DNA of 64,000 bases, from the sequence record MW812341.1. One strand, written 5' to 3'. Shown in pieces: positions 1 to 64,000 of the stretch. The position numbers and the translations under genes were made by a program. The notes under the pieces are model-generated. The model was not told the origin of the DNA, searched no databases, and was given only the letters and a program-made list of their open reading frames with translations. Each line of letters opens with the position of its first letter. The stretch's first letter is position 1.

Positions 1-491
1 GCCGTATTACGCGGGTTCTCGAAATAGTGATTAAGAGCATTGCTCGCTGATCGCCTCACGCTCTCCTCATCTTCACGATTTAACGTCTTCAATAAATCGA
101 GATGGGGATGACAGGAAGCAGACACAGTTGCAGACGACCCGAACTTGCCTCGCTTACCTTTCATAGTTATTGTCAACGTGTCAATACCCAGAAGTACCAG
201 ACCCTCAATGAAACGCTTCCAGGTCAAGTCAACGCCCACCCCCGGCATGTTACCACTCGTTAGTGCCGTGGCTAATCGGGAGAGACGTTCGTTCGGTTCG
301 GCAGTAGAGCGTCCACGATAGCGCTCATCGTGTGCAAACTCTCTCGCCTTTTCTTTCCAAATCTCAGGGGTAAGCCCCATCTTGGAAACAGTTTTCCAGT
401 AGGCAGTCTGTAAGTATAGACCGATGGGGGTATCGCGTTCCGCCCCCTGGCGTATACTCATTACTACCTTATCATCGCGTTTCTTTGCCAT
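1..491 (-). CDS. Hypothetical protein, runs off the left window edge
   Basis: Manually translated from ATG at 491 (SD AAGGTG): MAKKRDDKVVMSIRQG..., open to base 1. Confidence 0.75.
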   Translation of the reverse strand, partial: MAKKRDDKVVMSIRQGAERDTPIGLYLQTAYWKTVSKMGLTPEIWKEKAREFAHDERYRGRSTAEPNERLSRLATALTSGNMPGVGVDLTWKRFIEGLVLLGIDTLTITMKGKRGKFGSSATVSASCHPHLDLLKTLNREDEESVRRSASNALNHYFENPRNT

Positions 492-521
492 GCTTCACCT
501 TGTTACAAGGGTGGAAGTCTG

Positions 522-1058
522 TCAGAGGTAGTGTTCCACTATACGCTCTAACTCGCGCAAGAGATGCCCTGCTCGGTTGGCCAGTACATCCTTATCAGCG
601 TCGCCATCATCTTTATTGAAAGCTTCCCGATAAATATCTAAGAGACAGAAGATTTTACGGAGTTCATCCCGTGCCTTCTCTGAATCCTGGGTCGCGAAGT
701 AATCGTCTAACCACTTGCGATTTGTAACATCTGCTTTTGCCTCCAGGGTTGTTGGATAGGAACTCCATTCCGGGTTGTGACCCGTCTCACCGATAACGCG
801 ATTGTAATCACGAACTAAAAATAATAGTCGTTCATACGCGATTGTTACAGATGCACAACGGAGTTCTAAATGCCCCGTTAAAGGAAGAGGATGGTAATCT
901 TCCTTACCATATACCAGCGGCTCTGTAAGCAGCTCTAAGCCTACCATGACTCGTTGGTGAAGGTTGTGGGCATTCTTATGGAACTCGCCTTCTAAAAAGC
1001 TTCTACGGCGTTTATAGACGTATCGCTTTAAAGGATTTGTGAGCCACTTGAATGACAT
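522..1058 (-). CDS. Hypothetical protein (178 aa)
   Basis: ORF track; preceded by early-type promoter motif at 1091-1107. Confidence 0.75.
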   Translation of the reverse strand: MSFKWLTNPLKRYVYKRRRSFLEGEFHKNAHNLHQRVMVGLELLTEPLVYGKEDYHPLPLTGHLELRCASVTIAYERLLFLVRDYNRVIGETGHNPEWSSYPTTLEAKADVTNRKWLDDYFATQDSEKARDELRKIFCLLDIYREAFNKDDGDADKDVLANRAGHLLRELERIVEHYL

Positions 1059-1090
1059 ATGTTGATCCTTAGTGAGCAGTAACTCATGAA

Positions 1091-1107
1091 GATAATATCT
1101 GTCTGAG
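1091..1107 (-). promoter_or_regulatory. Early-type phage promoter motif
   Basis: Minus strand CTCAGACAGATATTATC; same motif as 10313, 19978, 28789, 31972; resembles phiKZ early TATATTAC. Confidence 0.55.
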
Positions 1108-1132
1108 TTCTTTTTGAGATGAGGAATAATCC

Positions 1133-1609
1133 ATGAGCGAAGAAGCAGTGGTTAAATACCAAGCCTTCGACGGCGAAGTAGATGATGTAGAGTCGCTTCT
1201 TCGCCAGACACGTCAGGCACGTATCCGTATCGCTAACGAAATTATGGCTGAGCAGGGCGTCCACAAAGACAAGGATTTAGTCGGGTCTTTGGAGAAGATG
1301 CTTGCCGGTGTCGATAAGCAGGTTCTCGGTAAGCAGCGTGCGGAAGCTGCCAGTAAATCAGCCGGTGCGCAACAAGACGTGGCCAACGCCCTTAACAACT
1401 GGGTACGTGATAAGCGTGGTGCGCGTATCGAACGCCACGATGGCCCACCGGAAGGTGAAAATAGAGGATACCAACCCGCCATTCCACATATCCCTGATGG
1501 GGGACAAGGCGAAGGCGAGTTGGCACCGGTAGGAGAGAAAGTCGACGTAGAGCAGATTATGAAGACGGCGTTTTCTCAGCGTCCTGTGGACGAGGACGAC
1601 GAATACTAA
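1133..1609 (+). CDS. Hypothetical protein (158 aa)
   Basis: ORF with SD GAGGA; 3' end overlaps the convergent ORF. Confidence 0.75.
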   Translation: MSEEAVVKYQAFDGEVDDVESLLRQTRQARIRIANEIMAEQGVHKDKDLVGSLEKMLAGVDKQVLGKQRAEAASKSAGAQQDVANALNNWVRDKRGARIERHDGPPEGENRGYQPAIPHIPDGGQGEGELAPVGEKVDVEQIMKTAFSQRPVDEDDEY

Positions 1610-2285
1610 ACAGTCGTGCATCCACAGGGTCAACGGTTACGATCTCCTCCATAAACCGCGTCAACGCCAGGAACGGGTTGACGTTATCTCGCTCGATTGC
1701 ATCTGCTGACGAGTTGGGAATATCAGACACTAGAAGTGCCGGTATCACTATTGTGAATACCGGTGCTTTTACTTCTAAATTTTTTGCCTGAATGTCTATC
1801 CAGCGGAACCAGTCGTACATATACCACGTATCCCACAACGCATTCAAGTGACCGATAGTCAGGTTACCGAATGGGGTGAAAGTTATTTCGACCTTCACTT
1901 CGTTGTAGAACATCCGGAAGTGAGCTTTAAACCGCTCAGCTTCTTCTTCGGTTAAATCGGTATACGGCCACATGTTAATGGTCAACACAGGCGGCTCTAA
2001 CGGCGCAGACATTTGAATCTGCGTGATGTCAGCCAACAACTGGTTTTTCAGTCCGTACAAGAACTCGGTTGGTTCCGCATTCATTAATGCGCGCTTATCG
2101 CGCTTCATGTAATGTTTATCCCAACCGGGGATGCCCGCCAACTCAGCCCAATACTCAGAGCGACGACCCCGATAAACATCCAGGTCAAAAGCTGCAAGTT
2201 CTTTGGGATGGGTAACTCTTGCCCACCCTACGCGGGTATCGAAGATGGTGTCTACACACACAAGATATCGGCGGCCAGTTCTCAT
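1557..2285 (-). CDS. Conserved jumbo-phage protein, possibly a degenerate HAD fold
   Basis: 242 aa; N-terminal YLVCVDTIFDT (DxxxD-like); ATGA-coupled to the RNAP fragment gene. Confidence 0.6.
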   Translation of the reverse strand: MRTGRRYLVCVDTIFDTRVGWARVTHPKELAAFDLDVYRGRRSEYWAELAGIPGWDKHYMKRDKRALMNAEPTEFLYGLKNQLLADITQIQMSAPLEPPVLTINMWPYTDLTEEEAERFKAHFRMFYNEVKVEITFTPFGNLTIGHLNALWDTWYMYDWFRWIDIQAKNLEVKAPVFTIVIPALLVSDIPNSSADAIERDNVNPFLALTRFMEEIVTVDPVDARLFSIRRPRPQDAEKTPSS

Positions 2286-2950
2286 TGCGGGTTACCTATA
2301 TTGTTACCGATGCCCATGGCTTTCAGATAAGCGCTCCACGTACGTGTAGCTTTCGCACTGGTACGTTCTGCACCAGGAATCTGAATACGGCCAGCACCGG
2401 TTTGACGAATGGATTGATAGAACGCGCGTTGCAATGCTTCATTGCCCCCGCGTGCATGCAGGAATTCTTCCAACGTGTTATCGAGTCCGTCGGAGAACAT
2501 GATGTAGGCTTCCGGGAAGGAAACCCCTGAGGCTTTAGATGGCCCCACCACCTGGCCAGATAGCTTGTCACGAACTTTGTCGTTCTTAGCCACTGCCATT
2601 TTCTTTTCCTGCATCTGCGTCTGTCTACGAGCCGGTAATGGCATCACAATGTGAGGCCAGCGAGTACGGTGTAATAACCCCGTCTTCGGCTCAGTAAAGA
2701 ACAAACGCTGGCACAGCTCTAACCCCATGATGCGACAAATTTCAATGTTGCGCATGTGGTCAATCTGTACCTTCCCGCCCGCCGGATTGTAAATAGGAAT
2801 ACCATCGCGAAGCTTATTGAAATCATCATCCGAGAGTTTCGGTAGACGGCGCTTCATTGCCTCAGCATTTATACCGCTGGGGTCAGTGAGTTTCAAAAGC
2901 TGAATCACATACGCTTCGGCCTTTTTACGGCGTGCAGGATCTAATCTCAT
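2282..2950 (-). CDS. Virion RNA polymerase beta subunit, C-terminal fragment (phiKZ gp149-like)
   Basis: RDKLSGQVVGPSKASGVSFPEAYIMFSDGLDNTLEEFLHARGGNE..QRAFYQSIRQTG aligns by eye with RpoB C-terminus (QQPLGGK..GGQRFGEME.WAL.AYGA..TLQE.LTVKSDD..GR..Y..I..G). Confidence 0.8.
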   Translation of the reverse strand: MRLDPARRKKAEAYVIQLLKLTDPSGINAEAMKRRLPKLSDDDFNKLRDGIPIYNPAGGKVQIDHMRNIEICRIMGLELCQRLFFTEPKTGLLHRTRWPHIVMPLPARRQTQMQEKKMAVAKNDKVRDKLSGQVVGPSKASGVSFPEAYIMFSDGLDNTLEEFLHARGGNEALQRAFYQSIRQTGAGRIQIPGAERTSAKATRTWSAYLKAMGIGNNIGNPQ

Positions 2951-3273
2951 TGAATCAACCTCGATAGACGTAAATCAGGATATACAGCTCGCTCCAGATC
3001 TTCTATCCAGTACGGGATGGCGTCCGCATTCTCAGGCGTACCAATTACCGGCATTTTACTTTTGCCTTGGGTGGCATCAGTGAACAGCTGGGTATAATAC
3101 GCATTCGCTTCAATAGCGAACTCTTTCAGCGTTTGTCGTGGGGTAGAGAAATTCTCAACGAACTTCTCGCTCTCATGTCGATCAATAGCCGCAAGACCTT
3201 GACGCAGGCGCTCGACAATACTATCTTGATAACGCATGTCAGCTCCTATAACGGCGGGTTGCCCCGCCGTCAA
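2947..3273 (-). CDS. Conserved hypothetical protein (108 aa)
   Basis: ORF coupled between the RecA-like and RNAP genes. Confidence 0.7.
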   Translation of the reverse strand: MTAGQPAVIGADMRYQDSIVERLRQGLAAIDRHESEKFVENFSTPRQTLKEFAIEANAYYTQLFTDATQGKSKMPVIGTPENADAIPYWIEDLERAVYPDLRLSRLIQ

Positions 3274-3276
3274 CGA

Positions 3277-4773
3277 TTATTTTTTCTTGGTTAAGAACTT
3301 CGGTTCCAGACCATCAACCGCCATCGCCAGCAGAGACATTGCGGTTAAGCAACGTTTACCACCTTTGACTTCCTGGTCTTTGAACATCCAGTATTCAACC
3401 GTGTTGTCGAGAATCTCGTCCCAGCTCCACTTCTCATTGATCTTCTCATACAATTCACGAGGAGTGATGTGGTATTTCATTTCCAGACGATGGTAGTTGT
3501 TCTGCATGTATGCCAGAGCAACCGTGATTTCCAGAGCACGACGAAGTCGGTTGTTCTCGTCACACATGTCACGGATGGTGGTACGTTGGAACTTCACCCC
3601 TGGCAAGAGATGCATTTCCTTAATAGCACCGCCTGAACCTGAGCTATCGAAGCCGAAGTCTGACTTCAACACTTTGTTCAGGTAATGCCACAGAGAGAGG
3701 TGATACAGCAGACCCATCTCTTGGGAGAACACCATACGGAACTTAACGCCGGTATGACCGCCCTTCGCACGATACTGAGTAAAGACGATTTCTTTCAAGT
3801 CGTTTACTGAGGCATTCATGGCCTTAGAACGGCTGGTCGGATACATCTCTTCGTTAACGCCAGTTTTGGCATCATACGTGTTGTCGTGCTTCAACTCGCC
3901 AGACTTGGTCGCTACCAGCAGGGAGTTGGTCAAGAAGGAAATCTGACGACGCGGAATACCCGCAAACTTCAGATCATCGCCAGCATCATCAAGAAGCTTG
4001 GCGTTAGCCGGTTTAGCACCACGAGTGTTCGACATGGCTTTGCCAGAGTCGTCTGCCAGCTGTGCTACGAAGCCCAGGAAGAAACCGCCGCGTGCCAATG
4101 CCGTTGGCCAGCGAGACATCATGTTGGATTTCTCCAGTGAGTCACGCATGTTCAAGGCGTTCTGCTCAGAGTCACCGACTCTGGTTTCAGCGTGTTTGTC
4201 TTCGATTTTCGAAGAGTGCCATTCTGACAGTGAGTCGATGGAGTACAGCCACGGGTCGTTCATCTTCTTGTTGGCTTTACGGATAGGGTCACGGAATGGT
4301 GTTTCACGAACACCTTTACCCGCCATATACGTTTTGAAGCGGCCCTCAACTTCGTCACGAATGTACGTGGCGTAGTATTCTTCGCCAGGCAGAATCTCTG
4401 CACCGACCAAGTTATAACGACCGGCTTCAATCAGGGACAGAACGGTAGAGTCATCGTGGATACCGTTGGCGTTCTTAGCTGAAATGAAACCCTGCTCTAA
4501 ACGGTCAAGCGCAGCTGAGATCTCAGTGTCGAACTTCGACCCCCAATCTGCTTGATAGCGTTGGAGTATCATGAAGATACAGAAGTCCAGCAATGTGGAC
4601 TTAAAGGTATTACCACGACCTGCGAAACCCATGATGTGGGCAAAGCCGCCATTCAGGTAATACAGACCATCCTCACCCTTCTCGTACGTACCGAGAGCGT
4701 GATCCATGATGGTAAACACGTTGAAACGTGGGCGAATTACTTCCCCCATGACTTGCTTAGCTGGGCCTGCCAT
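3277..4773 (-). CDS. uvsX: RecA/UvsX-like recombinase
   Basis: 498 aa; Walker A GRGNTFKST, Walker B YSIDSLSE; position next to the RNAP beta-C gene as in phiKZ-like phages. Confidence 0.75.
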   Translation of the reverse strand: MAGPAKQVMGEVIRPRFNVFTIMDHALGTYEKGEDGLYYLNGGFAHIMGFAGRGNTFKSTLLDFCIFMILQRYQADWGSKFDTEISAALDRLEQGFISAKNANGIHDDSTVLSLIEAGRYNLVGAEILPGEEYYATYIRDEVEGRFKTYMAGKGVRETPFRDPIRKANKKMNDPWLYSIDSLSEWHSSKIEDKHAETRVGDSEQNALNMRDSLEKSNMMSRWPTALARGGFFLGFVAQLADDSGKAMSNTRGAKPANAKLLDDAGDDLKFAGIPRRQISFLTNSLLVATKSGELKHDNTYDAKTGVNEEMYPTSRSKAMNASVNDLKEIVFTQYRAKGGHTGVKFRMVFSQEMGLLYHLSLWHYLNKVLKSDFGFDSSGSGGAIKEMHLLPGVKFQRTTIRDMCDENNRLRRALEITVALAYMQNNYHRLEMKYHITPRELYEKINEKWSWDEILDNTVEYWMFKDQEVKGGKRCLTAMSLLAMAVDGLEPKFLTKKK

Positions 4774-4793
4774 TTAGCGCTCCGTTTTTTATA

Positions 4794-5072
4794 TTAACGT
4801 TTTTTGATGGGTAACAACAGACGGCGACCGTGCCAGACTTCGAAGTGGTTCTCAACCCATTGCTCGCCTTCCAGGTTACGGAAGCGGTTCTTGTTGCGGT
4901 CGTCAATTTCAATAGTGACAAGACGACGGCCGTCGGACTGGGCGGTGATATCTTTGATCGTCCCGACGACTAACTGAGAGTTGTCCGGGTTCTTCTTGAT
5001 CGGGGTGGTGTAAATCTCTGGTTCAACTTTCCCGCGCAGTGAGCGGGTAAACATTTTCAATTCCATTCTCAA
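4794..5072 (-). CDS. Hypothetical protein (92 aa)
   Basis: ORF with SD GAGGT; bipartite promoter 20 nt upstream. Confidence 0.7.
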   Translation of the reverse strand: MRMELKMFTRSLRGKVEPEIYTTPIKKNPDNSQLVVGTIKDITAQSDGRRLVTIEIDDRNKNRFRNLEGEQWVENHFEVWHGRRLLLPIKKR

Positions 5073-5092
5073 TTACCTCAGTTGGACGTCTA

Positions 5093-5118
5093 CATAACAC
5101 AGGGTACAGCTGTAAAAA
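5093..5118 (-). promoter_or_regulatory. Bipartite middle-type promoter TTTTTACA-N14-TATG
   Basis: Spacing counted from sequence; one of 10 copies. Confidence 0.6.
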
Positions 5119-5154
5119 GACTTAGTATGTAGCCCTTCCTTTATTCCCCTCGAG

Positions 5155-5916
5155 GTGAAAATGAACCTGAATCCAATTGCTGCGCTTTCGACTTTTGCCT
5201 CGAAGGTCGCAACAGTCTTACCCGGTGTGTTAATCGACAACCAAAAAGCTACCGAAGCTATTGCGACGGTAGAAGAAGCTGGTGAGTTGGCTCGCTGGAT
5301 GCGCAAAGAGAAGTTCATGAATTTCCGTGGCATGTTAGTTCCTGTGCCGCCGGGTATGAACGTGTTTATGATTGACCACGTCCAGCGTCTGGAATCGGTC
5401 TGGTCGGTACTGCAAGATATCGTTACCGGGGTATTAGACCCAGTGACCAAACAGTTGGCTGCGTTCACGCATGATAAAGCCAGCCTGTCGGTACCGGGTA
5501 CATTCCGCTATAAAGATTTCAAGTTCCCGTTGAAAAACGTCGACCCGCAGGATTTGGTGAAGAAGCTTGCTTCCTCATACACCACAACTGCATTAGACAG
5601 CCGTCCTCTGGAAAAGGTTTACCATAGTGCCGGTGATATCGAAACGGTATTGGCTCGTGCTAAAGCGCTGCACACTGAGCTGACGAAAAAGCTGAAGAAA
5701 AATATTGACCGCAATATCGAAACGATTGGCATCAGTGTGGATACCATCAGCGAAACCACTATCCATGCCTCTAACGCTGCCGACATCATTAAGATGGTTG
5801 ACAATGCGTCAGACTGGGTAGAGTTGTTCGGTCTGTTCATGAAACAGACTAACGAACTGATTAACGCAATGGAAGCCACTTCCGTTCAGCTCAAGCAGTT
5901 GTCTGAAAGCAAATAG
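5155..5916 (+). CDS. Probable virion (head) protein, phiKZ gp153-like
   Basis: 253 aa; KATE/A candidate prohead-protease site; TATG at 5126 upstream; synteny inferred. Confidence 0.6.
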   Translation: MKMNLNPIAALSTFASKVATVLPGVLIDNQKATEAIATVEEAGELARWMRKEKFMNFRGMLVPVPPGMNVFMIDHVQRLESVWSVLQDIVTGVLDPVTKQLAAFTHDKASLSVPGTFRYKDFKFPLKNVDPQDLVKKLASSYTTTALDSRPLEKVYHSAGDIETVLARAKALHTELTKKLKKNIDRNIETIGISVDTISETTIHASNAADIIKMVDNASDWVELFGLFMKQTNELINAMEATSVQLKQLSESK

Positions 5917-5917
5917 C

Positions 5918-5969
5918 AAAAAAAAAGAACTACCACTCCGCTAGGGGTGGTAGTCTTTATTTATTTTTT
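5918..5969. terminator. Bidirectional intrinsic terminator
   Basis: ACTACCACTCC-GCTA-GGGGTGGTAGT hairpin with A-run before and T-run after, between convergent genes. Confidence 0.8.
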
Positions 5970-6494
5970 GCCGAAGCGAACGACGTACTTCGCCGACCAA
6001 TGACAGATGGTCGAGTATACTTCTTTCGCGATGAGGCTAAAGCTCTTGGCGATGGTTTCCAGGTAACGTTTACGCAGCTCTTCGCGATCGATGGAGGCGT
6101 ACGCCAGACGCAGCGTATCGGTCTCTTCCCGTGTTTCCGCGACGAGTTTATCCTGCGACAACCCTTCATCGAACAAGGTGAACAACTTCTCCCCACGAGA
6201 GAGAATCAACTTGTTCCACGTTTCCATTTCACGTACTGGAAGTTTATCCGGATGCTTTTCGAGTTCCACCGCTTCCACATCACTGAACTCAATCGTGGCG
6301 ATGGTGTCCGCCAAGTCAGCCAGTTGTGCGCGTACATTCTCCATCTCTATCTGTGCGATGAATTTGGCGTAATGAATGTACTCTTGCGGCAGCGACATCA
6401 AAATAGCTTCGCAGAGCTGGTCAGTAATCTTCCGGTCACTTTTCAGAAAGATTTCACGAAACTCATCGCTGCTAAGGTAAAAGATGACCTTCAT
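5961..6494 (-). CDS. Hypothetical protein, paralog array A member
   Basis: 177 aa; N-term MKVIFYL, C-terminal helix ending RFGKK. Confidence 0.75.
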   Translation of the reverse strand: MKVIFYLSSDEFREIFLKSDRKITDQLCEAILMSLPQEYIHYAKFIAQIEMENVRAQLADLADTIATIEFSDVEAVELEKHPDKLPVREMETWNKLILSRGEKLFTLFDEGLSQDKLVAETREETDTLRLAYASIDREELRKRYLETIAKSFSLIAKEVYSTICHWSAKYVVRFGKK

Positions 6495-6497
6495 ACC

Positions 6498-6983
6498 CTA
6501 TCCCTTTTTGAACTGAACGGATATCTCAAACACTTTATCGACCGTATCCAGCCAAAGTTGTTTAACGAATACCCTTAATTCTTCTTCAAGAAACTGATGA
6601 AACGCATCCTTTACTTCCTGAGTGTATTCCACCCAGGGTTCACCCATCAGGATAACATCTTCCTCATCAATCCGCAGCTTCAGTCTAGCGAGGGTTTCAT
6701 CCAGACGTAAACCCACGGTACTGAACTCCACCTTACGTGACACGGCGTTCTCTTCAACATCTGCTTCGTTGAATTCAAACACTAGACATGAACCGGCTAA
6801 CACCGCCAACGGTGCCCATACCGGATCGAACGCTCGCTGGGTAATGAGCTTTGCCTGGTTTTTGTATTCGGTAGGAAGCATGGTTCTAATCACGCACTGG
6901 TATTTCTTAAACACCTTGTTCGAGAATTTGTGCCATGCGCCTTTCTTGCCGTCGGGTGTTAGATTAATGATGACCTTCATCAT
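6498..6983 (-). CDS. Hypothetical protein, paralog array A member
   Basis: 161 aa; MMKVIINL ... EEVKDAFHQFLEE ... VQFKKG. Confidence 0.75.
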   Translation of the reverse strand: MMKVIINLTPDGKKGAWHKFSNKVFKKYQCVIRTMLPTEYKNQAKLITQRAFDPVWAPLAVLAGSCLVFEFNEADVEENAVSRKVEFSTVGLRLDETLARLKLRIDEEDVILMGEPWVEYTQEVKDAFHQFLEEELRVFVKQLWLDTVDKVFEISVQFKKG

Positions 6984-7486
6984 TTCTCCTTGGAAAAACG
7001 AAACGTAATCTCAGAGACTTCAGCGAACATTTCATCGTACAACTCTTTCGCTAAAATCATCAGACACTTTTCCATGTATTGGTAGAAAGCCAGCTTGACT
7101 TCCTCCGTATACAGTTCCCAGTTGTTCAGACGCTGACTATGTGTGTTCATGATGAGATATTTGACACGGTCAAGGAGAACGGTCATGCGATTGTCCAACG
7201 TGAATTGATCTACATTGGTTTCAATCACACCCCTTTCTCGATCATCTGCATCATACACGAATACAAACACAGCCTGCGAGAACTCCTTCACCGGCTCGTA
7301 CAACGGGTTAAACATCGAGCGAATAAGCCAGTCAGAAGAATCAATCTTATCCTGGGGTAACATCTGCTCGATTACCGGTATGTAGTTCTCACGCGTCTGC
7401 CGCATGAAATTGCCCCAGAACTTACCTGAGGCATGCGGCTTTATCGTGATGGCGAGATTCATACGCTGGTCGCTTTTTGCATGCAC
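6980..7486 (-). CDS. Hypothetical protein, paralog array A member (start probably 7462, MNLAITIK)
   Basis: EEVKLAFYQYMEK ... FRFSKEK; ATG at 7462 overlaps the upstream stop (ATGA). Confidence 0.75.
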   Translation of the reverse strand: MHAKSDQRMNLAITIKPHASGKFWGNFMRQTRENYIPVIEQMLPQDKIDSSDWLIRSMFNPLYEPVKEFSQAVFVFVYDADDRERGVIETNVDQFTLDNRMTVLLDRVKYLIMNTHSQRLNNWELYTEEVKLAFYQYMEKCLMILAKELYDEMFAEVSEITFRFSKEK

Positions 7487-8004
7487 TCCAGATTGTAGGC
7501 CAATTCGTTACGGCAGATTTGAATGACTTTATCCTGGGCGTGCTTGATGATGTTATCCATGGTAAGGATAGATTCGGAATCAAACAACTCCGATAGTCCT
7601 ACCATTTCAAACGTGTTAACTGACTCGTCCCACTCGCGTGGAATCGAGACATATACTTCATTGATGTTGATAGTGGCAATTTCGTCCAGCGATTGTGAAG
7701 CCGAAGTAAAGCCAGACTGAATCAATGCGAGGATTTCTTCAATCGATTCGTAGCAAAGAAACGGAATGCGATGCGGAAACTGAAGAATGTTCCGGAGCTT
7801 GTCAGTGATGTAGGAGATGGCCGTATCGATTACTGCATCGGACTCAACCAGGTAGTGTGGCTTACCTGTTTCGGACTTCTTACTGTTTTCGTACTTGCTC
7901 ACCGCCTCGTTGACTTCAAACGTCAGTTCTGCTTTCATTTCACCCAAAGCCTTATTCAAGGCAACGCGTGAATCAGAGAGCGAGAAATCGAGAATTAACT
8001 GCAT
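7459..8004 (-). CDS. Hypothetical protein (181 aa)
   Basis: ORF with SD AAGGA; coupled to array A. Confidence 0.7.
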   Translation of the reverse strand: MQLILDFSLSDSRVALNKALGEMKAELTFEVNEAVSKYENSKKSETGKPHYLVESDAVIDTAISYITDKLRNILQFPHRIPFLCYESIEEILALIQSGFTSASQSLDEIATININEVYVSIPREWDESVNTFEMVGLSELFDSESILTMDNIIKHAQDKVIQICRNELAYNLECMQKATSV

Positions 8005-8335
8005 CGCTAGTCCTTAATGCCAAAGCATCTATGGTTTGTTCTTCTAAAGACCGAATGTGATAACGACACTGCACTAAATCGGCAGGCGTAAAGTACAAAT
8101 CGGTCTGGGTTAGGTTGTGAGTGTCGAGAATCATTCGTAACTCAGTACGGAGTTCGTAAATGACTTCGGCTAGATGGTCTCGTACGATATCGTAGATACG
8201 TTTAAAATTGGCTTCATGTGAAGTAAACATGAAACTGTATTTCTCACGCAGAATCGATGTAACATGATGTTGTTGGCGAACGCTAGGAAGAATGTACCCA
8301 CGCGTGGCACACTCCATCACAAGCGTTGCTAACAT
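7973..8335 (-). CDS. Hypothetical protein (about 120 aa; start reassigned from 8434)
   Basis: ATG at 8335 overlaps the upstream TGA (TGATG), removing a 100-nt overlap. Confidence 0.6.
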   Translation of the reverse strand: MLATLVMECATRGYILPSVRQQHHVTSILREKYSFMFTSHEANFKRIYDIVRDHLAEVIYELRTELRMILDTHNLTQTDLYFTPADLVQCRYHIRSLEEQTIDALALRTSDAVNSRFLAL

Positions 8336-9168
8336 CAGGTATTCCCATCCACCTCTTTTAGCTTCTCCCGAAACTGGGATACGGCTATAACCGACTTGTA
8401 GTCGCATGAGCGCGTGGCTGTAAACACAACGCATAACTCGTCACCTTTGGAGAGTTTATTGATGCAGTGTTTCCCGTACTTCTCTAAATCGAGAATCGAG
8501 ATGTTCTTGTACCGTGTCTGACCGGTAATCGGCGTACAAGGCGAGTGGTCATGACGCCACATGAACTTATGCGGGAGACCGTTAGCCGGAAACTCCTTCA
8601 GTAGTGCTTCGTACTCATCACTCTCACCGATGTCGTGATAGAAGCGAACGTAGAACTCCTCCGTTTCATCTTCCATATCTCCACCGAACCACATGGTGTA
8701 GTTCAGTAGATCTTCATCGCGGGCAAAAGTGATGTACGCGTCATAGAAGTTAGCCACATCATACAGCGTGCCCAACATCCCGACATTCACACCCATGTTA
8801 GAGTCCAGGTCTTTGCGGCTACGCCAACGCTTGGCCCAGTCGTACATGCCGCAGACACGCGACACCAATTCCACCGCCTTCTCGCAATCTGCCATACAGC
8901 CTGTGTCACGAAGGTCTTGACACAACCACGCATCGCGGTACTCCAATGGAGCCATACGGGCGTAACCTTTCGAGGACTGCTCTATATCCCACAACCTTGC
9001 GGTCAGTAGGTGATAGATTTCGCTGTGCGCGTCTGGGAGGTACAACATAGCTATCTCCCTTGCCATAACCAAATACGCGGTCTGTGCCGCGTTATGGTAT
9101 TTTGGCCCGGCCATGCGGTGAAGGTGATCGTGCAGTCCTGATAGTAAATGTAAACGTGCACGCTTCAT
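8335..9168 (-). CDS. Hypothetical protein (277 aa)
   Basis: ORF with SD GAGG; in a minus-strand operon. Confidence 0.75.
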   Translation of the reverse strand: MKRARLHLLSGLHDHLHRMAGPKYHNAAQTAYLVMAREIAMLYLPDAHSEIYHLLTARLWDIEQSSKGYARMAPLEYRDAWLCQDLRDTGCMADCEKAVELVSRVCGMYDWAKRWRSRKDLDSNMGVNVGMLGTLYDVANFYDAYITFARDEDLLNYTMWFGGDMEDETEEFYVRFYHDIGESDEYEALLKEFPANGLPHKFMWRHDHSPCTPITGQTRYKNISILDLEKYGKHCINKLSKGDELCVVFTATRSCDYKSVIAVSQFREKLKEVDGNT

Positions 9169-9170
9169 GG

Positions 9171-9536
9171 TTACGCCTCGTAGATGAACGCCGTGTCTTT
9201 TGGTTTCTCAGCAGTGGAGCGGAACTTCTGGACTTTCACCCAACCGCCACTCACGCCGAACTCTACCGATAACGCCACATCGACTTCGTTTTCCAACATA
9301 GGCCCACCGGTGCCCGCCGCAATAAACAGGATGCGGAGTTGGCGCGCTTCCACTGCCTCTGCACGAATACCACGGAGGCGAGTACAGTCGAAACGACTAT
9401 CGCCAGTCGCATCAAAAATACCAGGCGTTTGTGGGCCACCACCATCCATATTCAAATCACGGGGTACGGTGACTAACATCACGCCCGAGTTATTAAAATC
9501 TGCTGCGTATTTACCTACGGTTTCTAAAATATTCAT
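9171..9536 (-). CDS. Hypothetical protein (121 aa)
   Basis: ORF with SD AAGGAG. Confidence 0.7.
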   Translation of the reverse strand: MNILETVGKYAADFNNSGVMLVTVPRDLNMDGGGPQTPGIFDATGDSRFDCTRLRGIRAEAVEARQLRILFIAAGTGGPMLENEVDVALSVEFGVSGGWVKVQKFRSTAEKPKDTAFIYEA

Positions 9537-9546
9537 TTGATACTCC

Positions 9547-10284
9547 TTATTGATCCATTAGATGGATGACATTTTCATTGAGACGACATAAGCTAACGAC
9601 CTGTCCTCGTGGAATGGTTTCATTAGCGTAACTTGATTTAATCATGAACGGGGCAAGCCAGTAGAATTCATCATCTGCATTGCTGAGATGCGGATAGAAT
9701 GAACTGGTGCTGTGATTCCCTTCCCAAGGCGCGGTATGCATCACCTGGAAATCGCCTTCCTGAATACCGTAGACTTTGTCCCCAGCATCCCACATGTTGT
9801 TTGCGCCCACGTACGGTTCGTACCAGATGCCGACAACGCCGTAATTCCCCACGATACCATTCAGACTTTCCCACGACCGTGTGAGCTGTGCAGTGACCGC
9901 AGCCAGAAACTCTGGCGCAATCATGTACTCGATAAGGTAATGAAAAAATTCAAACATCAGACCCTCAAGACGCTCCATGTTGACATTGGGCATCTCGGGG
10001 TCTTCAAACGAATACGTATCCATATAGTCGTTGTAATCGTAAATCACATAGTTCAGGTCAAAGGGGCGTCTTACATTAACCGCCTGCACCATCTCGTCAA
10101 TTGAACGGGTAAACGTCTCCATTATAATGAAGACGCTGTCCATGTAGAATGTATCGACGAGATGTTTTTCGTGCAAACCCTCACCAAGATGCCCGAGTTG
10201 AAAACCGGGCCATAGCTGGTCGAACAGCTGCCGGAAGAAATCCAGATTGTACCGTCGTAATTCAGGTACCTCTATGGTAAGCAT
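9547..10284 (-). CDS. Acidic hypothetical protein (245 aa)
   Basis: SD AAGGAG; early-type promoter just upstream. Confidence 0.75.
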   Translation of the reverse strand: MLTIEVPELRRYNLDFFRQLFDQLWPGFQLGHLGEGLHEKHLVDTFYMDSVFIIMETFTRSIDEMVQAVNVRRPFDLNYVIYDYNDYMDTYSFEDPEMPNVNMERLEGLMFEFFHYLIEYMIAPEFLAAVTAQLTRSWESLNGIVGNYGVVGIWYEPYVGANNMWDAGDKVYGIQEGDFQVMHTAPWEGNHSTSSFYPHLSNADDEFYWLAPFMIKSSYANETIPRGQVVSLCRLNENVIHLMDQ

Positions 10285-10312
10285 TTGATACTCCTTCTGA
10301 ACACATCACCAA

Positions 10313-10330
10313 GATAATATCTATCTCAGA
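10313..10330 (-). promoter_or_regulatory. Early-type phage promoter motif
   Basis: Minus strand TCTGAGATAGATATTATC, overlapping the stop codon of the upstream gene. Confidence 0.55.
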
Positions 10331-11084
10331 GATTTTTGAGTTGTTCTATTACCTCAGGCTTCAAGGCATATAGTTCAACTCCCGGATCTTCATCCGAATC
10401 TTGGTCGTCAGGATCGAGTATATAACGTGCAGCATAATCGTACATCACATAGCTGTCGTTCTGGAACAGGAAACCGTACGGCGTTTCTGCTATCTCCTTA
10501 CGGATACCATCGATAGAAGGTGCCTCGGCTTTCCAGTCGTAGTCAGTGTAACTCAGTACAGGGAGAATAACCCGCCCGTTCAGCAACTGCTGGGTCAGGG
10601 ACTCCCATGTGACGTAGACCACCGAGTCATTATCCCAGCCTGGGAAACGATCATCGGAATATCCGAGTCGATACATCTCGTCGACAAACTGTGTGGTGAA
10701 CCATTTGATGGCCGCATTTAACAACGGTGACATTTTCAGTTCACGACAATGGGCATCATACATCTCCATGATGGTGAACATCCCAGCGTTACCCGATTCA
10801 CACCAAGCTTTATACTTAGGCGTCGGGATTCGTGGGAGTTCCACCTCGGGATGGTGAATGTAATCATAGCGCGCATTGGTCGCCGCAAGCGCATCAAGGA
10901 TAAGCCGGGCAACTACCCCGGCCATACCTTCACGACTCACCGCATCATGATCGAAGTTAGGGATAGCGTTACCTACCCCACACTCTGCGCTATTGGTCAC
11001 CCACGTTTTGTACGCATACTCTTTCATCGCTTCCATCAATGTTTGACTGTGCATCGTCAACGTTTCACTGATGAGTTTTATCAC
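10326..11084 (-). CDS. Acidic hypothetical protein (252 aa)
   Basis: ORF coupled to the RNase H gene. Confidence 0.75.
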   Translation of the reverse strand: MIKLISETLTMHSQTLMEAMKEYAYKTWVTNSAECGVGNAIPNFDHDAVSREGMAGVVARLILDALAATNARYDYIHHPEVELPRIPTPKYKAWCESGNAGMFTIMEMYDAHCRELKMSPLLNAAIKWFTTQFVDEMYRLGYSDDRFPGWDNDSVVYVTWESLTQQLLNGRVILPVLSYTDYDWKAEAPSIDGIRKEIAETPYGFLFQNDSYVMYDYAARYILDPDDQDSDEDPGVELYALKPEVIEQLKNL

Positions 11085-12607
11085 ACCTCTTCCTCCTGCA
11101 AGATACGCTTATTCGCGTAGTAGCCACACCACAGGCCGTGATGCTGCTCACCGATGTAAACTACTGCATATTCGACACAACGCTCCTGTGTGCGTCGTGT
11201 AGCGACGTAGTAGCGTCCCTTAGGCTCTTTGATACGGTTCAGTTCCGTACGGCCAGGAATGTCGGTACCACGCGTCAGAATTACCGGGATAGTCTTCTCG
11301 GTATGTGCGTAGCCCACCTTCACACTGAACGAACGGTCAACGGTACGGTAGAAGTCTTTACGGGGCTTACCGTTCTCGTCAAACAGCAAATCGGTAATGT
11401 CGTTCAACACCACATCACGCTGACCTTCGATAGAATCACGTAACCAACCTGCCAACTCATCGCGAATCTCCAACGCACGATACGACAGCAACGCTGGTCG
11501 TAACAGACGGGTGATTAACAAATCGTCGAACATGCAAACGTTACGGTCGTCACTCAACGGCATGTGACTTAACGGCAACCCATCCTTCGCCGCTTCAACA
11601 AACTTCTTACGTTTAATGAAGTCGTTGTACACGATGGCCATTGGATCAAAACGCTGGAGACGAGGAACACCTTCCCAAGCACGGTCACAGTGCGTGTTCA
11701 CCAAAGTGTAGACATTATCCCAGCCGTCTTTGTTAAAGAAGACCGCAAACTGTGCGTCGGGAATCATCTTACCAATGAAGACCACGTCGTCCTTGTTCTT
11801 TGCGTGGTTACCGCCGAACATATACTTCCAGGACTCACCGTTAACTGTCACTTCCGGATGTGGCTCGTTTACCATCGGGTAACAGAACTTCACCGTGGAG
11901 GTCAGGAGTGGGAAATCGGTAATCCCTGCTGCCAATGATTCTTCTGGCCCCTCAAGGGTCAGTTCCTCAGGCAACTCTTCGGTTGACCAGTAAGGACGGT
12001 ACTCAATCCCTTTACCTGCTGCAACCATTGCTGATGCTTTACCTGCCATCTGGTCGGCACGCTCGTTACCGTAATGTCCTGCATGGCCTTTAATCTTGAC
12101 CACACGAACGCTACGACCTTCGGTGTGCATACGGTCTTTGATTTCACTAATCTTGATAATCAAATCCCGGTTGCCAATTGGACTACCGTCAGCCTTCGTC
12201 CAACTCTTTTTCTTCCAGTTGTCAATCCACAGGTTCCAGGCATTTACCAGATAAGACGCATCGACGTAGACGATATAGTTCTTAGCACGGAATGGCGCGG
12301 ATTCAAACAGCGTGATAAACGCAGTCAGCTCAGCCACGTCAGACCAGAAGTGTGCAGGTACCGGAATAAAGGCATCCACGAACTCTACCGAGTCAGGAAC
12401 ATCCGGAACTTTCACATCCTGCGGAAACTTCTTGTAGCCAACCGTCGTGACGTGCTCTGTGGCACCGTTGTAACGGTAGGCCATGTTGTCGTCGATTACA
12501 CCGTGATTAAATAGATAGCCGTGAATCCCCGCGCCGGTACCGGGCGGGGTGTTCAGGTGACTACCATCGGTGTAGATGATTGCAACATCTACATCTTTGA
12601 TGTCCAT
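11081..12607 (-). CDS. rnhA: Ribonuclease HI with long C-terminal extension
   Basis: IIYTDGS, VAELTAF, VDASYL..W..NW, KIKGHAGHYGNERADQMA: the RNase HI catalytic D/E/D/H/D pattern. Confidence 0.9.
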   Translation of the reverse strand: MDIKDVDVAIIYTDGSHLNTPPGTGAGIHGYLFNHGVIDDNMAYRYNGATEHVTTVGYKKFPQDVKVPDVPDSVEFVDAFIPVPAHFWSDVAELTAFITLFESAPFRAKNYIVYVDASYLVNAWNLWIDNWKKKSWTKADGSPIGNRDLIIKISEIKDRMHTEGRSVRVVKIKGHAGHYGNERADQMAGKASAMVAAGKGIEYRPYWSTEELPEELTLEGPEESLAAGITDFPLLTSTVKFCYPMVNEPHPEVTVNGESWKYMFGGNHAKNKDDVVFIGKMIPDAQFAVFFNKDGWDNVYTLVNTHCDRAWEGVPRLQRFDPMAIVYNDFIKRKKFVEAAKDGLPLSHMPLSDDRNVCMFDDLLITRLLRPALLSYRALEIRDELAGWLRDSIEGQRDVVLNDITDLLFDENGKPRKDFYRTVDRSFSVKVGYAHTEKTIPVILTRGTDIPGRTELNRIKEPKGRYYVATRRTQERCVEYAVVYIGEQHHGLWCGYYANKRILQEEEV

Positions 12608-13374
12608 TATGCCTCTCTTAAAAATTCCATAGGGGCGTATTCACCGGTACAGATTTGATGATGTGCTTCAACCATACGTTCAAACCCGTGACGCTTGCCA
12701 ATCAATGCCAGGTGATAGATACGTGCCGTGACATAACCTTCACGCGCAGCATCATAACCAGCATGGTGTAAATACGCTTCCTTACCACGAGTCCAGTTGT
12801 GAGACTCTGCTTCATAGTTTGGTTCCAGACCCATAGCCGCCGCAATACGCTCAGCAGTGCGGTCAGAGTCCAGCATAGAGAAACGACGCAGAATACTGGT
12901 CGGGACATCACACTGAGCAAATGCGTTCATCAGAACTGGAGCATCGAAGTCTGGGCCACGCATAGTCAGTGTAACGTTCTTGTTACCTGCTTTGAATCCT
13001 TCAAGGAACTTATAAGCAGCCCACAACACTTCTGGCATCTTCATGGTGCCGGAGAATGCTTCTTTATACGCTTCTGGCGATGGTGCGTATGCAGGGTTGT
13101 CACCTTCCCCGCGCCACCAGGCCATTGTGCCTGGGTCTTCATGGAAGATAGCCTTAGCCTTTTCATCATTCGGATCGATGGTTTGATAGAACGCACCGAT
13201 AAGACGCAGGGTGGCCACGTCCCAAGCTGCCATTCCCAGAGCAATCGGGTAGGCATCGGAACGCATGGATTTGGTTTCGGCATCGACACCGATGACGATT
13301 ACGGGAACACGTACAGGTGCTGCTTCGTAGATTGAAGGCGTGCGTTGGCTGCCTACAGCGATGTCAGTGGACAT
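12607..13374 (-). CDS. DEDDh 3'-5' exonuclease (DnaQ/DexA-like)
   Basis: ExoI GVDAET, ExoII RGPDFDAPVL, ExoIII HHAGYDA. Confidence 0.85.
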   Translation of the reverse strand: MSTDIAVGSQRTPSIYEAAPVRVPVIVIGVDAETKSMRSDAYPIALGMAAWDVATLRLIGAFYQTIDPNDEKAKAIFHEDPGTMAWWRGEGDNPAYAPSPEAYKEAFSGTMKMPEVLWAAYKFLEGFKAGNKNVTLTMRGPDFDAPVLMNAFAQCDVPTSILRRFSMLDSDRTAERIAAAMGLEPNYEAESHNWTRGKEAYLHHAGYDAAREGYVTARIYHLALIGKRHGFERMVEAHHQICTGEYAPMEFLREA

Positions 13375-13396
13375 GTGAACTCTCCTTTTGGGTATA

Positions 13397-13422
13397 CATT
13401 AGAATGGTTGGTGCTGTAAAAA
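13397..13422 (-). promoter_or_regulatory. Bipartite middle-type promoter TTTTTACA-N14-AATG
   Basis: Counted spacing; upstream of the exonuclease/RNase H genes; overlaps the terminator tail. Confidence 0.55.
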
Positions 13423-13454
13423 TAAAGCACCTCACTACCCGAAGGTAGTGAGGT
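13416..13454 (-). terminator. Intrinsic terminator
   Basis: ACCTCACTACC-CGAA-GGTAGTGAGGT hairpin (UUCG loop on minus strand), followed by a T-rich tail. Confidence 0.75.
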
Positions 13455-13461
13455 AACTCTC

Positions 13462-13938
13462 TCAGTTAATGCAAGTGGCATAATGTGCTTCAAGTGCGCG
13501 CGAAAACGCCGTTCTATCTTGGCGATAATTACCGAGAAGTCGTTTCAATTGCGTTGCCAGATCCCGGCTGATATCCTGAGGATTTCGTGCGGTCTCTGAC
13601 AGTTCTACTTTAATCGGAACCTGATTCAACGTGCCAACTTCGAAACGTTCACAAATGGGAGCCGGTTGAGGGATTCGCCAGTTGCGCATTTTCGCATAGT
13701 CGTTGAGGTTCCGAGCGTAGACGAACACGTAATAAGCATACGCATTCACTTCGGAGATGTAGGTCTGAAAACCGGGGTCTTCTGTTGACCGTATCCCCAT
13801 TTGCAATGTCGGTGGAGACTCCAAGTTACGCAGAGGCCATACAGAGGCCGTGCTTGCGCTCTTGCTACCATCAATAACCATGCCACTGCAAGCCACCAGT
13901 AATAGTGTCATGCAGAGTAACAGGGCTTTCATCTTCAC
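13462..13938 (-). CDS. Lipoprotein, candidate o-spanin
   Basis: Lipobox LLVAC followed by SG; Pro-rich; ATGA overlap with the upstream membrane gene. Confidence 0.6.
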   Translation of the reverse strand: MKMKALLLCMTLLLVACSGMVIDGSKSASTASVWPLRNLESPPTLQMGIRSTEDPGFQTYISEVNAYAYYVFVYARNLNDYAKMRNWRIPQPAPICERFEVGTLNQVPIKVELSETARNPQDISRDLATQLKRLLGNYRQDRTAFSRALEAHYATCIN

Positions 13939-14438
13939 TCCTCGTTAAGATTTTTAAGAATCTCCATACGGAACTTATTCATGTCGATAGGGCCGACAGG
14001 TTTATTCGCCACGGTTTCCTTTTTCGTGGGCGATGGCGAAGCATGTATTGGAGCTTCAGGCGCAGTCACTGGAGCCGCAGGCATATCCGGTTGTTTCTGA
14101 GCGTGCCCACTGCCACTTTCATATGGCGGCCGACTGCTTAGACATTCGAATATACGCGCGTAAAGCGCTCGTAACTCGTCAGCTTGCAAGTTCAAAGTTT
14201 TATCTTTGTCGTTGGACTGACGTTCCATGTACTGGTCATGCTCACGCACTTGTACCAGAGAGTGGTATTGAACCACGTATGCATAGGAAACAAACATCGA
14301 ATAAGTCAACAGCAAAACAAAGGCGAGTGTAGTAATTTTACCGACGCGGGTGACTCTCTCACCATCGCCCGGCTGAAAGGCTTCCAGAATTATCTGTAGA
14401 AATGGAAGTAGTTTAACGATTCCAGCTATCATGCTCAC
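13935..14438 (-). CDS. Inner-membrane protein, candidate i-spanin
   Basis: TM segment ITTLAFVLLLTYSMFVSYAYVV, then a coiled-coil-like helix and a Pro-rich tail. Confidence 0.55.
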   Translation of the reverse strand: MSMIAGIVKLLPFLQIILEAFQPGDGERVTRVGKITTLAFVLLLTYSMFVSYAYVVQYHSLVQVREHDQYMERQSNDKDKTLNLQADELRALYARIFECLSSRPPYESGSGHAQKQPDMPAAPVTAPEAPIHASPSPTKKETVANKPVGPIDMNKFRMEILKNLNEE

Positions 14439-14455
14439 CTCGGAGTTTTCTTATA

Positions 14456-15817
14456 ATGTTAGATATACAAGGCTTTATCAATATTACAGCGCTGACTGAT
14501 AATGATGCCGAAGGTGCGGTTGCTCCCGTCGGCGAATTGTCTGAGCTGTCCAAGTCCTTTGCGAAGAACAAACAAGTCTTCACGAAGGCGAACCTCCAGG
14601 TCGAACTCGTAGCTTTTACTTACCTTCGTGACACGGTAAAGGTAAAAGTTCCGGCGAACTTCACCGACCACATTTTAGCACTTACCCAATGGGTTTACAA
14701 TCAGTCCATTCTGGGTAACTTCAAAAACGATGAGACCGAGTTTCAACGTCTGTTAGTAGGACAGTATCAGAATACCATCAGCGCCGTTTCTACTGGAGCA
14801 ATGATCCAGATGAACGGAAACTGGTTTCCACGCTGGATAAGCTGGAAATATGAAGTCGCTGCCGGTCAGGTAGAAAACCCAGCCGACAGTGATAACCAAA
14901 TCATGGTTTGGTTTGCTGATGAAGATTTTAGTCAGGACTATACCGGATGGGAGATTGAGGTGTTAATGCCCATTCTTCCGGTAGATACCTTCATGGCGGT
15001 CAAGTCTATTGTTGAAATTGCCATGTCGGGTTTCAACCTTCCGGACCACCATAAAAAGGCGAACGAGATTCGAGGCGAGTACCCGTACACCTCCATTTTG
15101 ACCAACGAATACACCTGGCACGATCGTGAGGATTACAACTCCACAATGATCATACCGATGTCGTTGCTCATCTATGGCCGCGCGGGTATGAACCCAAGCA
15201 GAATCAAACAAGCATTACGAGAGTATATTTTAGCGAACTCGAATAACGGTGTTATCGAGTGGGTGAAAGTGTTCCCGGAAATCTTTACCACAACCAAGTT
15301 CACCATCGTTCCTGGTTGGTGTATCCGTGGAATCCCTAACCAGGAAGATATCGCAGCACAATACTCTCCGCTCCTCCCATATGATTTCCAGGTGAAGGCT
15401 ATCTCAACCTTCGGTGCTTGGGAGACACTGACTGCTGTCCAGAAAAACAACAACGAAGTTCCGATGCCGGAAACCGATGTTTGTGAACTGCCGTCTGTGT
15501 ATAAATCGCTGGGAGCTGTGGCTATCGCCGGTACTGAAAATGATACACGCAAAGCAACCTTGCATGACATCATTCCAGACTACGCGTTAATCGGTACAAC
15601 CAACCCAGATATTGCTCGTATGTCGAAGACGACCAGCGAGTGGGTTGACCTGTACTTCCGCGCAATGATTGCTGCCGAAGAATACCATCCGTATAACACT
15701 TCACTGGATATCGTGAAGTTGGTGGACGATGAAAATCCGGCCATCTATTACTGGGTGTTTGAATTCGACAACGTAGAGTTCCGCGTGCTGGCTCGTAAAG
15801 CCGTCTGGCAGAGCTGA
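14456..15817 (+). CDS. Probable virion structural protein (phiKZ gp157-like)
   Basis: 453 aa; function inferred from synteny only. Confidence 0.6.
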   Translation: MLDIQGFINITALTDNDAEGAVAPVGELSELSKSFAKNKQVFTKANLQVELVAFTYLRDTVKVKVPANFTDHILALTQWVYNQSILGNFKNDETEFQRLLVGQYQNTISAVSTGAMIQMNGNWFPRWISWKYEVAAGQVENPADSDNQIMVWFADEDFSQDYTGWEIEVLMPILPVDTFMAVKSIVEIAMSGFNLPDHHKKANEIRGEYPYTSILTNEYTWHDREDYNSTMIIPMSLLIYGRAGMNPSRIKQALREYILANSNNGVIEWVKVFPEIFTTTKFTIVPGWCIRGIPNQEDIAAQYSPLLPYDFQVKAISTFGAWETLTAVQKNNNEVPMPETDVCELPSVYKSLGAVAIAGTENDTRKATLHDIIPDYALIGTTNPDIARMSKTTSEWVDLYFRAMIAAEEYHPYNTSLDIVKLVDDENPAIYYWVFEFDNVEFRVLARKAVWQS

Positions 15818-15826
15818 GGAGGCTAA

Positions 15827-16444
15827 ATGCGTTTCCCATTAACGCCACCGGAGAACACGGAAGGTTCGTTCGTCACGAACACACCGTTTGAGGTTCCGGT
15901 TGACGTGGTCTACCGTTTAGAAGCCATTCGTACTTTCCCGGAACTGAAACGTGCCGGGATTGATGTGTTCTCTGAATACTACGAACCGGCTGGATTGGCT
16001 CGCCAGGATTATCTGGACGATGCCGATATGGATGCGGCGATACTGACCTTCAAATCCACTGACGGTGAGATTCGTTTCATCCCCAACACCTTCCTCGAAA
16101 GCTATCCGGGACAGTCTACACTTGATTACCGTCGCAATGTGATTGTAATTGACTGTGGCCCAACGCCTGGTTACGTGGATGTGGATAAGCTCTCCGCTGA
16201 CCTCGGTACATTGGTCACGGGAACGATTGGTGTTAAGACAACACCAGAGGTAACGGTACTGGAGTTCGAAGGTGTTATCACCGAAGAAGACCACGTCCGT
16301 ATGGAAGCACTGCGTAAGCAGAACATCCGTAATACCACGCCGCTCTCAGAGCAGGTCTACACCCTGACTCAGCGCAATAACGAGTTAGAGACACTCAATG
16401 CTCAGCTGATTGAGATTCTGAAAGCGAACGGTTTGTCGAATTAA
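15827..16444 (+). CDS. Conserved hypothetical protein with C-terminal coiled coil
   Basis: 205 aa; SD GGAGG. Confidence 0.7.
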   Translation: MRFPLTPPENTEGSFVTNTPFEVPVDVVYRLEAIRTFPELKRAGIDVFSEYYEPAGLARQDYLDDADMDAAILTFKSTDGEIRFIPNTFLESYPGQSTLDYRRNVIVIDCGPTPGYVDVDKLSADLGTLVTGTIGVKTTPEVTVLEFEGVITEEDHVRMEALRKQNIRNTTPLSEQVYTLTQRNNELETLNAQLIEILKANGLSN

Positions 16445-16493
16445 AAAAAGAAAGCTACCCACTCCTTTACGGGAGTGGGTAGTACCTTTTATT
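16443..16493. terminator. Bidirectional intrinsic terminator
   Basis: CTACCCACTCC-loop-GGAGTGGGTAG flanked by A- and T-runs. Confidence 0.8.
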
Positions 16494-17460
16494 TCTTCGC
16501 GTTGAGCACAGCCAAGATATTTTCCAGGTGACGTGGAATAATTTCATTGAGTGCTTTCTGCGTACGCTTCTTAGGAGACAGGGCCATCACTTCGGTTAAC
16601 AGATCGTTGAACTGAATGGTACCCTGAATCTTGAGTGCGGCTGCCAACGTTTCTTTATCCGCCTCGGTAGTCTGGTTGGTAGGAATACGCCCACGCAGAT
16701 CTTCATTAAGCTTATTAGCCAGCACCAACGCTTCGATAATATCGTTCACGTTGTACGGGTATGGCTGTTGTTCCAGACCCAACGATTCGGACAAGTCCTG
16801 GTCGATGTAGGTGCTTTTCAGGCTATCCGCTGTATTCAGTTCCAGTGGACTTGAGTCCTGGTTCATTATACGTTGGAATTCCATCGGGATTGGACCGCTG
16901 TCGATGTTTGACAGGATTTTACCCGCACCTTTCCAGCTGTTGATAATCCAGGTTACTGTGCCGCCGGAAATCAGTACGTTATCATGACGCAATGCACCAG
17001 GTCTGCGGGATGCCGTATCTAAGTCGAACGGGATACTGATTTCACCGTGCGGAATAGCATAACGATCACCGGATGCAACGATATGATAATTACCTTCATC
17101 ATCCAAGATAACCACGTTCCACGGATTGGTGTTGTAACCAGAAAGGAACAACGCGCGTCCTTGTTCAGGCTGCGGTTCCGGCAGGACGAACATATGACCA
17201 TCCATCGTCATGGTACGATTGCGACCATCCACTACGATTTGTAAAAACGGGACCGGGAAGACGCGCTCAATCTGCGTATGCATCATAGCAGAGAACTCGT
17301 AATCCGTAATGTGGTTCGAACCGTTACGTTTACGTTGCAACAACTGGCTCAGCGCCGCCAGTGCATTCAGATTGGTCTGATAGAAACGGTCATTCAGAGC
17401 GAGTGCGATAGTTTTGATAATTTCACGAGTAAACATTGGATAATCCTTATTAATAATCAA
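16489..17460 (-). CDS. Hypothetical protein (323 aa)
   Basis: ORF track; coupled to the upstream gene. Confidence 0.75.
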   Translation of the reverse strand: MIINKDYPMFTREIIKTIALALNDRFYQTNLNALAALSQLLQRKRNGSNHITDYEFSAMMHTQIERVFPVPFLQIVVDGRNRTMTMDGHMFVLPEPQPEQGRALFLSGYNTNPWNVVILDDEGNYHIVASGDRYAIPHGEISIPFDLDTASRRPGALRHDNVLISGGTVTWIINSWKGAGKILSNIDSGPIPMEFQRIMNQDSSPLELNTADSLKSTYIDQDLSESLGLEQQPYPYNVNDIIEALVLANKLNEDLRGRIPTNQTTEADKETLAAALKIQGTIQFNDLLTEVMALSPKKRTQKALNEIIPRHLENILAVLNAKK

Positions 17461-18041
17461 CGGTAGTTAGAATAGAAAGCACGGAATTCAAACGGGTACT
17501 CATTGAAGAAAGACCAGGCTTCTTTAGGGAGAATGCTCCAGCCGCCTTCTTGATACATGGCACAGAGAATGCCACCTATAACATCATTACTGAGCACCCT
17601 CGGTGGGAACCGTGGAATATGATCACCATTCCCTAGAACAGTCGCAGGTTTACTACTGGCGACGATAACCGACCAGGAGATCTTCTTACCGTGGGTCTTC
17701 ATCAACTCCTTACCATAGCCAATCAGCGAGTACACATCGTCTGATGTCAGGACAGATTTCTTCGCCCAGCGGATACGCAGCCAACCCCGCCACGCAAATG
17801 CCAAGCACGGGGTGCAGATAACCGTCTCGAGCAAGGCTAAACCCATCCCGTCGTCGGGAGTACGGTCAAGGTACAGGTTCAGCAAGGAGAACAAACCGAA
17901 CCAGAATATCGCCGAGACCAGAAAACTAAAGGCCAGCAGAACAGGGAACAGATAACGGGTGGCCAGTTTGCCACGGAAAGTATTGCCAGTGGGTGTCCAA
18001 GCGACAATCTTATCAATGATAATGTCAGGTAGTACGGGCAT
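17457..18041 (-). CDS. Two-TM membrane protein
   Basis: YLFPVLLAFSFLVSAIFWFGLFSLL and MGLALLETVICTPCLAFAW. Confidence 0.7.
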   Translation of the reverse strand: MPVLPDIIIDKIVAWTPTGNTFRGKLATRYLFPVLLAFSFLVSAIFWFGLFSLLNLYLDRTPDDGMGLALLETVICTPCLAFAWRGWLRIRWAKKSVLTSDDVYSLIGYGKELMKTHGKKISWSVIVASSKPATVLGNGDHIPRFPPRVLSNDVIGGILCAMYQEGGWSILPKEAWSFFNEYPFEFRAFYSNYR

Positions 18042-18087
18042 GTGAGTGCTCCAGTTGTGTAGTCAAAAGACTGATTCAATACGTAAA

Positions 18088-18588
18088 TTATACCCAACCC
18101 ATGATGTGAAATTCTTTCGGGTTGTTCCAGCGAAACTCTGTAGCTTCGGGTGGTAACCATCTTGAACTTGTTTGCTTGAGATGTGCTTGTATTACCGCCG
18201 CGTGCGCAAACTCGTAGGAAATGGCAGGATGGTTCTCCTTCAACCCCAATGCGTATTTTTGAATATCGCCCCAGGAAATCTTTTTCGGTGCTCCTGACAC
18301 GATAGATTCACCTGCATACTTCCAGGTCTTCAGAGTGGTTTCTTTTATAGGACATTCGTTGACCCACTCTCCTATCATGCAGTTGTACATTCCGGCCATG
18401 GGTATTGCCATCAGCAAACCAACACAGCCGATACAGACTGCCACAACACCACCTGGGTCCTCGTCAGTAAACACCAGACCTATCACGACCAACAACCATG
18501 CAACTATCTGCATATCGACGATACCCGTAAGGAACGGCTCGTACATTCGTAATAGCCTAAACTTTTTCCACATGTTTGGATTTCCCAT
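18088..18588 (-). CDS. Two-TM membrane protein
   Basis: IVAWLLVVIGLVF and GVVAVCIGCVGLLMAIPM; ISW motif shared with 17457..18041. Confidence 0.7.
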   Translation of the reverse strand: MGNPNMWKKFRLLRMYEPFLTGIVDMQIVAWLLVVIGLVFTDEDPGGVVAVCIGCVGLLMAIPMAGMYNCMIGEWVNECPIKETTLKTWKYAGESIVSGAPKKISWGDIQKYALGLKENHPAISYEFAHAAVIQAHLKQTSSRWLPPEATEFRWNNPKEFHIMGWV

Positions 18589-18628
18589 TAAAATTAAAGG
18601 AGCCAGACCCGAAGGTCTGGCTAGGGTA

Positions 18629-19156
18629 TTACTTTTCGAAGAACGGCTGGTTTGGAATCACTTTCGTTTCGATGACGAAGAGTTGTTCCGGTGCCGTATC
18701 AAGTCGCCAGATTTTGTGAGTGATAGCGAGCTTGCCGAGAATGGTCAGGAAGGAACGTTGACAGTAAGTCACATCGCCCAACCACAGTTCTTGCAGTTTC
18801 ACCGTTACTGCCATGTACGCTTCTTTGAAGGTCATTTCAGTATTGTACGGTTCGGAATGTCGCCAGGTGAGAACCTGCCCATCTTCCGTATCGCTGATAG
18901 CTGGACGGAGTCCACAAATCCACAGCAGAGAAAGGTTGATGTTCCAGTCGAACTCCAGACCTTCATCTTCATCATCACCGAACGCACTGTTCAGTGCGTC
19001 GTAGAACTCATGCTTGGTAGCAAAGTCCTCGCGAGTCGCCATTTCCCCAGTTTCGGGATCGGCGGTCGACTGTAAAACCAATGACAGTACATCTTCGGCT
19101 GTCAGTTGGGCTGCTTTACATAATCCTGGATACCAGGGTTGCGTGACGATGTTCAA
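18629..19156 (-). CDS. Acidic hypothetical protein (175 aa)
   Basis: TTG start with SD AGGAG; followed by a CCAGACC-CGAA-GGTCTGG hairpin. Confidence 0.7.
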   Translation of the reverse strand: MNIVTQPWYPGLCKAAQLTAEDVLSLVLQSTADPETGEMATREDFATKHEFYDALNSAFGDDEDEGLEFDWNINLSLLWICGLRPAISDTEDGQVLTWRHSEPYNTEMTFKEAYMAVTVKLQELWLGDVTYCQRSFLTILGKLAITHKIWRLDTAPEQLFVIETKVIPNQPFFEK

Positions 19157-19886
19157 GGTTCGCTCCTATATTGATGTTATTGGCGGCCAGTGCACTCGGG
19201 TTCGTAACAGGTGCGTACGTACCGTAAAGTGTGTGCCAGATTTGTTGAATATCAATGACCTTCTCAGTGTCATCTGTCTTCACAAAAGCAAGCTGTTTAG
19301 GGGTCTCTGCGGTGACCACAGGTTCTACCAGTGCGCTGTAAAAAGAAGCATCGCGTTTAAACTGACGCATCTCTCTGGCTCCACGGGGAGACTTCTTCTT
19401 AATCATGGTATACGCAGTACCCTCACCGAATCGGTAACCAAGATAAATCTCGGCATTAGTCGGCTTGCGTTTGAGTCGTCTTTCGAGTTCACCCTCAATG
19501 TGGTTGAGATAAGCAGTAGCTAACAGAATAGCATTGCGGGGATTATTCAGATCGGCATTCTTAGACAGCCCTAGCTGTTTGCCGTACAACCTGAGCATGG
19601 AGCGCTTAGTGGGCATCGTCATTTGCACCAGACTGTGAGCGCTGCTACCTTCTTTATTCTTCGCCTTCGGTTCGAAGCGGGATTCCTTATAGATGAGAGT
19701 AGTCATCAGGCCAGCATGAACACCCTGCTGTGCTGAAATTTTCTCAATCATCGGTTTGACTTTCACAAACTTGTGTTCGATTTTGGCGAACTCTTTACTG
19801 TAGTCGTTCTTGGCAGAGGTGGATTTTGATGCGTGTGCATTAAATGTCAACAGTGCTGCCAGAATAAGAAAAATGGTACGAAACAT
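19116..19886 (-). CDS. Secreted lytic transglycosylase (SLT/GH23)
   Basis: Signal peptide ending NAHA; catalytic IYKESRF; SAHSLVQM; IYLGYRFGEG. Confidence 0.85.
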   Translation of the reverse strand: MFRTIFLILAALLTFNAHASKSTSAKNDYSKEFAKIEHKFVKVKPMIEKISAQQGVHAGLMTTLIYKESRFEPKAKNKEGSSAHSLVQMTMPTKRSMLRLYGKQLGLSKNADLNNPRNAILLATAYLNHIEGELERRLKRKPTNAEIYLGYRFGEGTAYTMIKKKSPRGAREMRQFKRDASFYSALVEPVVTAETPKQLAFVKTDDTEKVIDIQQIWHTLYGTYAPVTNPSALAANNINIGANLEHRHATLVSRIM

Positions 19887-19977
19887 GATCGAATCTCCGG
19901 ATGGATGTATACTTTTCCGTCTCTCACCACGAGAGCACGGCGCGGACAGCGATTGACTCCTTGTTAAGTGCCCAATA

Positions 19978-19998
19978 GATAATATCTATTTAAGAAAA
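19978..19998 (-). promoter_or_regulatory. Early-type phage promoter motif
   Basis: Minus strand TTTTCTTAAATAGATATTATC, upstream of the SLT gene. Confidence 0.5.
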
Positions 19999-19999
19999 T

Positions 20000-20551
20000 T
20001 TATAGTAGAGTTTTCTTAGCCTCTATCATTAACGCTTTAGGTAAATAGATGCGATAGTTACGTTCTCCGGAATTCAGTGCGTCGTACAGATGACGATAAA
20101 TGATGGCGCGTTCATACTCGCGCAGCCAACCATTCGCCATGCCTAAAGGCGGGATAGCGATGTCTTCGTTCAGGTCGTTTCCAAGACGGGCCAGGGCATT
20201 GATGCCGGTGGTCACGTATGCGATTTCTGAACGGTACTTAAAATGGGTTTTGGTCGGTAAGAGGATTATCTTCTCCTCCTCGTAGAGATAAACATTACCG
20301 ATAAGAATCTCGTTTTGCTTGCAACGCAAGCGGTAGTCCTCATAGATTCTAGGAAAACGCTCTTTACAGGCAAGGGCAATTCCCTTGCCCATCGCACCTA
20401 CGCAGTTAATCGTCACCACTTTGTAGGGTTCTTTTGCATTAAAGAGGTCTCCGTCGATGTGCGCTTCATCGCGGAAGATTAGCAATTGTTCTCGACCCCA
20501 CGTTGGCCAAACGATCCCACTCGACTTGACAAATTCGTTCGATGTGTTCAC
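20000..20551 (-). CDS. Macrodomain ADP-ribosyl hydrolase, DarG/TARG1-like
   Basis: GDLF, TINCVGAMGKGIA..KERFP, LPTK, IAIPPLGMANGWL. Confidence 0.85.
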   Translation of the reverse strand: MNTSNEFVKSSGIVWPTWGREQLLIFRDEAHIDGDLFNAKEPYKVVTINCVGAMGKGIALACKERFPRIYEDYRLRCKQNEILIGNVYLYEEEKIILLPTKTHFKYRSEIAYVTTGINALARLGNDLNEDIAIPPLGMANGWLREYERAIIYRHLYDALNSGERNYRIYLPKALMIEAKKTLL

Positions 20552-20771
20552 ACATACGTTTTGTCACTGCTGCTTTTAAAGCAGACTCTTCTTGTCCCGG
20601 TTTCAATGCCGTGACAAAGATGGTCTTTTCGTTTGCAGAAGGGAAACCCAATGCTCGGTCTATGGAACACGCTATTGCTTTCTTTGCATTTCGAATACTG
20701 GACACAGGCGGAAACCTCGTTAAGTCAAGTTCAGGACGCACCCACATTACTTTTACCCATCCGTTTCTCAT
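20466..20771 (-). CDS. Hypothetical protein (101 aa)
   Basis: ATGA-coupled to the upstream gene; overlaps the macrodomain ORF start by 86 nt. Confidence 0.55.
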   Translation of the reverse strand: MRNGWVKVMWVRPELDLTRFPPVSSIRNAKKAIACSIDRALGFPSANEKTIFVTALKPGQEESALKAAVTKRMCEHIERICQVEWDRLANVGSRTIANLPR

Positions 20772-21046
20772 GATTCTATCTCCGTGTCGATGTGGGTAAA
20801 AATAAATGGGTGAGGGAATTCGGCTTTGCTGAAATAGTAGAACACCCGGCGTTCTCCCGGACGAACCGGCTGGATATACTGTTCGTAATAGGTTAGCGCA
20901 ATCGCTAACCCTGAATGTAGATACGAACGGCTTTCATCATCAATGGAGAACACTTCGACGGGCGTTTCATTACCGAGTTCCTTGAGAGCACGCAATGCCA
21001 CCTCAGGGACGGTTGTCTTCATCATCTGCTCCTTAGGGTTCAACAC
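20768..21046 (-). CDS. Hypothetical protein (start probably the ATG ATG near 21025)
   Basis: SD TAAGGAG precedes MMKTTVPE. Confidence 0.7.
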   Translation of the reverse strand: MLNPKEQMMKTTVPEVALRALKELGNETPVEVFSIDDESRSYLHSGLAIALTYYEQYIQPVRPGERRVFYYFSKAEFPHPFIFTHIDTEIES

Positions 21047-21070
21047 AACAAAGGTCTGTGACGTAAAAAA
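21044..21070 (-). promoter_or_regulatory. Bipartite promoter variant TTTTTTACG-N14-TGTG
   Basis: Counted spacing. Confidence 0.45.
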
Positions 21071-21313
21071 CTATTCCACCGGGTGGATGCGCGCTAAGCG
21101 GACATCCGTACCGTTCAGTAGGGCATCTTCGAGAACATCCAGCATAGTGGCGTTCATCGCATTTAGTGGCTGCTGATGCTTAGTCAACGGCGTCCAGTCG
21201 TACCCTTGCTTCGGTAACGTGCCCAACACACCAGACACACAAGCCGAAACGACAGTACGTCCGTGGTCAACATGACCAATGGTACCGACGTTAACGTGCT
21301 TCGGGTTTTCCAT
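21071..21313 (-). CDS. 80-aa protein with an EF-Tu N-terminal/P-loop-like segment
   Basis: [30 protein letters not shown] vs EF-Tu [27 protein letters not shown]; ATG 21313 has SD GAAGGA. Confidence 0.75.
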   Translation of the reverse strand: [80 protein letters not shown]

Positions 21314-21397
21314 TAAGGTATCCTTCAAGAAAGGGATAACACGGGAATATTCCTGCCAACAGATTTCAACAGGGAATGCAGAAAGTTGCGGATTAAA

Positions 21398-21422
21398 CAT
21401 AAATAGCTCTCCTTACGTAAAC
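21398..21422 (-). promoter_or_regulatory. Bipartite middle-type promoter TTTTACG-N14-TATG
   Basis: Counted spacing; the ORF-track ATG at 21400 lies inside the motif. Confidence 0.55.
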
Positions 21423-21468
21423 ACAGTTTCACTCATAGTGAAAAAGTATACGTAGGAGAGCTTGTCGT

Positions 21469-21972
21469 TTATGCCGTTGCTGCTAAGGGTGTTTCTGAGC
21501 TGCTTTCGGTCACAAAATAGGCCATCTGTGCCCAGTCGCCATCATCGGTGGCTTTGTAACCCCGCCCCTTGAAGAATGACACGGCGGCTTTACAATTTTT
21601 GTGGACGGTCAGACACGCCTGCCAGAACGTTGAGTTCTGACGGATGTTATTGAGTAAATCAGTCATGAGGCCATTACGACGGAATGATTCCATAACGAAG
21701 ATGGAACGTATCTTTAAGATACCGCCGATAATACGATAAACGCAGTAAGCCACCGGTTGCCCGTTATGCATTGCAAGGCCGATGCGGTTGCCCGCAAACA
21801 GTTGCTCAACACGTAACTCTGGGATGGGATGGTTGGCTTCGAGTGCAGTCCGTTGGTAATTCAAAAATGAGTAATGTAGTTTAAGAACTTGCTTCTGCTG
21901 TTCTGATGTCAGCTGTGAAGCGTTATCGAGGATAACAATCTCGGTCATCTTGGATTTCCTGAGTGGTCCCAA
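21469..21972 (-). CDS. GNAT acetyltransferase (RimI-like; start probably 21948)
   Basis: IRSIFVMESFRRNGLMTDLL (AcCoA motif A), AAVSFFKGRGY. Confidence 0.8.
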   Translation of the reverse strand: MGPLRKSKMTEIVILDNASQLTSEQQKQVLKLHYSFLNYQRTALEANHPIPELRVEQLFAGNRIGLAMHNGQPVAYCVYRIIGGILKIRSIFVMESFRRNGLMTDLLNNIRQNSTFWQACLTVHKNCKAAVSFFKGRGYKATDDGDWAQMAYFVTESSSETPLAATA

Positions 21973-22053
21973 CCACCAGAGCTGGTTGGGAATGAACGAA
22001 GTAAAGATTTGTGCGTGTATCTTTCTACCCGCATACGATTTGCGGTTATTATT

Positions 22054-22284
22054 TTAGCGCTTCTGTGGCCGCATTACACGCCCATGTGATCGATTCCGCA
22101 GCCTTCGTTCATGACGTAAGCTATCGCCCCGCCAATCCTCGCCCCAACGACGTTCTACAAGATATCCGTCGTCACGACACACTTCAGGCTCTTCAAACTT
22201 GATGCCACGGCCTATCCCCAAGCCTACACCGAGTTGAATGCAGATGATGGTCTTTGCTCTTGCTTCTATGCTGTCATCTTCCAT
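22054..22284 (-). CDS. Small hypothetical protein (76 aa)
   Basis: ORF with an SD-like GGGG. Confidence 0.55.
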   Translation of the reverse strand: MEDDSIEARAKTIICIQLGVGLGIGRGIKFEEPEVCRDDGYLVERRWGEDWRGDSLRHERRLRNRSHGRVMRPQKR

Positions 22285-22296
22285 TGCTGATGCCCC

Positions 22297-22401
22297 TTAG
22301 AACCAGCCTTGAGTGAGACACAATACTGCACCTAGCGTAAAGCATACAGCTCCTACACCGCCACTGAGTAGGAGCCCAAAGATTACTTGCAGCAGTCGCA
22401 T
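22297..22401 (-). CDS. 34-aa single-TM protein
   Basis: Manual translation MRLLQVIFGLLLSGGVGAVCFTLGAVLCLTQGWF. Confidence 0.5.
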   Translation of the reverse strand: MRLLQVIFGLLLSGGVGAVCFTLGAVLCLTQGWF

Positions 22402-22607
22402 TTCTTACGCAAAATCATCCGTTTGAAAATGCAAGGTTCTTTGGTGAAGCGAGCACCCCACACAAAACCTACCAGCAACGCAATGATGAAATCGAGACGA
22501 TCGGCCCCTTTCCACATTACCACGGCGGTTAGAATAACAACGAATGCCAGCTCTAACCAAAAGCTTGTTGCAGACCACTTCTTCGGATTACCAGTTTGTT
22601 TGGCCAT
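22383..22607 (-). CDS. 74-aa two-TM protein
   Basis: FWLELAFVVILTAVVMW and FIIALLVGFVWGA. Confidence 0.65.
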   Translation of the reverse strand: MAKQTGNPKKWSATSFWLELAFVVILTAVVMWKGADRLDFIIALLVGFVWGARFTKEPCIFKRMILRKKCDCCK

Positions 22608-22728
22608 CTAAGGCTCCTTTCTTTTCAGCGTACTTCAAAACCCAACCAAGGGCTTTACCCATAATCCACAAACAGAGACCCGTGAAGGCCACCGATGTGA
22701 TAATCCCATCGAACAACTCGGCGGTCAT
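22588..22728 (-). CDS. 46-aa single-TM protein
   Basis: Manual translation MTAELFDGIITSVAFTGLCLWIMGKALGWVLKYAEKKGALDGQTNW; SD AAGGA. Confidence 0.55.
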   Translation of the reverse strand: MTAELFDGIITSVAFTGLCLWIMGKALGWVLKYAEKKGALDGQTNW

Positions 22729-22874
22729 TTCGATTCCTTATATTTTTTCAAGCAAGCATCAAATGCGCGCCCCGGCATAGGCCAGAGAATGGAGAAAAGA
22801 ATGGCGGTGCTAATACCCGCCACGTAAGCTGCCGCACAGACCCAACCAAGAATAATTACCAACAGGTTAAACAT
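22725..22874 (-). CDS. 49-aa membrane protein
   Basis: Manual translation MFNLLVIILGWVCAAAYVAGISTAILFSILWPMPGRAFDACLKKYKESK; ATGA overlap with the next gene. Confidence 0.6.
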   Translation of the reverse strand: MFNLLVIILGWVCAAAYVAGISTAILFSILWPMPGRAFDACLKKYKESK

Positions 22875-22878
22875 ATCG

Positions 22879-25389
22879 TCAATCCGCATAGACAATCTTC
22901 ACACCCGTATTGTACACCGGCGGAAGAGTAACTCCCGTCGGGTCGATGACACAATAGGCTGCTTCGTTAAGTTTCGAGTGCACATCGGCATCGTGAGACA
23001 CCACGATAACCTGCGAGAACTCACCAGAATTAATCAGCATTTTGATAAAGCCCACTAACGCATGTCGGTGTTCTTCATCCATGCCTTCAGAGGGTTCATC
23101 CAATAACAATGGATAACCCTGTAAATTCATGGCCTTATAACCTGTCAATCGGTAAGCCAGGTTAAAGATGTTCTGTTGTGCTTTCGAGCCTTTGCAGACG
23201 TCAGGTACGGGCGTTGGCTGATTGTTCAGCAAATAAGGGAAGGTGTAATCCATATCACCCTCACTTACATCACACGGTAAAACCTGCATCGGATAATTCC
23301 ACACCGCACCGATGTATTTGTTCATCAGTTCCGTGATACGGACTACCGAGTTATAAATGTAACGACTGAGCACACCTTTCTCAGGTGAGAACGCGGTAAT
23401 CATCTGGCGGTTATTAAACTGGCGTACTTTCAGGTCGGTCAGTTCGGCTTCCAATCCCGTTAAGGTAATCATTTCTGATTCCATCCCACGGAAACGGTCA
23501 CGCGCAGTAGCATAAGCATCGAGCTTGTTCTCACGCTGCTGTATAAGGTATCTCACAGCCTCGTTGTTGGTCGAAGTCTCGATATCCTGCTCTATCCCTT
23601 CCCAAGCACGCAGAACCACGTCAGCACGCGCATAGAGCGTTTGTTGCCGGTCGTGTTCATCTTGCGCTTCTTTCAATCCGGAACGAGCAGTCGTAAGCTT
23701 AACGGATTCCTCATCCAGTAGACCACGCAAACGCTGCACTTTCTTTTCAAGTGCCGCATCCACGTTACCCACTGCACGTACCGCTTCATCCCACTCCCGT
23801 TCTGCTTTCTTGAGTTGGTCATGCGTTGTCCGGTAACTGATAGCATCTTCCAACTCAGTAAGGAAGTGATTCACCAGACTGGACAACTTGTGGCGGTTAG
23901 GAACAAACGCATCTTCCGCTTGAACCGTCTTGAAGAACAGTGCCACGATAGGGTCACGAGAATACGTCATGATAACGTCACGGATTTTCCGTTTCGCGTT
24001 CACGTCTTCTTCTAACGTACCCCTCGTCTGCATGTGCGTCTCAAGCGCCACATCCAATTCACGAATCCATTCGTTCTGTTTAGCAATACTGGCGTCGATG
24101 TTCTCAAGGCTGTCATTGACACCCGGTCGGAAACGATAATTACATTTCGGACAGTCCACTTCCTGCGTATCGAGGAAATGGGTACGGTCATGTTGTAAAC
24201 GTTCAAGGATATTCACTGCCCGCTGACGCTTCTCTTTATAAGCAACGGAAGTCGCGTCATGGTTCAGTAAGTCTTCCTCCGCCTTTCTAAGCTTGTCGTT
24301 GGTGTGGACATAGTCCACTGCCCCTGACAGCTCACGAGACCACTGGCGAGCGTCTGACTGCGCTTTACGCAGCATCTGGATAGAGATGGTGTCACTCATC
24401 GCCAAATCACCCCACATCCAGTGCTCAACGCAGTGATTAGTGAGATCCTGACTCAAACGTTCCAACGTATCTTTTAATCCAGCGTGATTACGCATCAGGT
24501 ATTCTTGACGGTTCACCTCGTCCAGCAGTAACGACAACTCTTTGTTGTACGTACCGACACTGGCCTCAGCCGCAGAGGATAATTCACGCCACGTATTCAA
24601 ACCCTGTAATGCGGTTTCAATCGTTGCAGATGTCGGCAGAGATTTGGCAGCCAGAATTTCTTCTACATCTGGACCTAACCCTGTCAGTTTAGCACGGATG
24701 GTCATAGAAGACACGCCAAGACTAATGCCCGGTAAACTATTGATGAGCTTATTCAACTCGCCCAGTTCTTGTTCCAGTTCCGTTAAACGTTGTGACAGAC
24801 GTTCACGTTCGCCCTCATCTTCAATCACACGCATCTTCATGTCGGCGACTTTCTTCGCCGTGTGGTCGATAGCACCGTTCGTCAGACTGAGGTTCTTACG
24901 CAGCTTCTTGTAGAAGTCTAACGCAAAGCTCAAATCTGAGGTGGATAGGCGTGTAAACCAACGACGACGTAATTCGGTGTTCGCTCGTGTCAGAACCGCT
25001 TCACCGTTAACGAGTTCTTTGACTTCTTTATTTAGTCCGGTGATATCTTCGACACGCGCGTTATAAACTTTAGGATTGACCCCATCAACAATCAGTGCAC
25101 CCGAATCCATGTCGGTGATTGAGCAGACTAAATTGTTGCCGCACTTTTTGACAAAAAACTTATAGCGTTTGTCATCGCACTTAGCGATGTTGGTATACGA
25201 ACCCCCATCGGTAAATTCGGTCTTGCTTGGTGCTAACGGGAAATACACTGCCAGCAAACTGGTCTTACCGCATCCGTTACCACCCAGGATGATGGTCGTC
25301 ATTGATTCCACTTTAAAATCAAATGTTTCGATTTCGTGCAGACCCATCCCGGTAAAGCCTTTTAATGTAATCCGTTCTACTTTGAACAT
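22879..25389 (-). CDS. sbcC: SbcC/Rad50-like SMC ATPase
   Basis: Walker A GGNGCGKTS, long coiled coil, CPKC zinc hook, signature KGSKAQQ, Walker B LLLDEP, H-loop VVSHD. Confidence 0.9.
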   Translation of the reverse strand: MFKVERITLKGFTGMGLHEIETFDFKVESMTTIILGGNGCGKTSLLAVYFPLAPSKTEFTDGGSYTNIAKCDDKRYKFFVKKCGNNLVCSITDMDSGALIVDGVNPKVYNARVEDITGLNKEVKELVNGEAVLTRANTELRRRWFTRLSTSDLSFALDFYKKLRKNLSLTNGAIDHTAKKVADMKMRVIEDEGERERLSQRLTELEQELGELNKLINSLPGISLGVSSMTIRAKLTGLGPDVEEILAAKSLPTSATIETALQGLNTWRELSSAAEASVGTYNKELSLLLDEVNRQEYLMRNHAGLKDTLERLSQDLTNHCVEHWMWGDLAMSDTISIQMLRKAQSDARQWSRELSGAVDYVHTNDKLRKAEEDLLNHDATSVAYKEKRQRAVNILERLQHDRTHFLDTQEVDCPKCNYRFRPGVNDSLENIDASIAKQNEWIRELDVALETHMQTRGTLEEDVNAKRKIRDVIMTYSRDPIVALFFKTVQAEDAFVPNRHKLSSLVNHFLTELEDAISYRTTHDQLKKAEREWDEAVRAVGNVDAALEKKVQRLRGLLDEESVKLTTARSGLKEAQDEHDRQQTLYARADVVLRAWEGIEQDIETSTNNEAVRYLIQQRENKLDAYATARDRFRGMESEMITLTGLEAELTDLKVRQFNNRQMITAFSPEKGVLSRYIYNSVVRITELMNKYIGAVWNYPMQVLPCDVSEGDMDYTFPYLLNNQPTPVPDVCKGSKAQQNIFNLAYRLTGYKAMNLQGYPLLLDEPSEGMDEEHRHALVGFIKMLINSGEFSQVIVVSHDADVHSKLNEAAYCVIDPTGVTLPPVYNTGVKIVYAD

Positions 25390-25420
25390 TTTTTGACCTA
25401 ATGCGAAAGTTTGAGTTCTA

Positions 25421-25448
25421 CATAATGACTAATACCTCGTGTAAAAAA
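25421..25448 (-). promoter_or_regulatory. Bipartite middle-type promoter TTTTTTACA-N15-TATG
   Basis: Upstream of the SbcC gene; merges with the tail of the AGAGAGCC-CCGAA-GGACTCTCT hairpin. Confidence 0.55.
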
Positions 25449-25487
25449 TAAAAAAAAAGAAGAGAGCCCCGAAGGACTCTCTCGTTA

Positions 25488-26126
25488 TTACTGGGCTTGT
25501 TTCGTTGCAGCAAGACGAACTTCTTGCTGTTCACGAACCTTAACACCTTGCTGATGCGCCACATCAGTTTGCAATACTTCCAGCACCTGTTCGGTTAACC
25601 AGATGCAGAGCTTGTGATTGTACAACGGCATTGTGCCGTGCAGGAACAGAGATTCGAGATACATGGTCTTTGGATTTTCAAATTCCATGAGGGCACCTGG
25701 CGGTAATGCGCGCTCAACAGCAGTATCCTCTTCGATTTCGAAGATGTGATTAGTGTTGTTTTCCCAGTCAACCCACTCTGCCCACGAATAACCATTGCGG
25801 GTGTAGTACATGATGACACGTTGTGCCAAGAAGCGGTCGTTAATCACCTTGTACGGGTCAAGACGGGCATCACGCTCGTCACGGGTAGGTTTGCTGTCCC
25901 AGTCTTTCAGCATCTTCAGAGAGTCTGGGAAGTTACGACGCAGCCATGGACCAAGTTGTCCGTGGGCGAGGAATTTATCAAACAGTTCCTTCGGGCAACC
26001 TACATGGATAAAGCGGCCAGCGCGAGTGCGCTCGTAGTTGGTTAATGAGCGCACTGCATTAAGCAGGAAGTGGTCACTTTGCGACATGTTATTTTTTCCT
26101 TCATGATAAAAAAAAGGGGTGGGCAA
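25488..26126 (-). CDS. Hypothetical protein (start probably 26087, MSQSDH)
   Basis: SD AAGGA before ATG 26087. Confidence 0.7.
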   Translation of the reverse strand: MPTPFFYHEGKNNMSQSDHFLLNAVRSLTNYERTRAGRFIHVGCPKELFDKFLAHGQLGPWLRRNFPDSLKMLKDWDSKPTRDERDARLDPYKVINDRFLAQRVIMYYTRNGYSWAEWVDWENNTNHIFEIEEDTAVERALPPGALMEFENPKTMYLESLFLHGTMPLYNHKLCIWLTEQVLEVLQTDVAHQQGVKVREQQEVRLAATKQAQ

Positions 26127-26145
26127 TAACCCCCACCCCCTGCGA

Positions 26146-26775
26146 CTAATGCGTTGCCTGATGACCGATTACGGCCAACGACTTCGCACCACACTCACGG
26201 CGAGTAAAATTGAAGACTGGAACATATTTACCGTTAATCTCAGCGACGGTCGCAGAGCGAGTATTCCGTGCCGGTAAGGTTGACGCTGCAAATGCAGTGC
26301 CAGTTTCCAGGTTAAAGATTTCGTAGCCACCCGAATGGGGGTTCTTGACCAGCATGTGATTACAGTACGCGTCGGTATTGAAACTATCCGGGGCGGTACT
26401 GAATGCCAGGCCATGTTGTTCTGACCACGCTTTTACATGTTCAAAGATTTCAGTTTGACCTTTGAACATTGGGGAATGGATTGCTTTGTAATACCAGTAG
26501 TCGCTGACACTGGTAATGCCTTTCGAAATCTCATCCATCGGCAGATGGGAACGGATAGCTTCGTTCAGGGTTTCGAGTTTGTGGGCGGTGCTTATCATTG
26601 ACTGGAAACGATAACGGTCGATGTTGTAAGCGGCGATGACTTCAAAGTATTTGCGTGCTTCGGTAAAAGTATTTAAAATGCTCATGGGTATTCCTTGATA
26701 ATCGTTGATGGTCAGAAAAAAGGACCCTATCCCACTCATTGGGAAATCCAGGATAGGGCCAAAGACTACACTCAC
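26146..26775 (-). CDS. Hypothetical protein (start probably 26685, MSILNT)
   Basis: SD AAGGA before ATG 26685; the upstream segment is a hairpin. Confidence 0.7.
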   Translation of the reverse strand: MSVVFGPILDFPMSGIGSFFLTINDYQGIPMSILNTFTEARKYFEVIAAYNIDRYRFQSMISTAHKLETLNEAIRSHLPMDEISKGITSVSDYWYYKAIHSPMFKGQTEIFEHVKAWSEQHGLAFSTAPDSFNTDAYCNHMLVKNPHSGGYEIFNLETGTAFAASTLPARNTRSATVAEINGKYVPVFNFTRRECGAKSLAVIGHQATH

Positions 26776-26778
26776 TTA

Positions 26779-27156
26779 TTACTTCGTTTGGTCAAGCGCC
26801 ACACGACCAATGTCATTTCCAAACAGATGAAGCTGTAAAGCACGGCCTTTCGGGTCGAAGGATAACTTCAACGATGGGTCGCAGGTTGCGGTGTTAACGT
26901 CATCGACGACACCTTCCTTACGATTCAACATGAAGTAGTAGCCAGCCGGGCACTTATCATCGCCCGGTTTGTGGATGAGCGTGAACTCTTCCATAGTGGC
27001 TGCTTCGTAGCAGTCCGTTGTTGCGGTAGTACATACTGCAAAGGTGGGTGGGCTATAACGTTGGTCAACAATACTCTTCAACGTTAAATCGCCAACTGAT
27101 GTATTTGCAGCTACGGCTCCCGAGAAAACCAACGCGCACAGCAGAAAACGTTTCAT
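26779..27156 (-). CDS. Secreted small Cys-containing protein, paralog 1
   Basis: Signal peptide MKRFLLCALVFSGAVAA; 4 mature Cys. Confidence 0.75.
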   Translation of the reverse strand: MKRFLLCALVFSGAVAANTSVGDLTLKSIVDQRYSPPTFAVCTTATTDCYEAATMEEFTLIHKPGDDKCPAGYYFMLNRKEGVVDDVNTATCDPSLKLSFDPKGRALQLHLFGNDIGRVALDQTK

Positions 27157-27165
27157 GGTGACTCC

Positions 27166-27570
27166 TTAATGCACCGGGTAATTACCTATTACTTTTTTGC
27201 TGTTGTATATTTGAACGTACAGCTGGCCGTTCGCTGTGCCACGTACAAAGCGTGCTTTCACATCACCTTTACATTGGCCGCCATCATACTCGATGTTTTC
27301 ACCAACACCCTCTACGGTATTGATGACCCCGAAGCTGTTATCTTCGCAGGCTACACCGGGTAGGTCTTTAATCAAAACGTAATTAGTGTCATCAGACACA
27401 GAGACCAGAGAACACATGGAGGTCTTCAAGTCTTCAGCCTGACACCAATACTGTTGATTGTGGTCGTTACGGTCTACCACGTTGTTAGGAATGAATACGT
27501 CCACCGCCGCTGCGGAGAACGCCACAAGTGAGGTCAAAGCGAAAACTGCTGCAACGATGAAACGTTTCAT
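27166..27570 (-). CDS. Secreted small Cys-containing protein, paralog 2
   Basis: Signal peptide MKRFIVAAVFALTSLVAFSAAA; 4 mature Cys. Confidence 0.75.
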   Translation of the reverse strand: MKRFIVAAVFALTSLVAFSAAAVDVFIPNNVVDRNDHNQQYWCQAEDLKTSMCSLVSVSDDTNYVLIKDLPGVACEDNSFGVINTVEGVGENIEYDGGQCKGDVKARFVRGTANGQLYVQIYNSKKVIGNYPVH

Positions 27571-27582
27571 GGTACTACTCCT

Positions 27583-27960
27583 TTACTGATGAATCGTAAT
27601 TCGGCCAACATTGACCGTCTTGTGATAGAAGTTGACAGTGATATAATCTGCTACTTCGGATGGTGACATGGAGACGTGGTCGATGACTGGGTCACAACCG
27701 ATATCTTCCATGCGTTGGTAATAACGAGTATTACTGTTTGCCAGAGCAACGCCAGTGCATTCACCTTTGTTATTCTCTAAGCGGTACACGAAGAACCCAT
27801 AACGGACTGACAGAGGCACAGCGTGCTCGTCAGGTGCCATTGGATAGGTATCCTCCGCAGGATTGAAATCTTTCAGGTCTTTTGCACTGTCATCAGCAAA
27901 GGACAAGCTCGCTGCCAGGGAGAAACATACTGCCGCAATTGCAATCAAAATCTTACGCAT
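27583..27960 (-). CDS. Secreted small Cys-containing protein, paralog 3
   Basis: Signal peptide MRKILIAIAAVCFSLAASLSFA; 2 mature Cys. Confidence 0.75.
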   Translation of the reverse strand: MRKILIAIAAVCFSLAASLSFADDSAKDLKDFNPAEDTYPMAPDEHAVPLSVRYGFFVYRLENNKGECTGVALANSNTRYYQRMEDIGCDPVIDHVSMSPSEVADYITVNFYHKTVNVGRITIHQ

Positions 27961-27971
27961 TTCTTATTCTC

Positions 27972-28223
27972 TTAATTAAGGACGTACTTATCGCACTTCA
28001 CATTCAGTCGATGTGTTTCGTACGGTGGTGTTAGCTCGGTAATGAGCATACTGCAACAAATTGGATGCAACGATGCCAGTGGGCCTAAGGTACCGACCAT
28101 GCCCTCTGGGAACAACAGCACCTCGTTGACGTCACCGATATCGTTATCACATGTGACAACACGGTAACGCATAACTTCTTTGCAATTCACGTTAACCGCA
28201 ATAACTTCCATGATAGTCTCCAC
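27972..28223 (-). CDS. Hypothetical protein (83 aa)
   Basis: ORF track. Confidence 0.6.
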   Translation of the reverse strand: METIMEVIAVNVNCKEVMRYRVVTCDNDIGDVNEVLLFPEGMVGTLGPLASLHPICCSMLITELTPPYETHRLNVKCDKYVLN

Positions 28224-28271
28224 TGCCGAATAAAATAAAGGTGGCGACCCGAAGGCCGCCGGGTTGCGCTA

Positions 28272-28733
28272 TTAAGAACGCGGGATAAAGAAGGTACGAG
28301 CACGCGGGTTCCATTCGAGACCGGCACGCAGATAAGTCACAAGGTCTTCGAAACGATACGCGTCACGGACAGTGTAGCGGGTATTGTAATCGGTGAGCAC
28401 CAACACAACTTCACCATCGCCGCGAATGACTTCCACTTCGAAAGAGAGATCGCTGATATCGTTGTCGCTTGGCGACGTCACGATATGTCCAGCATAACGG
28501 GATGCCCAGTCGCCGAAATCATCCATAAGACAATCTTTGAAACGACGAGGCAGTCCTTCGAGAACACCGTCTGCGAATTTCTGCTTCTTACCGGCTTCGC
28601 ACTGTGCCGTTTCTGTAATAACCAGAGTGAACAGGTTCATAACCTGGCGGCGATGCGTTTGCAGATAAGACAGCACCTTATCACGAACATCGAGAGATTT
28701 GACGGTGTTGGTAAACTCTTCGTTTAAAGCCAT
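28272..28733 (-). CDS. Hypothetical early protein (153 aa)
   Basis: SD AAGGA; early promoter upstream; GGCGACC-CGAA-GGCCGCC hairpin downstream. Confidence 0.75.
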   Translation of the reverse strand: MALNEEFTNTVKSLDVRDKVLSYLQTHRRQVMNLFTLVITETAQCEAGKKQKFADGVLEGLPRRFKDCLMDDFGDWASRYAGHIVTSPSDNDISDLSFEVEVIRGDGEVVLVLTDYNTRYTVRDAYRFEDLVTYLRAGLEWNPRARTFFIPRS

Positions 28734-28788
28734 GTTAATAGTCCTTAATGGGTAGTAATTGAATGGAGTAAATGCCTAACTCCACCTA

Positions 28789-28806
28789 GGTAATATATAT
28801 CTGAAA
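28789..28806 (-). promoter_or_regulatory. Early promoter (TTTCAGATATATATTACC)
   Basis: Contains the exact phiKZ-type TATATTAC; identical 18-mer at 31972. Confidence 0.7.
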
Positions 28807-28815
28807 TATTTTCTA

Positions 28816-29394
28816 CTACGGGATAACGTGATAGATGTACTTACGGGTTGTGAAGCCGTACTGCGTTAAGCGCTTACAGATGTCTTTTTCTGCCTTACGT
28901 ACCGGCATGGACAGATGCAGTTCAAGGCGTGCTGTTTCACCGTGCTCAGCAATCGTCTTGATGTCCTTTTCAATCTTGCTCGCATCCATGAACTTGAAGC
29001 GAGTCAGTACACCAATAGCCTGCTTCTTGTGGCGCATAATCCGCCAGATAGAATACTCATTATCCAAGCGCGTATTAGAAGGCAGATGCACTTCGGCAAA
29101 GCGATAACGGCTACTGCGTAGATATGCACGGAAAATCTCAGCATCAATCGTATCCACGTCGGAGTAGATACAATAGATGTTGCGCGTCATGCGGTCATCT
29201 TCTGAATCGGGGGTGTCCACAAACACCGCGTTCACATCCCAAGAGCCTGCGTCACGCAGTAGAATCAAAACGCTTCCCGGTACTTTGCCCATGTAAAGGC
29301 GTGCGGTGCCGAGGATATCCGCTTTCGGTAACTCACCTTCGCGGTGTAGTCGTTCCAACTCTACAGTGTTGTGATATTTGTGAACTTGTAACAT
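28816..29394 (-). CDS. Hypothetical protein (192 aa)
   Basis: SD AGGAG; C-terminus YGFTTRKYIY. Confidence 0.75.
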   Translation of the reverse strand: MLQVHKYHNTVELERLHREGELPKADILGTARLYMGKVPGSVLILLRDAGSWDVNAVFVDTPDSEDDRMTRNIYCIYSDVDTIDAEIFRAYLRSSRYRFAEVHLPSNTRLDNEYSIWRIMRHKKQAIGVLTRFKFMDASKIEKDIKTIAEHGETARLELHLSMPVRKAEKDICKRLTQYGFTTRKYIYHVIP

Positions 29395-29468
29395 AAGTCA
29401 AACTCCTAAAATGAATGGGTTGTCGCGTAAAAAATGAGAGTGGGGGCGTCTTAGCGCCCCTCAATCAA

Positions 29469-30005
29469 TTACAGTGGTAAACGTTCTTCGGTGCCGTAAC
29501 GGATAGCGCCGGAACGGAAGCTGATAACCATGCTGCTTTCGCGGCAGGCTGCCATGCCTTTGAATACTACGCCATCGTAATGCTTAGCCTGCGCATCGGC
29601 GATGTTTTCGTTGAAGCTAAAGAACAGTTCGGTGCTTACCGGCAATTCCATGAAGTTCTCAAGGTCTTGCTCAAATAAATTCGCAGCTGTGTAATTAACA
29701 TCTTCGATCGGGGCTACGACTTCTGCCCAGAAGTTGGTATTGGTGATTTGTGCATGGACGCGATCGTTGCCCAGCAAGCGTTCACGAATCTTCTGGTCGT
29801 CCCAACCCAGCTCACGCAGCATCTTAGGCTCGAAGAACGGGTCTTCTGGACGGTCGATGAACGGCTTATCGATCGGTACCGAAACTGGAATCAGAGTATG
29901 ACTCTGCATAACGTCGGCCAGCTCCAACGCGCTTTTACGTTTCAGAACGATTGGTGGGAATTCATTCTGGTAATCATTAGCGACAACAAAACCTTGGTAG
30001 TTCAT
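29469..30005 (-). CDS. Hypothetical protein, weak ADP-ribosyltransferase-like motif
   Basis: C-terminal HYDGVVFKG..MVISF resembles the GYDGI..V.F of ART-like domains. Confidence 0.6.
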   Translation of the reverse strand: MNYQGFVVANDYQNEFPPIVLKRKSALELADVMQSHTLIPVSVPIDKPFIDRPEDPFFEPKMLRELGWDDQKIRERLLGNDRVHAQITNTNFWAEVVAPIEDVNYTAANLFEQDLENFMELPVSTELFFSFNENIADAQAKHYDGVVFKGMAACRESSMVISFRSGAIRYGTEERLPL

Positions 30006-30016
30006 AGTGTTCTCCT

Positions 30017-30583
30017 TTACAGAATGTAAACGCGACGTGTGATTGTGTAGCCATGGACTTCCGCTAAGTGGCGGCCCATGCTGTGTTGTTTTGCTGGGTT
30101 AGTGTAACCCAAGCTGAAACGGATTCCCGGTGCCTGCTTAACCATATCGTTAAGGTCATGCTCGGTGATATTCATATCGGAGTCATCCAGCTCAACTCCA
30201 TGGTAGGCCGTAACGGAACGGCCCGCAGGTTCTTCCATAGGCGAATAACGGATGACACCGGCTTCCATTTCTTCGACGTGTACGTGGAACGGTAAATCGT
30301 ACGCGACGACATCGCCTTGCTTACCGTATTGAGTGCGATAACGTGCCATCAGCTTCGGGTTAAGGTCTAACATCACAGTAGCGATCGCTGTTAAGTGATG
30401 AAGATTCTTACCCATCATCGGAATGACATGATGGTGAACTGCAAAGACAGCCTTCGGAATACCGTCTTCTTCAAAGACCGCATATTGCTCAACCGGCGTC
30501 TTCTCTAACACCTCAGCAAGGTTAGGCATCTTCTTGCCATACTTGTCGATAATCCGCTCAGCGGTCATCTGGTAAATTAACAT
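30017..30583 (-). CDS. Hypothetical protein (188 aa)
   Basis: C-terminus HGYTITRRVYIL. Confidence 0.7.
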   Translation of the reverse strand: MLIYQMTAERIIDKYGKKMPNLAEVLEKTPVEQYAVFEEDGIPKAVFAVHHHVIPMMGKNLHHLTAIATVMLDLNPKLMARYRTQYGKQGDVVAYDLPFHVHVEEMEAGVIRYSPMEEPAGRSVTAYHGVELDDSDMNITEHDLNDMVKQAPGIRFSLGYTNPAKQHSMGRHLAEVHGYTITRRVYIL

Positions 30584-30598
30584 GGTGGTGTTTCCGTA

Positions 30599-31246
30599 TT
30601 AGTTCAGGAGCAGGAGGGAGTTGCCGTAAGATTCGCTATCTGACCAACCGATAGCCAAAGCCGCAATACTGACCGAGTCAAGGATGTGGACATCCACCCC
30701 ATCGACCATGCACACCTCTTTAACGTAAGCCGAAGGCATCAGATAGACTGGGTCATCTTCTGAGGTTGCTTCCGGCAACGGTAAACGTGGCATTGCTACG
30801 TCCCACCATGGTGCATCAATATCCACGAACTCAGCGTGGAAGTTTAGATGTACCTTACCTTTACCAGTTACCAACACCTGTAGAATAATGTTCGTCTGGT
30901 TTGTTGAAGGGAAAGCCTGTCCACCGAAATCTACGGTACCCTCGACGGATACTGAATCTTTCAACTTAACGTCGATGAACAAATCTTCAACACTACCGTA
31001 GTGTTTAAATAGCAGCTCCCTGATGCGGGGAACCATTGTAGCGAGGCGGTCATCTTCTTCCGCCACAACGTCCGGTTTAGTCGCCAGATTCTCCGGCACA
31101 GAACCAAGGTCTGTGTAGTCCGCGAAGACGGTAGGTACAACCTGCTTACCACGCCGTTGGCAGACTTTATAAACCACCGCGTTGATAAGGAAAGTGGCAT
31201 CGTTAGTTTCGTGAGTTCTTGCAATAGCGCGATCTAATACGTTCAT
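30599..31246 (-). CDS. Hypothetical protein, paralog array B
   Basis: PVYLM ... ALAIGWSDSESYGNSLLL. Confidence 0.75.
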   Translation of the reverse strand: MNVLDRAIARTHETNDATFLINAVVYKVCQRRGKQVVPTVFADYTDLGSVPENLATKPDVVAEEDDRLATMVPRIRELLFKHYGSVEDLFIDVKLKDSVSVEGTVDFGGQAFPSTNQTNIILQVLVTGKGKVHLNFHAEFVDIDAPWWDVAMPRLPLPEATSEDDPVYLMPSAYVKEVCMVDGVDVHILDSVSIAALAIGWSDSESYGNSLLLLN

Positions 31247-31270
31247 GATTTATCCTTGATGGTCTGTAGG

Positions 31271-31921
31271 TTATTTAACTAAAACTAATTGGGTACCGAA
31301 AATCTGTACTGTTCTCCAACCCGCTCTGATAGCGAGCACTGCAAAATCCTGAATGGTTTCATCGCCAGTCGATATCAGTTTCATATCCTCTTCACGCAGA
31401 ACCAATACTGGGGCTTCGTCAGTAACGGTTTGGTCTGGGCGAGGGAAAGCGGAACGATCCCATTCGAGCTTCACGCCGGTATCTTTATACTGGCTATATG
31501 GCGGTAAGACTAAGATGGCACGATGCCACAATGGCGGTCGGTCGAAAACAGACATCTGTATTTCAATAGTGACAGCCGATACGGCACTCTTGTAAAAATC
31601 TGGGTTCATGCGGTTTTCTGGAAGCATTAATCCATCCGACACCTTGACAAGTAGCACCGCTTCTGAAATCTCGTTATCTTTTACTACCTCATGAAATGCG
31701 TCGTTCATCAAACGGCGGATGTTGTTGCAAAGTTCATTGTCTTTATGCGGCATCTCTTTCACGCGTTTATCGACAACCATCTCGTCAATAATTCTAAACT
31801 GCTGGTATACCTCTGGATTAGATTTCGTCAATGCCCCCACGGCAATTTGATACGTGTTGATTAAAGCCATAGTGGCTTCACCTTTGGTCATTGCGTTAAA
31901 TACGTTGTAGAACAAATTCAT
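31271..31921 (-). CDS. Hypothetical protein, paralog array B
   Basis: PVLVL ... AIRAGWRTVQIFGTQLVL. Confidence 0.75.
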   Translation of the reverse strand: MNLFYNVFNAMTKGEATMALINTYQIAVGALTKSNPEVYQQFRIIDEMVVDKRVKEMPHKDNELCNNIRRLMNDAFHEVVKDNEISEAVLLVKVSDGLMLPENRMNPDFYKSAVSAVTIEIQMSVFDRPPLWHRAILVLPPYSQYKDTGVKLEWDRSAFPRPDQTVTDEAPVLVLREEDMKLISTGDETIQDFAVLAIRAGWRTVQIFGTQLVLVK

Positions 31922-31971
31922 AATGGACTCCTTGATAGGCGATTTAAAAGAACTGATTGAATTCTCACTTA

Positions 31972-31989
31972 GGTAATATATATCTGAAA
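31972..31989 (-). promoter_or_regulatory. Early promoter (TTTCAGATATATATTACC)
   Basis: Identical to 28789-28806. Confidence 0.7.
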
Positions 31990-32029
31990 AAATATATAAT
32001 ACTAGGGAGCCCGGAGGCTCCCTTTTCTG

Positions 32030-32743
32030 TTAGCGAACCATAATGTCTGCTTTCAGTAATACTTGCTGACCGTGGAACGAAACTTCACTCCACCCGTAAC
32101 GCCGCGCCATCAGATAAATCCCCAAACGGTCTTCCTTCACCGTACAGCCAAAGGTGTTCTTCGTTTGCTGGGAATTCACCAGATATACCGGAGAAGCGAT
32201 AGAGCGTTCTTCGATATCTGGCATCTGTGGGTTGTCGATAAGGTTATCCGCATGATCTAATTCGATTTCATAGTTGAATTCGTGGAATTGCTCGGAAACG
32301 TAGCTCATCGGCTCGCTACTTGCCGCCTGAACGAAAGCGATACGCAGTGTGGCGGTAGCATGACCGTGGGTAGCAATCGGCGCAAAAATATTCAACGTAG
32401 AACGAACACGCTCGATGTTCCGGTTCTTACCCGATTCTTTCTCTGCTATCGCCAGCGCTTTCTCGTACTGACGGCTGAATTCGCCTAACCCCATTTCGTC
32501 AGTCAGCGTTAAGTACAGGTTACCGCGTGCCATGTCTTCATGAAGTTCTTTGCATGTAATCATCTTACAGAAAAAGACTGGGCGTAGCAGGTCGCGGAAT
32601 AAATCCTTGCCGACATTCTGCCCGACCTTACGCATGATAAGGGAGACTTTGCTGTCTGTAGGGTTGAGGTTGTACGAATCAGCAATAACACCTGCAATGC
32701 CTTCGTAATTGATTTTTACAATGCTTCTTTCTGACTGGTTCAT
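32030..32743 (-). CDS. Hypothetical protein, paralog array B
   Basis: PVYLV ... ARRYGWSEVSFHGQQVLL. Confidence 0.75.
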   Translation of the reverse strand: MNQSERSIVKINYEGIAGVIADSYNLNPTDSKVSLIMRKVGQNVGKDLFRDLLRPVFFCKMITCKELHEDMARGNLYLTLTDEMGLGEFSRQYEKALAIAEKESGKNRNIERVRSTLNIFAPIATHGHATATLRIAFVQAASSEPMSYVSEQFHEFNYEIELDHADNLIDNPQMPDIEERSIASPVYLVNSQQTKNTFGCTVKEDRLGIYLMARRYGWSEVSFHGQQVLLKADIMVR

Positions 32744-32822
32744 ATCTGCTTTCCTAATTAAGTAAGTACAGCCAACGACATTGGGTATTCGCCAATGAAA
32801 ACGTTAGCGTATGGCTTATCGC

Positions 32823-32848
32823 CATAGCACTAGCTGCTCCTGTAAAAA
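32823..32848 (-). promoter_or_regulatory. Bipartite middle-type promoter TTTTTACA-N14-TATG
   Basis: Counted spacing; upstream flank (AGTCTTTTTACAG) nearly identical to the 5093 site. Confidence 0.6.
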
Positions 32849-32997
32849 GACTAAGGTCAACAGATAACAGAACTAAAGGAAGTCGGAGTCATTCCATTCC
32901 TCCTCCGAGATCTATGCAATAGTCACACAGATCCCCCTTACCCCCCTGAAGTTTCCTTCAAGCAAAAAGAAGAGATCGATCCGTAAAAAAGAGTAAT

Positions 32998-33945
32998 ATG
33001 AGAACCGAGGAGGTAAGCGTGGAAAAGTCTAATGTCGATTTCTACTCGCTGGGTGTGGTGGCAGAAGATAAACCGCGTGGCACCGACCGAGTGAAAATCA
33101 TACCGATCGAAGTCAGCTTCATGGAGCCGACAAAGGTCGCCGTCCAAGAGAGCGAGACTGAGCACCAGTATTCGACCGGTACAGCGACTGATAGCCTGAA
33201 AGTCAAAGAGGGGAACCACATCACAGCCAAGTGGTGGAAGTTCAACTCGAACCGCGTTAATTCGCCAGATGTGAAACGTGAAGACCAGGTCATGATTTAT
33301 CGCCTCGGCAAAACGGATATCTATTTCTGGGTGGACTTGAACTCCTCTAACGTCAAACGTTTAGAGGATGCCATTTACGCTTGGTCAGGTGACCCGAAGA
33401 ACCAGATGGCGGATGACCTGTCGAATGCCTACGTCATGAACTTCTCCCCGATGGATAAACACATCACGATTCGTACGTCAATGTCGAACGGTGAGAAGAA
33501 TGCCTATATTTGGCAGTTCAACACGCGCGACGGTACGTGGCTGTGTCGTGATGACTTAGGCAACCAGTATTACATGAACTCCCAGGAATACGACTTGGGC
33601 TTCGAGAACGCTATGCGCTCGAAGATTAACATCAATAAAGAAGACGCCTTCATCTTCACCACCAAGTCCATTAACATGGAAACGAAGCTGGTGAAAGTGA
33701 AGTGTGATATCTGGGATGCCACAGCCGCTAAGACAGTGGACTGGAAAACGAAGCAATGGACAACCGATTCGCCGAAGTCAACTTACACCGGAAACTTCGA
33801 TGTAGGCAAAGACTTCTCTTACGGCGGAGTGGGTGAAGGTAAAGGTCTGTTCACTGTTAGCGACGCGAAGATTGCCAATATCACCTTCTCTGTGCATACG
33901 CACCGTGAACAAGGTGACGGTAATCTGGTATCCAAACCACAGTAA
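32998..33945 (+). CDS. Baseplate central spike / tail tip protein (gpV/gp5-like, phiKZ gp164-like)
   Basis: N-terminal OB-like GVVAEDK..A.W..P....D.V, beta-helix-like C-terminus, terminal HTH metal motif; near SbcC as in phiKZ. Confidence 0.7.
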   Translation: MRTEEVSVEKSNVDFYSLGVVAEDKPRGTDRVKIIPIEVSFMEPTKVAVQESETEHQYSTGTATDSLKVKEGNHITAKWWKFNSNRVNSPDVKREDQVMIYRLGKTDIYFWVDLNSSNVKRLEDAIYAWSGDPKNQMADDLSNAYVMNFSPMDKHITIRTSMSNGEKNAYIWQFNTRDGTWLCRDDLGNQYYMNSQEYDLGFENAMRSKININKEDAFIFTTKSINMETKLVKVKCDIWDATAAKTVDWKTKQWTTDSPKSTYTGNFDVGKDFSYGGVGEGKGLFTVSDAKIANITFSVHTHREQGDGNLVSKPQ

Positions 33946-33948
33946 CTC

Positions 33949-33974
33949 TTTTTACAGATGGTGCCTGGTATATG
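33949..33974 (+). promoter_or_regulatory. Bipartite middle-type promoter TTTTTACA-N14-TATG
   Basis: Counted spacing; no substantial ORF follows before the terminator. Confidence 0.55.
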
Positions 33975-34148
33975 ACGAAGGTCACAAGCGTCGAATAATC
34001 GACAAACTCTTTTATCTCATCGCTTGCGAGCATCGGCCACTTTTTTCGCAAAAAAGTTTGAAGATTCACAATAGGGCTACGGCAGACCTTCGGGTTTAAA
34101 TTAAAGTCGTAGGGGAAATCCGCTGTCCTTCGGGATGGCGGTATTTTT
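33974..34148 (+). ncRNA. Candidate structured small RNA (about 175 nt)
   Basis: Promoter- and terminator-bounded; hairpins at 34039-34057, 34077-34112 (UUCG) and 34120-34141 (UUCG plus U-tail). Confidence 0.4.
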
Positions 34149-34149
34149 C

Positions 34150-34175
34150 TTTTTACAGGACAGCCTGTTACTATG
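34150..34175 (+). promoter_or_regulatory. Bipartite middle-type promoter TTTTTACA-N14-TATG
   Basis: Counted spacing; upstream of the DUF1471 gene. Confidence 0.6.
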
Positions 34176-34217
34176 CTTTATGGCATACTGCCTACTTAAT
34201 CAATAGAGGGATTCACG

Positions 34218-34427
34218 ATGAGCATTAAAGAATTTGCTTCCGCTGAGACTATTCCAGCTGAGTATAAGAAAATTGGCAATGTAACTGCAAACGGCAGCAC
34301 CGTTGATGAAGTAACTGCCGAGCTGGCGAAAGCAGCCGAAGCGAAAGGCGGCGACGCATTCAAAGTTATCGGTGTCTCCGGTAACAACAAACTGCACGGT
34401 GATGCGATCGTCTACAAAAAAGACTAA
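34218..34427 (+). CDS. DUF1471 (BhsA/YdgH/McbA-like) protein without signal peptide
   Basis: KKIGNVTANGST.DE...ELAKAAEAKGGDAFKVIGVSGNNKLHGDAIVYK; in-frame TAA at 34197 excludes an upstream signal peptide. Confidence 0.8.
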   Translation: MSIKEFASAETIPAEYKKIGNVTANGSTVDEVTAELAKAAEAKGGDAFKVIGVSGNNKLHGDAIVYKKD

Positions 34428-34431
34428 GCGC

Positions 34432-34488
34432 AAAAAGTAATAGGTCTCCTACTCCCAATTGGGAGTAGGAGTTTACCTTTATTTTTTT
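34432..34488. terminator. Bidirectional intrinsic terminator
   Basis: CTCCTACTCCC-AATT-GGGAGTAGGAG with flanking A- and T-runs. Confidence 0.8.
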
Positions 34489-35735
34489 CGTGCTTTGATA
34501 CGAATCATCTCAACGTTAATCATACGGTACACGTTAGGTGCAACGATAGGTTTAACATCGGTAATCGCATTTTGGTTATGCCACTTAGCGCGTGAGAAGA
34601 GATAGTTCTGCCGAGTAATCTCGGTCGTGTGGAATGTCCACTCCCCTTCTTCCCAGGTTGGCCAGTAGCTAACCGTTTTCCCGAAGTCGTTGTTCAACAT
34701 CCCCAGTGGCTTCTCACTGTCGATATCGTTCGGGTCACGTAAATGGAATCGTCCGTATGAGGCACCGTGGTTAATCCCAACATGCTCGAATTCCAGATAT
34801 GGGTTATCCACAATCACGATAAAGGAAGATTCGTGTTCCAGTAACGCCTTCATGGTTTCCGGGTTACGAATGCGCGATACCTGCGTGGCGGTAGACAAGT
34901 CACCTACACCGATGCTATCCCAGTCGTAATAGTCACGAGTTTCCAGAATAGTTTTCACCAGACTGAAATTCGGCAGACTCAACATGATGGCCTTGTCACT
35001 GAAATAGAATTCTGGTTTCAGCCAGTGCAGAATGCCACCAATCACATAACCCACTTTCTTACCGGTGATGCTGGTCGGTAACGTTAGCAATAAGGTGGAG
35101 TTATAGTCACGACTGGTGTCGAGTTTTGAGAGAGTCAGACCTTTGATAGGAACAGTCTGTACATTCCCGATGTCGTTGAACACCAGACACCCGATATCCA
35201 GATAACCCGTACGCCGCACGATGTTACCGGCACCCGGTAAACGTACGCCTACTGAGTCCGCAGTAGAAGGCACCCATTGTCCGTTGATACAGTAGAGCGC
35301 ATTATTACGGAGAACATCACGGTCAGCCTCGCTCACGATAACAACGTCGTGGGCGTCCTCTAACGCGAAGTCTTGAGTGTAATGATAGTTCGGTGGGCAG
35401 ATGTAAGCTTCCGGCCCTACGTTGGCATTGAGCGACTGCCAGTGCGCATGAGAGAACTCCAGTACCGGTAATCCATCGGTCAGCAGTTTTAATGCCACCC
35501 CGGCTTTGGTATTCAGCCAATCTTGTAATGTACCGGTACGGTTTTGTAAATCGGCTTTGTAATCCTGGCTATGCAGAGTGTAAAGCAGCCCCAGTGATTC
35601 CAGACCTACCTCAAAGGAGTGGTAGGTAGCATACAGGGTTTTTAGCGGCTGTGTAACGTCGATGGTTCCCCAAGTCCGGGACTCTCGGTTGAAGCCATAC
35701 GCGCTGTCCGCCCGCACTTGATAAATAGCGTCCAC
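34479..35735 (-). CDS. Probable virion structural (tail/baseplate) protein
   Basis: 418 aa, GTG start with SD GAGGA; location next to the fibre genes. Confidence 0.65.
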   Translation of the reverse strand: MDAIYQVRADSAYGFNRESRTWGTIDVTQPLKTLYATYHSFEVGLESLGLLYTLHSQDYKADLQNRTGTLQDWLNTKAGVALKLLTDGLPVLEFSHAHWQSLNANVGPEAYICPPNYHYTQDFALEDAHDVVIVSEADRDVLRNNALYCINGQWVPSTADSVGVRLPGAGNIVRRTGYLDIGCLVFNDIGNVQTVPIKGLTLSKLDTSRDYNSTLLLTLPTSITGKKVGYVIGGILHWLKPEFYFSDKAIMLSLPNFSLVKTILETRDYYDWDSIGVGDLSTATQVSRIRNPETMKALLEHESSFIVIVDNPYLEFEHVGINHGASYGRFHLRDPNDIDSEKPLGMLNNDFGKTVSYWPTWEEGEWTFHTTEITRQNYLFSRAKWHNQNAITDVKPIVAPNVYRMINVEMIRIKARKK

Positions 35736-35801
35736 AAGCGGTTCCTCTAAGGTTGAAGGTCATAGTATGAACGTGACGGCCTTAGACAAAAGGAGTATAA
35801 C

Positions 35802-38800
35802 ATGGCAGTCGAATTTGACCCGCATCAGAATATCGCGGAGAACTTAATCCCCGATTTAGCGGTCTCGGTTATCGGCACCAAGTACCGAATGCTGGTACCT
35901 TCTAACGGCCCTTTTTACTCCCATTCTCTGGTCGTGAAGAGCGGCTCTACCGTTTTAAAACTCGGCGCTGACTTCCTAATCACACACCCATACATGACTG
36001 GCACGTTGCGTACTGGCCGGTCTGTGCACGGAATGATTTGGATTGTAAATCCGAAATTTACAACTAATTTTAAAGTCACAGCACATTACGTGGGTAAAGG
36101 TAGCGCAACCACTGCGCAGATTACTGCCGAGCGTAATGCTAACGCCGGTAAGTTCCCATCGGATTGCCAATGGGAAGATGTTATCGGTGATGTGTACTTC
36201 CCGCCAGTTGATATCCAATTCGATTGGGCCAACTGGAAGGGCGAACGTGAGCTGATGCAAGCTATTGTGGAAATCGGTAAGAAGATTGGCGAAGTAGCCA
36301 AAGTTCCCGATCCCGTGGTTAACAACAGCTACGAAGTGAATAGTGGTAACTGGGCAGATGGTTTGGGGTATCTCGAATACGTTGGTGGTGGTACTTATCG
36401 CAATGCCACGACTCATGGTATTCAGACCAAGTCTTATATCCGCTTATCACCGATGACTTACCAGATTCCGGGTAATATCGGTGATTACAAAATCGATGTT
36501 ACTTTTAACTACCCAGACTTCCCACTTCTGGGCGGCATTCGCCCTATTTCATTTATGGCGTTGTCCTGCATCATTGGTGGGTATGGTTCAGCCAATACCA
36601 CTCTTGAATACGACGGAACCACGAAAACATGGGCAGTGATTCTCACCGACACACATGGTACAATTAAAATGTACACGTTGGCGAGTTTTGCTTTCCCTGA
36701 CACGATGTGGGCTAAACCGCTGACCGTACAGATAACCCGTAAAGGAAAAGATGTTACTTTCGTGTTATCGCAGGACGGGGCGGCTATCTGGACATTTGCA
36801 TTGGACGTTACGGCAACACCAACGTTACCAGCTGGGATTACCGCCGTATGGAATACCTACAAACTGCAAACCGCGTATTTGAAACCCACAGAAGTTCGCT
36901 TCGATGTAACGGGTAGCGTGAATGACACATTCACGTTTAAGTCTTTACCGGGCGCTGATCTATCTGGCGATGTTCAGGATACGGTGTATCAGCTGTTAGT
37001 GAAGTACAATCAGTTAGTGGATGATTTGTACCGTAATGCCCCTGCCCACCCTCACGTACTCCGTAAAGATAACCCGCATGGTGATCAGTCTTACGGGCGT
37101 ATGCACGCCATAGAGCTGAATGGAATCTCTGACGACGCTACATTGGCCTTCGGTAAGACCCAGGCACAGTTGGCGGACTACGTCAACCAGCGTAGCGCTA
37201 AAGCTACCGACTTCACCGATAAGATGCTCAGGAAGGGTGCTTCACCCCGTACTATCACCGGCACCTTTACCATGTTGCCGGGGCTTTCTTCTATTACGTC
37301 TGCCAAAGACACCGAAGCCTCTGGCGTAGGCACCAATCTGCAAGTCGATGATAAAGTTGTGCGTTTGATTGCGCGTGACTCCTCAACGATTAGTGCGGGT
37401 AGTCAACCGATTACCTTCAATGCGGGTGCCAATGTGATGGTGCTGTATCCGGATGCACGCGAACTGCAATGGAACGGTAAGAAGATTCTTGACCCGACTA
37501 CAGTCGCCCCGTATTTACCGGGTAATGAAGGTGGGGGTTCTGGCATCTTCTACGGCAGCTCAACTGCCACGATGTCGGTGAGCGGGAGCGGTATTCAGTC
37601 TATGCCGTTTATCTTCACCTGGGTAGCGCCAGACGATACAGATAACGCTGCTTTAGCACTGCGTATGCTGACCACGGAGTTCGGTAACTCGGAATCTCTG
37701 GCTGCCACACCTGCCCTGATTCAAAAACTGGCGAATGAGTTCACCGGTAAACTGGAACAGGCGAAGGCATATATCAACGGCCTGTCTCTGATGTCATCCG
37801 TGTCGTTGGATAAGACCAACTTCAATCTGGGTGCCGTGGAGAATATTGCCGACCTGTCACTCCCGACGTCGAACTTACAGCGTCAGGAAATGGCGAAGTA
37901 TGCGAAGGACGGCCATAGTCACGATGCTGCTGCCTTTGGGATTGGTGATGCAACGACAGCGAAAGCGGGTCTGGTGCAGTTTGGTGGTTTGGTTAATGAT
38001 GCAGCGTTGGCACTGGAAGGTCAATATGTGGTGACCCAGTACGACGCGGTTGAGAAATTAGAGGACACGGTTAACAGTTCTGATACCGAAGCAATTATCG
38101 ATATCCTGCGCTTTGGCACATCCGGTAATAACGAGGTGATGAACGGTGCCAGCTACAACGGCTGGATGGTGGTGCTGAATCCGAATAACTATTTCGTGAA
38201 GAAAGACTACGCTGTACCAACCGCAACCTTTAACTTGTCTGAACTGTTCCCAGTGAACCACGAAGATACCGTCATTGGCGTTTACGTGGACATTATGGGT
38301 GAGTCTGCGCAGTATGTGTTGAAAGACAGTATCAACTTTGCGGAAACGGATACGTTAACCCGCATCGGTGAAATCTACACAGACGAAGCGCAAATCTCCG
38401 GCCTCTCTGTTCGTAACACCACACGTCTTGGCAACTTCCGTGAGTTGGAAGAGCACGCTGCTGACGTGAGTGCCCACATCCCTCGCGCACCAACGCAGTC
38501 TCAGTTCGGTTACACCTTTACGAACGATGGCCCTGCTTGGAATAACGGGGTACCGGGGACACGTCGCTTTGATGGCGACTGGCGTATGTTCAAAGGCCCA
38601 GACTTTGTGCCGATGGAAAACGTAGACTGGACAAACTCAGCGAACCTGATACTGAAGAAGACCGGTATCGGCGTGGCTAACCACCGTCACCTGATTCACC
38701 AGTGCCCGATTAAGAAAACGGGTAACGTTATTGCGTCGTTCACATCCACCGACATCACCGCAGCAAACGTGTTTGAAGTTGTCATGGCATCCTGGAAAGA

Positions 38801-39530
38801 CAGCAAGGGGCGACGTAACCGTATTTCCCTGCTTATCCAGCGTACCAACAACATCACGGGTAGCGAAGGAACGTTGTGTTATTTGGGCTTTGCGATTAAC
38901 TACGGCACTAACCGCCAGGTGTTAATTGGTATCAATGCTTCATCTTTCACAACAGCGACCGACTGGCAGGCTATGGCTGCTTCCGTTACCTTTAACCTCG
39001 ACCATGTGTCAGGTGGTGCGTTGCAGATTACCGGTAGTGTTAACGTCAACCCACTTGGGTTTACTTTCACAGTAGATCTGGTCGGGAAGAAAGTGACCTT
39101 CCGGCGTACCTACGGCGCATCAGCGGTAACCGAGGCTTATGACTTAGCACCGTATTTAACCGCTTCGCAGGTTGACATCTCACCGTTGGTGGATGATGCC
39201 ACATGGCCGGTTTACCACGGGATTGGCGGGACGCTGGCTTCGGACGCATCTGTAGCGCTGGGATACGACATGGGAAGCTTCACCGGTCGCGTCGGTTATG
39301 AAACTGCTTTCGACTACATCCATACGCTTTCAGAAATGAACCGTATTCGTGTTATCACTGCGCCTTCTATAAGCAAGCTGTCGAATGCCGATGTTCGTAC
39401 AGCTGCGGCTGCTAAAGACATCGCGTTGGCTGCGAAGCGACCAGATGGGGTTCCTGATTATCTGAATAAAGACCGCTTAGCGACCTACAGCGACGGTGTC
39501 AATTACACCGCAGTGGTAGTGCGTGATTAA
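35802..39530 (+). CDS. Tail fibre protein 1 (1242 aa)
   Basis: Shared N-terminal VP..GPFY..L..G.DF module; HxH and NPH motifs; AT...AGLVQ fibre repeat. Confidence 0.8.
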   Translation: MAVEFDPHQNIAENLIPDLAVSVIGTKYRMLVPSNGPFYSHSLVVKSGSTVLKLGADFLITHPYMTGTLRTGRSVHGMIWIVNPKFTTNFKVTAHYVGKGSATTAQITAERNANAGKFPSDCQWEDVIGDVYFPPVDIQFDWANWKGERELMQAIVEIGKKIGEVAKVPDPVVNNSYEVNSGNWADGLGYLEYVGGGTYRNATTHGIQTKSYIRLSPMTYQIPGNIGDYKIDVTFNYPDFPLLGGIRPISFMALSCIIGGYGSANTTLEYDGTTKTWAVILTDTHGTIKMYTLASFAFPDTMWAKPLTVQITRKGKDVTFVLSQDGAAIWTFALDVTATPTLPAGITAVWNTYKLQTAYLKPTEVRFDVTGSVNDTFTFKSLPGADLSGDVQDTVYQLLVKYNQLVDDLYRNAPAHPHVLRKDNPHGDQSYGRMHAIELNGISDDATLAFGKTQAQLADYVNQRSAKATDFTDKMLRKGASPRTITGTFTMLPGLSSITSAKDTEASGVGTNLQVDDKVVRLIARDSSTISAGSQPITFNAGANVMVLYPDARELQWNGKKILDPTTVAPYLPGNEGGGSGIFYGSSTATMSVSGSGIQSMPFIFTWVAPDDTDNAALALRMLTTEFGNSESLAATPALIQKLANEFTGKLEQAKAYINGLSLMSSVSLDKTNFNLGAVENIADLSLPTSNLQRQEMAKYAKDGHSHDAAAFGIGDATTAKAGLVQFGGLVNDAALALEGQYVVTQYDAVEKLEDTVNSSDTEAIIDILRFGTSGNNEVMNGASYNGWMVVLNPNNYFVKKDYAVPTATFNLSELFPVNHEDTVIGVYVDIMGESAQYVLKDSINFAETDTLTRIGEIYTDEAQISGLSVRNTTRLGNFRELEEHAADVSAHIPRAPTQSQFGYTFTNDGPAWNNGVPGTRRFDGDWRMFKGPDFVPMENVDWTNSANLILKKTGIGVANHRHLIHQCPIKKTGNVIASFTSTDITAANVFEVVMASWKDSKGRRNRISLLIQRTNNITGSEGTLCYLGFAINYGTNRQVLIGINASSFTTATDWQAMAASVTFNLDHVSGGALQITGSVNVNPLGFTFTVDLVGKKVTFRRTYGASAVTEAYDLAPYLTASQVDISPLVDDATWPVYHGIGGTLASDASVALGYDMGSFTGRVGYETAFDYIHTLSEMNRIRVITAPSISKLSNADVRTAAAAKDIALAAKRPDGVPDYLNKDRLATYSDGVNYTAVVVRD

Positions 39531-39540
39531 GGAGACTTAA

Positions 39541-42500
39541 ATGCAATCGTATCCTTACGACTGGAAGGGTACCAATCCTGAGAACGCCTTCCTGGAAGAC
39601 CGGATTGTTGAGGGCGATAAACCAGAAGACCGGGTTATCGTCTTAGACCACCGTCCTTTCTTTGGCTTCAATCTGGTCGTCACCGTGGCGGGTAGTACCT
39701 CGCCCCTGACCCTGGGGAAAGATTACCAACTGGCTTACCAGCTCCCAGAACTGGAAGACTCGGTAGCCTCCCCGGTGTTCTGCGGGGTGCAGTTGATTAA
39801 CCCGGACATTGGGGGTGCGCTGCGCTTTGCTGGACAGACCCTGGGTGACACGTTCTATTCACCGTTCGTCGATATTCTCGATTATCTGGTGAAGCACCTG
39901 AACAACCCAGTTGATGTGGATTGGTTGAGACTCGATGGTCGCCCGACATTGTATCCGCCTAAGCCAGCGGCAACCAGTTGGGCTGACTTGCTGAACAAGA
40001 AATACTTGGCCTCGGCGATTCGTGATGTAGAGCTGGACGCGGGTGCCGCCGCAGATGTGATTCGCGGAAAACTCACCAACTTGAAAGCCACTGTTGAAAG
40101 CTTACAGCGTGAGATTACAGCGTTTAACTACCCGGCACACATCGCAACCCACAAAGCGCACGACATTACAATCGCACAAACGGGTGCCCATCCTGCGAAC
40201 CTGAAAGCCCCTGACACGTTCTTAGCCTACGGGAAGACCTTACGTACCCTGACAGCTGAAATCCGTGCCCTGGGGCTACAGCAGAGCGATATCGATAAGT
40301 ATATCGAGAAGTGGGCATGTAAGGATGTTGACGGGGTGTTTGTCCAACAGTTGGCCGCTAACCGTTCACTGTTTAAGTCGAAATCGGGAACATCCGAGAT
40401 TACGTTCACGGATACGTCCTTCACGATTAAGACCAACGGTTCCGTGATTCTGTCCGCCGGATATAACCCTCAAGAGACGACTATTCGCTATATGGAATGG
40501 AAGTCGGGGGTGAACACCCTGCGTATCGAATCATCCGGTACCGGGCTGGGAATGGATAAGCTGACGTTGAATGGGAAGGTGTTGCTTACCACGAATCTGT
40601 TGCTCGAGTATCAAAGCGATGGTAGCGGTGGGGGAAACACTGACCCAGACGATAACAAGCTGTGGATTCAAGGACGCAACGGCGTGTCATTTACTGGGAA
40701 AGGCTCGCGTCTTGACCCGGTGAAAGGTACACTGACGCCGCCAGCAGCAAGCACTACCGTAAAAGGGATTGCGAAGCTGAAAGCTGGCCCTGGTACAGAA
40801 ACCAACGTCGCGTCCACGCCGGGGTCATTGACTCCGTACGAAGGCAAAGCCAGCGGTTACGTACCGAAGACCACCATGATTAACTCAGGCGCAATGGACA
40901 CAGGTTCACGCGCCTTAGTGAAAGCGGATATTGGGCTGGGCAATGTCGACAACACCAAGGACTTGGATAAGCCGGTTTCCCAAGAGCAGCAAGTTGACCT
41001 TGACGAACTGTCTATCAAGGGACACAAGCACGCCTGGGACGATTTGCTGTTGCCGTTAGCTTCCAGCAGCCAAAAGGGTATTGCCCGTTACACGGCATTG
41101 GAAGATGGACTGGCGGGCCAGAAAGGTGTAGCCCCTAGTCTTCTGAAAACTCTGAGTGACCGTTTGGATATCATCGCTGCGGCTGTAGCGGATGTGAAGA
41201 CCGGTGCGGCTACTGACTTTGCAGCGGTGAATGCCTCAACCTGGACAGTCGCGGCAACCAAACGCGGCTTGACCGTACAGGACTTGGAATACTTCTACTT
41301 ATCGCAAGGTGAGAAGAAGTCAGGTGTGGTTAGCGGGACAATCGACCTACAGACCACCCCGATGTTCCAATGGTTCAGTCCGTACAACGCTATGGAACGT
41401 ACCTGGCCGAAATCCGTCCAGAACGGGACGTTGGTGTGGGATGGTATCTCCAGTCAACCATCACTGCCTTTACTGGCTGTGCCAATGGGCGTCACGGCGG
41501 GCCAGATGGGTAACCTGTCTGTGATATCCCTGTTGGCGAAAGAACGTGTGATAACACTTACTGGCAAGCTGGACATTTATGTTGCAGCCGGTGGTAAGGT
41601 TACGGTGTACGTTGATGGCGTAGAGAAAATCTCTGCTAACTCACCAGCGTACGTCACTGTACCGTTTGATAACGACGATGGAACAGCACATACGGTTGCT
41701 ATTCGTGCGGATTGTACCGACACAGCCAAACCCGCCGCGATGATGTATGAGATTTGGGATGGTAAAGCACCGCTGACACGTTCGGATGTGGGTAAGTCTG
41801 TTGCTATACTTCAGGAGTTCGTGACACAGCCCGACGGCTTACGTCATTACCTTTACCTGAATATGGTTACGGGTTCCATCTACGGACGTGCAGAGCCGGT
41901 TGAGTCTCAGGACATCGATATCGAGCACGCGTTGATTGGTTATGTGGATTTGCCAACAGGTGGACTCACGGCATCATCTGTAGCGTTCCCGAAAACGTTT
42001 GACTTCGGGATGGCGAAGGAAATCTCTGACCATGCCATTCGTACCGATGCTCACAAACCTGTAAAAACCGACTGGCGGTTGTCTGACAACGCAGCCATGA
42101 TTCCGATGGGGAAAACGGTCTTTGAGTTAGGGTTGGCGGTGTATGGCCCGGTTGCGAAGATTAACAGCAACGACAAGACCTTAATCAATGTCCAGGCCGC
42201 TGCTGCTCCGGGGGAACTGTTGTGTCTGTGGGAAGTGAAGAACCAGACGCCTTTACGTTGGACGACTCCGTTTAACCCGAAGGCAGATGGCCACACGACC
42301 ATTGAGGGTGGGTTCATCATTGCAGCAACCAGTTTGTATCGCACAACCCATGTTGAGCATCCTGGTTTCGAGTTGGTGTTTGGTGGTGTTCTGGACGGTG
42401 CTTCTGCTGATCCAGCTTATCGTCGTAACCGACTGATGAAGTGGAATGTCAGTGGTGGCGGTAAACCGAAGATTGGTTTCGCCAAGACCTTGACAGCCAC

Positions 42501-43635
42501 AGCTGCTGCACGCACGACGATGCCTGAATATCAGTTAGTCGATGCTCCGTGTACCGTGACGGTGTTGGGTAGTGGGAACATCACAGGCGCTGCGGCACTC
42601 GATATGGATACGCTGGTAAAACAGCTTCCGCGTTTCGCCATACGTTATCGTTACGATTGTACTACGCGTGTCTTGCGTGTGTTCCAACTGTTCTACAGTG
42701 GTGCCGAAGAAACCATTCGCTTCATTGAAGTGGAAGTGAAATTTGACATTGATTTCCAGCATTACCTTACCGGGTTTGTTGGATTTAATCGTCCGACTTC
42801 CACGGGAACTGCTGAGGTTTATGCGGGATTACCAACCTTGATGGATATGTCTGCCGCCGGGTTCGATGATTCCAAATATCACCACTACCGTTCGTTGTTT
42901 GAATCGTACGCGGATGCCCAGAACATTCTGGCTACCGCATCGAGCAACAATACCACATTCAACACGATAACATCGCTCCAACCGGAGACGTTGCTGTCAA
43001 CTGAGTGGGTCTCTTTACCGGGGGACAGTGGTACAGTAGGACGTTCGCACGATGGGTTCTTACCATCTGCATTCTGGGCAGGACGCCAGCGTCAAGGTTC
43101 ACCGTTGAAATTAGCGGCGAACATGAAGTGGTTCGGTGCGTGGGCTGATAACAGCGCCCCGTCACATATGGCGAATATTACTGCGGTGATTAAACTCGCT
43201 GCGGATTCGATTCCATATCGTGCGGTGTTAAGTATCAGTTCTTCGTACGATGGGAAAATGTGGTATGACTCTTCGGGTGTTTCCACTAAGACTTGGGCGA
43301 AGACCACTAACGACACCTCACCACGTTCGGTAGAAATTATGCCGAACAGTGACCGTTTCGTTGGCGGTAGTTCAATCTTCCTGGAGTTCACTGCCCCAGC
43401 AGCCATGGGTGTTCCGTTGAAGCTTGCCTTCACCTTAACCACTTATGATGTTTCAGGTAATGTACTGGAGACGTTTACCCAGGCCAGCCCACTTACGCTG
43501 TGCTCCACCGGGAAGCGTTACTTTATGGAACGACGTAACCCGTACCACATGACGCAAAAAATGTGGGAGTGGTTGTTAGACCGTATGGACACTGAACGTC
43601 AAGCAGACGGTACAGGTTTCGGCGGTTGGGCATAG
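39541..43635 (+). CDS. Tail fibre protein 2 (1364 aa)
   Basis: Same N-terminal module; ASTTVKGIAKL, IGLGNVDNTKDLDKPVS, HKH motifs. Confidence 0.8.
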   Translation: MQSYPYDWKGTNPENAFLEDRIVEGDKPEDRVIVLDHRPFFGFNLVVTVAGSTSPLTLGKDYQLAYQLPELEDSVASPVFCGVQLINPDIGGALRFAGQTLGDTFYSPFVDILDYLVKHLNNPVDVDWLRLDGRPTLYPPKPAATSWADLLNKKYLASAIRDVELDAGAAADVIRGKLTNLKATVESLQREITAFNYPAHIATHKAHDITIAQTGAHPANLKAPDTFLAYGKTLRTLTAEIRALGLQQSDIDKYIEKWACKDVDGVFVQQLAANRSLFKSKSGTSEITFTDTSFTIKTNGSVILSAGYNPQETTIRYMEWKSGVNTLRIESSGTGLGMDKLTLNGKVLLTTNLLLEYQSDGSGGGNTDPDDNKLWIQGRNGVSFTGKGSRLDPVKGTLTPPAASTTVKGIAKLKAGPGTETNVASTPGSLTPYEGKASGYVPKTTMINSGAMDTGSRALVKADIGLGNVDNTKDLDKPVSQEQQVDLDELSIKGHKHAWDDLLLPLASSSQKGIARYTALEDGLAGQKGVAPSLLKTLSDRLDIIAAAVADVKTGAATDFAAVNASTWTVAATKRGLTVQDLEYFYLSQGEKKSGVVSGTIDLQTTPMFQWFSPYNAMERTWPKSVQNGTLVWDGISSQPSLPLLAVPMGVTAGQMGNLSVISLLAKERVITLTGKLDIYVAAGGKVTVYVDGVEKISANSPAYVTVPFDNDDGTAHTVAIRADCTDTAKPAAMMYEIWDGKAPLTRSDVGKSVAILQEFVTQPDGLRHYLYLNMVTGSIYGRAEPVESQDIDIEHALIGYVDLPTGGLTASSVAFPKTFDFGMAKEISDHAIRTDAHKPVKTDWRLSDNAAMIPMGKTVFELGLAVYGPVAKINSNDKTLINVQAAAAPGELLCLWEVKNQTPLRWTTPFNPKADGHTTIEGGFIIAATSLYRTTHVEHPGFELVFGGVLDGASADPAYRRNRLMKWNVSGGGKPKIGFAKTLTATAAARTTMPEYQLVDAPCTVTVLGSGNITGAAALDMDTLVKQLPRFAIRYRYDCTTRVLRVFQLFYSGAEETIRFIEVEVKFDIDFQHYLTGFVGFNRPTSTGTAEVYAGLPTLMDMSAAGFDDSKYHHYRSLFESYADAQNILATASSNNTTFNTITSLQPETLLSTEWVSLPGDSGTVGRSHDGFLPSAFWAGRQRQGSPLKLAANMKWFGAWADNSAPSHMANITAVIKLAADSIPYRAVLSISSSYDGKMWYDSSGVSTKTWAKTTNDTSPRSVEIMPNSDRFVGGSSIFLEFTAPAAMGVPLKLAFTLTTYDVSGNVLETFTQASPLTLCSTGKRYFMERRNPYHMTQKMWEWLLDRMDTERQADGTGFGGWA

Positions 43636-43670
43636 GACGGCACGCTTGCGAGCGTGCTTAGTTCGCAAGC

Positions 43671-43705
43671 TACCGCCCTTTCGGGGGCGGTATCCGTTTT
43701 TATTT
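43671..43705 (+). terminator. Intrinsic terminator
   Basis: TACCGCCCT-TTCG-GGGGCGGTA plus T-run. Confidence 0.7.
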
Positions 43706-43715
43706 AAAAGCAGGA

Positions 43716-46700
43716 GTGTTATTCATGTCGACGACAGCCCCAGCCCCGTTCAGTGGGACGCTAAAGCTAGAGACGTACCCAAACCGGTTTAATACGGTTG
43801 TGCCGCCCGAGGGGCCGTTCTACCGCACTGGTTTAAAGCTGACTAGCACTGGCACTAACCCACGTCCGCTGACGGAGGGGTTGGATTACTACCTTTGCTA
43901 TTACTTCAAAGAAGCAGCGGAAGCCCTGAAAGACCAGGTCTTCGGCGGCATCATGCTGATTACCGAAACCTCGTGTAATTACACCATCTATTCCGTCGGT
44001 CGCGAATATCGCGTACCGCAGTCCGAAATCGGGAAGTTCCTGGTTAAGCCGGACATGAAAGACCCACGTAACGTCGACTGGTCTGAACTGATGCGCTATG
44101 CGCCGGTTGTGGCTCCTATTGACCCACCGACCAGCTTAGAAGAAGCTATCCTTCGCGACGACGTGGTAAAGGCACTGGACGATATCCGTAAAGGGATTCT
44201 CGAGCGTGCTGGTGAGTTGGATGAAGCGTACACCGAAGTCACCGAACTTATCTTTGCCAACGGCAAGAAAATCTTCGACGACAACATGTACCAGCATCAC
44301 ATGGTGAAAAACGCCCACCAATACACAGCAGAAGAAATCGGTGCCTTAAAGGTATTGACCAAAGCTGTGGATGCAACGAAGGCATTCGGTAAGACCATTG
44401 ATGAACTGGTCGACCTGATGAAACGTAACGGTATCCAACAAACGCACATCGATACGCTGATGCCTGTGGTGCTGGGTGAACTGCGTGGCCGCTTGAAGGT
44501 TCTGAGCAATGGCGCACTGACGTTCCGTACATCAGACTCCAGCCACGTCATTACGTTGCAGGGTGACAAGTTCCTTATCACCACCACCAAGCCGATTACC
44601 ATTACGGCAGATGCGGATAAGAACGAGCCGGGCATTGGGGTAGAGGTTACGTCTGGCCTGAACGCCATGTATGCTCTGTCCGGCGCGAAAGCTCCAATCT
44701 TCAACGGCGCATACCTGATTACCCCGGACATGGTTTCCTTATATCTGTCTGCGGTAAAACTGTTGCCTGCCAATGCCTACTTCAGCTCCACGGACAGCGT
44801 GAAGATTTACGGTAGTGCGAAAGACTATTCCCCGGTTAACATGACGGGTGTGGTTCCAACGGCAACTACCGCAGTCCCAGGCTTGTTACTGGTGACCTCG
44901 GTTTCGGCAAACATCTCAGCAGGCGCAGCCATTTCACAGGCAGCCGTCTCTGCGTTGAAAACCACGCTGGATAACTACGTGGACTCCACGTACAAAGTCA
45001 ACAACAAAGGCTTTGTCACTAACCCGACAACCGGGAACCAAGAGCTGACCCTGTTAGCCTCTGACCTGAGTCTGGGTAATGTGGAAAACACCGCCCCGAA
45101 CGAAAAACCAGTAACCACTGCGATTCGTGCGGTGTTGAACACCAAAGCTCTGAGCACCCACACGCACACCTTTGCTGACTTGACAGGCGTACCTACTGCG
45201 TCTGACACTGTCGCAGGTCTGGTGCAACTGTGGGACGCTATTGATGCTACTACTGATAAGGTGGTGACATCGAAGCAGGGCTACAATGTTCAGCAGAAAA
45301 TTAATACGGTGAAAGCCACGGTTAATAAGTTGCTGCCGTCTTGGACGACTGCGGGTTCTCAGTTCGGTAACCCAGGCTTCTTGCCGATTCCAACTGTGGG
45401 TAACTTCGCAGGCTACCAGAAGAATCTTGAAGGTAATGGTCGTTTAGGTGTCGTGCGGAAAGAGGCGGGGACGTTGTATGTGTTACGTAACGCCACTGAT
45501 GGTATTCCGAACACAGACAACATCTATTACGCTTATGCGGAGATGCCTGACTCTGGGGCGTTGAACAATCGTCAACAAACCTCCGTAACCTATAAGCCAG
45601 TTGGTCTAGCGACGCTGGCACCGGGTGTACGCCTCGTGAAGATTATCTTACCAGGCGACGACGGGATGATTGCTTACGGTTCCGACGGTAAGTATTATCT
45701 GGTGCTGTTCAACGGTACGCTGAACCACGCTAAGCATACGGCCGTGTATGAGTTCACCCCACCGCAGGAAAACAGCGACGGTGGTACCCGAGCACTGACT
45801 ATCGACGCATTAACCATGCAACTGGTTGTGTATAAAGATAAGGTATACCTTATCAAAGCACTGCTTGATAACACACGTTACTGCGTAGGTGTGTGGTCGG
45901 GTAAACCGGGTGAGACCTTCACGAACTTCCCACTGACCGGCGGTGTTGGCACCAACGGCGATTACACGCTGTTGAAAGCGACACTTACCAATCGTATCAC
46001 CCAACGTGATGGTACCCACTATTTCACCCAAGCTGGGTGGGATTACTGGACACAGGGTAAGAACGTTCAACATGGCCCGCATGCTAACCGTGCGGGTATC
46101 GTGAAGAACACGCAATTCCGAATGGGTTTCTGCGTGTCGGTCTGGTTAGCGACAGCAGCGGGAAGCACCGGCTTTAAACGTTGGCCAACCTCCTTTACCT
46201 TCGACTTCGAAACCAAAGCAATCGCCATTGATAACCCAGAAATCTTCCCAATGAAGGTGGATGAGACGGGTATCACGTTCGCGACTGGTGTAAACATGAA
46301 TGATTACAACCAGGACGTGAAGTGGGCATACGGTTCGGCTAATAACCGCACCTATGTATCCTTCAGCGGCGATAACTTGATGGTGTTCTGGGATCAACCG
46401 GAAAACACCTCGATGGCAGGCTGTAGCTCCAGTAAGATACCGAATGGATTAGATGTGTTTGACTTCTTGTCAGGCAAATCGAAACCTGGCGCTTCGCAGG
46501 TAGCCGCCTGGGCCTTTAACCAAGGTCGTGGCTCCGTCTACGAGATGTCCATGAGTTCACCGGTGTTCGTGGGTTCAAACAGCTACCTGATGAGTCCGGT
46601 ACAGGCCAATAAAGCCATCTTGGTTGAGTGTGACCCTAACACGAAATATGATTCGGCTTATGGCGGCTTCGGGCCGACGAACAACCGTACGGACTTTGAT

Positions 46701-48752
46701 TGGAACACTTATCTCAAGTTGACCACCATGCCGTATGTGTGTACCGCTGCGGTTAATGATGGTACCTTAAACGGTTGCTATTGGGATGACGCGGGTAGCC
46801 AGAACTATCAGGCTATCGGTTCCACCCCAACGTCCGACACGCTGAACATCTCTTCGACCGAATGGAACAAGTTGATTGGCATCGTGAAATCGGCTCCGGG
46901 TTCTGGTGCTGCAAACGGTTATGCGTTCGAACGTATCAATGCCGCAGACAAGCTGCTAATCTCGCTGTTCACGTTCCGTCCTAAAGCCGCTAATGCGGTG
47001 TGGATGGTGCAGGCCGCATGTATGGCTGTGCGTAACGGTAAGACGCTCGTTGACTACTACATGTTCCGTGTAACGCCGTCTGTCTCTGCGACAGGTGATG
47101 TGACCTTCCCGGCCAGCACGGTATCACGTATCTGGTTAGCGAATGACCTGGACTACACCACTGTTAATATCTCCCTTACGGATTTCAGTGGACGTGGTCG
47201 TCGCTTTGGTCAGTCTATCCTTTGCGAAGGCACTGACAAGAAAGGTATCTTGTACATTCCAAACGTACTCTCGGTTAACCAAGTGGGTAACACGGGTGCG
47301 CTGAATCTGGAAATCGTATACGACGCCACTTCTTCGTTCGTGGCAACCGCAGGTCATCTCCGTATGCACCGTACCAATTACGACCCGTCGTATCTGGCAC
47401 CGTTAAAGGACAAGCTGTGCCTCACGAACCTCAGTTCGATTGGACCAGCCTTCTGTGCGGGGAACTCTGCGACGTTGGCGCAGTGGATGACGACTGGGAT
47501 GTATGTGCCTGATGGTTCACCGGTAGAAATCCTCGCTGGGGTGAAAACCGCCGAAGGGTGGAACTTCTACATGACGGAAACAACCAGCTGGCGTATTGGT
47601 GCGAAGTATTATAGTGCCGCACCATACTCCGTTGATTTGAAAGCCGCCTTCCCCGGTAACTATCAGAACCGTATCTTCTACGTGCATGTCGTGCTGGTGA
47701 ATAACGTTCCGCAGTATCAACTGCTGGACGCACGCCAATCAGATACCGACACTCGTCTGTATCTCGGTACGATAACGACTGACAGTTCACGCATCATTGA
47801 TACCCAGCTTGAGAAAGTGAAACGCATGGGTGGCTTGAAACAGATGTTGGAACACGCCGGGACAGAGTACCGTCACGATGTAGACCGACACACTGACCAA
47901 GCGCTGTCGCCGTTAGGGTTGCTCCGTAAAGAGCCACTGATGGTACCTGGTTCAATCCCGGCTTATCTCGATGCACGTTACAGCAACTCGGTGATTTCAC
48001 CGCAGAAGCGTTCTGAACGTCGTGCAACCATTATCAAAACACCTCGTGTGTTTGCTGATGGTGAGATTGGTGACCCGGTCGCGGACTTCTTCCCATCAGC
48101 AAAAGCCGTAGCAGCACAATCGTCTGAGAACAGTGACGCCGCAACCGCAGGCATTCTGTGGGTAGGTGCTGACCTCCCTGACCTCGGCGGTAGTTTCAAC
48201 TGGTCGGTTCGTCCACAGGTTACACCAACCAAGTCTAAGATTCGCATTCGTGTGTATATTCCTGCGAACATTGCAGGGACATCCACCAACGTGGGTATTA
48301 ATGGGCAGTGGACGCCGGTGCCACATGGCTCGAGTGTGACTATTGACCTGACAGTGTCACCGGGGACAAAACTCCTCGTGCGTATTGCAGGCTCAGTAAC
48401 CAGTCAGAACTGGCGTGTTTGGGGTTCGAAATGGATGGGCTTTAGCATCAGTGATTTTGATGAAGCCTCAGGTACAGAGACGCAGTTAACCACCTCTGGT
48501 GTGAGCACCCCGCTTATCTACAATGCGGTGAACCACAACCTGCCAAATATCGTCCTGCGTGCAGAAACGATTGATTTAGGAGTGAACACAAACAACTACT
48601 GGCCGGTCATTAGTGCTGGTAACTGCTCATGTTCACCACCGGTTATCGTGACTGATAATGCAACCACCATCAAGGTGGCGACCACCTGGGTCAGCCTATC
48701 CGGTCTAGAAACAGCGACTGACATCGCCGTTAATCTTATGCCGAGGTTATAA
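43716..48752 (+). CDS. Tail fibre protein 3 (1678 aa)
   Basis: VPPEGPFY module; LSLGNVENTAPNEKPV, HTHTFADL, ASDTVAGLVQL. Confidence 0.8.
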   Translation: MLFMSTTAPAPFSGTLKLETYPNRFNTVVPPEGPFYRTGLKLTSTGTNPRPLTEGLDYYLCYYFKEAAEALKDQVFGGIMLITETSCNYTIYSVGREYRVPQSEIGKFLVKPDMKDPRNVDWSELMRYAPVVAPIDPPTSLEEAILRDDVVKALDDIRKGILERAGELDEAYTEVTELIFANGKKIFDDNMYQHHMVKNAHQYTAEEIGALKVLTKAVDATKAFGKTIDELVDLMKRNGIQQTHIDTLMPVVLGELRGRLKVLSNGALTFRTSDSSHVITLQGDKFLITTTKPITITADADKNEPGIGVEVTSGLNAMYALSGAKAPIFNGAYLITPDMVSLYLSAVKLLPANAYFSSTDSVKIYGSAKDYSPVNMTGVVPTATTAVPGLLLVTSVSANISAGAAISQAAVSALKTTLDNYVDSTYKVNNKGFVTNPTTGNQELTLLASDLSLGNVENTAPNEKPVTTAIRAVLNTKALSTHTHTFADLTGVPTASDTVAGLVQLWDAIDATTDKVVTSKQGYNVQQKINTVKATVNKLLPSWTTAGSQFGNPGFLPIPTVGNFAGYQKNLEGNGRLGVVRKEAGTLYVLRNATDGIPNTDNIYYAYAEMPDSGALNNRQQTSVTYKPVGLATLAPGVRLVKIILPGDDGMIAYGSDGKYYLVLFNGTLNHAKHTAVYEFTPPQENSDGGTRALTIDALTMQLVVYKDKVYLIKALLDNTRYCVGVWSGKPGETFTNFPLTGGVGTNGDYTLLKATLTNRITQRDGTHYFTQAGWDYWTQGKNVQHGPHANRAGIVKNTQFRMGFCVSVWLATAAGSTGFKRWPTSFTFDFETKAIAIDNPEIFPMKVDETGITFATGVNMNDYNQDVKWAYGSANNRTYVSFSGDNLMVFWDQPENTSMAGCSSSKIPNGLDVFDFLSGKSKPGASQVAAWAFNQGRGSVYEMSMSSPVFVGSNSYLMSPVQANKAILVECDPNTKYDSAYGGFGPTNNRTDFDWNTYLKLTTMPYVCTAAVNDGTLNGCYWDDAGSQNYQAIGSTPTSDTLNISSTEWNKLIGIVKSAPGSGAANGYAFERINAADKLLISLFTFRPKAANAVWMVQAACMAVRNGKTLVDYYMFRVTPSVSATGDVTFPASTVSRIWLANDLDYTTVNISLTDFSGRGRRFGQSILCEGTDKKGILYIPNVLSVNQVGNTGALNLEIVYDATSSFVATAGHLRMHRTNYDPSYLAPLKDKLCLTNLSSIGPAFCAGNSATLAQWMTTGMYVPDGSPVEILAGVKTAEGWNFYMTETTSWRIGAKYYSAAPYSVDLKAAFPGNYQNRIFYVHVVLVNNVPQYQLLDARQSDTDTRLYLGTITTDSSRIIDTQLEKVKRMGGLKQMLEHAGTEYRHDVDRHTDQALSPLGLLRKEPLMVPGSIPAYLDARYSNSVISPQKRSERRATIIKTPRVFADGEIGDPVADFFPSAKAVAAQSSENSDAATAGILWVGADLPDLGGSFNWSVRPQVTPTKSKIRIRVYIPANIAGTSTNVGINGQWTPVPHGSSVTIDLTVSPGTKLLVRIAGSVTSQNWRVWGSKWMGFSISDFDEASGTETQLTTSGVSTPLIYNAVNHNLPNIVLRAETIDLGVNTNNYWPVISAGNCSCSPPVIVTDNATTIKVATTWVSLSGLETATDIAVNLMPRL

Positions 48753-48785
48753 ATCATGGGGACAGGGATGTCCCGATAAGGGAGT

Positions 48786-49991
48786 TTGGCCATGCCAGAT
48801 ATTTTACTTCAGTATCCACTCGACCTCACGGGGAAGATGACGTCTAACGCCGTCAGTATTCCTATCGTACTGGGTGGTGGGAAAGTTAACCGTGCGTTCG
48901 CTTTCCCGGCGGGGCCGTTCTACGCAGATACGTTTAAGCTGCGACCAGCGAACTCGCCAAACACGACGTATAAGCGCGGTGTCGATTACGAGCTTATCTA
49001 TATCCATCCCGTTTACCAGAAGCTTGCCGGTAACAAAGAAATCTGTATGGCTGTCGTTGTTACAAACAGCGCCATCCCGACCGATGTTGTTGCCAGTGCG
49101 CAAGTCACAGGTGGTCCGCAGTCAGCGAACATTGCTGCGATTAAACAGGCGCTGATTGACGCGAACCTGGATGACCGTGTGGTAAACTTCAAAGACCTGC
49201 GTAATGTACCGGATACCTTTGCGGCTGCTCCGTCCTTTAAAGACATCGGCGACATCTTTGGTTTTGAATACATCATTACCGAACTGGCAGGTATCCGCGA
49301 TAGCATTAACTCGGGTAACACCGTTCAGTTAGAACAACTGAAAGTGTTGATTGAGAATATGCAGACGCAGTTTATGGCTGCACTGAATAATCACATCAAT
49401 GCCCAGGGTAACGTTCACAGCCTGGATATCCATCAGGCAAACGGTTTAACTGAAACGGAAATCCGTGCACTGATTCAAGGTGTGCAAACAGCAATCAATG
49501 CTGTCCTGGCCGACATCGGGGATTTGAAAGCGGCAGATACGGCAATCAACCAACGCATTGATGCGGTAGTGGCGGCATTGGGTTCCTGGAACGATCAGCT
49601 GAACTCAGTAGCGCAGAACTATCAACGCATGGCGTTGCAGATGGCGAATCTGAACGACCTGGTCGCGCAACTCCAGAAGATGGTCAATGACCAGAATCAG
49701 GTGATTGCAGGGTTGAATCAACGTATCACTGACCTGGAAAATTCGGGGCAAGATACGCAGCAACAGATTCAACAGCTCCAGCAGGACTTGACGGCACTGC
49801 GTCAACAGGTCGCCAACAACACCTCTGCTATTTCGACGGTGTCTCAGAACCTGAATACGCACGTCAATGCCGACAACCCGCACCCGAAATATCTCCACAA
49901 GCAGTACGGCGGCGTGGTTCAAGCTGCGGTACACGTCAACTCGAGCCTTACTTCTCGAGACGACGTACAGGCGGAAGCAGGTACCAAATAA
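48786..49991 (+). CDS. Short fibre/baseplate adaptor with Asn/Gln-rich coiled coil
   Basis: FPAGPFY module; long heptad region; HVNADNPHPKYL. Confidence 0.75.
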   Translation: MAMPDILLQYPLDLTGKMTSNAVSIPIVLGGGKVNRAFAFPAGPFYADTFKLRPANSPNTTYKRGVDYELIYIHPVYQKLAGNKEICMAVVVTNSAIPTDVVASAQVTGGPQSANIAAIKQALIDANLDDRVVNFKDLRNVPDTFAAAPSFKDIGDIFGFEYIITELAGIRDSINSGNTVQLEQLKVLIENMQTQFMAALNNHINAQGNVHSLDIHQANGLTETEIRALIQGVQTAINAVLADIGDLKAADTAINQRIDAVVAALGSWNDQLNSVAQNYQRMALQMANLNDLVAQLQKMVNDQNQVIAGLNQRITDLENSGQDTQQQIQQLQQDLTALRQQVANNTSAISTVSQNLNTHVNADNPHPKYLHKQYGGVVQAAVHVNSSLTSRDDVQAEAGTK

Positions 49992-50053
49992 GTCTCTTTA
50001 CGCGAGGACCTGTCTATATGGCAGTGTCCTCCCTTATTTATTAAAGGAAACGT

Positions 50054-50437
50054 ATGGCAATCTCATTAAAAAACGTACGCGACCGCCTGCAAAGCGTGGA
50101 GAACACTTACGCAACTGGACCTCGGGTTGATCCCCAGGTAGCATCGGGGGCTTTTAACGCAGCGGATCGCTTCGCTGGTTGGACGCCTGCTCAGTTGGAT
50201 TGTGGTGGAACGTGTAGCTGGTCGTGCTCTAATGGTTGTTCCGCATCGTGTACGAGTTGTTCGGGTACTTGTACCTCAACGTGTACTGGTGCATGTACAG
50301 GCGGGTGTTCTACCGGCTGTTCTGGTTGTTCCGGTTGTTCCGGGAGTTGCTCTGGTAGCTGCTCTGGTAAATGTAGCGGCTGTTCTGGTTCCTGTGGTTC
50401 CGGCTGCGGTGGCTGTTCAGGCTGTTCGGGGCCGTAG
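50054..50437 (+). CDS. Cys-rich CXXX-repeat peptide P1 (candidate radical SAM substrate)
   Basis: Leader MAISLKNVRDRL; CGGTCSWSCS core; 21 Cys in CxxxC/CxxC spacing; SD AAGGA. Confidence 0.85.
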   Translation: MAISLKNVRDRLQSVENTYATGPRVDPQVASGAFNAADRFAGWTPAQLDCGGTCSWSCSNGCSASCTSCSGTCTSTCTGACTGGCSTGCSGCSGCSGSCSGSCSGKCSGCSGSCGSGCGGCSGCSGP

Positions 50438-50830
50438 GGGAAAAACATGGCAATCAACCTCAGAGATATTCAAAACCGGCTCAGTGCTATCGATGCTGCT
50501 GCATTGAAAGACAACGCCGGTGTACAAACCTACATCCGCAACAAGGGAACCAACAACTCACAGCGTTTCGGGGGTTTCTCCCGTGAGCACTATGACTGCG
50601 GCGGTACTTGTAGTTGGAGCTGTTCTTCATGCTCCGGTGGGTGTTCTGGCTCGGCATCAGGAACCTGTGGGGCCAGCTGCTCCGCAAGTTGTACGTCAGG
50701 TTGTTCATCGACGTGTACGGGCTGCTCAGGATGTTCGGGCAGTTGCTCTAGCGGTTGTTCTGGTACCTGTACGGGCGGTTGTAGCTCTTCGTGCAGCTCA
50801 AGTTGTTCCGGTTGTTCTGGGTGTTCAGGA
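50200..50830 (+). repeat. Imperfect 9/12-nt tandem repeats (TGT/TGC-TCN-GGN) encoding CSG/CSGS units in P1 and P2
   Basis: For example TGTTCTGGTTGTTCCGGTTGTTCCGGGAGTTGCTCTGGTAGCTGCTCTGGT. Confidence 0.8.
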
Positions 50831-50842
50831 CCACAACGCTAA
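50447..50842 (+). CDS. Cys-rich CXXX-repeat peptide P2
   Basis: Leader MAINLRDIQNRL; HYDCGGTCSWSCS; 20 Cys. Confidence 0.85.
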   Translation: MAINLRDIQNRLSAIDAAALKDNAGVQTYIRNKGTNNSQRFGGFSREHYDCGGTCSWSCSSCSGGCSGSASGTCGASCSASCTSGCSSTCTGCSGCSGSCSSGCSGTCTGGCSSSCSSSCSGCSGCSGPQR

Positions 50843-50867
50843 CGGTATAGCCGACCCCTCACCATAT

Positions 50868-50893
50868 TTTTTACACACTTGGGGGTTACTGTG
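50868..50893 (+). promoter_or_regulatory. Bipartite promoter variant TTTTTACA-N14-TGTG inside the peptide cluster
   Basis: Counted spacing; the TGTG overlaps the P3 start codon. Confidence 0.45.
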
Positions 50894-51097
50894 ATATCAC
50901 TTAAAAGTATCAGAGACAAGCTAGGGCAAGTGGAAGGCTACATCCGTACTGACGATGCGAACGATTACATTCGTAACAGTGGTACGGTAAGCACCACGAA
51001 CAACCTGGCAAGTCTCCCATTATCGCATTACAATTGCGGCGGGTCTTGCAGCTGGACGTGCAGCGGTGGCTGTAGTCACGGAGCAGGAAACCGTTAA
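50891..51097 (+). CDS. Short Cys peptide P3 (68 aa, 4 Cys)
   Basis: GTG start gives MISLKSIRDKL, matching the P1/P2 leader; HYNCGGSCSWTCSGGCS. Confidence 0.75.
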   Translation: MISLKSIRDKLGQVEGYIRTDDANDYIRNSGTVSTTNNLASLPLSHYNCGGSCSWTCSGGCSHGAGNR

Positions 51098-51109
51098 GGG
51101 GAGTTTTAA

Positions 51110-51997
51110 ATGAAGAACGATATGCACCTTGCGTTTCGCACAACGCAAAACTTTCCGTTACAAATCAGCATCTATGACAGCGTGAAGTATCATCTAACGG
51201 GCGAAATCCTGTTGATTACTCAGCTGCCAGCTGAATGGCCGAAGGTTCGCGGACGTGAGTTAATCAATCCGAAAAACTTCGAAGTGCTGAATGATTACAT
51301 GTTGGCTGGGCACAAGGTTGAGCATATCTACCTGAATACCGGTGAGCAGGAAATCAACGGCAAGTTCATCGACCGCAAATACTTCTTCAGCGACGGTGTG
51401 CTGAACCAGTGCGGTGATTTAGAAATGCTGTTGACGCCGTTTGCAGAAACGGGCCTCAAGCCAATGGTGCGCCGTGAGTGGAGCTGGGACTACCCGAGTT
51501 CTCTGCCATTCTGGTATTCGCAAGTGCCTGCGGAAACCGAGCACTACGAAGGGGTAGAAATCTATTACCCAATCGAAGGCTACGAAAGCCTCGGCATCCA
51601 CAAGATGCTCGACCTCTTAGCATTCAGCTATAAGTTTAAATGGCTGCACAGCGAGAAGAAATTTGTTGCCATCACTGACGAACACGAAATCACCAAGCGT
51701 ATCCGCAAACCGTGGATGCAGTATCTGGTGCAGTGGAAGTACGGTGAAGCGCCGGGAACCGAAGCAGACTTAACGAAGCTGGTGAGCTTCTTAATGCAGA
51801 AGGTTGACCTGAGCGTTGAAGAGCAAGTGGCCGCTAGTGCAATCCTCGAACGTAAGGTTACTCTCGATGACCTGGAACGCATTAACGAGCGTCATGAAGT
51901 GCTGAACAAGATTCTTGCTGCTTACCATGACCCCTTCGTATTGAAGCAGGGTGTGGACATCAAAGAAGACCCACTGTTCGCACTGACATTCGAATAA
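51110..51997 (+). CDS. Accessory protein of the peptide/radical SAM cluster (295 aa)
   Basis: SD GGGGAG; no motif recognised. Confidence 0.75.
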   Translation: MKNDMHLAFRTTQNFPLQISIYDSVKYHLTGEILLITQLPAEWPKVRGRELINPKNFEVLNDYMLAGHKVEHIYLNTGEQEINGKFIDRKYFFSDGVLNQCGDLEMLLTPFAETGLKPMVRREWSWDYPSSLPFWYSQVPAETEHYEGVEIYYPIEGYESLGIHKMLDLLAFSYKFKWLHSEKKFVAITDEHEITKRIRKPWMQYLVQWKYGEAPGTEADLTKLVSFLMQKVDLSVEEQVAASAILERKVTLDDLERINERHEVLNKILAAYHDPFVLKQGVDIKEDPLFALTFE

Positions 51998-52018
51998 AAA
52001 TACTGGAGTAAACCTGCA

Positions 52019-52924
52019 ATGAGTGAAGAAGCTGTGTCGGCCATTCGTCGCGACCCGACAGACACTCCCATGGAACTGTCTATCGTTACCACCTCGAAGT
52101 GCAACTTAGATTGTAGCTTCTGTGGTGGTGCGGGGTATATGGATGTCAAGGACGTTGCGCGCGACATCCAGAAAGATAAACTGTTCGAGGTGCTAGAGCA
52201 GCACCCAACGATCCGCCAGATTAACTGGACAGGCGGAGAGCCTTTACTGGCTTTCAAGAAAATCCAGGAGTTCATGGCAGAACTGAAAGAACGTTACCCG
52301 CACCTGCAACACGAGATGTACACTAACGCGTTGCGTCTGAGCCCTGAGCAGCTTCCGCTACTCTCCCAGCTTGACCGTATCTTCGTCTCGTTTGACGGAT
52401 ACGAAAAATCAGAACGTCCTTTACTGCGCATTGCAGAAGAAGGTCGCTTTGAGGTGTTTGATACCCTGCACGCTCTCAACAATGTGAGCCTGTGGTCGGT
52501 AGTAACCCGTGCTCAGCTGGGTGATAAGCGCTGGCAGGATGATTTACTGGAACTCCACCGTGCAACGTATCACTACGGGTTCCAGGGTTTCCGTCTGATG
52601 TTTGATAACTACATGCCTAAGCCGTTGTCGCCTGACCATGTGATGAACTTCATGTACGGCTACAACAAAATGCATGAGCAGCTGACCTATCTGAATCGTA
52701 TCAACGATTCACACATTCCACTGAGCATCAATAAGTTCTTCGCTCAGCATTGTGATGATTGTAGCAGCTTGATGTGGGTCAAGTCAGATTCGACGTTTGA
52801 GCAAAACCAAAACGCCGTTGATGTCATTGATTCTGGGTGTAATCGTCTGGCCGAAGTGATTGGCTTTGATGCGTACAAGTACATCAATCGAACTATTCAG
52901 GCGGGACTAAATAATGCGCGATAG
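52019..52924 (+). CDS. Radical SAM enzyme 1 (short C-terminal Cys domain)
   Basis: CNLDCSFC (CxxxCxxC), WTGGEPLL, VSFDG, C-terminal CDDC...GC. Confidence 0.9.
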   Translation: MSEEAVSAIRRDPTDTPMELSIVTTSKCNLDCSFCGGAGYMDVKDVARDIQKDKLFEVLEQHPTIRQINWTGGEPLLAFKKIQEFMAELKERYPHLQHEMYTNALRLSPEQLPLLSQLDRIFVSFDGYEKSERPLLRIAEEGRFEVFDTLHALNNVSLWSVVTRAQLGDKRWQDDLLELHRATYHYGFQGFRLMFDNYMPKPLSPDHVMNFMYGYNKMHEQLTYLNRINDSHIPLSINKFFAQHCDDCSSLMWVKSDSTFEQNQNAVDVIDSGCNRLAEVIGFDAYKYINRTIQAGLNNAR

Positions 52925-54254
52925 TTTCATTCCGGCCTCAGAGCCGAAAATCACAAAGACCTATCAGGTCGTGACCAACCTGTCGTGCAACCTCGACTGT
53001 GAGTATTGCTACGAACGTAAGTATCCGCGTAACAACAAAGTCGTGGATGCGGTAGACTTCATCCATGCGTGCTTCGACCGTGACCGTCATCTTCCAAATG
53101 TGGAAGTGATTATCGACATCATCGGCGGTGAGCCAATGATGCAGCCGAAGATTCTGCTGGGTGTGTTTGAAGCCGCTGAAGAACTGGCCGCTCGTGATGG
53201 GCGTGATGTTATCTTCTCTATCTCCACGAACGGTACGCTGTTTGACAAACCGTTGAACCGTGAAATCATCGAGCGTTGGAAAGACAGACTGTCTATCGGC
53301 GTATCCATCGATGGTCTGCCGGAAGTGCACGATAAGTACCGTATCTTCACCACCACGCGTGAAGGTTCGTACGAGAAGGCCATGAAGGGCTATAACTACC
53401 TCAAGTCCGTGGGTATCCTCGAGCTGGGTGTGAAGGCAACCTTTACTTCTGATACGCTGCCGAAATACGGCGCGTCAATGAAGCACCTGATTGACGTTAC
53501 TGGTGGTGGTACACTGTCCGGTAACGTAACGTACGAAGACGTACTGCCGCGTAGCTCCGCTCTGGAAATCGCTAACCAGATGATGGACGTTATCGACTAC
53601 TGGTTTGAGAAGGGCTTGCAGAAAGACCCGCGTAACCGTCTGACCCACATCTTCCCAGATGGTCTGGACTTCATGGCAACATGGGACCCAGATTGGCGTC
53701 AGAAACTGCTGGATGATGAAGCAACACGTCTTGACCCTGAGCGTGTGCGTCCATTCTGTGGTACCGTAACGCACATGACCTGCCTGGGCTTTGACCGTAA
53801 GATTTACGGTTGTAACCGCTTCATGTCAACTGTTACCACACGCCAGGCTATTGGCGAGTTAGTGGGACGTGAGATTGTGAACACCGACGGCGGTAAGCTG
53901 TTAGGTGAAATCAATAAGCAGTACACCAACTACCCAGAAACTTGCCTGGGTTGTCCGATGAAGCACGCCTGTGGTAGCTGTGCTGCTGCTGCGTACGAAA
54001 ACGGTGATGGTGAACTGGAAGCACGTCGTGAATACCATGGCGAACGTCGCCAGTGTGGTTGGACGACGGCTAAGCTGCTTGTAGCCGAATACTTCTATCA
54101 GAAGACCGGTACAATCCGCTACACCGACCTGAACGATAAAACCCAGTGCTACTGCGTATCTTGTGTACGTGCTCGCTCTGAGGCAGAAAAGAAAACTCAA
54201 TTAGGAGCACCTGCGAATGAAGTCCCTGCTAATACACAATTTTACGAAGCGTAG
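52914..54254 (+). CDS. Radical SAM/SPASM peptide maturase
   Basis: CNLDCEYC, IGGEPM, STNGT, SIDG..HDKYR; SPASM-like CG..C..GCNRF..CLGCPMKHACGSC..C; extra CYCVSC. Confidence 0.92.
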   Translation: MRDSFIPASEPKITKTYQVVTNLSCNLDCEYCYERKYPRNNKVVDAVDFIHACFDRDRHLPNVEVIIDIIGGEPMMQPKILLGVFEAAEELAARDGRDVIFSISTNGTLFDKPLNREIIERWKDRLSIGVSIDGLPEVHDKYRIFTTTREGSYEKAMKGYNYLKSVGILELGVKATFTSDTLPKYGASMKHLIDVTGGGTLSGNVTYEDVLPRSSALEIANQMMDVIDYWFEKGLQKDPRNRLTHIFPDGLDFMATWDPDWRQKLLDDEATRLDPERVRPFCGTVTHMTCLGFDRKIYGCNRFMSTVTTRQAIGELVGREIVNTDGGKLLGEINKQYTNYPETCLGCPMKHACGSCAAAAYENGDGELEARREYHGERRQCGWTTAKLLVAEYFYQKTGTIRYTDLNDKTQCYCVSCVRARSEAEKKTQLGAPANEVPANTQFYEA

Positions 54255-54774
54255 TCTTCACCTGGTAGACTTGTTTCTCCGTAAACATAAGCTGTACAAC
54301 GTTCACGCGATTGTACCGGCTGAAGACTTCTCCAAGGAAGTGGAAGCCCTGTGTGTTCGCTTTGGGCTTAACGTGATTGTTCCGCTGTCCGGTCTGGAAG
54401 GTGGTCATCTCTCGTTGCAGGAAGTGGAGAAGCGTAACCCCGGTATCGAGGAACGCATCAAAACCTTCCCGCGTCACAAAATCGAAATCCTGCGCCGTTC
54501 TACGCGCAATATGGATGCCGAAAACCTGTTGGGTCTCGCCATGAACTGGCCTGAGATCCGCGTGCGTGCTTGTCGTTCCCTGGAGCAGTATGATGCCTTC
54601 GGGGAAGAGATGCATATGGTGTTTGGATTTATGGAACAGAACCAGGACGATGCCAAGCTGCTCAACTTCCACTTCGGTGATGAGTTGGAAACCGATTTCC
54701 AGATGTTTGATTTCGGGCTGGCAATGGAACTGGGGCTGGTAGGAGCGAATGAATGCTTACTAATGACGAAATAA
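54217..54774 (+). CDS. Accessory hypothetical protein (185 aa)
   Basis: Overlaps both neighbours; SD AGGAG. Confidence 0.7.
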   Translation: MKSLLIHNFTKRSLHLVDLFLRKHKLYNVHAIVPAEDFSKEVEALCVRFGLNVIVPLSGLEGGHLSLQEVEKRNPGIEERIKTFPRHKIEILRRSTRNMDAENLLGLAMNWPEIRVRACRSLEQYDAFGEEMHMVFGFMEQNQDDAKLLNFHFGDELETDFQMFDFGLAMELGLVGANECLLMTK

Positions 54775-55409
54775 AACGTCGTTACTTCGAGATGGGTGCG
54801 CCAATTGACCGTCATGGCAATTACCAGGCCATCCACCGTACCGAAGATGCTACCAAGCAGGGGTTCTGTACCCTGCTGCATTACCATCTGTTAAATGGGA
54901 TGACAGACAAGGCAGCGATGGCTGCTTTAAAAGGTTACGACCTGTCTGACGTTGAGGTCAACTTCATCATGAAGAAGACCAAAGACTTTATCGCAGATGT
55001 TCTGGAACTGCCGTTGGATGACATCCGTAAAGGACTGGCATCTACGGTCGGCCACATGTGGCGTGAGTTTAACCGTATCTTGGGTGAGTTGAATACCCGT
55101 TACGAAAACCTGCGTTTCGAAGACATTGTTGTTGGTGACCGTCGTTATCAAGCGACCGAGAAATCGCGTGCTGCCCTGGCTGGTTATATTCAGTCTGCGG
55201 TTGACCCGATGTATTGGATTGATGCGATGAACACCCCAGTGGAGCCGTTTGACATGTCAAACGTGCAAGAACTGTATGCGGCGATTATCCAACGTGATAA
55301 TGACCTGCACATGGCGCTGAATGTGAAGAAACAAAAACTTCGCACACTGGCAGAAAAGAATGACTTCACTGCGGTGATGGCAATGGCCAAGGAAGAAAAC
55401 CTGGCGTAA
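54753..55409 (+). CDS. DUF4376-like / tail fibre assembly-type protein
   Basis: C-terminal RRYQATEKSR..WIDAMN..FDMS..LY.AI..R..LH..KKQKLR pattern. Confidence 0.6.
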   Translation: MLTNDEIKRRYFEMGAPIDRHGNYQAIHRTEDATKQGFCTLLHYHLLNGMTDKAAMAALKGYDLSDVEVNFIMKKTKDFIADVLELPLDDIRKGLASTVGHMWREFNRILGELNTRYENLRFEDIVVGDRRYQATEKSRAALAGYIQSAVDPMYWIDAMNTPVEPFDMSNVQELYAAIIQRDNDLHMALNVKKQKLRTLAEKNDFTAVMAMAKEENLA

Positions 55410-55413
55410 GACG

Positions 55414-55449
55414 GTGTGCCCTTCGGGGCACACTCTCTTTTTATTTTTT
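55414..55449 (+). terminator. Intrinsic terminator closing the fibre/peptide/radical SAM unit
   Basis: GTGTGCCC-TTCG-GGGCACAC plus T-run. Confidence 0.8.
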
Positions 55450-55488
55450 GTTGTTATGACTAATGCAATTACATGAGAGGACTTAGTT

Positions 55489-56091
55489 ATGGCAATGCCA
55501 GTAGACCGTTGGAGTATGGAAGGCATCATTGCCGCCAAAGTTAATCTGGAAGGTGGTTATGTGAATAACCCCAACGACTTAGGTGGGCCTACCAAGTACG
55601 GGGTAACACAAACGACCGCTCGTGAGAACGGTTACACCGGCGACATGCGTGACCTGACTTACGCACAAGCCATCGCGATTTACAAGAAAGGTTGGTGGGA
55701 CCGTATGCGTCTCGATACCTTTATGGCACTGAACCCGCTGTTGGCTGACCGCATGTTCGACTTCGGTATCAACGCCGGTCGTGCTAACTGTATCAAGTCT
55801 CTGCAACGTATCCTCAATGTGTTGAACCGTCAGGGTAAGCTGTACGCTGACATCGACGCTGATGGTGGTATCGGTACATTGACCATGAATGCAGTACAGG
55901 GTTACGTGAAAGCCCGTGGTGCAGACGGCGTTAACCGTCTGATGTTTGCATTGACTTGCCACCAGGTTTCTTACTACACAGAAATCTCTGAGAAGCGTGC
56001 ACAGAACGAAGAGTTCACCTACGGCTGGTACGACCGTGTGTACCGTGAAATGGGCGACTACGCTATCAAGGTAGGCGTATGCTCTAAATAA
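55489..56091 (+). CDS. Glycoside hydrolase family 108 lysozyme with peptidoglycan-binding domain
   Basis: EGGYVNNPNDLGGPTKYGVT; FDFGINAG; C-terminal F.YGW..R. Confidence 0.92.
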   Translation: MAMPVDRWSMEGIIAAKVNLEGGYVNNPNDLGGPTKYGVTQTTARENGYTGDMRDLTYAQAIAIYKKGWWDRMRLDTFMALNPLLADRMFDFGINAGRANCIKSLQRILNVLNRQGKLYADIDADGGIGTLTMNAVQGYVKARGADGVNRLMFALTCHQVSYYTEISEKRAQNEEFTYGWYDRVYREMGDYAIKVGVCSK

Positions 56092-56108
56092 TCAACAGGA
56101 ACCCCACT

Positions 56109-56243
56109 ATGAAAAGACATTTGCCTGAGTTATTCCAGAAGAAATTGAATGCATTTTTTACGGATGATGATCCGCCTCCTGCGGTGTTGTGGTTAAGTGT
56201 CGCCATTCTGGTGGGGTACTTTCTGATTAAGGTGTTCCACTGA
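56109..56243 (+). CDS. 44-aa single-TM protein (holin-like candidate)
   Basis: Manual translation MKRHLPELFQKKLNAFFTDDDPPPAVLWLSVAILVGYFLIKVFH; SD AGGA; TGATG-coupled to the next gene. Confidence 0.55.
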   Translation: MKRHLPELFQKKLNAFFTDDDPPPAVLWLSVAILVGYFLIKVFH

Positions 56244-56953
56244 TGCTTGAATTAAAATACAAAGTGTTGGAGAAGCAGTGGTTTGTCCTCACGGAAGATT
56301 TCCGGGTACCGTTTACGTTACGGTCTCTGTATCGCGGACAAAAGGGTTTGGATGAGATGGTATACCTGACGGGTGTACATCCTGATAAGGAAATGTACGT
56401 GACAGCTCCTGCGGGCTTTGTGACGGACTTGGCGAGTATCCCGCCTGCCTTACAACCACTTCTGCATCCGGATGGCCCATGGGCCGCTGCGGCGTGTATA
56501 CACGACCTGCTGTATCAGAAGACACCTTCACCGGTTCCTTATCCTGATACGCCAGCTGGGAATCTGTCGCGTTCCACGGATAAAGCATTTGCGGATTTGA
56601 TGTTCTTGCGCATTATGGAAATGACAGGCGTCGATAACTTCGTTGCACAGTCTTTCTACGAAGCCGTCCACCGTTTCGGTTGGCCGTCGTATGCAGACAA
56701 GAACGATGACCCGCATCAGTACAGTTATCCATCCCCATCGGGCGTGACACTGAACTACGCCAGGAACTATCTGTTCTTCCGTGAGTACATCGAAAGCGCA
56801 GTACCCGACCATGAACGTTGGGACTTGACCACACATCGCTGTGTGAATATGCGTTACCAGAACATCAAGCGGGCATTTAACGCCTCTGCGGAGTTCTGGG
56901 GCGTTCAGCCTATAAGTGAACCGGTTAATCAGATTCCTTTATTAAAGGTCTGA
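56243..56953 (+). CDS. DUF1353 family protein
   Basis: PAGFVTDLASIP, AACIHDLLY, ADLMF..IM, AVHRFG. Confidence 0.85.
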   Translation: MLELKYKVLEKQWFVLTEDFRVPFTLRSLYRGQKGLDEMVYLTGVHPDKEMYVTAPAGFVTDLASIPPALQPLLHPDGPWAAAACIHDLLYQKTPSPVPYPDTPAGNLSRSTDKAFADLMFLRIMEMTGVDNFVAQSFYEAVHRFGWPSYADKNDDPHQYSYPSPSGVTLNYARNYLFFREYIESAVPDHERWDLTTHRCVNMRYQNIKRAFNASAEFWGVQPISEPVNQIPLLKV

Positions 56954-56971
56954 GAATCGCTCCTAGGGCGT

Positions 56972-57025
56972 TTAAAATAAAGATACCTACACCCCAAAGG
57001 GTGTAGGTACTCTTTTTATTATTTA
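56972..57025. terminator. Bidirectional intrinsic terminator
   Basis: TACCTACACCC-CAAA-GGGTGTAGGTA with A- and T-rich flanks. Confidence 0.8.
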
Positions 57026-57531
57026 AAGCCGGTTAATTCACCGTTTGCGAACATCAATCCTTGTTTACCAACGTCGGTAACTATAATGACGAATGAACCC
57101 CACCACTTTAATAAGGTATCGTGCATCTTAATCTTCACGTAGAGATTATCCGGCTCTTCTGGCACCGTCCAACGTGAAATAACAACGTCGTCAAGGGTAG
57201 GCCAGTTATTCGGTAGGTTAAGGTTGAACTGTTTCAAGGCATAAGCGTCGTCTTGCCACGGTTCATGAATATCCGTCACTTGCCAGCTGTACGTATCTTC
57301 CCCATTAGGGTGGGTTAAGTTGTAGCGCGTGAAATGATATTCCTTACTACCTTTAAACGTCCCGCTTTCTGATTTCGCTGTTAGCGTCAGAACCGAGTTA
57401 CGCGTACCACCTTCTGCACCCGGAGTATACGGTGCAGGATCGCCAAACACAACATCAGCCAGCGTTAGATTCAAATCGGGATTTGCTTCATTCACTAAAT
57501 CAATGAACTGTTCTTGTAGCGTCTTTGCCAT
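57019..57531 (-). CDS. Small virion-type protein, family C
   Basis: QEQFIDLVNEANP; TRNSVLTLTAK; C-terminus ANGELTGFK. Confidence 0.75.
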   Translation of the reverse strand: MAKTLQEQFIDLVNEANPDLNLTLADVVFGDPAPYTPGAEGGTRNSVLTLTAKSESGTFKGSKEYHFTRYNLTHPNGEDTYSWQVTDIHEPWQDDAYALKQFNLNLPNNWPTLDDVVISRWTVPEEPDNLYVKIKMHDTLLKWWGSFVIIVTDVGKQGLMFANGELTGFK

Positions 57532-57560
57532 AATTGCTCCGAGTGCTAATCTTCAGGTGT

Positions 57561-58094
57561 TCACTTGAACCCAGTCAGCTCGCCGTTAGCGGTAGACAGG
57601 TCAGTCTTCGTTGCAGGTTTTGTAATCTTCCACGTAACGCCATCATCGGTAAACTTGATGTGGTTATTGATAGTGACGTTGACATCCAGTGTGTCGTCAG
57701 TATCGTTATCGGTACGGGTGATGACAATTTCATCCAGCAAGAACGCATCGCGGGTGTACTGCATTTGCGTACGTTCGTTCAGGAATGCGAGTACATGCTC
57801 ATCGTCATTCCATTCATCGACCGTCCCGTCGACATACTCTTCACCACCGTACATAAAGCCGGTCGGTACACGGCGGTAGTGAACAGTGATGTTCTCTTTG
57901 AAGTTTGGACTGTCTGGGGAAGCGGTCATGTTGAGGGCGTAGTTTGGAATCGTTTCCAAGCCTTCGGTAGTCTCCGGGGTGTATGGCCCACGGGAACCGA
58001 ACGTAACGTCCTCAGGTGTCAGGGGATGCGGTAAGGAAGGGTTAGCCGCATTATACAAATCACATAGTTGTTGTTGCGCTGTTACGATAGCCAC
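57561..58094 (-). CDS. Small virion-type protein, family C
   Basis: QQQLCDLYNAANP; C-terminus TDLSTANGELTGFK. Confidence 0.75.
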   Translation of the reverse strand: MAIVTAQQQLCDLYNAANPSLPHPLTPEDVTFGSRGPYTPETTEGLETIPNYALNMTASPDSPNFKENITVHYRRVPTGFMYGGEEYVDGTVDEWNDDEHVLAFLNERTQMQYTRDAFLLDEIVITRTDNDTDDTLDVNVTINNHIKFTDDGVTWKITKPATKTDLSTANGELTGFK

Positions 58095-58163
58095 AATTAT
58101 TCTCCTTTGTTTGTGGTCATTAAAAAAAGAAGCAGGGAGCCCTTAGGCCCCCTGGGTACTAAC

Positions 58164-58694
58164 TTACGATGTAGCGAAGCCGTTCAGTTCACCGTTGGTG
58201 GTGCTCAGGTCAGTTTTCTGAATCTCTTCGGTGACGGTGTACTTAGCCACTTCGCCTGGGAGATATTTCAGGTGACCTGCTTTGATAACCACGGTAATCA
58301 CTACCGCGTTATCGACCGGATCAGAATGCGTGATAGTCAGGTCAGTCAGAGCAAATGCATCCTCTGTTTTACCCGCAGCAATCACGTCAGCGTTCAGGAA
58401 CGCCAGAACTTCTTCATCTGTATCCCAGTCAGCCTGGTCAGCGGTAACCGCTTTCGCACCGACAATACCAGCAGCCAGACGAGTGTAGTGCAGTTCTTTA
58501 GATGCAGAGAAGTGCGTAGACTCGGCTTTCGCAGTAATGGTCAGTTTGGAGTTACGGGTATCACCGCCATCGCCTGGGGTGTAAGCTTCAACCGCACCGA
58601 AGTCAACGTCAGCCACTGCCAGGGCTTGTGCCAAACTGGTGTTATCTGCGTTGAATTGAGCAACAAGTTGCGCTTGTGGAGAAACAATAGCCAT
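58164..58694 (-). CDS. Small virion-type protein, family C
   Basis: TRNSKLTITAK; C-terminus TDLSTTNGELNGF. Confidence 0.75.
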   Translation of the reverse strand: MAIVSPQAQLVAQFNADNTSLAQALAVADVDFGAVEAYTPGDGGDTRNSKLTITAKAESTHFSASKELHYTRLAAGIVGAKAVTADQADWDTDEEVLAFLNADVIAAGKTEDAFALTDLTITHSDPVDNAVVITVVIKAGHLKYLPGEVAKYTVTEEIQKTDLSTTNGELNGFATS

Positions 58695-58751
58695 TATGCA
58701 TTCCTCTTTTATGTCACATGGTTCATATCAACAGGGGTAAGCCTGTGGGTG

Positions 58752-58776
58752 TTTTACAGACCAGGTCTGTATTATG
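58752..58776 (+). promoter_or_regulatory. Bipartite middle-type promoter TTTTACA-N14-TATG
   Basis: Counted spacing; upstream of the lipoprotein gene. Confidence 0.6.
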
Positions 58777-58814
58777 ACGACTGCTCGTCGATAATTTAAG
58801 AAAAAGGAAACGTT

Positions 58815-59288
58815 ATGTTGAAACGTCTAATGCTGCTGGTCACGGTCGTCATGGCGACACTGCTGGCAGGTTGTGCAATCGCACCTAACCAATCTGGCCA
58901 ATTCGGCACCGTTCCAGTCGAAGCCACCTCTTTCACTATTTACCAGTGTAGCGCGACGAAGGAAACCTTCACCCACTTCCAGCCTCAGCTGGGGTCATTG
59001 CAACTACAGCCCTATTCGGCAACAGTTATTGACAATGGCGCGGGTTGGGTAGCGACTTATCCCGGTGGTAAGGTCGAATCTCCGCAGCTCTATAAAGACC
59101 TGCTGGGTAAGATTGATGGTGCCATTGACCTGACTACAGGTGCACGCTATTACCGAATACATGCTCGCGATGCCAAAGCCCCAGTCTTCTCTACCTCTAC
59201 GGTGAGTGCGACTACAGGTGACGGCGAGGGTATGACATTCTTGCAATGTGTGCTTGCGCCTGACCCAGGCGAATCACTGGTTAAATGA
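58815..59288 (+). CDS. Lipoprotein, possibly MliC-like
   Basis: Lipobox LAGC; YQC ... TGARY ... CVL. Confidence 0.75.
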   Translation: MLKRLMLLVTVVMATLLAGCAIAPNQSGQFGTVPVEATSFTIYQCSATKETFTHFQPQLGSLQLQPYSATVIDNGAGWVATYPGGKVESPQLYKDLLGKIDGAIDLTTGARYYRIHARDAKAPVFSTSTVSATTGDGEGMTFLQCVLAPDPGESLVK

Positions 59289-59333
59289 TAAAGACCTCTA
59301 CACTCCTTCGGGAGTGTAGAGTTATCTTTTTTC
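59288..59333. terminator. Intrinsic terminator
   Basis: CTCTACACTCC-TTCG-GGAGTGTAGAG plus T-run. Confidence 0.8.
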
Positions 59334-60239
59334 TTACGGTATCAATTCCAATACAACCATCCAGTTAATTGAACCAGTCTTCACTGCACTGGCTAATGTT
59401 TCTGGTGCTGTGTTAGAGACCGTGGCAAGTTTAGTGGTGTCCGCCATGTGCGCACTGCCCGTACCATTAATCGATGCCGCGTCCGATAAACGTGGTTGGA
59501 TAGTAGCATCAGTCAACGCAGTAGGGTCTACACGCAGTCGGGCGTAAGTACCTTTCCATTCACTGTCGTTAAAGTCAGCAGCGTCCGTAAGGTATTGCGT
59601 AAACGGTTTATCACTTAGGCGGATGGCGCGAGCAATATAGCGTTGTCCGCTCACTTCGATAATTGTCAACTGGTTAACATTACCTGCATCACCCGTTGGA
59701 GTTTTACCGAAGTCATTTGTCCCGTAGATAAACCCTGCGTTGTAACCATTCTGCCAGTTTGAACTGGTGATAAGCTGGCGGTTAGGAATGATTAAAATCT
59801 TCCCTTTGTACACAAACTTATACCAGATGTCCGTGGTGTTTACAGCCAGCGTGATACCAACAACACTTTTCAGCTGTGCTTTAATCTTGTCGGTTATATC
59901 AGTTACGGTTGCCCATTCGGTTGGGGCAATCTCCCCAAAGTAACCACGCAGCCAATCACCACGTATAACCTTAGACGGTCCTGGCCCCAAGTTAGAGTAA
60001 TACCCTTGGGTCTGGTTTGCAGCGAAGGAACGATTGGAACCCTTCACAACCGCGACACTGTAGTAGTAGGTATTACCGACACGAACGTTGGTGTCTTCCC
60101 ACGCAACAGCATCACCAGAAAGCGTAGCCACAGGCGTTCCTGGACTATTCGGGTCGATGGGTTTGTCACTCCGATAAATCTCGACGGAATCCAGATGTTG
60201 GTCAGTCTGGCTGTCCCATTTTAATTTAATCCCCATCAC
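59334..60239 (-). CDS. Virion protein: FN3/Ig-like N-domain plus phiKZ gp131-like C-domain (family D)
   Basis: LKW..VEIYRS..WED..YYY; GPGP..RGDW..GYFG. Confidence 0.7.
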   Translation of the reverse strand: MMGIKLKWDSQTDQHLDSVEIYRSDKPIDPNSPGTPVATLSGDAVAWEDTNVRVGNTYYYSVAVVKGSNRSFAANQTQGYYSNLGPGPSKVIRGDWLRGYFGEIAPTEWATVTDITDKIKAQLKSVVGITLAVNTTDIWYKFVYKGKILIIPNRQLITSSNWQNGYNAGFIYGTNDFGKTPTGDAGNVNQLTIIEVSGQRYIARAIRLSDKPFTQYLTDAADFNDSEWKGTYARLRVDPTALTDATIQPRLSDAASINGTGSAHMADTTKLATVSNTAPETLASAVKTGSINWMVVLELIP

Positions 60240-61216
60240 TTGCCTCCCAGTTTAACTTCGCTAACACGTCCGATGTATTCGATTACTGGCCACCAACATG
60301 AGCTTAACGTGCGTGCACGTACAATGGCGGATTCTATTGATGCCCTCACATGCGCTGCGTAGTTGTACGTACCGTAGCCACGGTGTAATACGTTGGCAGC
60401 ACTCGGCACTTCCTGGGTAATGACGCCCTGCGTTTGTCGTCCGGCGTATTGGGTAGACGGAATGATGTTTGTTGGGTTGACAGATTCAACCGTGACCATT
60501 CTTTTACGAAGTGGGGCAAGATCAATCAACGGATACAGTAAATCTTCGTATTCCGAATAAATGCCCTGTGCCTCTGGTGCCACGTTCAAATCAATATTGC
60601 CGCCATTCCAAACCATTCCATCCGGAATACCTTTCGCTAAACGAATCAGGAATAAGTCTCCATTCAACTCGAAAGTGGTCAGCTGGTTAACGTTACCCGG
60701 AGAATTAACACCACCCATGTCGTCGGTGCCATATACCGCACCTGCGGTGTAAAGAGATGTCCAGGTCACGTCGTTAAAATAAATCCCCGGCACGAACAGG
60801 ACTTTCCCATTACGGATAAATTTATACCACGTAGGATAGAACGGCCCAGTTGGAATACCAGAGGTGTTTTTTAACGCACCTAAGATAGTTGAGCTGTTAA
60901 CGAAGTCAGCTGACGGAAGAGAACCAAAGTAACCGTATGATTCGGTACCTTGTTTCAGCAGGTTCGGCCCTGGCCCTTTACGGTCGTTGACCTCGATTTT
61001 CTGAGGTTGGCTTACCACACGGTCGTTCTGCGTGTTAACCGCCCAAACGTAGTAATACGTTTTACCGAACAGTGCGGTGCTGTCCACCCATTCCAGCTCA
61101 CCCCCGGTGAGTTTGACTAAGGGTGTGGTCAAATCCACAGTCGGTGTGTCGCCGCGATAGATCTCGACAGACGTCGCCCCTTTGTTGGGATTCTTCCATT
61201 TAAGTTTTAAGGCCAT
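60236..61216 (-). CDS. Virion protein, family D
   Basis: LKW..VEIYRG..WVD..TYYY; GPGP..GYFG; WYKFIRNGKVLFVP. Confidence 0.7.
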   Translation of the reverse strand: MALKLKWKNPNKGATSVEIYRGDTPTVDLTTPLVKLTGGELEWVDSTALFGKTYYYVWAVNTQNDRVVSQPQKIEVNDRKGPGPNLLKQGTESYGYFGSLPSADFVNSSTILGALKNTSGIPTGPFYPTWYKFIRNGKVLFVPGIYFNDVTWTSLYTAGAVYGTDDMGGVNSPGNVNQLTTFELNGDLFLIRLAKGIPDGMVWNGGNIDLNVAPEAQGIYSEYEDLLYPLIDLAPLRKRMVTVESVNPTNIIPSTQYAGRQTQGVITQEVPSAANVLHRGYGTYNYAAHVRASIESAIVRARTLSSCWWPVIEYIGRVSEVKLGGK

Positions 61217-61228
61217 GAGTAAGTCCTC

Positions 61229-62755
61229 TTATTTAAAGCCGTTGAGTTCCCCGTTGGCGGTGGATAAATTAACCACCACCACTTCCTTGTAATCAGATGT
61301 AACCTGAACGACAGGAACTCGTAATATTGTATCCCAGGCCGCTTGTGCTACGTTCAACGGAGGCTCGGATTTTATCCGTAGAAGCGGTATCTCTACCTCA
61401 GCCGCCCGAACCCAACTAACGTTAGCAACGTTAAACGGCGTATCTGTATCGCAGGAGAATAGGGGTTTAGTGAGCGCCCCTAAAGTTTCCCAAGCGATAT
61501 CTGATACAATCAGTAATACTTCGCCTGTGTCTGGGCTGATGGTGAACAGTGGCTTACGTAAAACACCATCTGGCTCACCAATAAAGTTCTCTAACGGTAC
61601 GGCGATTTTATCTAAGTCGGCCAGCTCCAGCATTGGTCGCCAACCGCCATTAAATGACGCCTTATCGTACATGCCCTGGTTGAGTCCGGTCATACTGCTA
61701 CCGAACGCTTTCGTTGGGTCTTTCAGAGAAGTGGTCGAGAACCAGAACCCATTCCCATCGATGGTTTGCCCATCCCATTCACCTGTTGCAAATCCACCAC
61801 TTACCACAATCTTGGCAAACAGCCTTGCAACGTCACCGGTAGGGTCTGGCGTTTGGTTAATCGCCAGATAGTCCCACGGGTTTGATTCAGATAACCGTGG
61901 CATACACGGTGAGAGATACCAGTCACGTCCGTTTTCTACTTTGCGGATAACGGGACGTTGTGCCACGAGCACGCCATTAGCTGGGAACTGGAAGTCTTCA
62001 TGGGTATCAGTCTCATAGACCGCTCCACGCACATACAGCTCTTGCCATCTGATGGTAATCTGGTTGTAGTTGGCGAGATACAGAATTTTTCCATCTCGAG
62101 CGAACTTATACCAGTATCGATTTGTCGGGAATGTTGCTAAGGTTCCCGCTGGGGTTGTTTGACCCTCATTAATTCTCGACAGGAGCGCGGGTGCGCCAAA
62201 TAATTCTGTTTCACTTACTAATCCAAAGTAACCTTCATTCAGGTCACCGATTAACAACACCTTAGTCCCTGGCCCTGACTCTGGGTAAGTCCCAACCGGT
62301 GTACGTGTCCAAGTGACCTGTAGAGAGCCTGTAAACGCCAGAGACGTTGCGGCAATATTCAGGGTAACTTGGGTCGGCGTATAACCGTAAGGGAGCTTGG
62401 TGGTGCCATTGCTCAAATCATCGGGCATAAGGTGCAGCCCATATTGGGCATTTAAAGACGGCAGCAAATCAGCATAGGTTTTGGAAGACCCTTTTGCATC
62501 GAACACTACCGTGATGCCGTTAAACAGTGTCCCGAGATTTATTCGGTCGTAAAAGAACTGTTTCTTCCCGACGAATCCGGCCCCAGTGAAACCGTTTAAA
62601 GTAACGCGGGTATTACGCCCGCTGCTACCTAAACCGTTTGTACTAGGAGCAACGAGCACAATGACTGTGCTCGCGCTTAATCCTACCGTGCCGGGATTGT
62701 CCCGCATGACCTGCTGGCACAACAAATTCAGCGAGGAACTGTCGTACAACCCCAT
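61229..62755 (-). CDS. Chimeric virion protein: family C N-domain, family D domain, repeats, NGELNGFK tail
   Basis: GRNTRVTL (C-type); SGPGTK..GYFG..WYKFARDGK (D-type); terminal NLSTANGELNGFK. Confidence 0.75.
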   Translation of the reverse strand: MGLYDSSSLNLLCQQVMRDNPGTVGLSASTVIVLVAPSTNGLGSSGRNTRVTLNGFTGAGFVGKKQFFYDRINLGTLFNGITVVFDAKGSSKTYADLLPSLNAQYGLHLMPDDLSNGTTKLPYGYTPTQVTLNIAATSLAFTGSLQVTWTRTPVGTYPESGPGTKVLLIGDLNEGYFGLVSETELFGAPALLSRINEGQTTPAGTLATFPTNRYWYKFARDGKILYLANYNQITIRWQELYVRGAVYETDTHEDFQFPANGVLVAQRPVIRKVENGRDWYLSPCMPRLSESNPWDYLAINQTPDPTGDVARLFAKIVVSGGFATGEWDGQTIDGNGFWFSTTSLKDPTKAFGSSMTGLNQGMYDKASFNGGWRPMLELADLDKIAVPLENFIGEPDGVLRKPLFTISPDTGEVLLIVSDIAWETLGALTKPLFSCDTDTPFNVANVSWVRAAEVEIPLLRIKSEPPLNVAQAAWDTILRVPVVQVTSDYKEVVVVNLSTANGELNGFK

Positions 62756-62767
62756 GGTATTCTCCTT

Positions 62768-63673
62768 TTAGTTGAGCACCAACTCTAGCACCATGTACGT
62801 GTATGCCCCATTGGTGTTGCTGAGATTAGAGATACTCTCCGGCGAGTTGGCTGCGTTTAAATACACTGCGGAGTTAGTCCACATGTTCGCGAACATAGTT
62901 GAACCTCCGGTGTTATACGAACCAGTACCAGGCATATCACGATCGTCGTACTTCTGCTGGGTCCCGTTATAACGCCATACACGACACATGGTGTTGAACC
63001 ATTCGCCATCAGCGGTATATTGGGGATAACTGCTGGACGCTTGGCCGGGTGCATCGTAATCGAACAGATACGGTAAACGAACAACGTATTCGTAGCCGCT
63101 CTTGGTTACGGTCTTTCTCTGTGCTGTCTGACCCGCACCACTGGGTATCACTTTACCGTTATCCGGCGTACCCCAAGCAAAACCGTTCTGGTAAAAGAAG
63201 TTGTAAGACTGGCTGACGTTGGTGTTTGCATCGGGAATGAATAGAATGCGGTTTTTGTACACAAATTTGTGGAACAAAGCCGGACTCTGGTTCCAGAGAG
63301 TTAAACCAGTCAAGGCATTCATTTCAGCAGCGTTGACAATGAAGTCTTTGGCATCGATGGTACCGAAGTATCCACAGAACCAATCCCCGCGAATGATTTT
63401 TTGGGGACCTGGGCCAGTGTGTGGGAAATACCCCTGTATCACCGGGAACCCGAAGACCTTGTCCGTACCCTTCACAGACACAATACGGTATTGATACGTT
63501 TTGTAGTTCTCTACCGTGTTGTCTTCGTAAGTGGTCGCCGTGCCTGGCAATACTGCCAGGGGAGTCCCAGGGTTATTCGGGTTGATGGTACCGCGTGGAT
63601 TACTGATGCGGTAAATCTCAATCGAGTCCAGGGTTTGGTTTGCTTTCTGTTTCCACGTCAAAGTAATCGGCAT
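62768..63673 (-). CDS. Virion protein, family D
   Basis: LTW..IEIYR..YED..YQY; GPGP..RGDWFCGYFG; HKFVYKNRILFIP. Confidence 0.7.
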   Translation of the reverse strand: MPITLTWKQKANQTLDSIEIYRISNPRGTINPNNPGTPLAVLPGTATTYEDNTVENYKTYQYRIVSVKGTDKVFGFPVIQGYFPHTGPGPQKIIRGDWFCGYFGTIDAKDFIVNAAEMNALTGLTLWNQSPALFHKFVYKNRILFIPDANTNVSQSYNFFYQNGFAWGTPDNGKVIPSGAGQTAQRKTVTKSGYEYVVRLPYLFDYDAPGQASSSYPQYTADGEWFNTMCRVWRYNGTQQKYDDRDMPGTGSYNTGGSTMFANMWTNSAVYLNAANSPESISNLSNTNGAYTYMVLELVLN

Positions 63674-63676
63674 GAT

Positions 63677-64000
63677 TTACTCCATAAGCTCGATGACTGG
63701 GGCGAAGTAGCCGTTCGCTACCGCAGGGTCAGCGAGCGTGATTAGCTCCAAATCGTTCATTGTGGAATTTGAGGTGGCGATAGAGCGACCACGCATCACC
63801 ACTTTCCCCGAGGTGGGGTCACGTTCCTGGCACAAGAAACCAGCACCCACTAACGACGCATTGGCTGGGAAAATGGAGTAGGTCGGGGTATTAGTCCAGT
63901 TCGGAACCAGTTGCTTATCGGGCACCCATTCACAGAACGGATAAACAAGGTCATTGTACTCACAGCGACCGTACGATGTCGCATCATGCATCTGCCCGTT
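63677..64000 (-). CDS. Virion protein, family D-like C-terminal part; begins beyond the window
   Basis: Frame open to the window edge; CEYNDLVYP..CQE..RG..FAPVIEL matches family D C-termini. Confidence 0.65.
   Translation of the reverse strand, partial: NGQMHDATSYGRCEYNDLVYPFCEWVPDKQLVPNWTNTPTYSIFPANASLVGAGFLCQERDPTSGKVVMRGRSIATSNSTMNDLELITLADPAVANGYFAPVIELME

Follow-up and report, generated by a model that had tools for sequence, protein, structure and literature searches.

Why would a phage keep cysteine-repeat peptides and two radical SAM enzymes among its tail-fibre genes? The question is raised by a 64,000-nt stretch of the Erwinia jumbo phage pEa_SNUABM_9 (record MW812341.1; hereafter the window), in which a sequence-only reading had recognized a RiPP-like set of genes. 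Our answer, held with moderate confidence, is that these genes form a cassette for tail-fibre maturation, in which fibre-associated Cys-repeat segments, here three small proteins, would be stapled by enzyme-made thioethers. It starts from the gene content, the selection on every Cys, the enzyme family, the synteny, the co-occurrence and the fibre fusions seen in relatives.

The gene block and its bounds

The eight ORFs singled out by the sequence-only reading (P1, P2, P3, a 295-aa gene, rSAM1, rSAM2, a 185-aa gene and a DUF4376 gene) all lie on the + strand with the coordinates confirmed, and the overlaps it claimed from rSAM1 through the DUF4376 gene measure 11, 38 and 22 nt. Upstream, the fibre and maturation block is bounded by an intrinsic-terminator-like hairpin (43671-43692, +; 9-bp stem with 6 GC pairs, followed by a T-run) that closes the preceding unit. 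It is followed on the + strand by two context genes, encoding a 1678-aa tail-fibre/baseplate protein (43716-48752), homologue of SPN3US gp168, and a 401-aa coiled-coil virion protein (48786-49991), homologue of SPN3US gp167. In SPN3US, gp168 was found in tails and was missing from tailless particles, and gp167 was seen in the virion tail fraction (PMC5105663 Table S4). All SPN3US-like relatives examined, which span Machinavirus, Seoulvirus and Derbicusvirus records, keep the ten genes of the block in synteny, with 21 Cys in every P1.

The claim that no terminator is present between the third fibre gene and position 55414 stood only in part. Strong terminators do flank the block, at 43671-43692 and at its end (55413-55434, +), but a conserved RNA hairpin, U-rich in its tail and attenuator- or terminator-like, is located inside it (50004-50031, +), past the 401-aa fibre-module gene and ahead of P1. 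This hairpin reaches -21 kcal/mol (z = -4.2), and a hairpin is found at the same position in 10 of 10 relatives with different stem letters, the structure being what is conserved. The expression of P1-P3 may thus be uncoupled from that of the fibre genes, which counts against the joint-cassette reading.

Cysteine-repeat peptides, free and fused to fibres

P1 (127 aa, 21 Cys; 50054-50437, +) is composed of a 49-aa fibre-like N-terminal segment, a junction motif and C-x3/x2 repeats, its core starting at 50201. P2 (131 aa, 20 Cys; 50447-50842, +) has a P1-like architecture with the core from 50597, and P3 (72 aa, 4 Cys; 50879-51097, +) is limited to the N-terminal segment and the four-Cys junction, which starts at 51035. 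The N-terminal segments of P1-P3 contain 5-7 Lys/Arg. The block on which their relatedness had been proposed, C-G-G-[TS]-C-S-W-[ST]-C-S, is indeed found in all three, its Trp being invariant, and all three match phrog_6085 (3.6e-45 for P1, 8.4e-52 for P2, 1.9e-25 for P3). A survey of every fetched locus (16,952 ORFs in all) turned up the junction motif in 105 ORFs, exclusively Cys-repeat or P3-type proteins. In P1 and P2 the four-Cys junction is followed by about 17 further C-[ST]-G-x units; 228 spacings of three residues and 38-52 of two were counted in 14 orthologues, that is, a Cys-x-x-x repeat.

Comparison of 14 phages from four genera showed that the Cys columns are invariant and gap-free (21 of 21 in P1, 20 of 20 in P2) and that the repeat number is strictly conserved. 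Both Cys codons are used at every one of these columns, and this invariance of the residue under varying codons shows P1 and P2 to be real genes; synonymous differences also exceed non-synonymous ones in the closer pairs. Such a Cys pattern is far beyond chance.

These genes have largely escaped annotation. P1, P2 and P3 are all missing from the annotation of MW812341.1, where an antisense ORF is annotated over P1; for P1, the reference records of ChrisDB, SPN3US and CR5 give either no gene or an antisense ORF, and some of the P2 and P3 genes are mis-framed or absent. For this reason the SPN3US virion mass spectrometry (PMC5105663 Table S4), which detects gp167-171, was blind to P1-P3, and virion proteomics against such records will miss the unannotated proteins. 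In the same data gp161-165, that is, the enzymes and their accessory proteins, are missing from virions, as expected if they are assembly factors, and the adjoining gp167-170 are tail proteins.

The linkage between peptides and radical SAM genes was expected to recur elsewhere, and it does. A Cys-repeat ORF lies within 7 kb in 83 of 86 viral or metagenomic loci encoding rSAM2 relatives; for more remote rSAM/SPASM genes, taken from species genomes, the figure is 12 of 80 loci. The anticipated co-occurrence with fibre genes was borne out as well, the neighbours of the module belonging to tail-fibre, baseplate and central-fibre families and the cassette always being found in such surroundings. 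Moreover, in several unrelated phages the P1-P3 module forms the C-terminal tail of true tail-fibre proteins. These fused proteins (collagen-like, HxH-repeat and other tail fibres) end in a junction and Cys repeats of the P1-P3 type. The match to phrog_6085 falls in the C-terminal tail at L034, L035, L036, L050, L024, L030 and L033, and tail-fibre PHROGs are matched by the protein bodies at 1e-10 to 1e-55 at L028 (which also carries collagen repeats), L032, L035, L036, L037 and L050, so that the phrog_6085 domain resides inside tail fibres that are independently supported as such.

Could P1-P3 instead be classical RiPP precursors, in which a leader of about 50 aa precedes a Cys-rich core acting outside the virion as an antimicrobial, a signal or a metal scavenger? 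Release would come at lysis, with the core cut loose by a host protease or left uncut, the fibre operon providing late timing only. The leader-plus-core layout and the RiPP families of the maturases fit this proposal, as do the free state of the jumbo-phage peptides with their leader-like N-terminus, the absence of the enzymes from SPN3US virions, and the free Cys-repeat peptides of 52-88 aa encoded in bacterial loci with related enzymes. As was claimed from the sequence, peptidase and transporter families are absent from the eight ORFs, and they are also absent from the cassettes of relatives; a lytic phage could do without an exporter, but the lack of a peptidase in every cassette is harder to reconcile with a precursor. 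Furthermore, conservation is as high in the N-terminal segment as in the core, and this segment matches the part standing ahead of the repeats where these are fused to fibre proteins. A 210-aa P3 variant of another jumbo phage carries an extra C-terminal beta-rich domain after the junction, and since a globular domain follows there, its N-terminal part is no disposable leader. Taken with the fusion to fibres in several lineages and the constant position of the module amid fibre and chaperone genes, these points make a released product unlikely. The preference of the sequence-only reading for appendage modification over a bacteriocin thus gains comparative support from the fibre fusions, the fibre/baseplate setting and the DUF4376 chaperones.

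Putative maturation enzymes and accessory proteins

Both enzymes match Pfam Radical_SAM (1e-13 for rSAM1, 5e-14 for rSAM2). rSAM1 (52019-52924, +) carries its CX3CX2C motif at residues 28-35 (52100-52123), and its C-terminal Cys set is reduced (245, 248 and 274); its best solved relative is SkfB (3.6e-5). In rSAM2 (52914-54254, +), of radical SAM/SPASM type, the CX3CX2C motif (Cys 25, 29 and 32) occupies residues 25-32 (52986-53009), and Cys 282, 300, 344, 347, 353, 356 and 381 are conserved in 13 diverse relatives. The SPASM assignment put forward earlier is sustained by these seven further Cys, but the last block reads CX2CX5CX2C, and not the canonical CX2CX5CX3C.

The best solved relative of rSAM2 is CteB (5WGG, 3.9e-41), the PapB profile is matched at 2.4e-36, and anSME is the second-best solved relative (7.7e-19). 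The proposed scan for CXXX-repeat families gave a mixed outcome: rSAM2 matches TIGR04115 (114.2 bits, 9e-33) and has its motif set, CX3CX2C plus seven C-terminal SPASM-type Cys, but remains below the cut-off of 350 bits and belongs to a diverged sister clade; P2 weakly matches TIGR04117/TIGR04114. Indeed, in the HMM search rSAM2 scored below the curated cut-offs of all named families. Assignment to QhpD (TIGR03906; 66 bits against 453) or to CrpC (TIGR04463; 49.7 against 525) was likewise rejected. True TIGR04115 members do exist among its phage relatives (L079, L070 and L095, with 474, 512 and 446 bits), and they are found in phage contigs amid tail-fibre and baseplate genes. Altogether, co-occurrence and homology to thioether-forming maturases strongly support the RiPP-like pairing of enzyme and substrate that had been proposed.

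The composition of the core (30% Ser, 25% Gly, 26% Cys and 8% Thr) speaks less clearly. It is devoid of Asp, Glu, Gln and Asn, the acceptors of PapB, QhpD and CrpC, which counts against the thioether reading. The enzymes could therefore perform another chemistry on the repeats, such as an anSME-like oxidation of Cys or Ser to aldehyde, an epimerization or C-C links at the invariant Trp, or could act on another substrate. A Ser-rich core poor in known thioether acceptors, the junction Trp, the position of anSME among the solved relatives and the family scores, all below cut-off, would be in keeping with this. However, the scores for CteB, PapB and TIGR04115 are far better than that for anSME, and true TIGR04115 members occupy the same kind of phage locus, so that we regard it as the least probable of the alternatives.

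Metal binding, like redox protection, had been raised as an option in the sequence-only reading. The Cys content and regular spacing of the core could indeed indicate metal- or Fe-S-binding fibre segments, or a store of clusters or sulfur for the enzymes, with few or no covalent crosslinks. One fused fibre combines HxH repeats with a Cys tail, and there may be a resemblance to the metal-holding needles of some fibres; a metal link is also suspected for CrpA (PMC13692751). A passive metal site would nevertheless have no need of the two or three radical SAM genes that adjoin the repeats at nearly every locus, and the nearest characterized enzymes form thioethers. Fe-S sites would, moreover, be unstable on an extracellular particle. 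We thus judge metal binding quite unlikely.

The 295-aa accessory protein (51110-51997, +; phrog_8030, SPN3US gp165) belongs to a family found in 49 loci, which travels with the Cys-repeat module in unrelated phages; its C-terminal helical half is conserved in their cassettes (E 2e-14 to the L024 homologue). Its predicted model (pLDDT 88), compared with known folds, showed neither an RRE-like fold nor any other match, and we call it an orphan fold. No RRE domain was found in rSAM2 either, where the alignment covers only residues 95-431 of the CteB chain and the radical SAM motif begins at residue 25. The 185-aa protein (54217-54774, +; phrog_7988, SPN3US gp162) was seen only in the jumbo-phage clade. 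It is predicted to form a partial beta/alpha barrel (pLDDT 89.5), and fold comparison gave weak matches only (TIM barrels, QueE and MoaA), none at E <= 1e-3.

The last gene (54753-55409, +; SPN3US gp161) had been described as DUF4376-like and linked to fibre assembly. It is a genuine member of this tail-fibre chaperone family (PF14301, 9e-10, 39.4 bits against a gathering cut-off of 25), and its position inside the fibre module is syntenic in all relatives examined. Its proximity, together with that of a DUF1353 'tail assembly chaperone' gene, could suggest that the Cys-repeat piece helps only transiently in folding or trimerization, as a tag that is modified, used like an intramolecular chaperone and then discarded, hence absent from mature particles. 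Removable fibre chaperone domains are usually C-terminal, as the module is in fused forms. Yet a protease domain is absent, the enzymatic outlay would be costly for a throwaway tag, and the repeat number is strictly conserved, which renders this scenario improbable.

Proposed mechanism and known systems

In the stapling mechanism that we favour, P1, P2 and P3 would be small fibre-derived proteins, expressed late with the fibre genes. We infer thioether chemistry and a division of labour between rSAM1 and rSAM2: the latter, with three Fe-S clusters and related to CteB, PapB and TIGR04115, and the SkfB-like rSAM1 would both act on P1-P3, so that Cys thiols end up bonded to nearby carbons as thioethers. 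A floppy Ser/Gly/Cys tail would so become a covalently stapled, oxidation-proof rod inside the reducing cytoplasm, where disulfides cannot form. As rSAM2 is devoid of the RRE of its relatives, the 295-aa protein would probably act as substrate presenter or docking partner. The DUF4376 protein would next assist fibre assembly, and the stapled pieces would finally be incorporated into the virion, sitting on the fibre/baseplate complex. The module, a fibre C-terminus in other phages, would have become three separate genes in SPN3US-like jumbo phages. That radical SAM stapling of Cys-repeat fibre or baseplate segments is shared by many unrelated phage groups (SPN3US-like jumbo phages, lambda-like siphoviruses, gut-virome phages and prophages) is a broader proposal, which we advance tentatively and rate a shade below an even chance.

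If this is true, radical crosslinks installed by enzymes would be known for the first time in virion proteins, no enzyme-made crosslink of virus particles having been described so far, and radical thioether stapling, hitherto encountered only in natural products of peptide type and in a small number of cellular proteins, would be extended to phage particles. The long-orphan TIGR04115 'CXXX-repeat' enzyme family, abundant in viromes, would then gain a biological role, and the conserved ten-gene block of SPN3US (gp161-gp167), a widely employed genetic model, would be accounted for. A new principle would also come to light by which thin fibres that withstand proteases and oxidation are made in a reducing cytoplasm.

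The closest parallel in gene arrangement is the TIGR04115/TIGR04114 CXXX-repeat family, defined in silico, in which a radical SAM/SPASM enzyme likewise adjoins its Cys-x-x-x-repeat product; we found no text in the open-access literature linking this family to tail fibres. The present cassette differs by adding a second radical SAM enzyme, the 295-aa and 185-aa proteins and a fibre chaperone. Closest to rSAM2 itself are the ranthipeptide maturases CteB (thermocellin, SCIFF) and PapB (freyrasin), with three Fe-S clusters and Cys thioethers in repeated motifs. However, they have an RRE of their own or make use of one, and their substrates are short peptides that depend on a leader and offer Thr or Asp as acceptor, whereas rSAM2 has no RRE region and its substrates hold about 20 Cys with Ser, Gly and Thr in between. 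The RRE-based leader recognition and the cluster-encoded leader removal or export of ranthipeptide and sactipeptide RiPPs are both lacking here.

Virion parts hardened by crosslinks are known from the HK97-type capsid isopeptide chainmail and from long tail fibres, whose HxH needles hold iron. The idea is shared with our proposal, but there it is realized by autocatalysis or metal coordination, without dedicated radical enzymes. As for thioethers in a protein that stays a protein and is not secreted as a peptide, a precedent is offered by CrpC, an rSAM/SPASM enzyme of Methanococcus voltae that installs them on the whole Cys-rich protein CrpA (PMC13692751, 2026), and likewise by QhpD acting on QhpC of quinohemoprotein amine dehydrogenase. 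Both belong to other enzyme families than rSAM2 (weak HMM matches), and their substrates are cellular, with no virus, fibre or particle involved. Finally, the DUF4376 proteins labelled tail-fibre chaperones in Alteromonas phages (PMC10579305) share with ours a domain above cut-off and a location just downstream of fibre genes, but the Alteromonas chaperone gene lies directly 3' of its fibre gene, whereas ours is set apart from the fibre genes by three genes for peptides and five for maturation.

The Cys-repeat gene block of pEa_SNUABM_9

A 100% match identifies the window as Erwinia phage pEa_SNUABM_9 (MW812341.1, Machinavirus, 247 kb). The eight ORFs proposed by the sequence-only reading were all found where it had placed them on the plus strand: the small Cys-repeat genes P1 (50054-50437), P2 (50447-50842) and P3 (50879-51097), a 295-aa gene (51110-51997), the radical SAM genes rSAM1 (52019-52924) and rSAM2 (52914-54254), a 185-aa gene (54217-54774) and the DUF4376 gene (54753-55409), whose product scores above the Pfam cut-off. 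The mutual overlap described for rSAM1 through the DUF4376 gene was borne out, with 11, 38 and 22 nt shared at the rSAM1/rSAM2, rSAM2/185-aa and 185-aa/DUF4376 boundaries, respectively.

Strong terminator-like hairpins are found on the plus strand only at 43671-43692, 55413-55434 and 56984-57009. As there is none between 43692 and 55413, the genes from the 1678-aa fibre gene to the DUF4376 gene form one block. The earlier claim that this block contains no terminator thus holds for strong hairpins, but has to be qualified by a stable hairpin followed by a U-rich stretch at 50004-50031, in the gap that separates P1 from the 401-aa virion gene. In single-sequence folds, a hairpin with different stem letters occupies the same position in 10 of the 10 relatives checked (besides the window, the loci with a hairpin at this spot are L002, L003, L005, L006, L008, L010, L012, L014 and L110), and four consecutive loop bases do not vary across the alignment. 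This element has the look of an attenuator or of a stabiliser of 3' ends, and may set the ratio of fibre to maturation genes, be it by attenuation, termination or processing.

Directly 3' of the block, in the window and in Machinavirus relatives, lies an endolysin gene (GH108 and PG_binding_3 domain, 55489-56091); that of SPN3US is on the opposite strand, a few kb off. It is followed by a DUF1353 gene (56243-56953, plus strand), which ChrisDB labels 'tail assembly chaperone', and, beyond a bidirectional terminator (56984-57009), by two paralogous DUF7941 genes on the opposite strand (57019-57531 and 57561-58094, minus strand).

The order fibre, 401-aa protein, P1, P2, P3, 295-aa, rSAM1, rSAM2, 185-aa, DUF4376 is kept in all the SPN3US-like genomes examined, including SPN3US, CR5, phiEaH2, Asesino, Caitlin, Huxley, Wellington and metagenomic relatives. 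The SPN3US counterparts of the block are gp161-gp167. Mass spectrometry of SPN3US virions located gp167-gp171 in tails and did not find gp161-gp166, P1-P3 being outside its database (PMC5105663 Table S4); the absence of gp161-gp166 from virions fits a role as assembly factors.

As had been claimed, P1, P2 and P3 have in common a conserved leader-like N-terminus, some 50 aa long, and the block C-G-G-[TS]-C-S-W-[ST]-C-S. Across 14 phages, all Cys columns, 21 in P1 and 20 in P2, are invariant and gap-free, and each of them uses both Cys codons; more than one codon is used in 40 (P1) and 42 (P2) of 42 invariant columns. Furthermore, between close pairs synonymous codon differences exceed non-synonymous ones several-fold. 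P1-P3 are therefore real genes. The Cys spacing string is also conserved, mostly three residues apart and at times two, in a core made of 26% Cys, 30% Ser, 25% Gly and 8% Thr with the unit C-[ST]-G-x.

The pEa_SNUABM_9 record annotates none of P1-P3 and carries instead one ORF on the opposite strand and one of 40 aa that is out of frame; the misplaced ORFs are 50191-50457 (minus strand) and 50614-50751 (plus strand), pEa_SNUABM_9 00194 and 00195. Similar mis-annotation covers the Cys-repeat genes in the ChrisDB, SPN3US and CR5 records (gp188, gp166 and CR5_157, respectively; L001 12192-12449, minus strand, L002 6573-6908, plus strand, and L003 6377-6589, minus strand). We rejected the minus-strand ORFs over the peptides, such as 50191-50457, as mirror artefacts of the Cys-codon repeats. 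Since the real P1 gene, often along with those of P2 and P3, is absent from public records, proteomic databases do not contain these proteins. Trypsin yields peptides of an ordinary kind from the N-terminal segments of P1-P3.

Run with HMMER against 1.84 billion representatives in a full scan, the N-terminal 75 residues of P2 matched only 11 sequences, including a false repeat protein. The N-terminal segment is thus restricted to the jumbo-phage clade, and a spread of the leader family beyond it was rejected. In another jumbo phage, a P3 variant carries a 140-aa beta-rich domain C-terminal to the junction, so that the N-terminal part of this long variant is a structural segment and no disposable leader.

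Radical SAM enzymes and accessory proteins

The block had been read as encoding a radical SAM and a radical SAM/SPASM enzyme. Both proteins match Pfam Radical_SAM, but the last Cys block of rSAM2, CX2CX5CX2C, is one residue below the textbook SPASM spacing. rSAM2 carries CX3CX2C at residues 25-32 and seven more Cys conserved across 13 diverse relatives. Its best named families are the PapB ranthipeptide maturase (2.4e-36) and, in the CXXX-repeat HMM scan that had been suggested, the TIGR04115 CXXX-repeat maturase (9e-33); both scores fall far under the curated cut-offs. With the rSAM2 family profile, the best solved relative is CteB (5WGG, 3.9e-41) and the second anSME. The alignment begins only at CteB residue 95 and, unlike CteB, rSAM2 therefore lacks a peptide-recognition domain. 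rSAM1 is closest to SkfB (3.6e-5), with its C-terminal Cys reduced to two or three. A third radical SAM gene, paralogous to rSAM1, lies between P1 and P2 in some SPN3US-like metagenomic phages (L011 4542-5453 and L017 4543-5454).

The 295-aa protein gave a confident AlphaFold model (pLDDT 88), which matched nothing but its own orthologue in a fold search of PDB and BFVD; a profile search against PDB sequences returned nothing. A role as RRE or protease, for which these searches gave no evidence, was rejected. The helical C-terminal half of this protein shows recognisable conservation in cassettes of unrelated phages. The 185-aa protein is found in the jumbo clade only and is modelled as a partial beta/alpha barrel, which TIM barrel, QueE and MoaA structures match only weakly, none at E <= 1e-3; a flavodoxin-like or peptidase role was dropped on these grounds. 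The DUF4376 family has been described as a tail-fibre chaperone (PMC10579305).

Probable Cys-repeat substrates at tail-fibre loci of other phages

The relatives' loci were collected with the rSAM2 family as search probe, and its distant relatives (25-45% identity) are in quite different phages. For the sequence-only reading, radical SAM genes unlinked from the peptides in other genomes would have been evidence against it; a Cys-repeat ORF (at least 6 Cys at x2-x3 spacing) was found within 7 kb at 83 of the 86 loci. A scan of species genomes for rSAM/SPASM genes still further removed gave mostly generic ones, with such an ORF at 12 of 80 loci, and adds little on the window's clade.

The substrates take several forms. 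Besides the three free 70-130-aa proteins of jumbo phages, we found C-terminal tails on 247-568-aa proteins joined by the same junction (Tyr, Cys-Gly, Cys-Ser/Thr-Trp, Cys), C-terminal tails with no Trp junction, 200-440-aa proteins with up to 86 Cys, and an unannotated 79-aa peptide with 17 Cys (L026 7017-7256) in a prophage of bacterial assembly GCA_964344215.1. The start of the latter lies two bases beyond the end of a T7-like tail-fibre gene, a short gap that raises the question of translational coupling.

One fused carrier (L028) has collagen repeats and a tail-fibre PHROG match of 6.5e-52, three others (L032, L036, L037) match tail-fibre families at 1e-32 to 1e-55, and two more (L035, L050) at about 1e-10. 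By these matches, the fused-form carriers are true tail fibres. Their Cys tails match phrog_6085, the family of P1-P3, whose tie to fibre proteins rests on the junction and the repeat part, not on the N-terminal segment. At locus L024, HxH repeats and a Cys tail are united in one protein 3' of a lambda-J-type central fibre. In the same siphovirus tail module, directly 3' of the radical SAM genes, a 180-aa Cys-containing protein (11876-12418) matches the thrombospondin type-1 domain TSP1_ADAMTS (4.9e-13), which is unusual for a phage.

More generally, the modules are flanked by tail-fibre, tail-collar, baseplate and central-fibre families. In the large gut-virome group the rSAM genes are full TIGR04115 members (446-512 bits), which places the orphan CXXX-repeat family itself, on the phage contigs that were examined, amid genes for tail fibres and baseplates. 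The largest Cys-repeat substrates found, about 660 aa long and holding 112-122 Cys, adjoin rSAM/SPASM genes on Termititenax / Margulisiibacteriota contigs (L111, L113, L114).

Proposed modification and known systems

Co-occurrence and enzyme family make it very probable that the enzymes modify the Cys repeats. The fusions and the gene context suggest, with some reserve, that the free peptides of pEa_SNUABM_9 belong to the fibre apparatus. As to the modification, a thioether is narrowly favoured, by analogy with the nearest characterised enzymes and with the CrpC-type precedent of 2026. The core contains no Asp, Glu or Gln acceptors, and we therefore make no guess at the acceptor carbon.

A full-text literature search returned nothing that ties radical SAM or CXXX-repeat systems to virions or tail fibres; in genome papers, 'radical SAM' genes appear as list entries only, and the CrpC paper (PMC13692751) does not mention phages. 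In that 2026 study, a related SPASM enzyme was shown to crosslink a whole Cys-rich protein (CrpC/CrpA). The pairing of an rSAM/SPASM maturase with a Cys-repeat substrate is already known, and it is its biological setting that may be new.

Follow-up and report, generated by a model that had tools for sequence, protein, structure and literature searches.

Cysteine-repeat proteins encoded with two radical-SAM enzymes beside the tail-fibre genes of an Erwinia jumbo phage: a candidate maturation cassette

PapB, the enzyme of the freyrasin system, is a SPASM enzyme that forms several thioether rings along a repeated Cys-x3 motif. CteB, of the SCIFF (thermocellin) system, is a SPASM enzyme that forms Cys-to-carbon thioethers. 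In the TIGR04115 system (TIGR04114 repeat, TIGR04116 accessory protein, TIGR04117 target), a SPASM maturase that lacks an N-terminal recognition domain adjoins proteins made of S-, G- and T-rich Cys-x-x-x repeats. We found no experimental chemistry or modification for any TIGR04115 system in the searchable literature. Sactipeptide maturases of the SkfB type carry a twitch domain and are short radical-SAM enzymes with few extra C-terminal Cys. Trp is cross-linked by the maturases DynA, DarW and WgkB, and streptide StrB is another Trp-cross-linking radical-SAM peptide maturase. To our knowledge, the maturation of peptides by radical-SAM enzymes has been described for bacterial natural products but not for phage tail modules. 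Our literature search found no paper on the phage genes described below or on radical-SAM enzymes in phage tail modules.

The window analysed here is a stretch of 64,000 nucleotides from MW812341.1, the Erwinia jumbo phage pEa_SNUABM_9. Its + strand carries P1 (50054..50437; 127 aa, 21 Cys) and two paralogues, P2 (50447..50842; 131 aa, 20 Cys) and P3 (50891..51097; 68 aa, 4 Cys). All three match phrog_6085 (E 4e-45, 8e-52 and 2e-25, respectively). An earlier note, written from the letters alone, had described these proteins. Its observation as a whole is confirmed: P1–P3 are genuine + strand genes, and the ORFs and Cys counts agree. P3 can start at TTG 50879, which gives 72 aa, or at GTG 50891, which gives 68 aa; the GTG is the better predicted start, judged by its fit to the paralogues and by a GGGGG Shine-Dalgarno sequence.

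The three proteins share one plan. An N-terminal part of about 48 residues is followed by a C-x3-C-S-W unit and then by 0–19 more Cys at C-x3 or C-x2 spacing, which supports the three-part grammar of leader, fixed register and repeat tail proposed in the note. P1, for instance, consists of an N-terminal part of about 49 aa and a 78-aa core that holds all 21 Cys. The fixed register, CGG[T/S]CSW[S/T]CS, runs from the first Cys in each protein (50201, 50597 and 51035), and the reported Cys-to-Ala gap in P2 is present as a spacing of 7 (3+1+3). The ending CSGCSGP, claimed for both long proteins, is correct for P1, but in P2 two more residues follow the motif. The single Trp reported at the second Cys unit is there, but the N-terminal part of P1 contains a further Trp. 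Long tails in the family are built from C-[S/T]-[G/S]-x units, and an [L/F]-x-G motif is conserved about 10 residues ahead of the first Cys. In 38 distinct long cores we counted 635 CxxxC units, 104 CxxC units and not one Asp or Glu. Cys accounts for 25% of the core residues, and S, G, C and T together for 89%, a composition that excludes a chance origin.

All three P genes are misannotated in GenBank, in pEa_SNUABM_9 as well as in SPN3US. The records place an antisense CDS across P1 and an out-of-frame CDS within P2; in SPN3US the ORF annotated as gp166 is read in a different frame from P2, and P1 and P3 have no annotation. Substitutions were analysed against the reference phages Caitlin, EaH2 and Asesino. 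At dS values of approximately 0.4–1.4, omega is 0.02–0.06 in the long cores and 0.16 in the N-terminal parts, and the P3 core has zero non-synonymous changes. The comparison with Caitlin gave 30–38 synonymous versus 2.5–5 non-synonymous changes in the cores. These substitution patterns prove the + reading frame. P1–P3 are under strong purifying selection, and their N-termini and Shine-Dalgarno sites are alike. Gene callers overlook these genes, and a protein database search with the N-terminal part of P2 accordingly gave only 2 matches. Among 1.84 billion representatives, a search by profile found 26 relatives, all of the same family.

The earlier note also described the DNA as an imperfect 9/12-nt tandem repeat with synonymous diversification. 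The diversification is real (the 18 CSG units comprise 8 distinct 9-mers in P1 and 8 in P2), but the tandem repeat is weak at the DNA level. TRF detected two 9-nt arrays of about 3 copies each, at 50313–50343 and 50802–50826, and nothing more. The longest exact DNA repeat is 16 nt, compared with 14 ± 2.4 nt when the codons are permuted and 30 nt when each residue is given one codon. The diversification therefore leaves little for slippage to act on. When repeat number was compared among phages, P1 was invariant at 21 Cys in 21 of 21 distinct phages. This result and the lack of long DNA repeats speak against a length tunable by slippage or recombination. The P1 Cys number is constant across genera whose SPASM enzymes are only about 60% identical; P2 orthologues have 19–23 Cys.

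The C-x3-C-S-W-x-C unit lies on the + strand at 50201..50227 in P1, 50597–50623 in P2 and 51035–51061 in P3. Both Cys and the Ser are invariant across 15 aligned sequences and the Trp is nearly so; CSW is kept in nearly all of the 26 profile-search relatives. P3 of the Derbicusvirus and Wellingtonvirus clades has the unit alone, with zero further Cys, and elsewhere among the relatives a non-Cys extension of 90–140 aa follows the unit. In these alignments, the unit behaves as a separate module. The supposed invariance of its Trp is weakened. Most sequences have Trp, but Phe replaces it in 4 of 20 P2 orthologues, including that of SPN3US, and the invariant Trp of the Trp-cross-linking families is thus not found here. 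The P2-like prophage L033 has both enzyme types, yet no aromatic residue in its Cys tail. The phage enzymes also score outside the Trp-cross-linking families DynA, DarW and WgkB (DynA, 59 and 26 bits versus a cut-off of 450; WgkB, 33 bits versus 650), with no match of rSAM1 near a cut-off of any of these families.

P1–P3 form the start of an operon on the + strand, followed by a 295-aa accessory protein (phrog_8030; 51110..51997), the radical-SAM enzymes rSAM1 (52019..52924) and rSAM2 (52914..54254), a 185-aa protein (phrog_7988; 54217..54774) that overlaps the rSAM2 end, and a 218-aa DUF4376 protein (54753..55409), the last gene. From P1 to the DUF4376 gene, neighbouring genes are separated by 9–48 nt or overlap. 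A terminator-like hairpin of 9 pairs, 6 of them G-C, with a T run is present at the operon end (55413..55434, + strand); no such site was found on the + strand between 49991 and 55409. This layout shows P1–P3 in a predicted common transcript with the 295-aa protein and both radical-SAM enzymes. A sigma-70 promoter scan gave sites no commoner than in shuffled sequence; SPN3US-like phages transcribe with their own polymerases. Rfam and tRNA scans gave no match. We found neither a protease nor a transporter among the operon proteins. The 185-aa protein is found in this phage clade only.

The operon is located directly 3' of tail and baseplate fibre genes. Its neighbour (48786..49991, + strand) encodes a 401-aa coiled-coil virion protein with 68% identity to the SPN3US tail protein gp167. 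Three giant co-oriented proteins of 1242, 1364 and 1678 aa (35802..48752, + strand) are the positional counterparts of the SPN3US baseplate/fibre proteins gp168–170 and have no match in Pfam. In SPN3US, gp167–171 are found in particles and are lost from tailless heads (Table S4, PMC5105663), and the particles contain neither the enzymes nor the accessory protein (PMC5105663). The SPN3US virion table lists none of gp161–166; P1–P3 were never searchable in its database (PMC5105663), because the annotation gives gp166 in the wrong frame and omits P1 and P3. The table was considered as evidence against P1–P3 in virions and was dropped for this reason.

Two different enzymes do adjoin the P genes, as the note had assumed. 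rSAM1 (301 aa) and rSAM2 (446 aa) score 52.3 and 53.1 bits against PF04055 (cut-off 29.5), and the CX3CX2C motif is conserved in all orthologues of both. The C-terminus of rSAM2 has a CxCxxC motif, and its SPASM cysteines (C282, C290, C300, C344, C347, C353, C356 and C381) are invariant in 8 phages and L033. rSAM1 has a conserved C-terminal CxxC...GC[N/S] motif and neither a SPASM domain nor an N-terminal recognition domain; it has 3 C-terminal Cys in place of the 7–8 that serve the auxiliary clusters of SPASM enzymes. On these features both enzymes are assigned to the radical-SAM superfamily, and rSAM2 is classed as a predicted SPASM-domain maturase. The full-length SPASM enzyme is present in 66 phage records. 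The 295-aa protein appears to be an orphan fold. Its AlphaFold model (pLDDT 89) matched nothing in the PDB and BFVD except its own orthologue. We considered whether it corresponds to a 250-aa protein of L033 and rejected this, as the likeness is weak (probability 8%).

Among curated families, rSAM2 scores highest against PapB (126 bits), then against TIGR04115 (114 bits), under cut-off in each case. PapB is the top-scoring curated family for both enzymes (rSAM2, 125.6 bits; rSAM1, 46.5 bits), and neither reaches the NF047865 cut-off of 340 bits. PapB links Cys to Asp or Glu, whereas the Cys-x3-Asp/Glu acceptor is absent from the phage cores. The alignment of rSAM2 with the TIGR04115 profile spans its entire length, at 114.2 bits versus a cut-off of 350. 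Among true TIGR04115 members found with rSAM2 as bait, Cys-x-x-x targets adjoin the maturase genes, and the phage locus likewise has tandem Cys-x-x-x units next to its enzyme. P2 matches TIGR04117 and TIGR04114 weakly, under cut-off (TIGR04114 repeat, 14.5 bits; cut-off 20). The phage cassette differs from the TIGR04115 system in several respects: no protein in the window matches TIGR04116, and the orphan 295-aa protein is found instead; a small radical-SAM enzyme is present in addition; the targets have the C-x3-C-S-W/F unit and a phage-specific N-terminal part; and the location is a jumbo-phage tail-fibre operon. CteB is the sole solved structure matched by rSAM2 (5wgg, E 2e-10). CteB residue 101 aligns with rSAM2 residue 19, and rSAM2 therefore lacks the N-terminal peptide-recognition domain of CteB. 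It scores 57.4 bits against the SCIFF maturase family TIGR03974 (cut-off 425), and SCIFF precursors are about 45 aa long with six Cys, compared with 68–131 aa and 4–21 Cys in the phage proteins. The top solved structure for rSAM1 is of the SkfB type (6efn, E 4e-5). This alignment covers the SAM-binding core only; rSAM1 lacks the N-terminal recognition domain, and its CxxC...GC[N/S] motif occurs in the phage family alone. By these comparisons, rSAM2 is a divergent relative of the TIGR04115 maturases, PapB and CteB, and the bacterial CXXX-repeat radical-SAM target systems are relatives of the P1–P3 cassette.

The cassette is conserved across the jumbo phages of the SPN3US type and recurs in two phage lineages unrelated to them. 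In the four-part version at locus L162, the P-family protein has a fibre-like N-terminus, and the rSAM1-like gene (hhalign probability 97.9%) and the rSAM2-like gene (35% identity) flank a phrog_8030 relative (E 2e-6). In P0088 the Cys tail is fused to a fibre-like N-terminus. L033 encodes a PF12571 tail-collar fibre protein that has CSG repeats as its C-terminus; downstream of the fibre gene lie an unknown gene and the genes of an rSAM2-like (E 7e-59) and an rSAM1-like enzyme. CxxxC-run ORFs are present in 42 of 67 bacterial loci with rSAM2 relatives, and the TIGR04116 accessory protein in 11 of these loci. As a control, the maturase of locus L107 scores 387 bits against TIGR04115, over the 350-bit cut-off. 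In at least 9 bacterial loci the Cys-tail proteins lie inside prophage tail modules, never with the ABC transporter typical of small-peptide loci; in 19 bacterial relatives, ABC transporters and response regulators accompany small Cxxx peptides. rSAM2 is no nearer to prophage-type than to transporter-type relatives (median 94 versus 92 bits). Two sources for the P N-terminal part were rejected. Homology to the N-domains of the bacterial prophage-type Cys-tail proteins gave an hhalign probability of 3%, and the first Cys unit alone aligns. The tail-fibre motif N-A-x-x-L-G-G ... Y is absent from the fibre proteins examined and from the window.

We lean towards the reading that P1–P3 are substrates of a phage-borne maturation cassette, are cross-linked at many sites by radical-SAM enzymes and are tied to the tail fibres. 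Cross-linking by the two adjoining enzymes is the most likely fate of P1–P3, judged from gene context and homology. We count for this reading the core omega, the operon structure, CX3CX2C and the SPASM Cys set; the nearest families of rSAM2, which form or accompany Cys cross-links (PapB, TIGR04115, CteB); the cassettes of L162 and L033, the prophage tail loci and the fixed P1 Cys count; and the operon free of protease and transporter, the SPN3US particles free of the enzymes, and gp167–171 as tail proteins. We count against it that rSAM2 is far under every curated family cut-off, that its scores place it equally near prophage-type and transporter-type relatives, and that an N-terminal part plus core in three paralogues also fits a leader-cleaved peptide. 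Mechanistically, rSAM2 would abstract a hydrogen and join each Cys sulfur to the carbon of a neighbouring residue as a thioether. The acceptor would have to be Ser, Thr or Gly, since the cores have no Asp or Glu. The Cys tail would become a fixed-length chain of small rings. The gene context suggests that rSAM1 could add a second modification, possibly at the C-x3-C-S-W unit. It also suggests that the 295-aa protein may present the substrate, because neither enzyme has a recognition domain of its own. The products would serve the tail fibres, as a component or in assembly, and not as an exported antibiotic.

A rival reading is a classical diffusible RiPP. Here the 48-residue leader would be cut off and the cross-linked cores freed at lysis as antimicrobial or signalling peptides against competing bacteria or phages. 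The leader-plus-core layout, the multiple precursors, the conserved [L/F]-x-G as a possible cleavage site and the 19 transporter-type relatives all fit. However, the operon has no protease or transporter and is located within a tail-fibre gene block with which it is predicted to be co-transcribed. The fusion to a fibre protein in L033, the fibre-like N-terminus of P0088 and the extensions after the unit in P3 variants also argue against it, as does a core length fixed across genera, because antibiotic peptide cores typically diversify. We regard a diffusible peptide as unlikely. An assembly factor, with the modified proteins outside the virion and acting transiently in the folding or assembly of the giant fibres like tail-fibre chaperones, seems quite unlikely. 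The position is the usual one of fibre assembly genes, beside the DUF4376 and DUF1353 'tail assembly chaperone' genes, and the enzymes and accessory protein are missing from SPN3US particles. Nevertheless, P1–P3 match no chaperone family, and the C-terminal fusion in L033 suggests that, barring cleavage, the repeat remains attached to the fibre.

It is improbable that P1–P3 are metal- or cluster-binding proteins (metallothionein-like, Fe-S or sulfur donors) that are not themselves cross-linked. Their Cys content, regular spacing and small neighbouring residues would suit such a role, as would the dependence of the two adjoining enzymes on Fe-S clusters. The searches matched no family of metallothioneins or Fe-S scaffolds, however, and TIGR04115-type maturases are accompanied by Cxxx-run proteins in 42 of 67 loci and in three phage lineages, the pattern of an enzyme and its substrate. 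The idea that P1–P3 are not genes, with the true coding on the antisense strand or in another frame as the GenBank CDSs over P1 and inside P2 would have it, has practically no chance of being right: it is refuted by the predominance of synonymous changes in the + frame, and the N-termini and Shine-Dalgarno sites common to the paralogues and a frame unbroken in more than 20 phages also contradict it.

A more specific form of the preferred reading, which we put forward tentatively and hold to be possible though doubtful, is that small proteins or fibre C-termini which join the phage tail fibre or baseplate are stapled by the radical-SAM enzymes with a fixed ladder of thioethers. If true, this would be the first case of radical cross-links made by enzymes in a virion component, and a covalently stiffened, hetero-oligomeric fibre element might be built from P1, P2 and P3. 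The CXXX-repeat family, defined by bioinformatics and until now taken for peptide natural products, would in that case be largely a phage-tail accessory system. If P1–P3 are cross-linked by the two enzymes, phage tail biology would make use of enzyme-made cross-links. The radical-SAM maturation cassette is a conserved feature of the whole jumbo-phage clade, including the genetic model SPN3US, where the substrate genes are unannotated and therefore invisible to proteomics. With Cys-repeat tails, fibre proteins and the conserved enzyme pair linked in three phage lineages and in many prophages, the TIGR04115 family can be placed in a definite biological context. The cassette also suggests post-translational chemistry of a new type in the structure or assembly of viruses.

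The window matches Erwinia phage pEa_SNUABM_9 (MW812341, Machinavirus, 247 kb), an SPN3US-like jumbo phage whose host is Erwinia amylovora, at 100% identity. Three tandem ORFs, all on the + strand, encode the paralogous Cys-repeat proteins P1 (50054-50437; 127 aa, 21 Cys), P2 (50447-50842; 131 aa, 20 Cys) and P3 (50879/50891-51097; 72 or 68 aa, 4 Cys), all assigned to phrog_6085. Each has an N-terminal part of ~48 residues that starts M-A-I-S/N-L-K/R. At the first Cys, where the Cys-rich core opens, begins the unit C-G-G-[T/S]-C-S-W-[S/T]-C-S; later Cys are spaced C-x3 or C-x2. Re-reading the ORFs upheld the Cys counts of an earlier note, its precursor grammar (N-terminal part, fixed unit, Cys tail) and its single Cys-to-Ala position in P2. 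The single Trp that it gave to each protein is present in the unit of all three, but the N-terminal part of P1 contains another. The CSGCSGP motif said to end P1 and P2 occurs in both, but two residues follow it in P2.

In comparisons with the phages Caitlin, EaH2 and Asesino, dS is 0.8-1.4 and omega 0.02-0.06 in the cores of P1 and P2, and the P3 core has zero non-synonymous changes; omega for the N-terminal parts is ~0.16. P1-P3 are real genes that are missed in most records. The GenBank record of pEa_SNUABM_9 has an antisense CDS (50191-50448, -) over P1, an out-of-frame 40-aa CDS (50629-50751, +) inside P2 and no CDS for P3. Antisense calls of a similar kind are found in the ChrisDB, Caitlin, SNUABM_4, CR5, Phobos and Kwan records. 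Between gp167 and gp165, SPN3US (NC_027402) has a single annotated CDS (3573-3908 of the locus), which is not in the P2 frame; neither P1 nor P3 is annotated there. P1-P3 were undetectable in the published SPN3US proteomics because none of the three was in its database.

We compared 20 distinct P1-P3 trios and the locus L030, covering Machinavirus, Erskinevirus, Seoulvirus, Derbicusvirus, Wellingtonvirus and metagenomic relatives. All P1 orthologues have 21 Cys, the Trp and a core of 78-84 aa. P2 orthologues have 19-23 Cys and cores of 80-92 aa, with Trp in 16 and Phe in 4 (including SPN3US), so the Trp is not invariant as had been claimed. P3 orthologues have 2-5 Cys, cores of 20-162 aa and the Trp in all cases. 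The P3 of Derbicusvirus and Wellingtonvirus retains the C-x3-C-S-W unit alone, which supports the unit as a module of its own; in L164 and L165, P3 has a non-Cys extension of 90-140 aa, and the gene fits neatly between its neighbours. Ser makes up 29% of the core residues, Gly 26%, Cys 25% and Thr 9%; Asp and Glu do not occur. Ser or Thr directly follows Cys in 78% of the CxxxC units and in 98% of the CxxC units.

The earlier note had described imperfect tandem-repeat DNA whose length could be tuned by slippage. Tandem Repeats Finder detected only two 9-nt arrays of ~3 copies each in the P1-P3 DNA, and the CSG units (18) are encoded by 8 different 9-mers in P1 and by 8 in P2. Synonymous diversification is present, but the repetitiveness is weak: the longest exact DNA repeat, 16 nt, is what codon permutation among identical residues leads one to expect (14 +/- 2.4), whereas one codon per residue would give 30 nt. 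This weakness and the Cys numbers of the P1 and P2 orthologues argue against length tuning. Among orthologues, core length is thus fixed by selection; it varies between paralogues only.

P1-P3 stand at the head of an operon inside the tail-fibre block. The downstream genes, spaced 9-48 nt apart or overlapping, encode a 295-aa protein (phrog_8030), the small radical-SAM enzyme rSAM1 (301 aa; 52019..52924, +), the radical-SAM/SPASM enzyme rSAM2 (446 aa; 52914..54254, +), a 185-aa protein and a 218-aa DUF4376 protein; a strong hairpin and T run (55413-55434) end the operon. Two distinct enzymes beside P1-P3 are thereby confirmed. On the 5' side lie a 401-aa coiled-coil protein (68% identity to SPN3US gp167) and three giant proteins, with no terminator between them and the operon. 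These co-oriented giants (1242, 1364 and 1678 aa; 35802-48752) have no Pfam matches and sit where SPN3US has its gp168-170 baseplate/fibre paralogue family. SPN3US gp167-171 are in particles and missing from tailless heads, and particles lack gp161-165, the enzymes and accessory proteins (Table S4, PMC5105663); in the main text of that paper gp168 is called a baseplate/fibre protein. Beyond the terminator are an endolysin with GH108 and PG_binding_3 domains (55489-56091) and a DUF1353 protein (56243-56953), relatives of which are named 'tail assembly chaperone'.

In rSAM2, CX3CX2C lies at residues 25-32, eight Cys of the SPASM region are invariant, and there is a C-terminal CxCxxC. This last motif (residues 412-417; window 53145-54251) follows the SPASM domain, is kept in all jumbo-phage orthologues, is missing from the enzymes of L033 and L162, which are shorter, and could be an extra metal site. 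Among curated families rSAM2 scores best with PapB (126 bits against a cut-off of 340) and with the CXXX-repeat-target maturase TIGR04115 (114 bits against 350). CteB, a SCIFF thioether synthase, is its sole solved relative. Residue 19 of rSAM2 aligns with residue 101 of CteB, and therefore rSAM2 is without the N-terminal recognition domain of CteB. rSAM1 matches SkfB weakly; CX3CX2C occurs in every orthologue, and a C-terminal CxxC...GC[N/S] motif is invariant. RefSeq starts this gene too far downstream in SPN3US (L008, 5058-5972) and CR5 (L010, 5106-5981), cutting off CX3CX2C, which the full-length ORFs of both retain. The predicted model of the 295-aa protein is confident (pLDDT 89) and has no fold relative in PDB or BFVD except its own orthologue.

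The cassette recurs in two further phage lineages. In the metagenomic contigs L162/L163, a 211-aa protein with a CSW unit and Cxxx tail matches a tail-fibre PHROG at its N-terminus and phrog_6085 over the rest; rSAM1-like (hhalign 97.9%), phrog_8030-like (E 2e-6) and rSAM2-like (35% identity, E 5e-67) genes follow. In the P2-like tail module L033, which has genes for Baseplate_J, Tail_P2_I, sheath, tube and tape measure, the PF12571 tail-collar fibre protein ends C-terminally in CSG repeats. After it come a 250-aa protein, orthologues of rSAM2 (30% identity, E 7e-59) and rSAM1 (with the CxxC...GC[N/S] motif) and, directly 3', a DUF1353 gene (9029-9394). The L033 Cys tail has no aromatic residue; this and the P2 Phe variants somewhat weaken the proposal that the Trp unit is the site of one enzyme. 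Other viral contigs have C-Q-x-x-type runs: 44 Cys end a 1376-aa protein immediately 5' of a radical-SAM gene (L041, 2874-7004), and a shorter run ends a 448-aa protein ~1.3 kb after a radical-SAM match (L035, 8769-10115). Small peptides in L037 (4069-4543) and L038 (6471-6942), nearly all C-x-x-C repeats whose Cys are separated by N, D, Q and S, adjoin a more distant radical-SAM gene and appear to be a different target type.

With rSAM2 as bait and one genome per species, a bacterial scan gave 67 loci, 42 with CxxxC-run ORFs. One maturase scores 387 bits on TIGR04115 and is a true member of that family, with adjoining ORFs matching TIGR04114 and TIGR04117. ABC transporters accompany 50-80 aa target peptides at 19 loci (response regulator in 13), prophage tail modules (Baseplate_J, tail fibre, endolysin) accompany 150-330 aa proteins with Cys tails at at least 9, and TatC accompanies Tat-signal Cys-repeat proteins at 6 Bacteroidales loci. 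Transporter and baseplate genes never share one of these bacterial loci, and rSAM2 is equally distant by score from the three groups. Seven Bacteroidales loci (L125, L134, L137, L138, L143, L145 and L151) have Cxxx-repeat proteins with twin-arginine-like signals beside 2-3 radical-SAM genes, with tatC in all except L143, which suggests that a folded, modified product may be exported.

The simplest reading makes P1-P3 substrates of the neighbouring radical-SAM enzymes. The nearest characterised relatives of rSAM2 (PapB, CteB) are thioether formers, and by analogy rSAM2 would install thioethers along the Cxxx tail; the acceptor would have to be Ser, Thr or Gly, because the cores are without Asp and Glu. 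rSAM1 would add a second change, and the orphan 295-aa protein may substitute for the missing recognition domain. Unlike CXXX-repeat radical-SAM target systems, the phage set falls below the curated cut-offs and is without a TIGR04116 partner; beyond them, it has a second enzyme and an orphan accessory protein, its targets carry a conserved aromatic unit, and it is set among phage tail genes. We read the cassette as a variant of this kind; the searched literature yielded no description of it. The P1-P3 operon has no protease or transporter gene; this, the fixed Cys number, the fibre-operon location and the fibre-protein fusions favour a link with tail fibres over one with an exported antibiotic.
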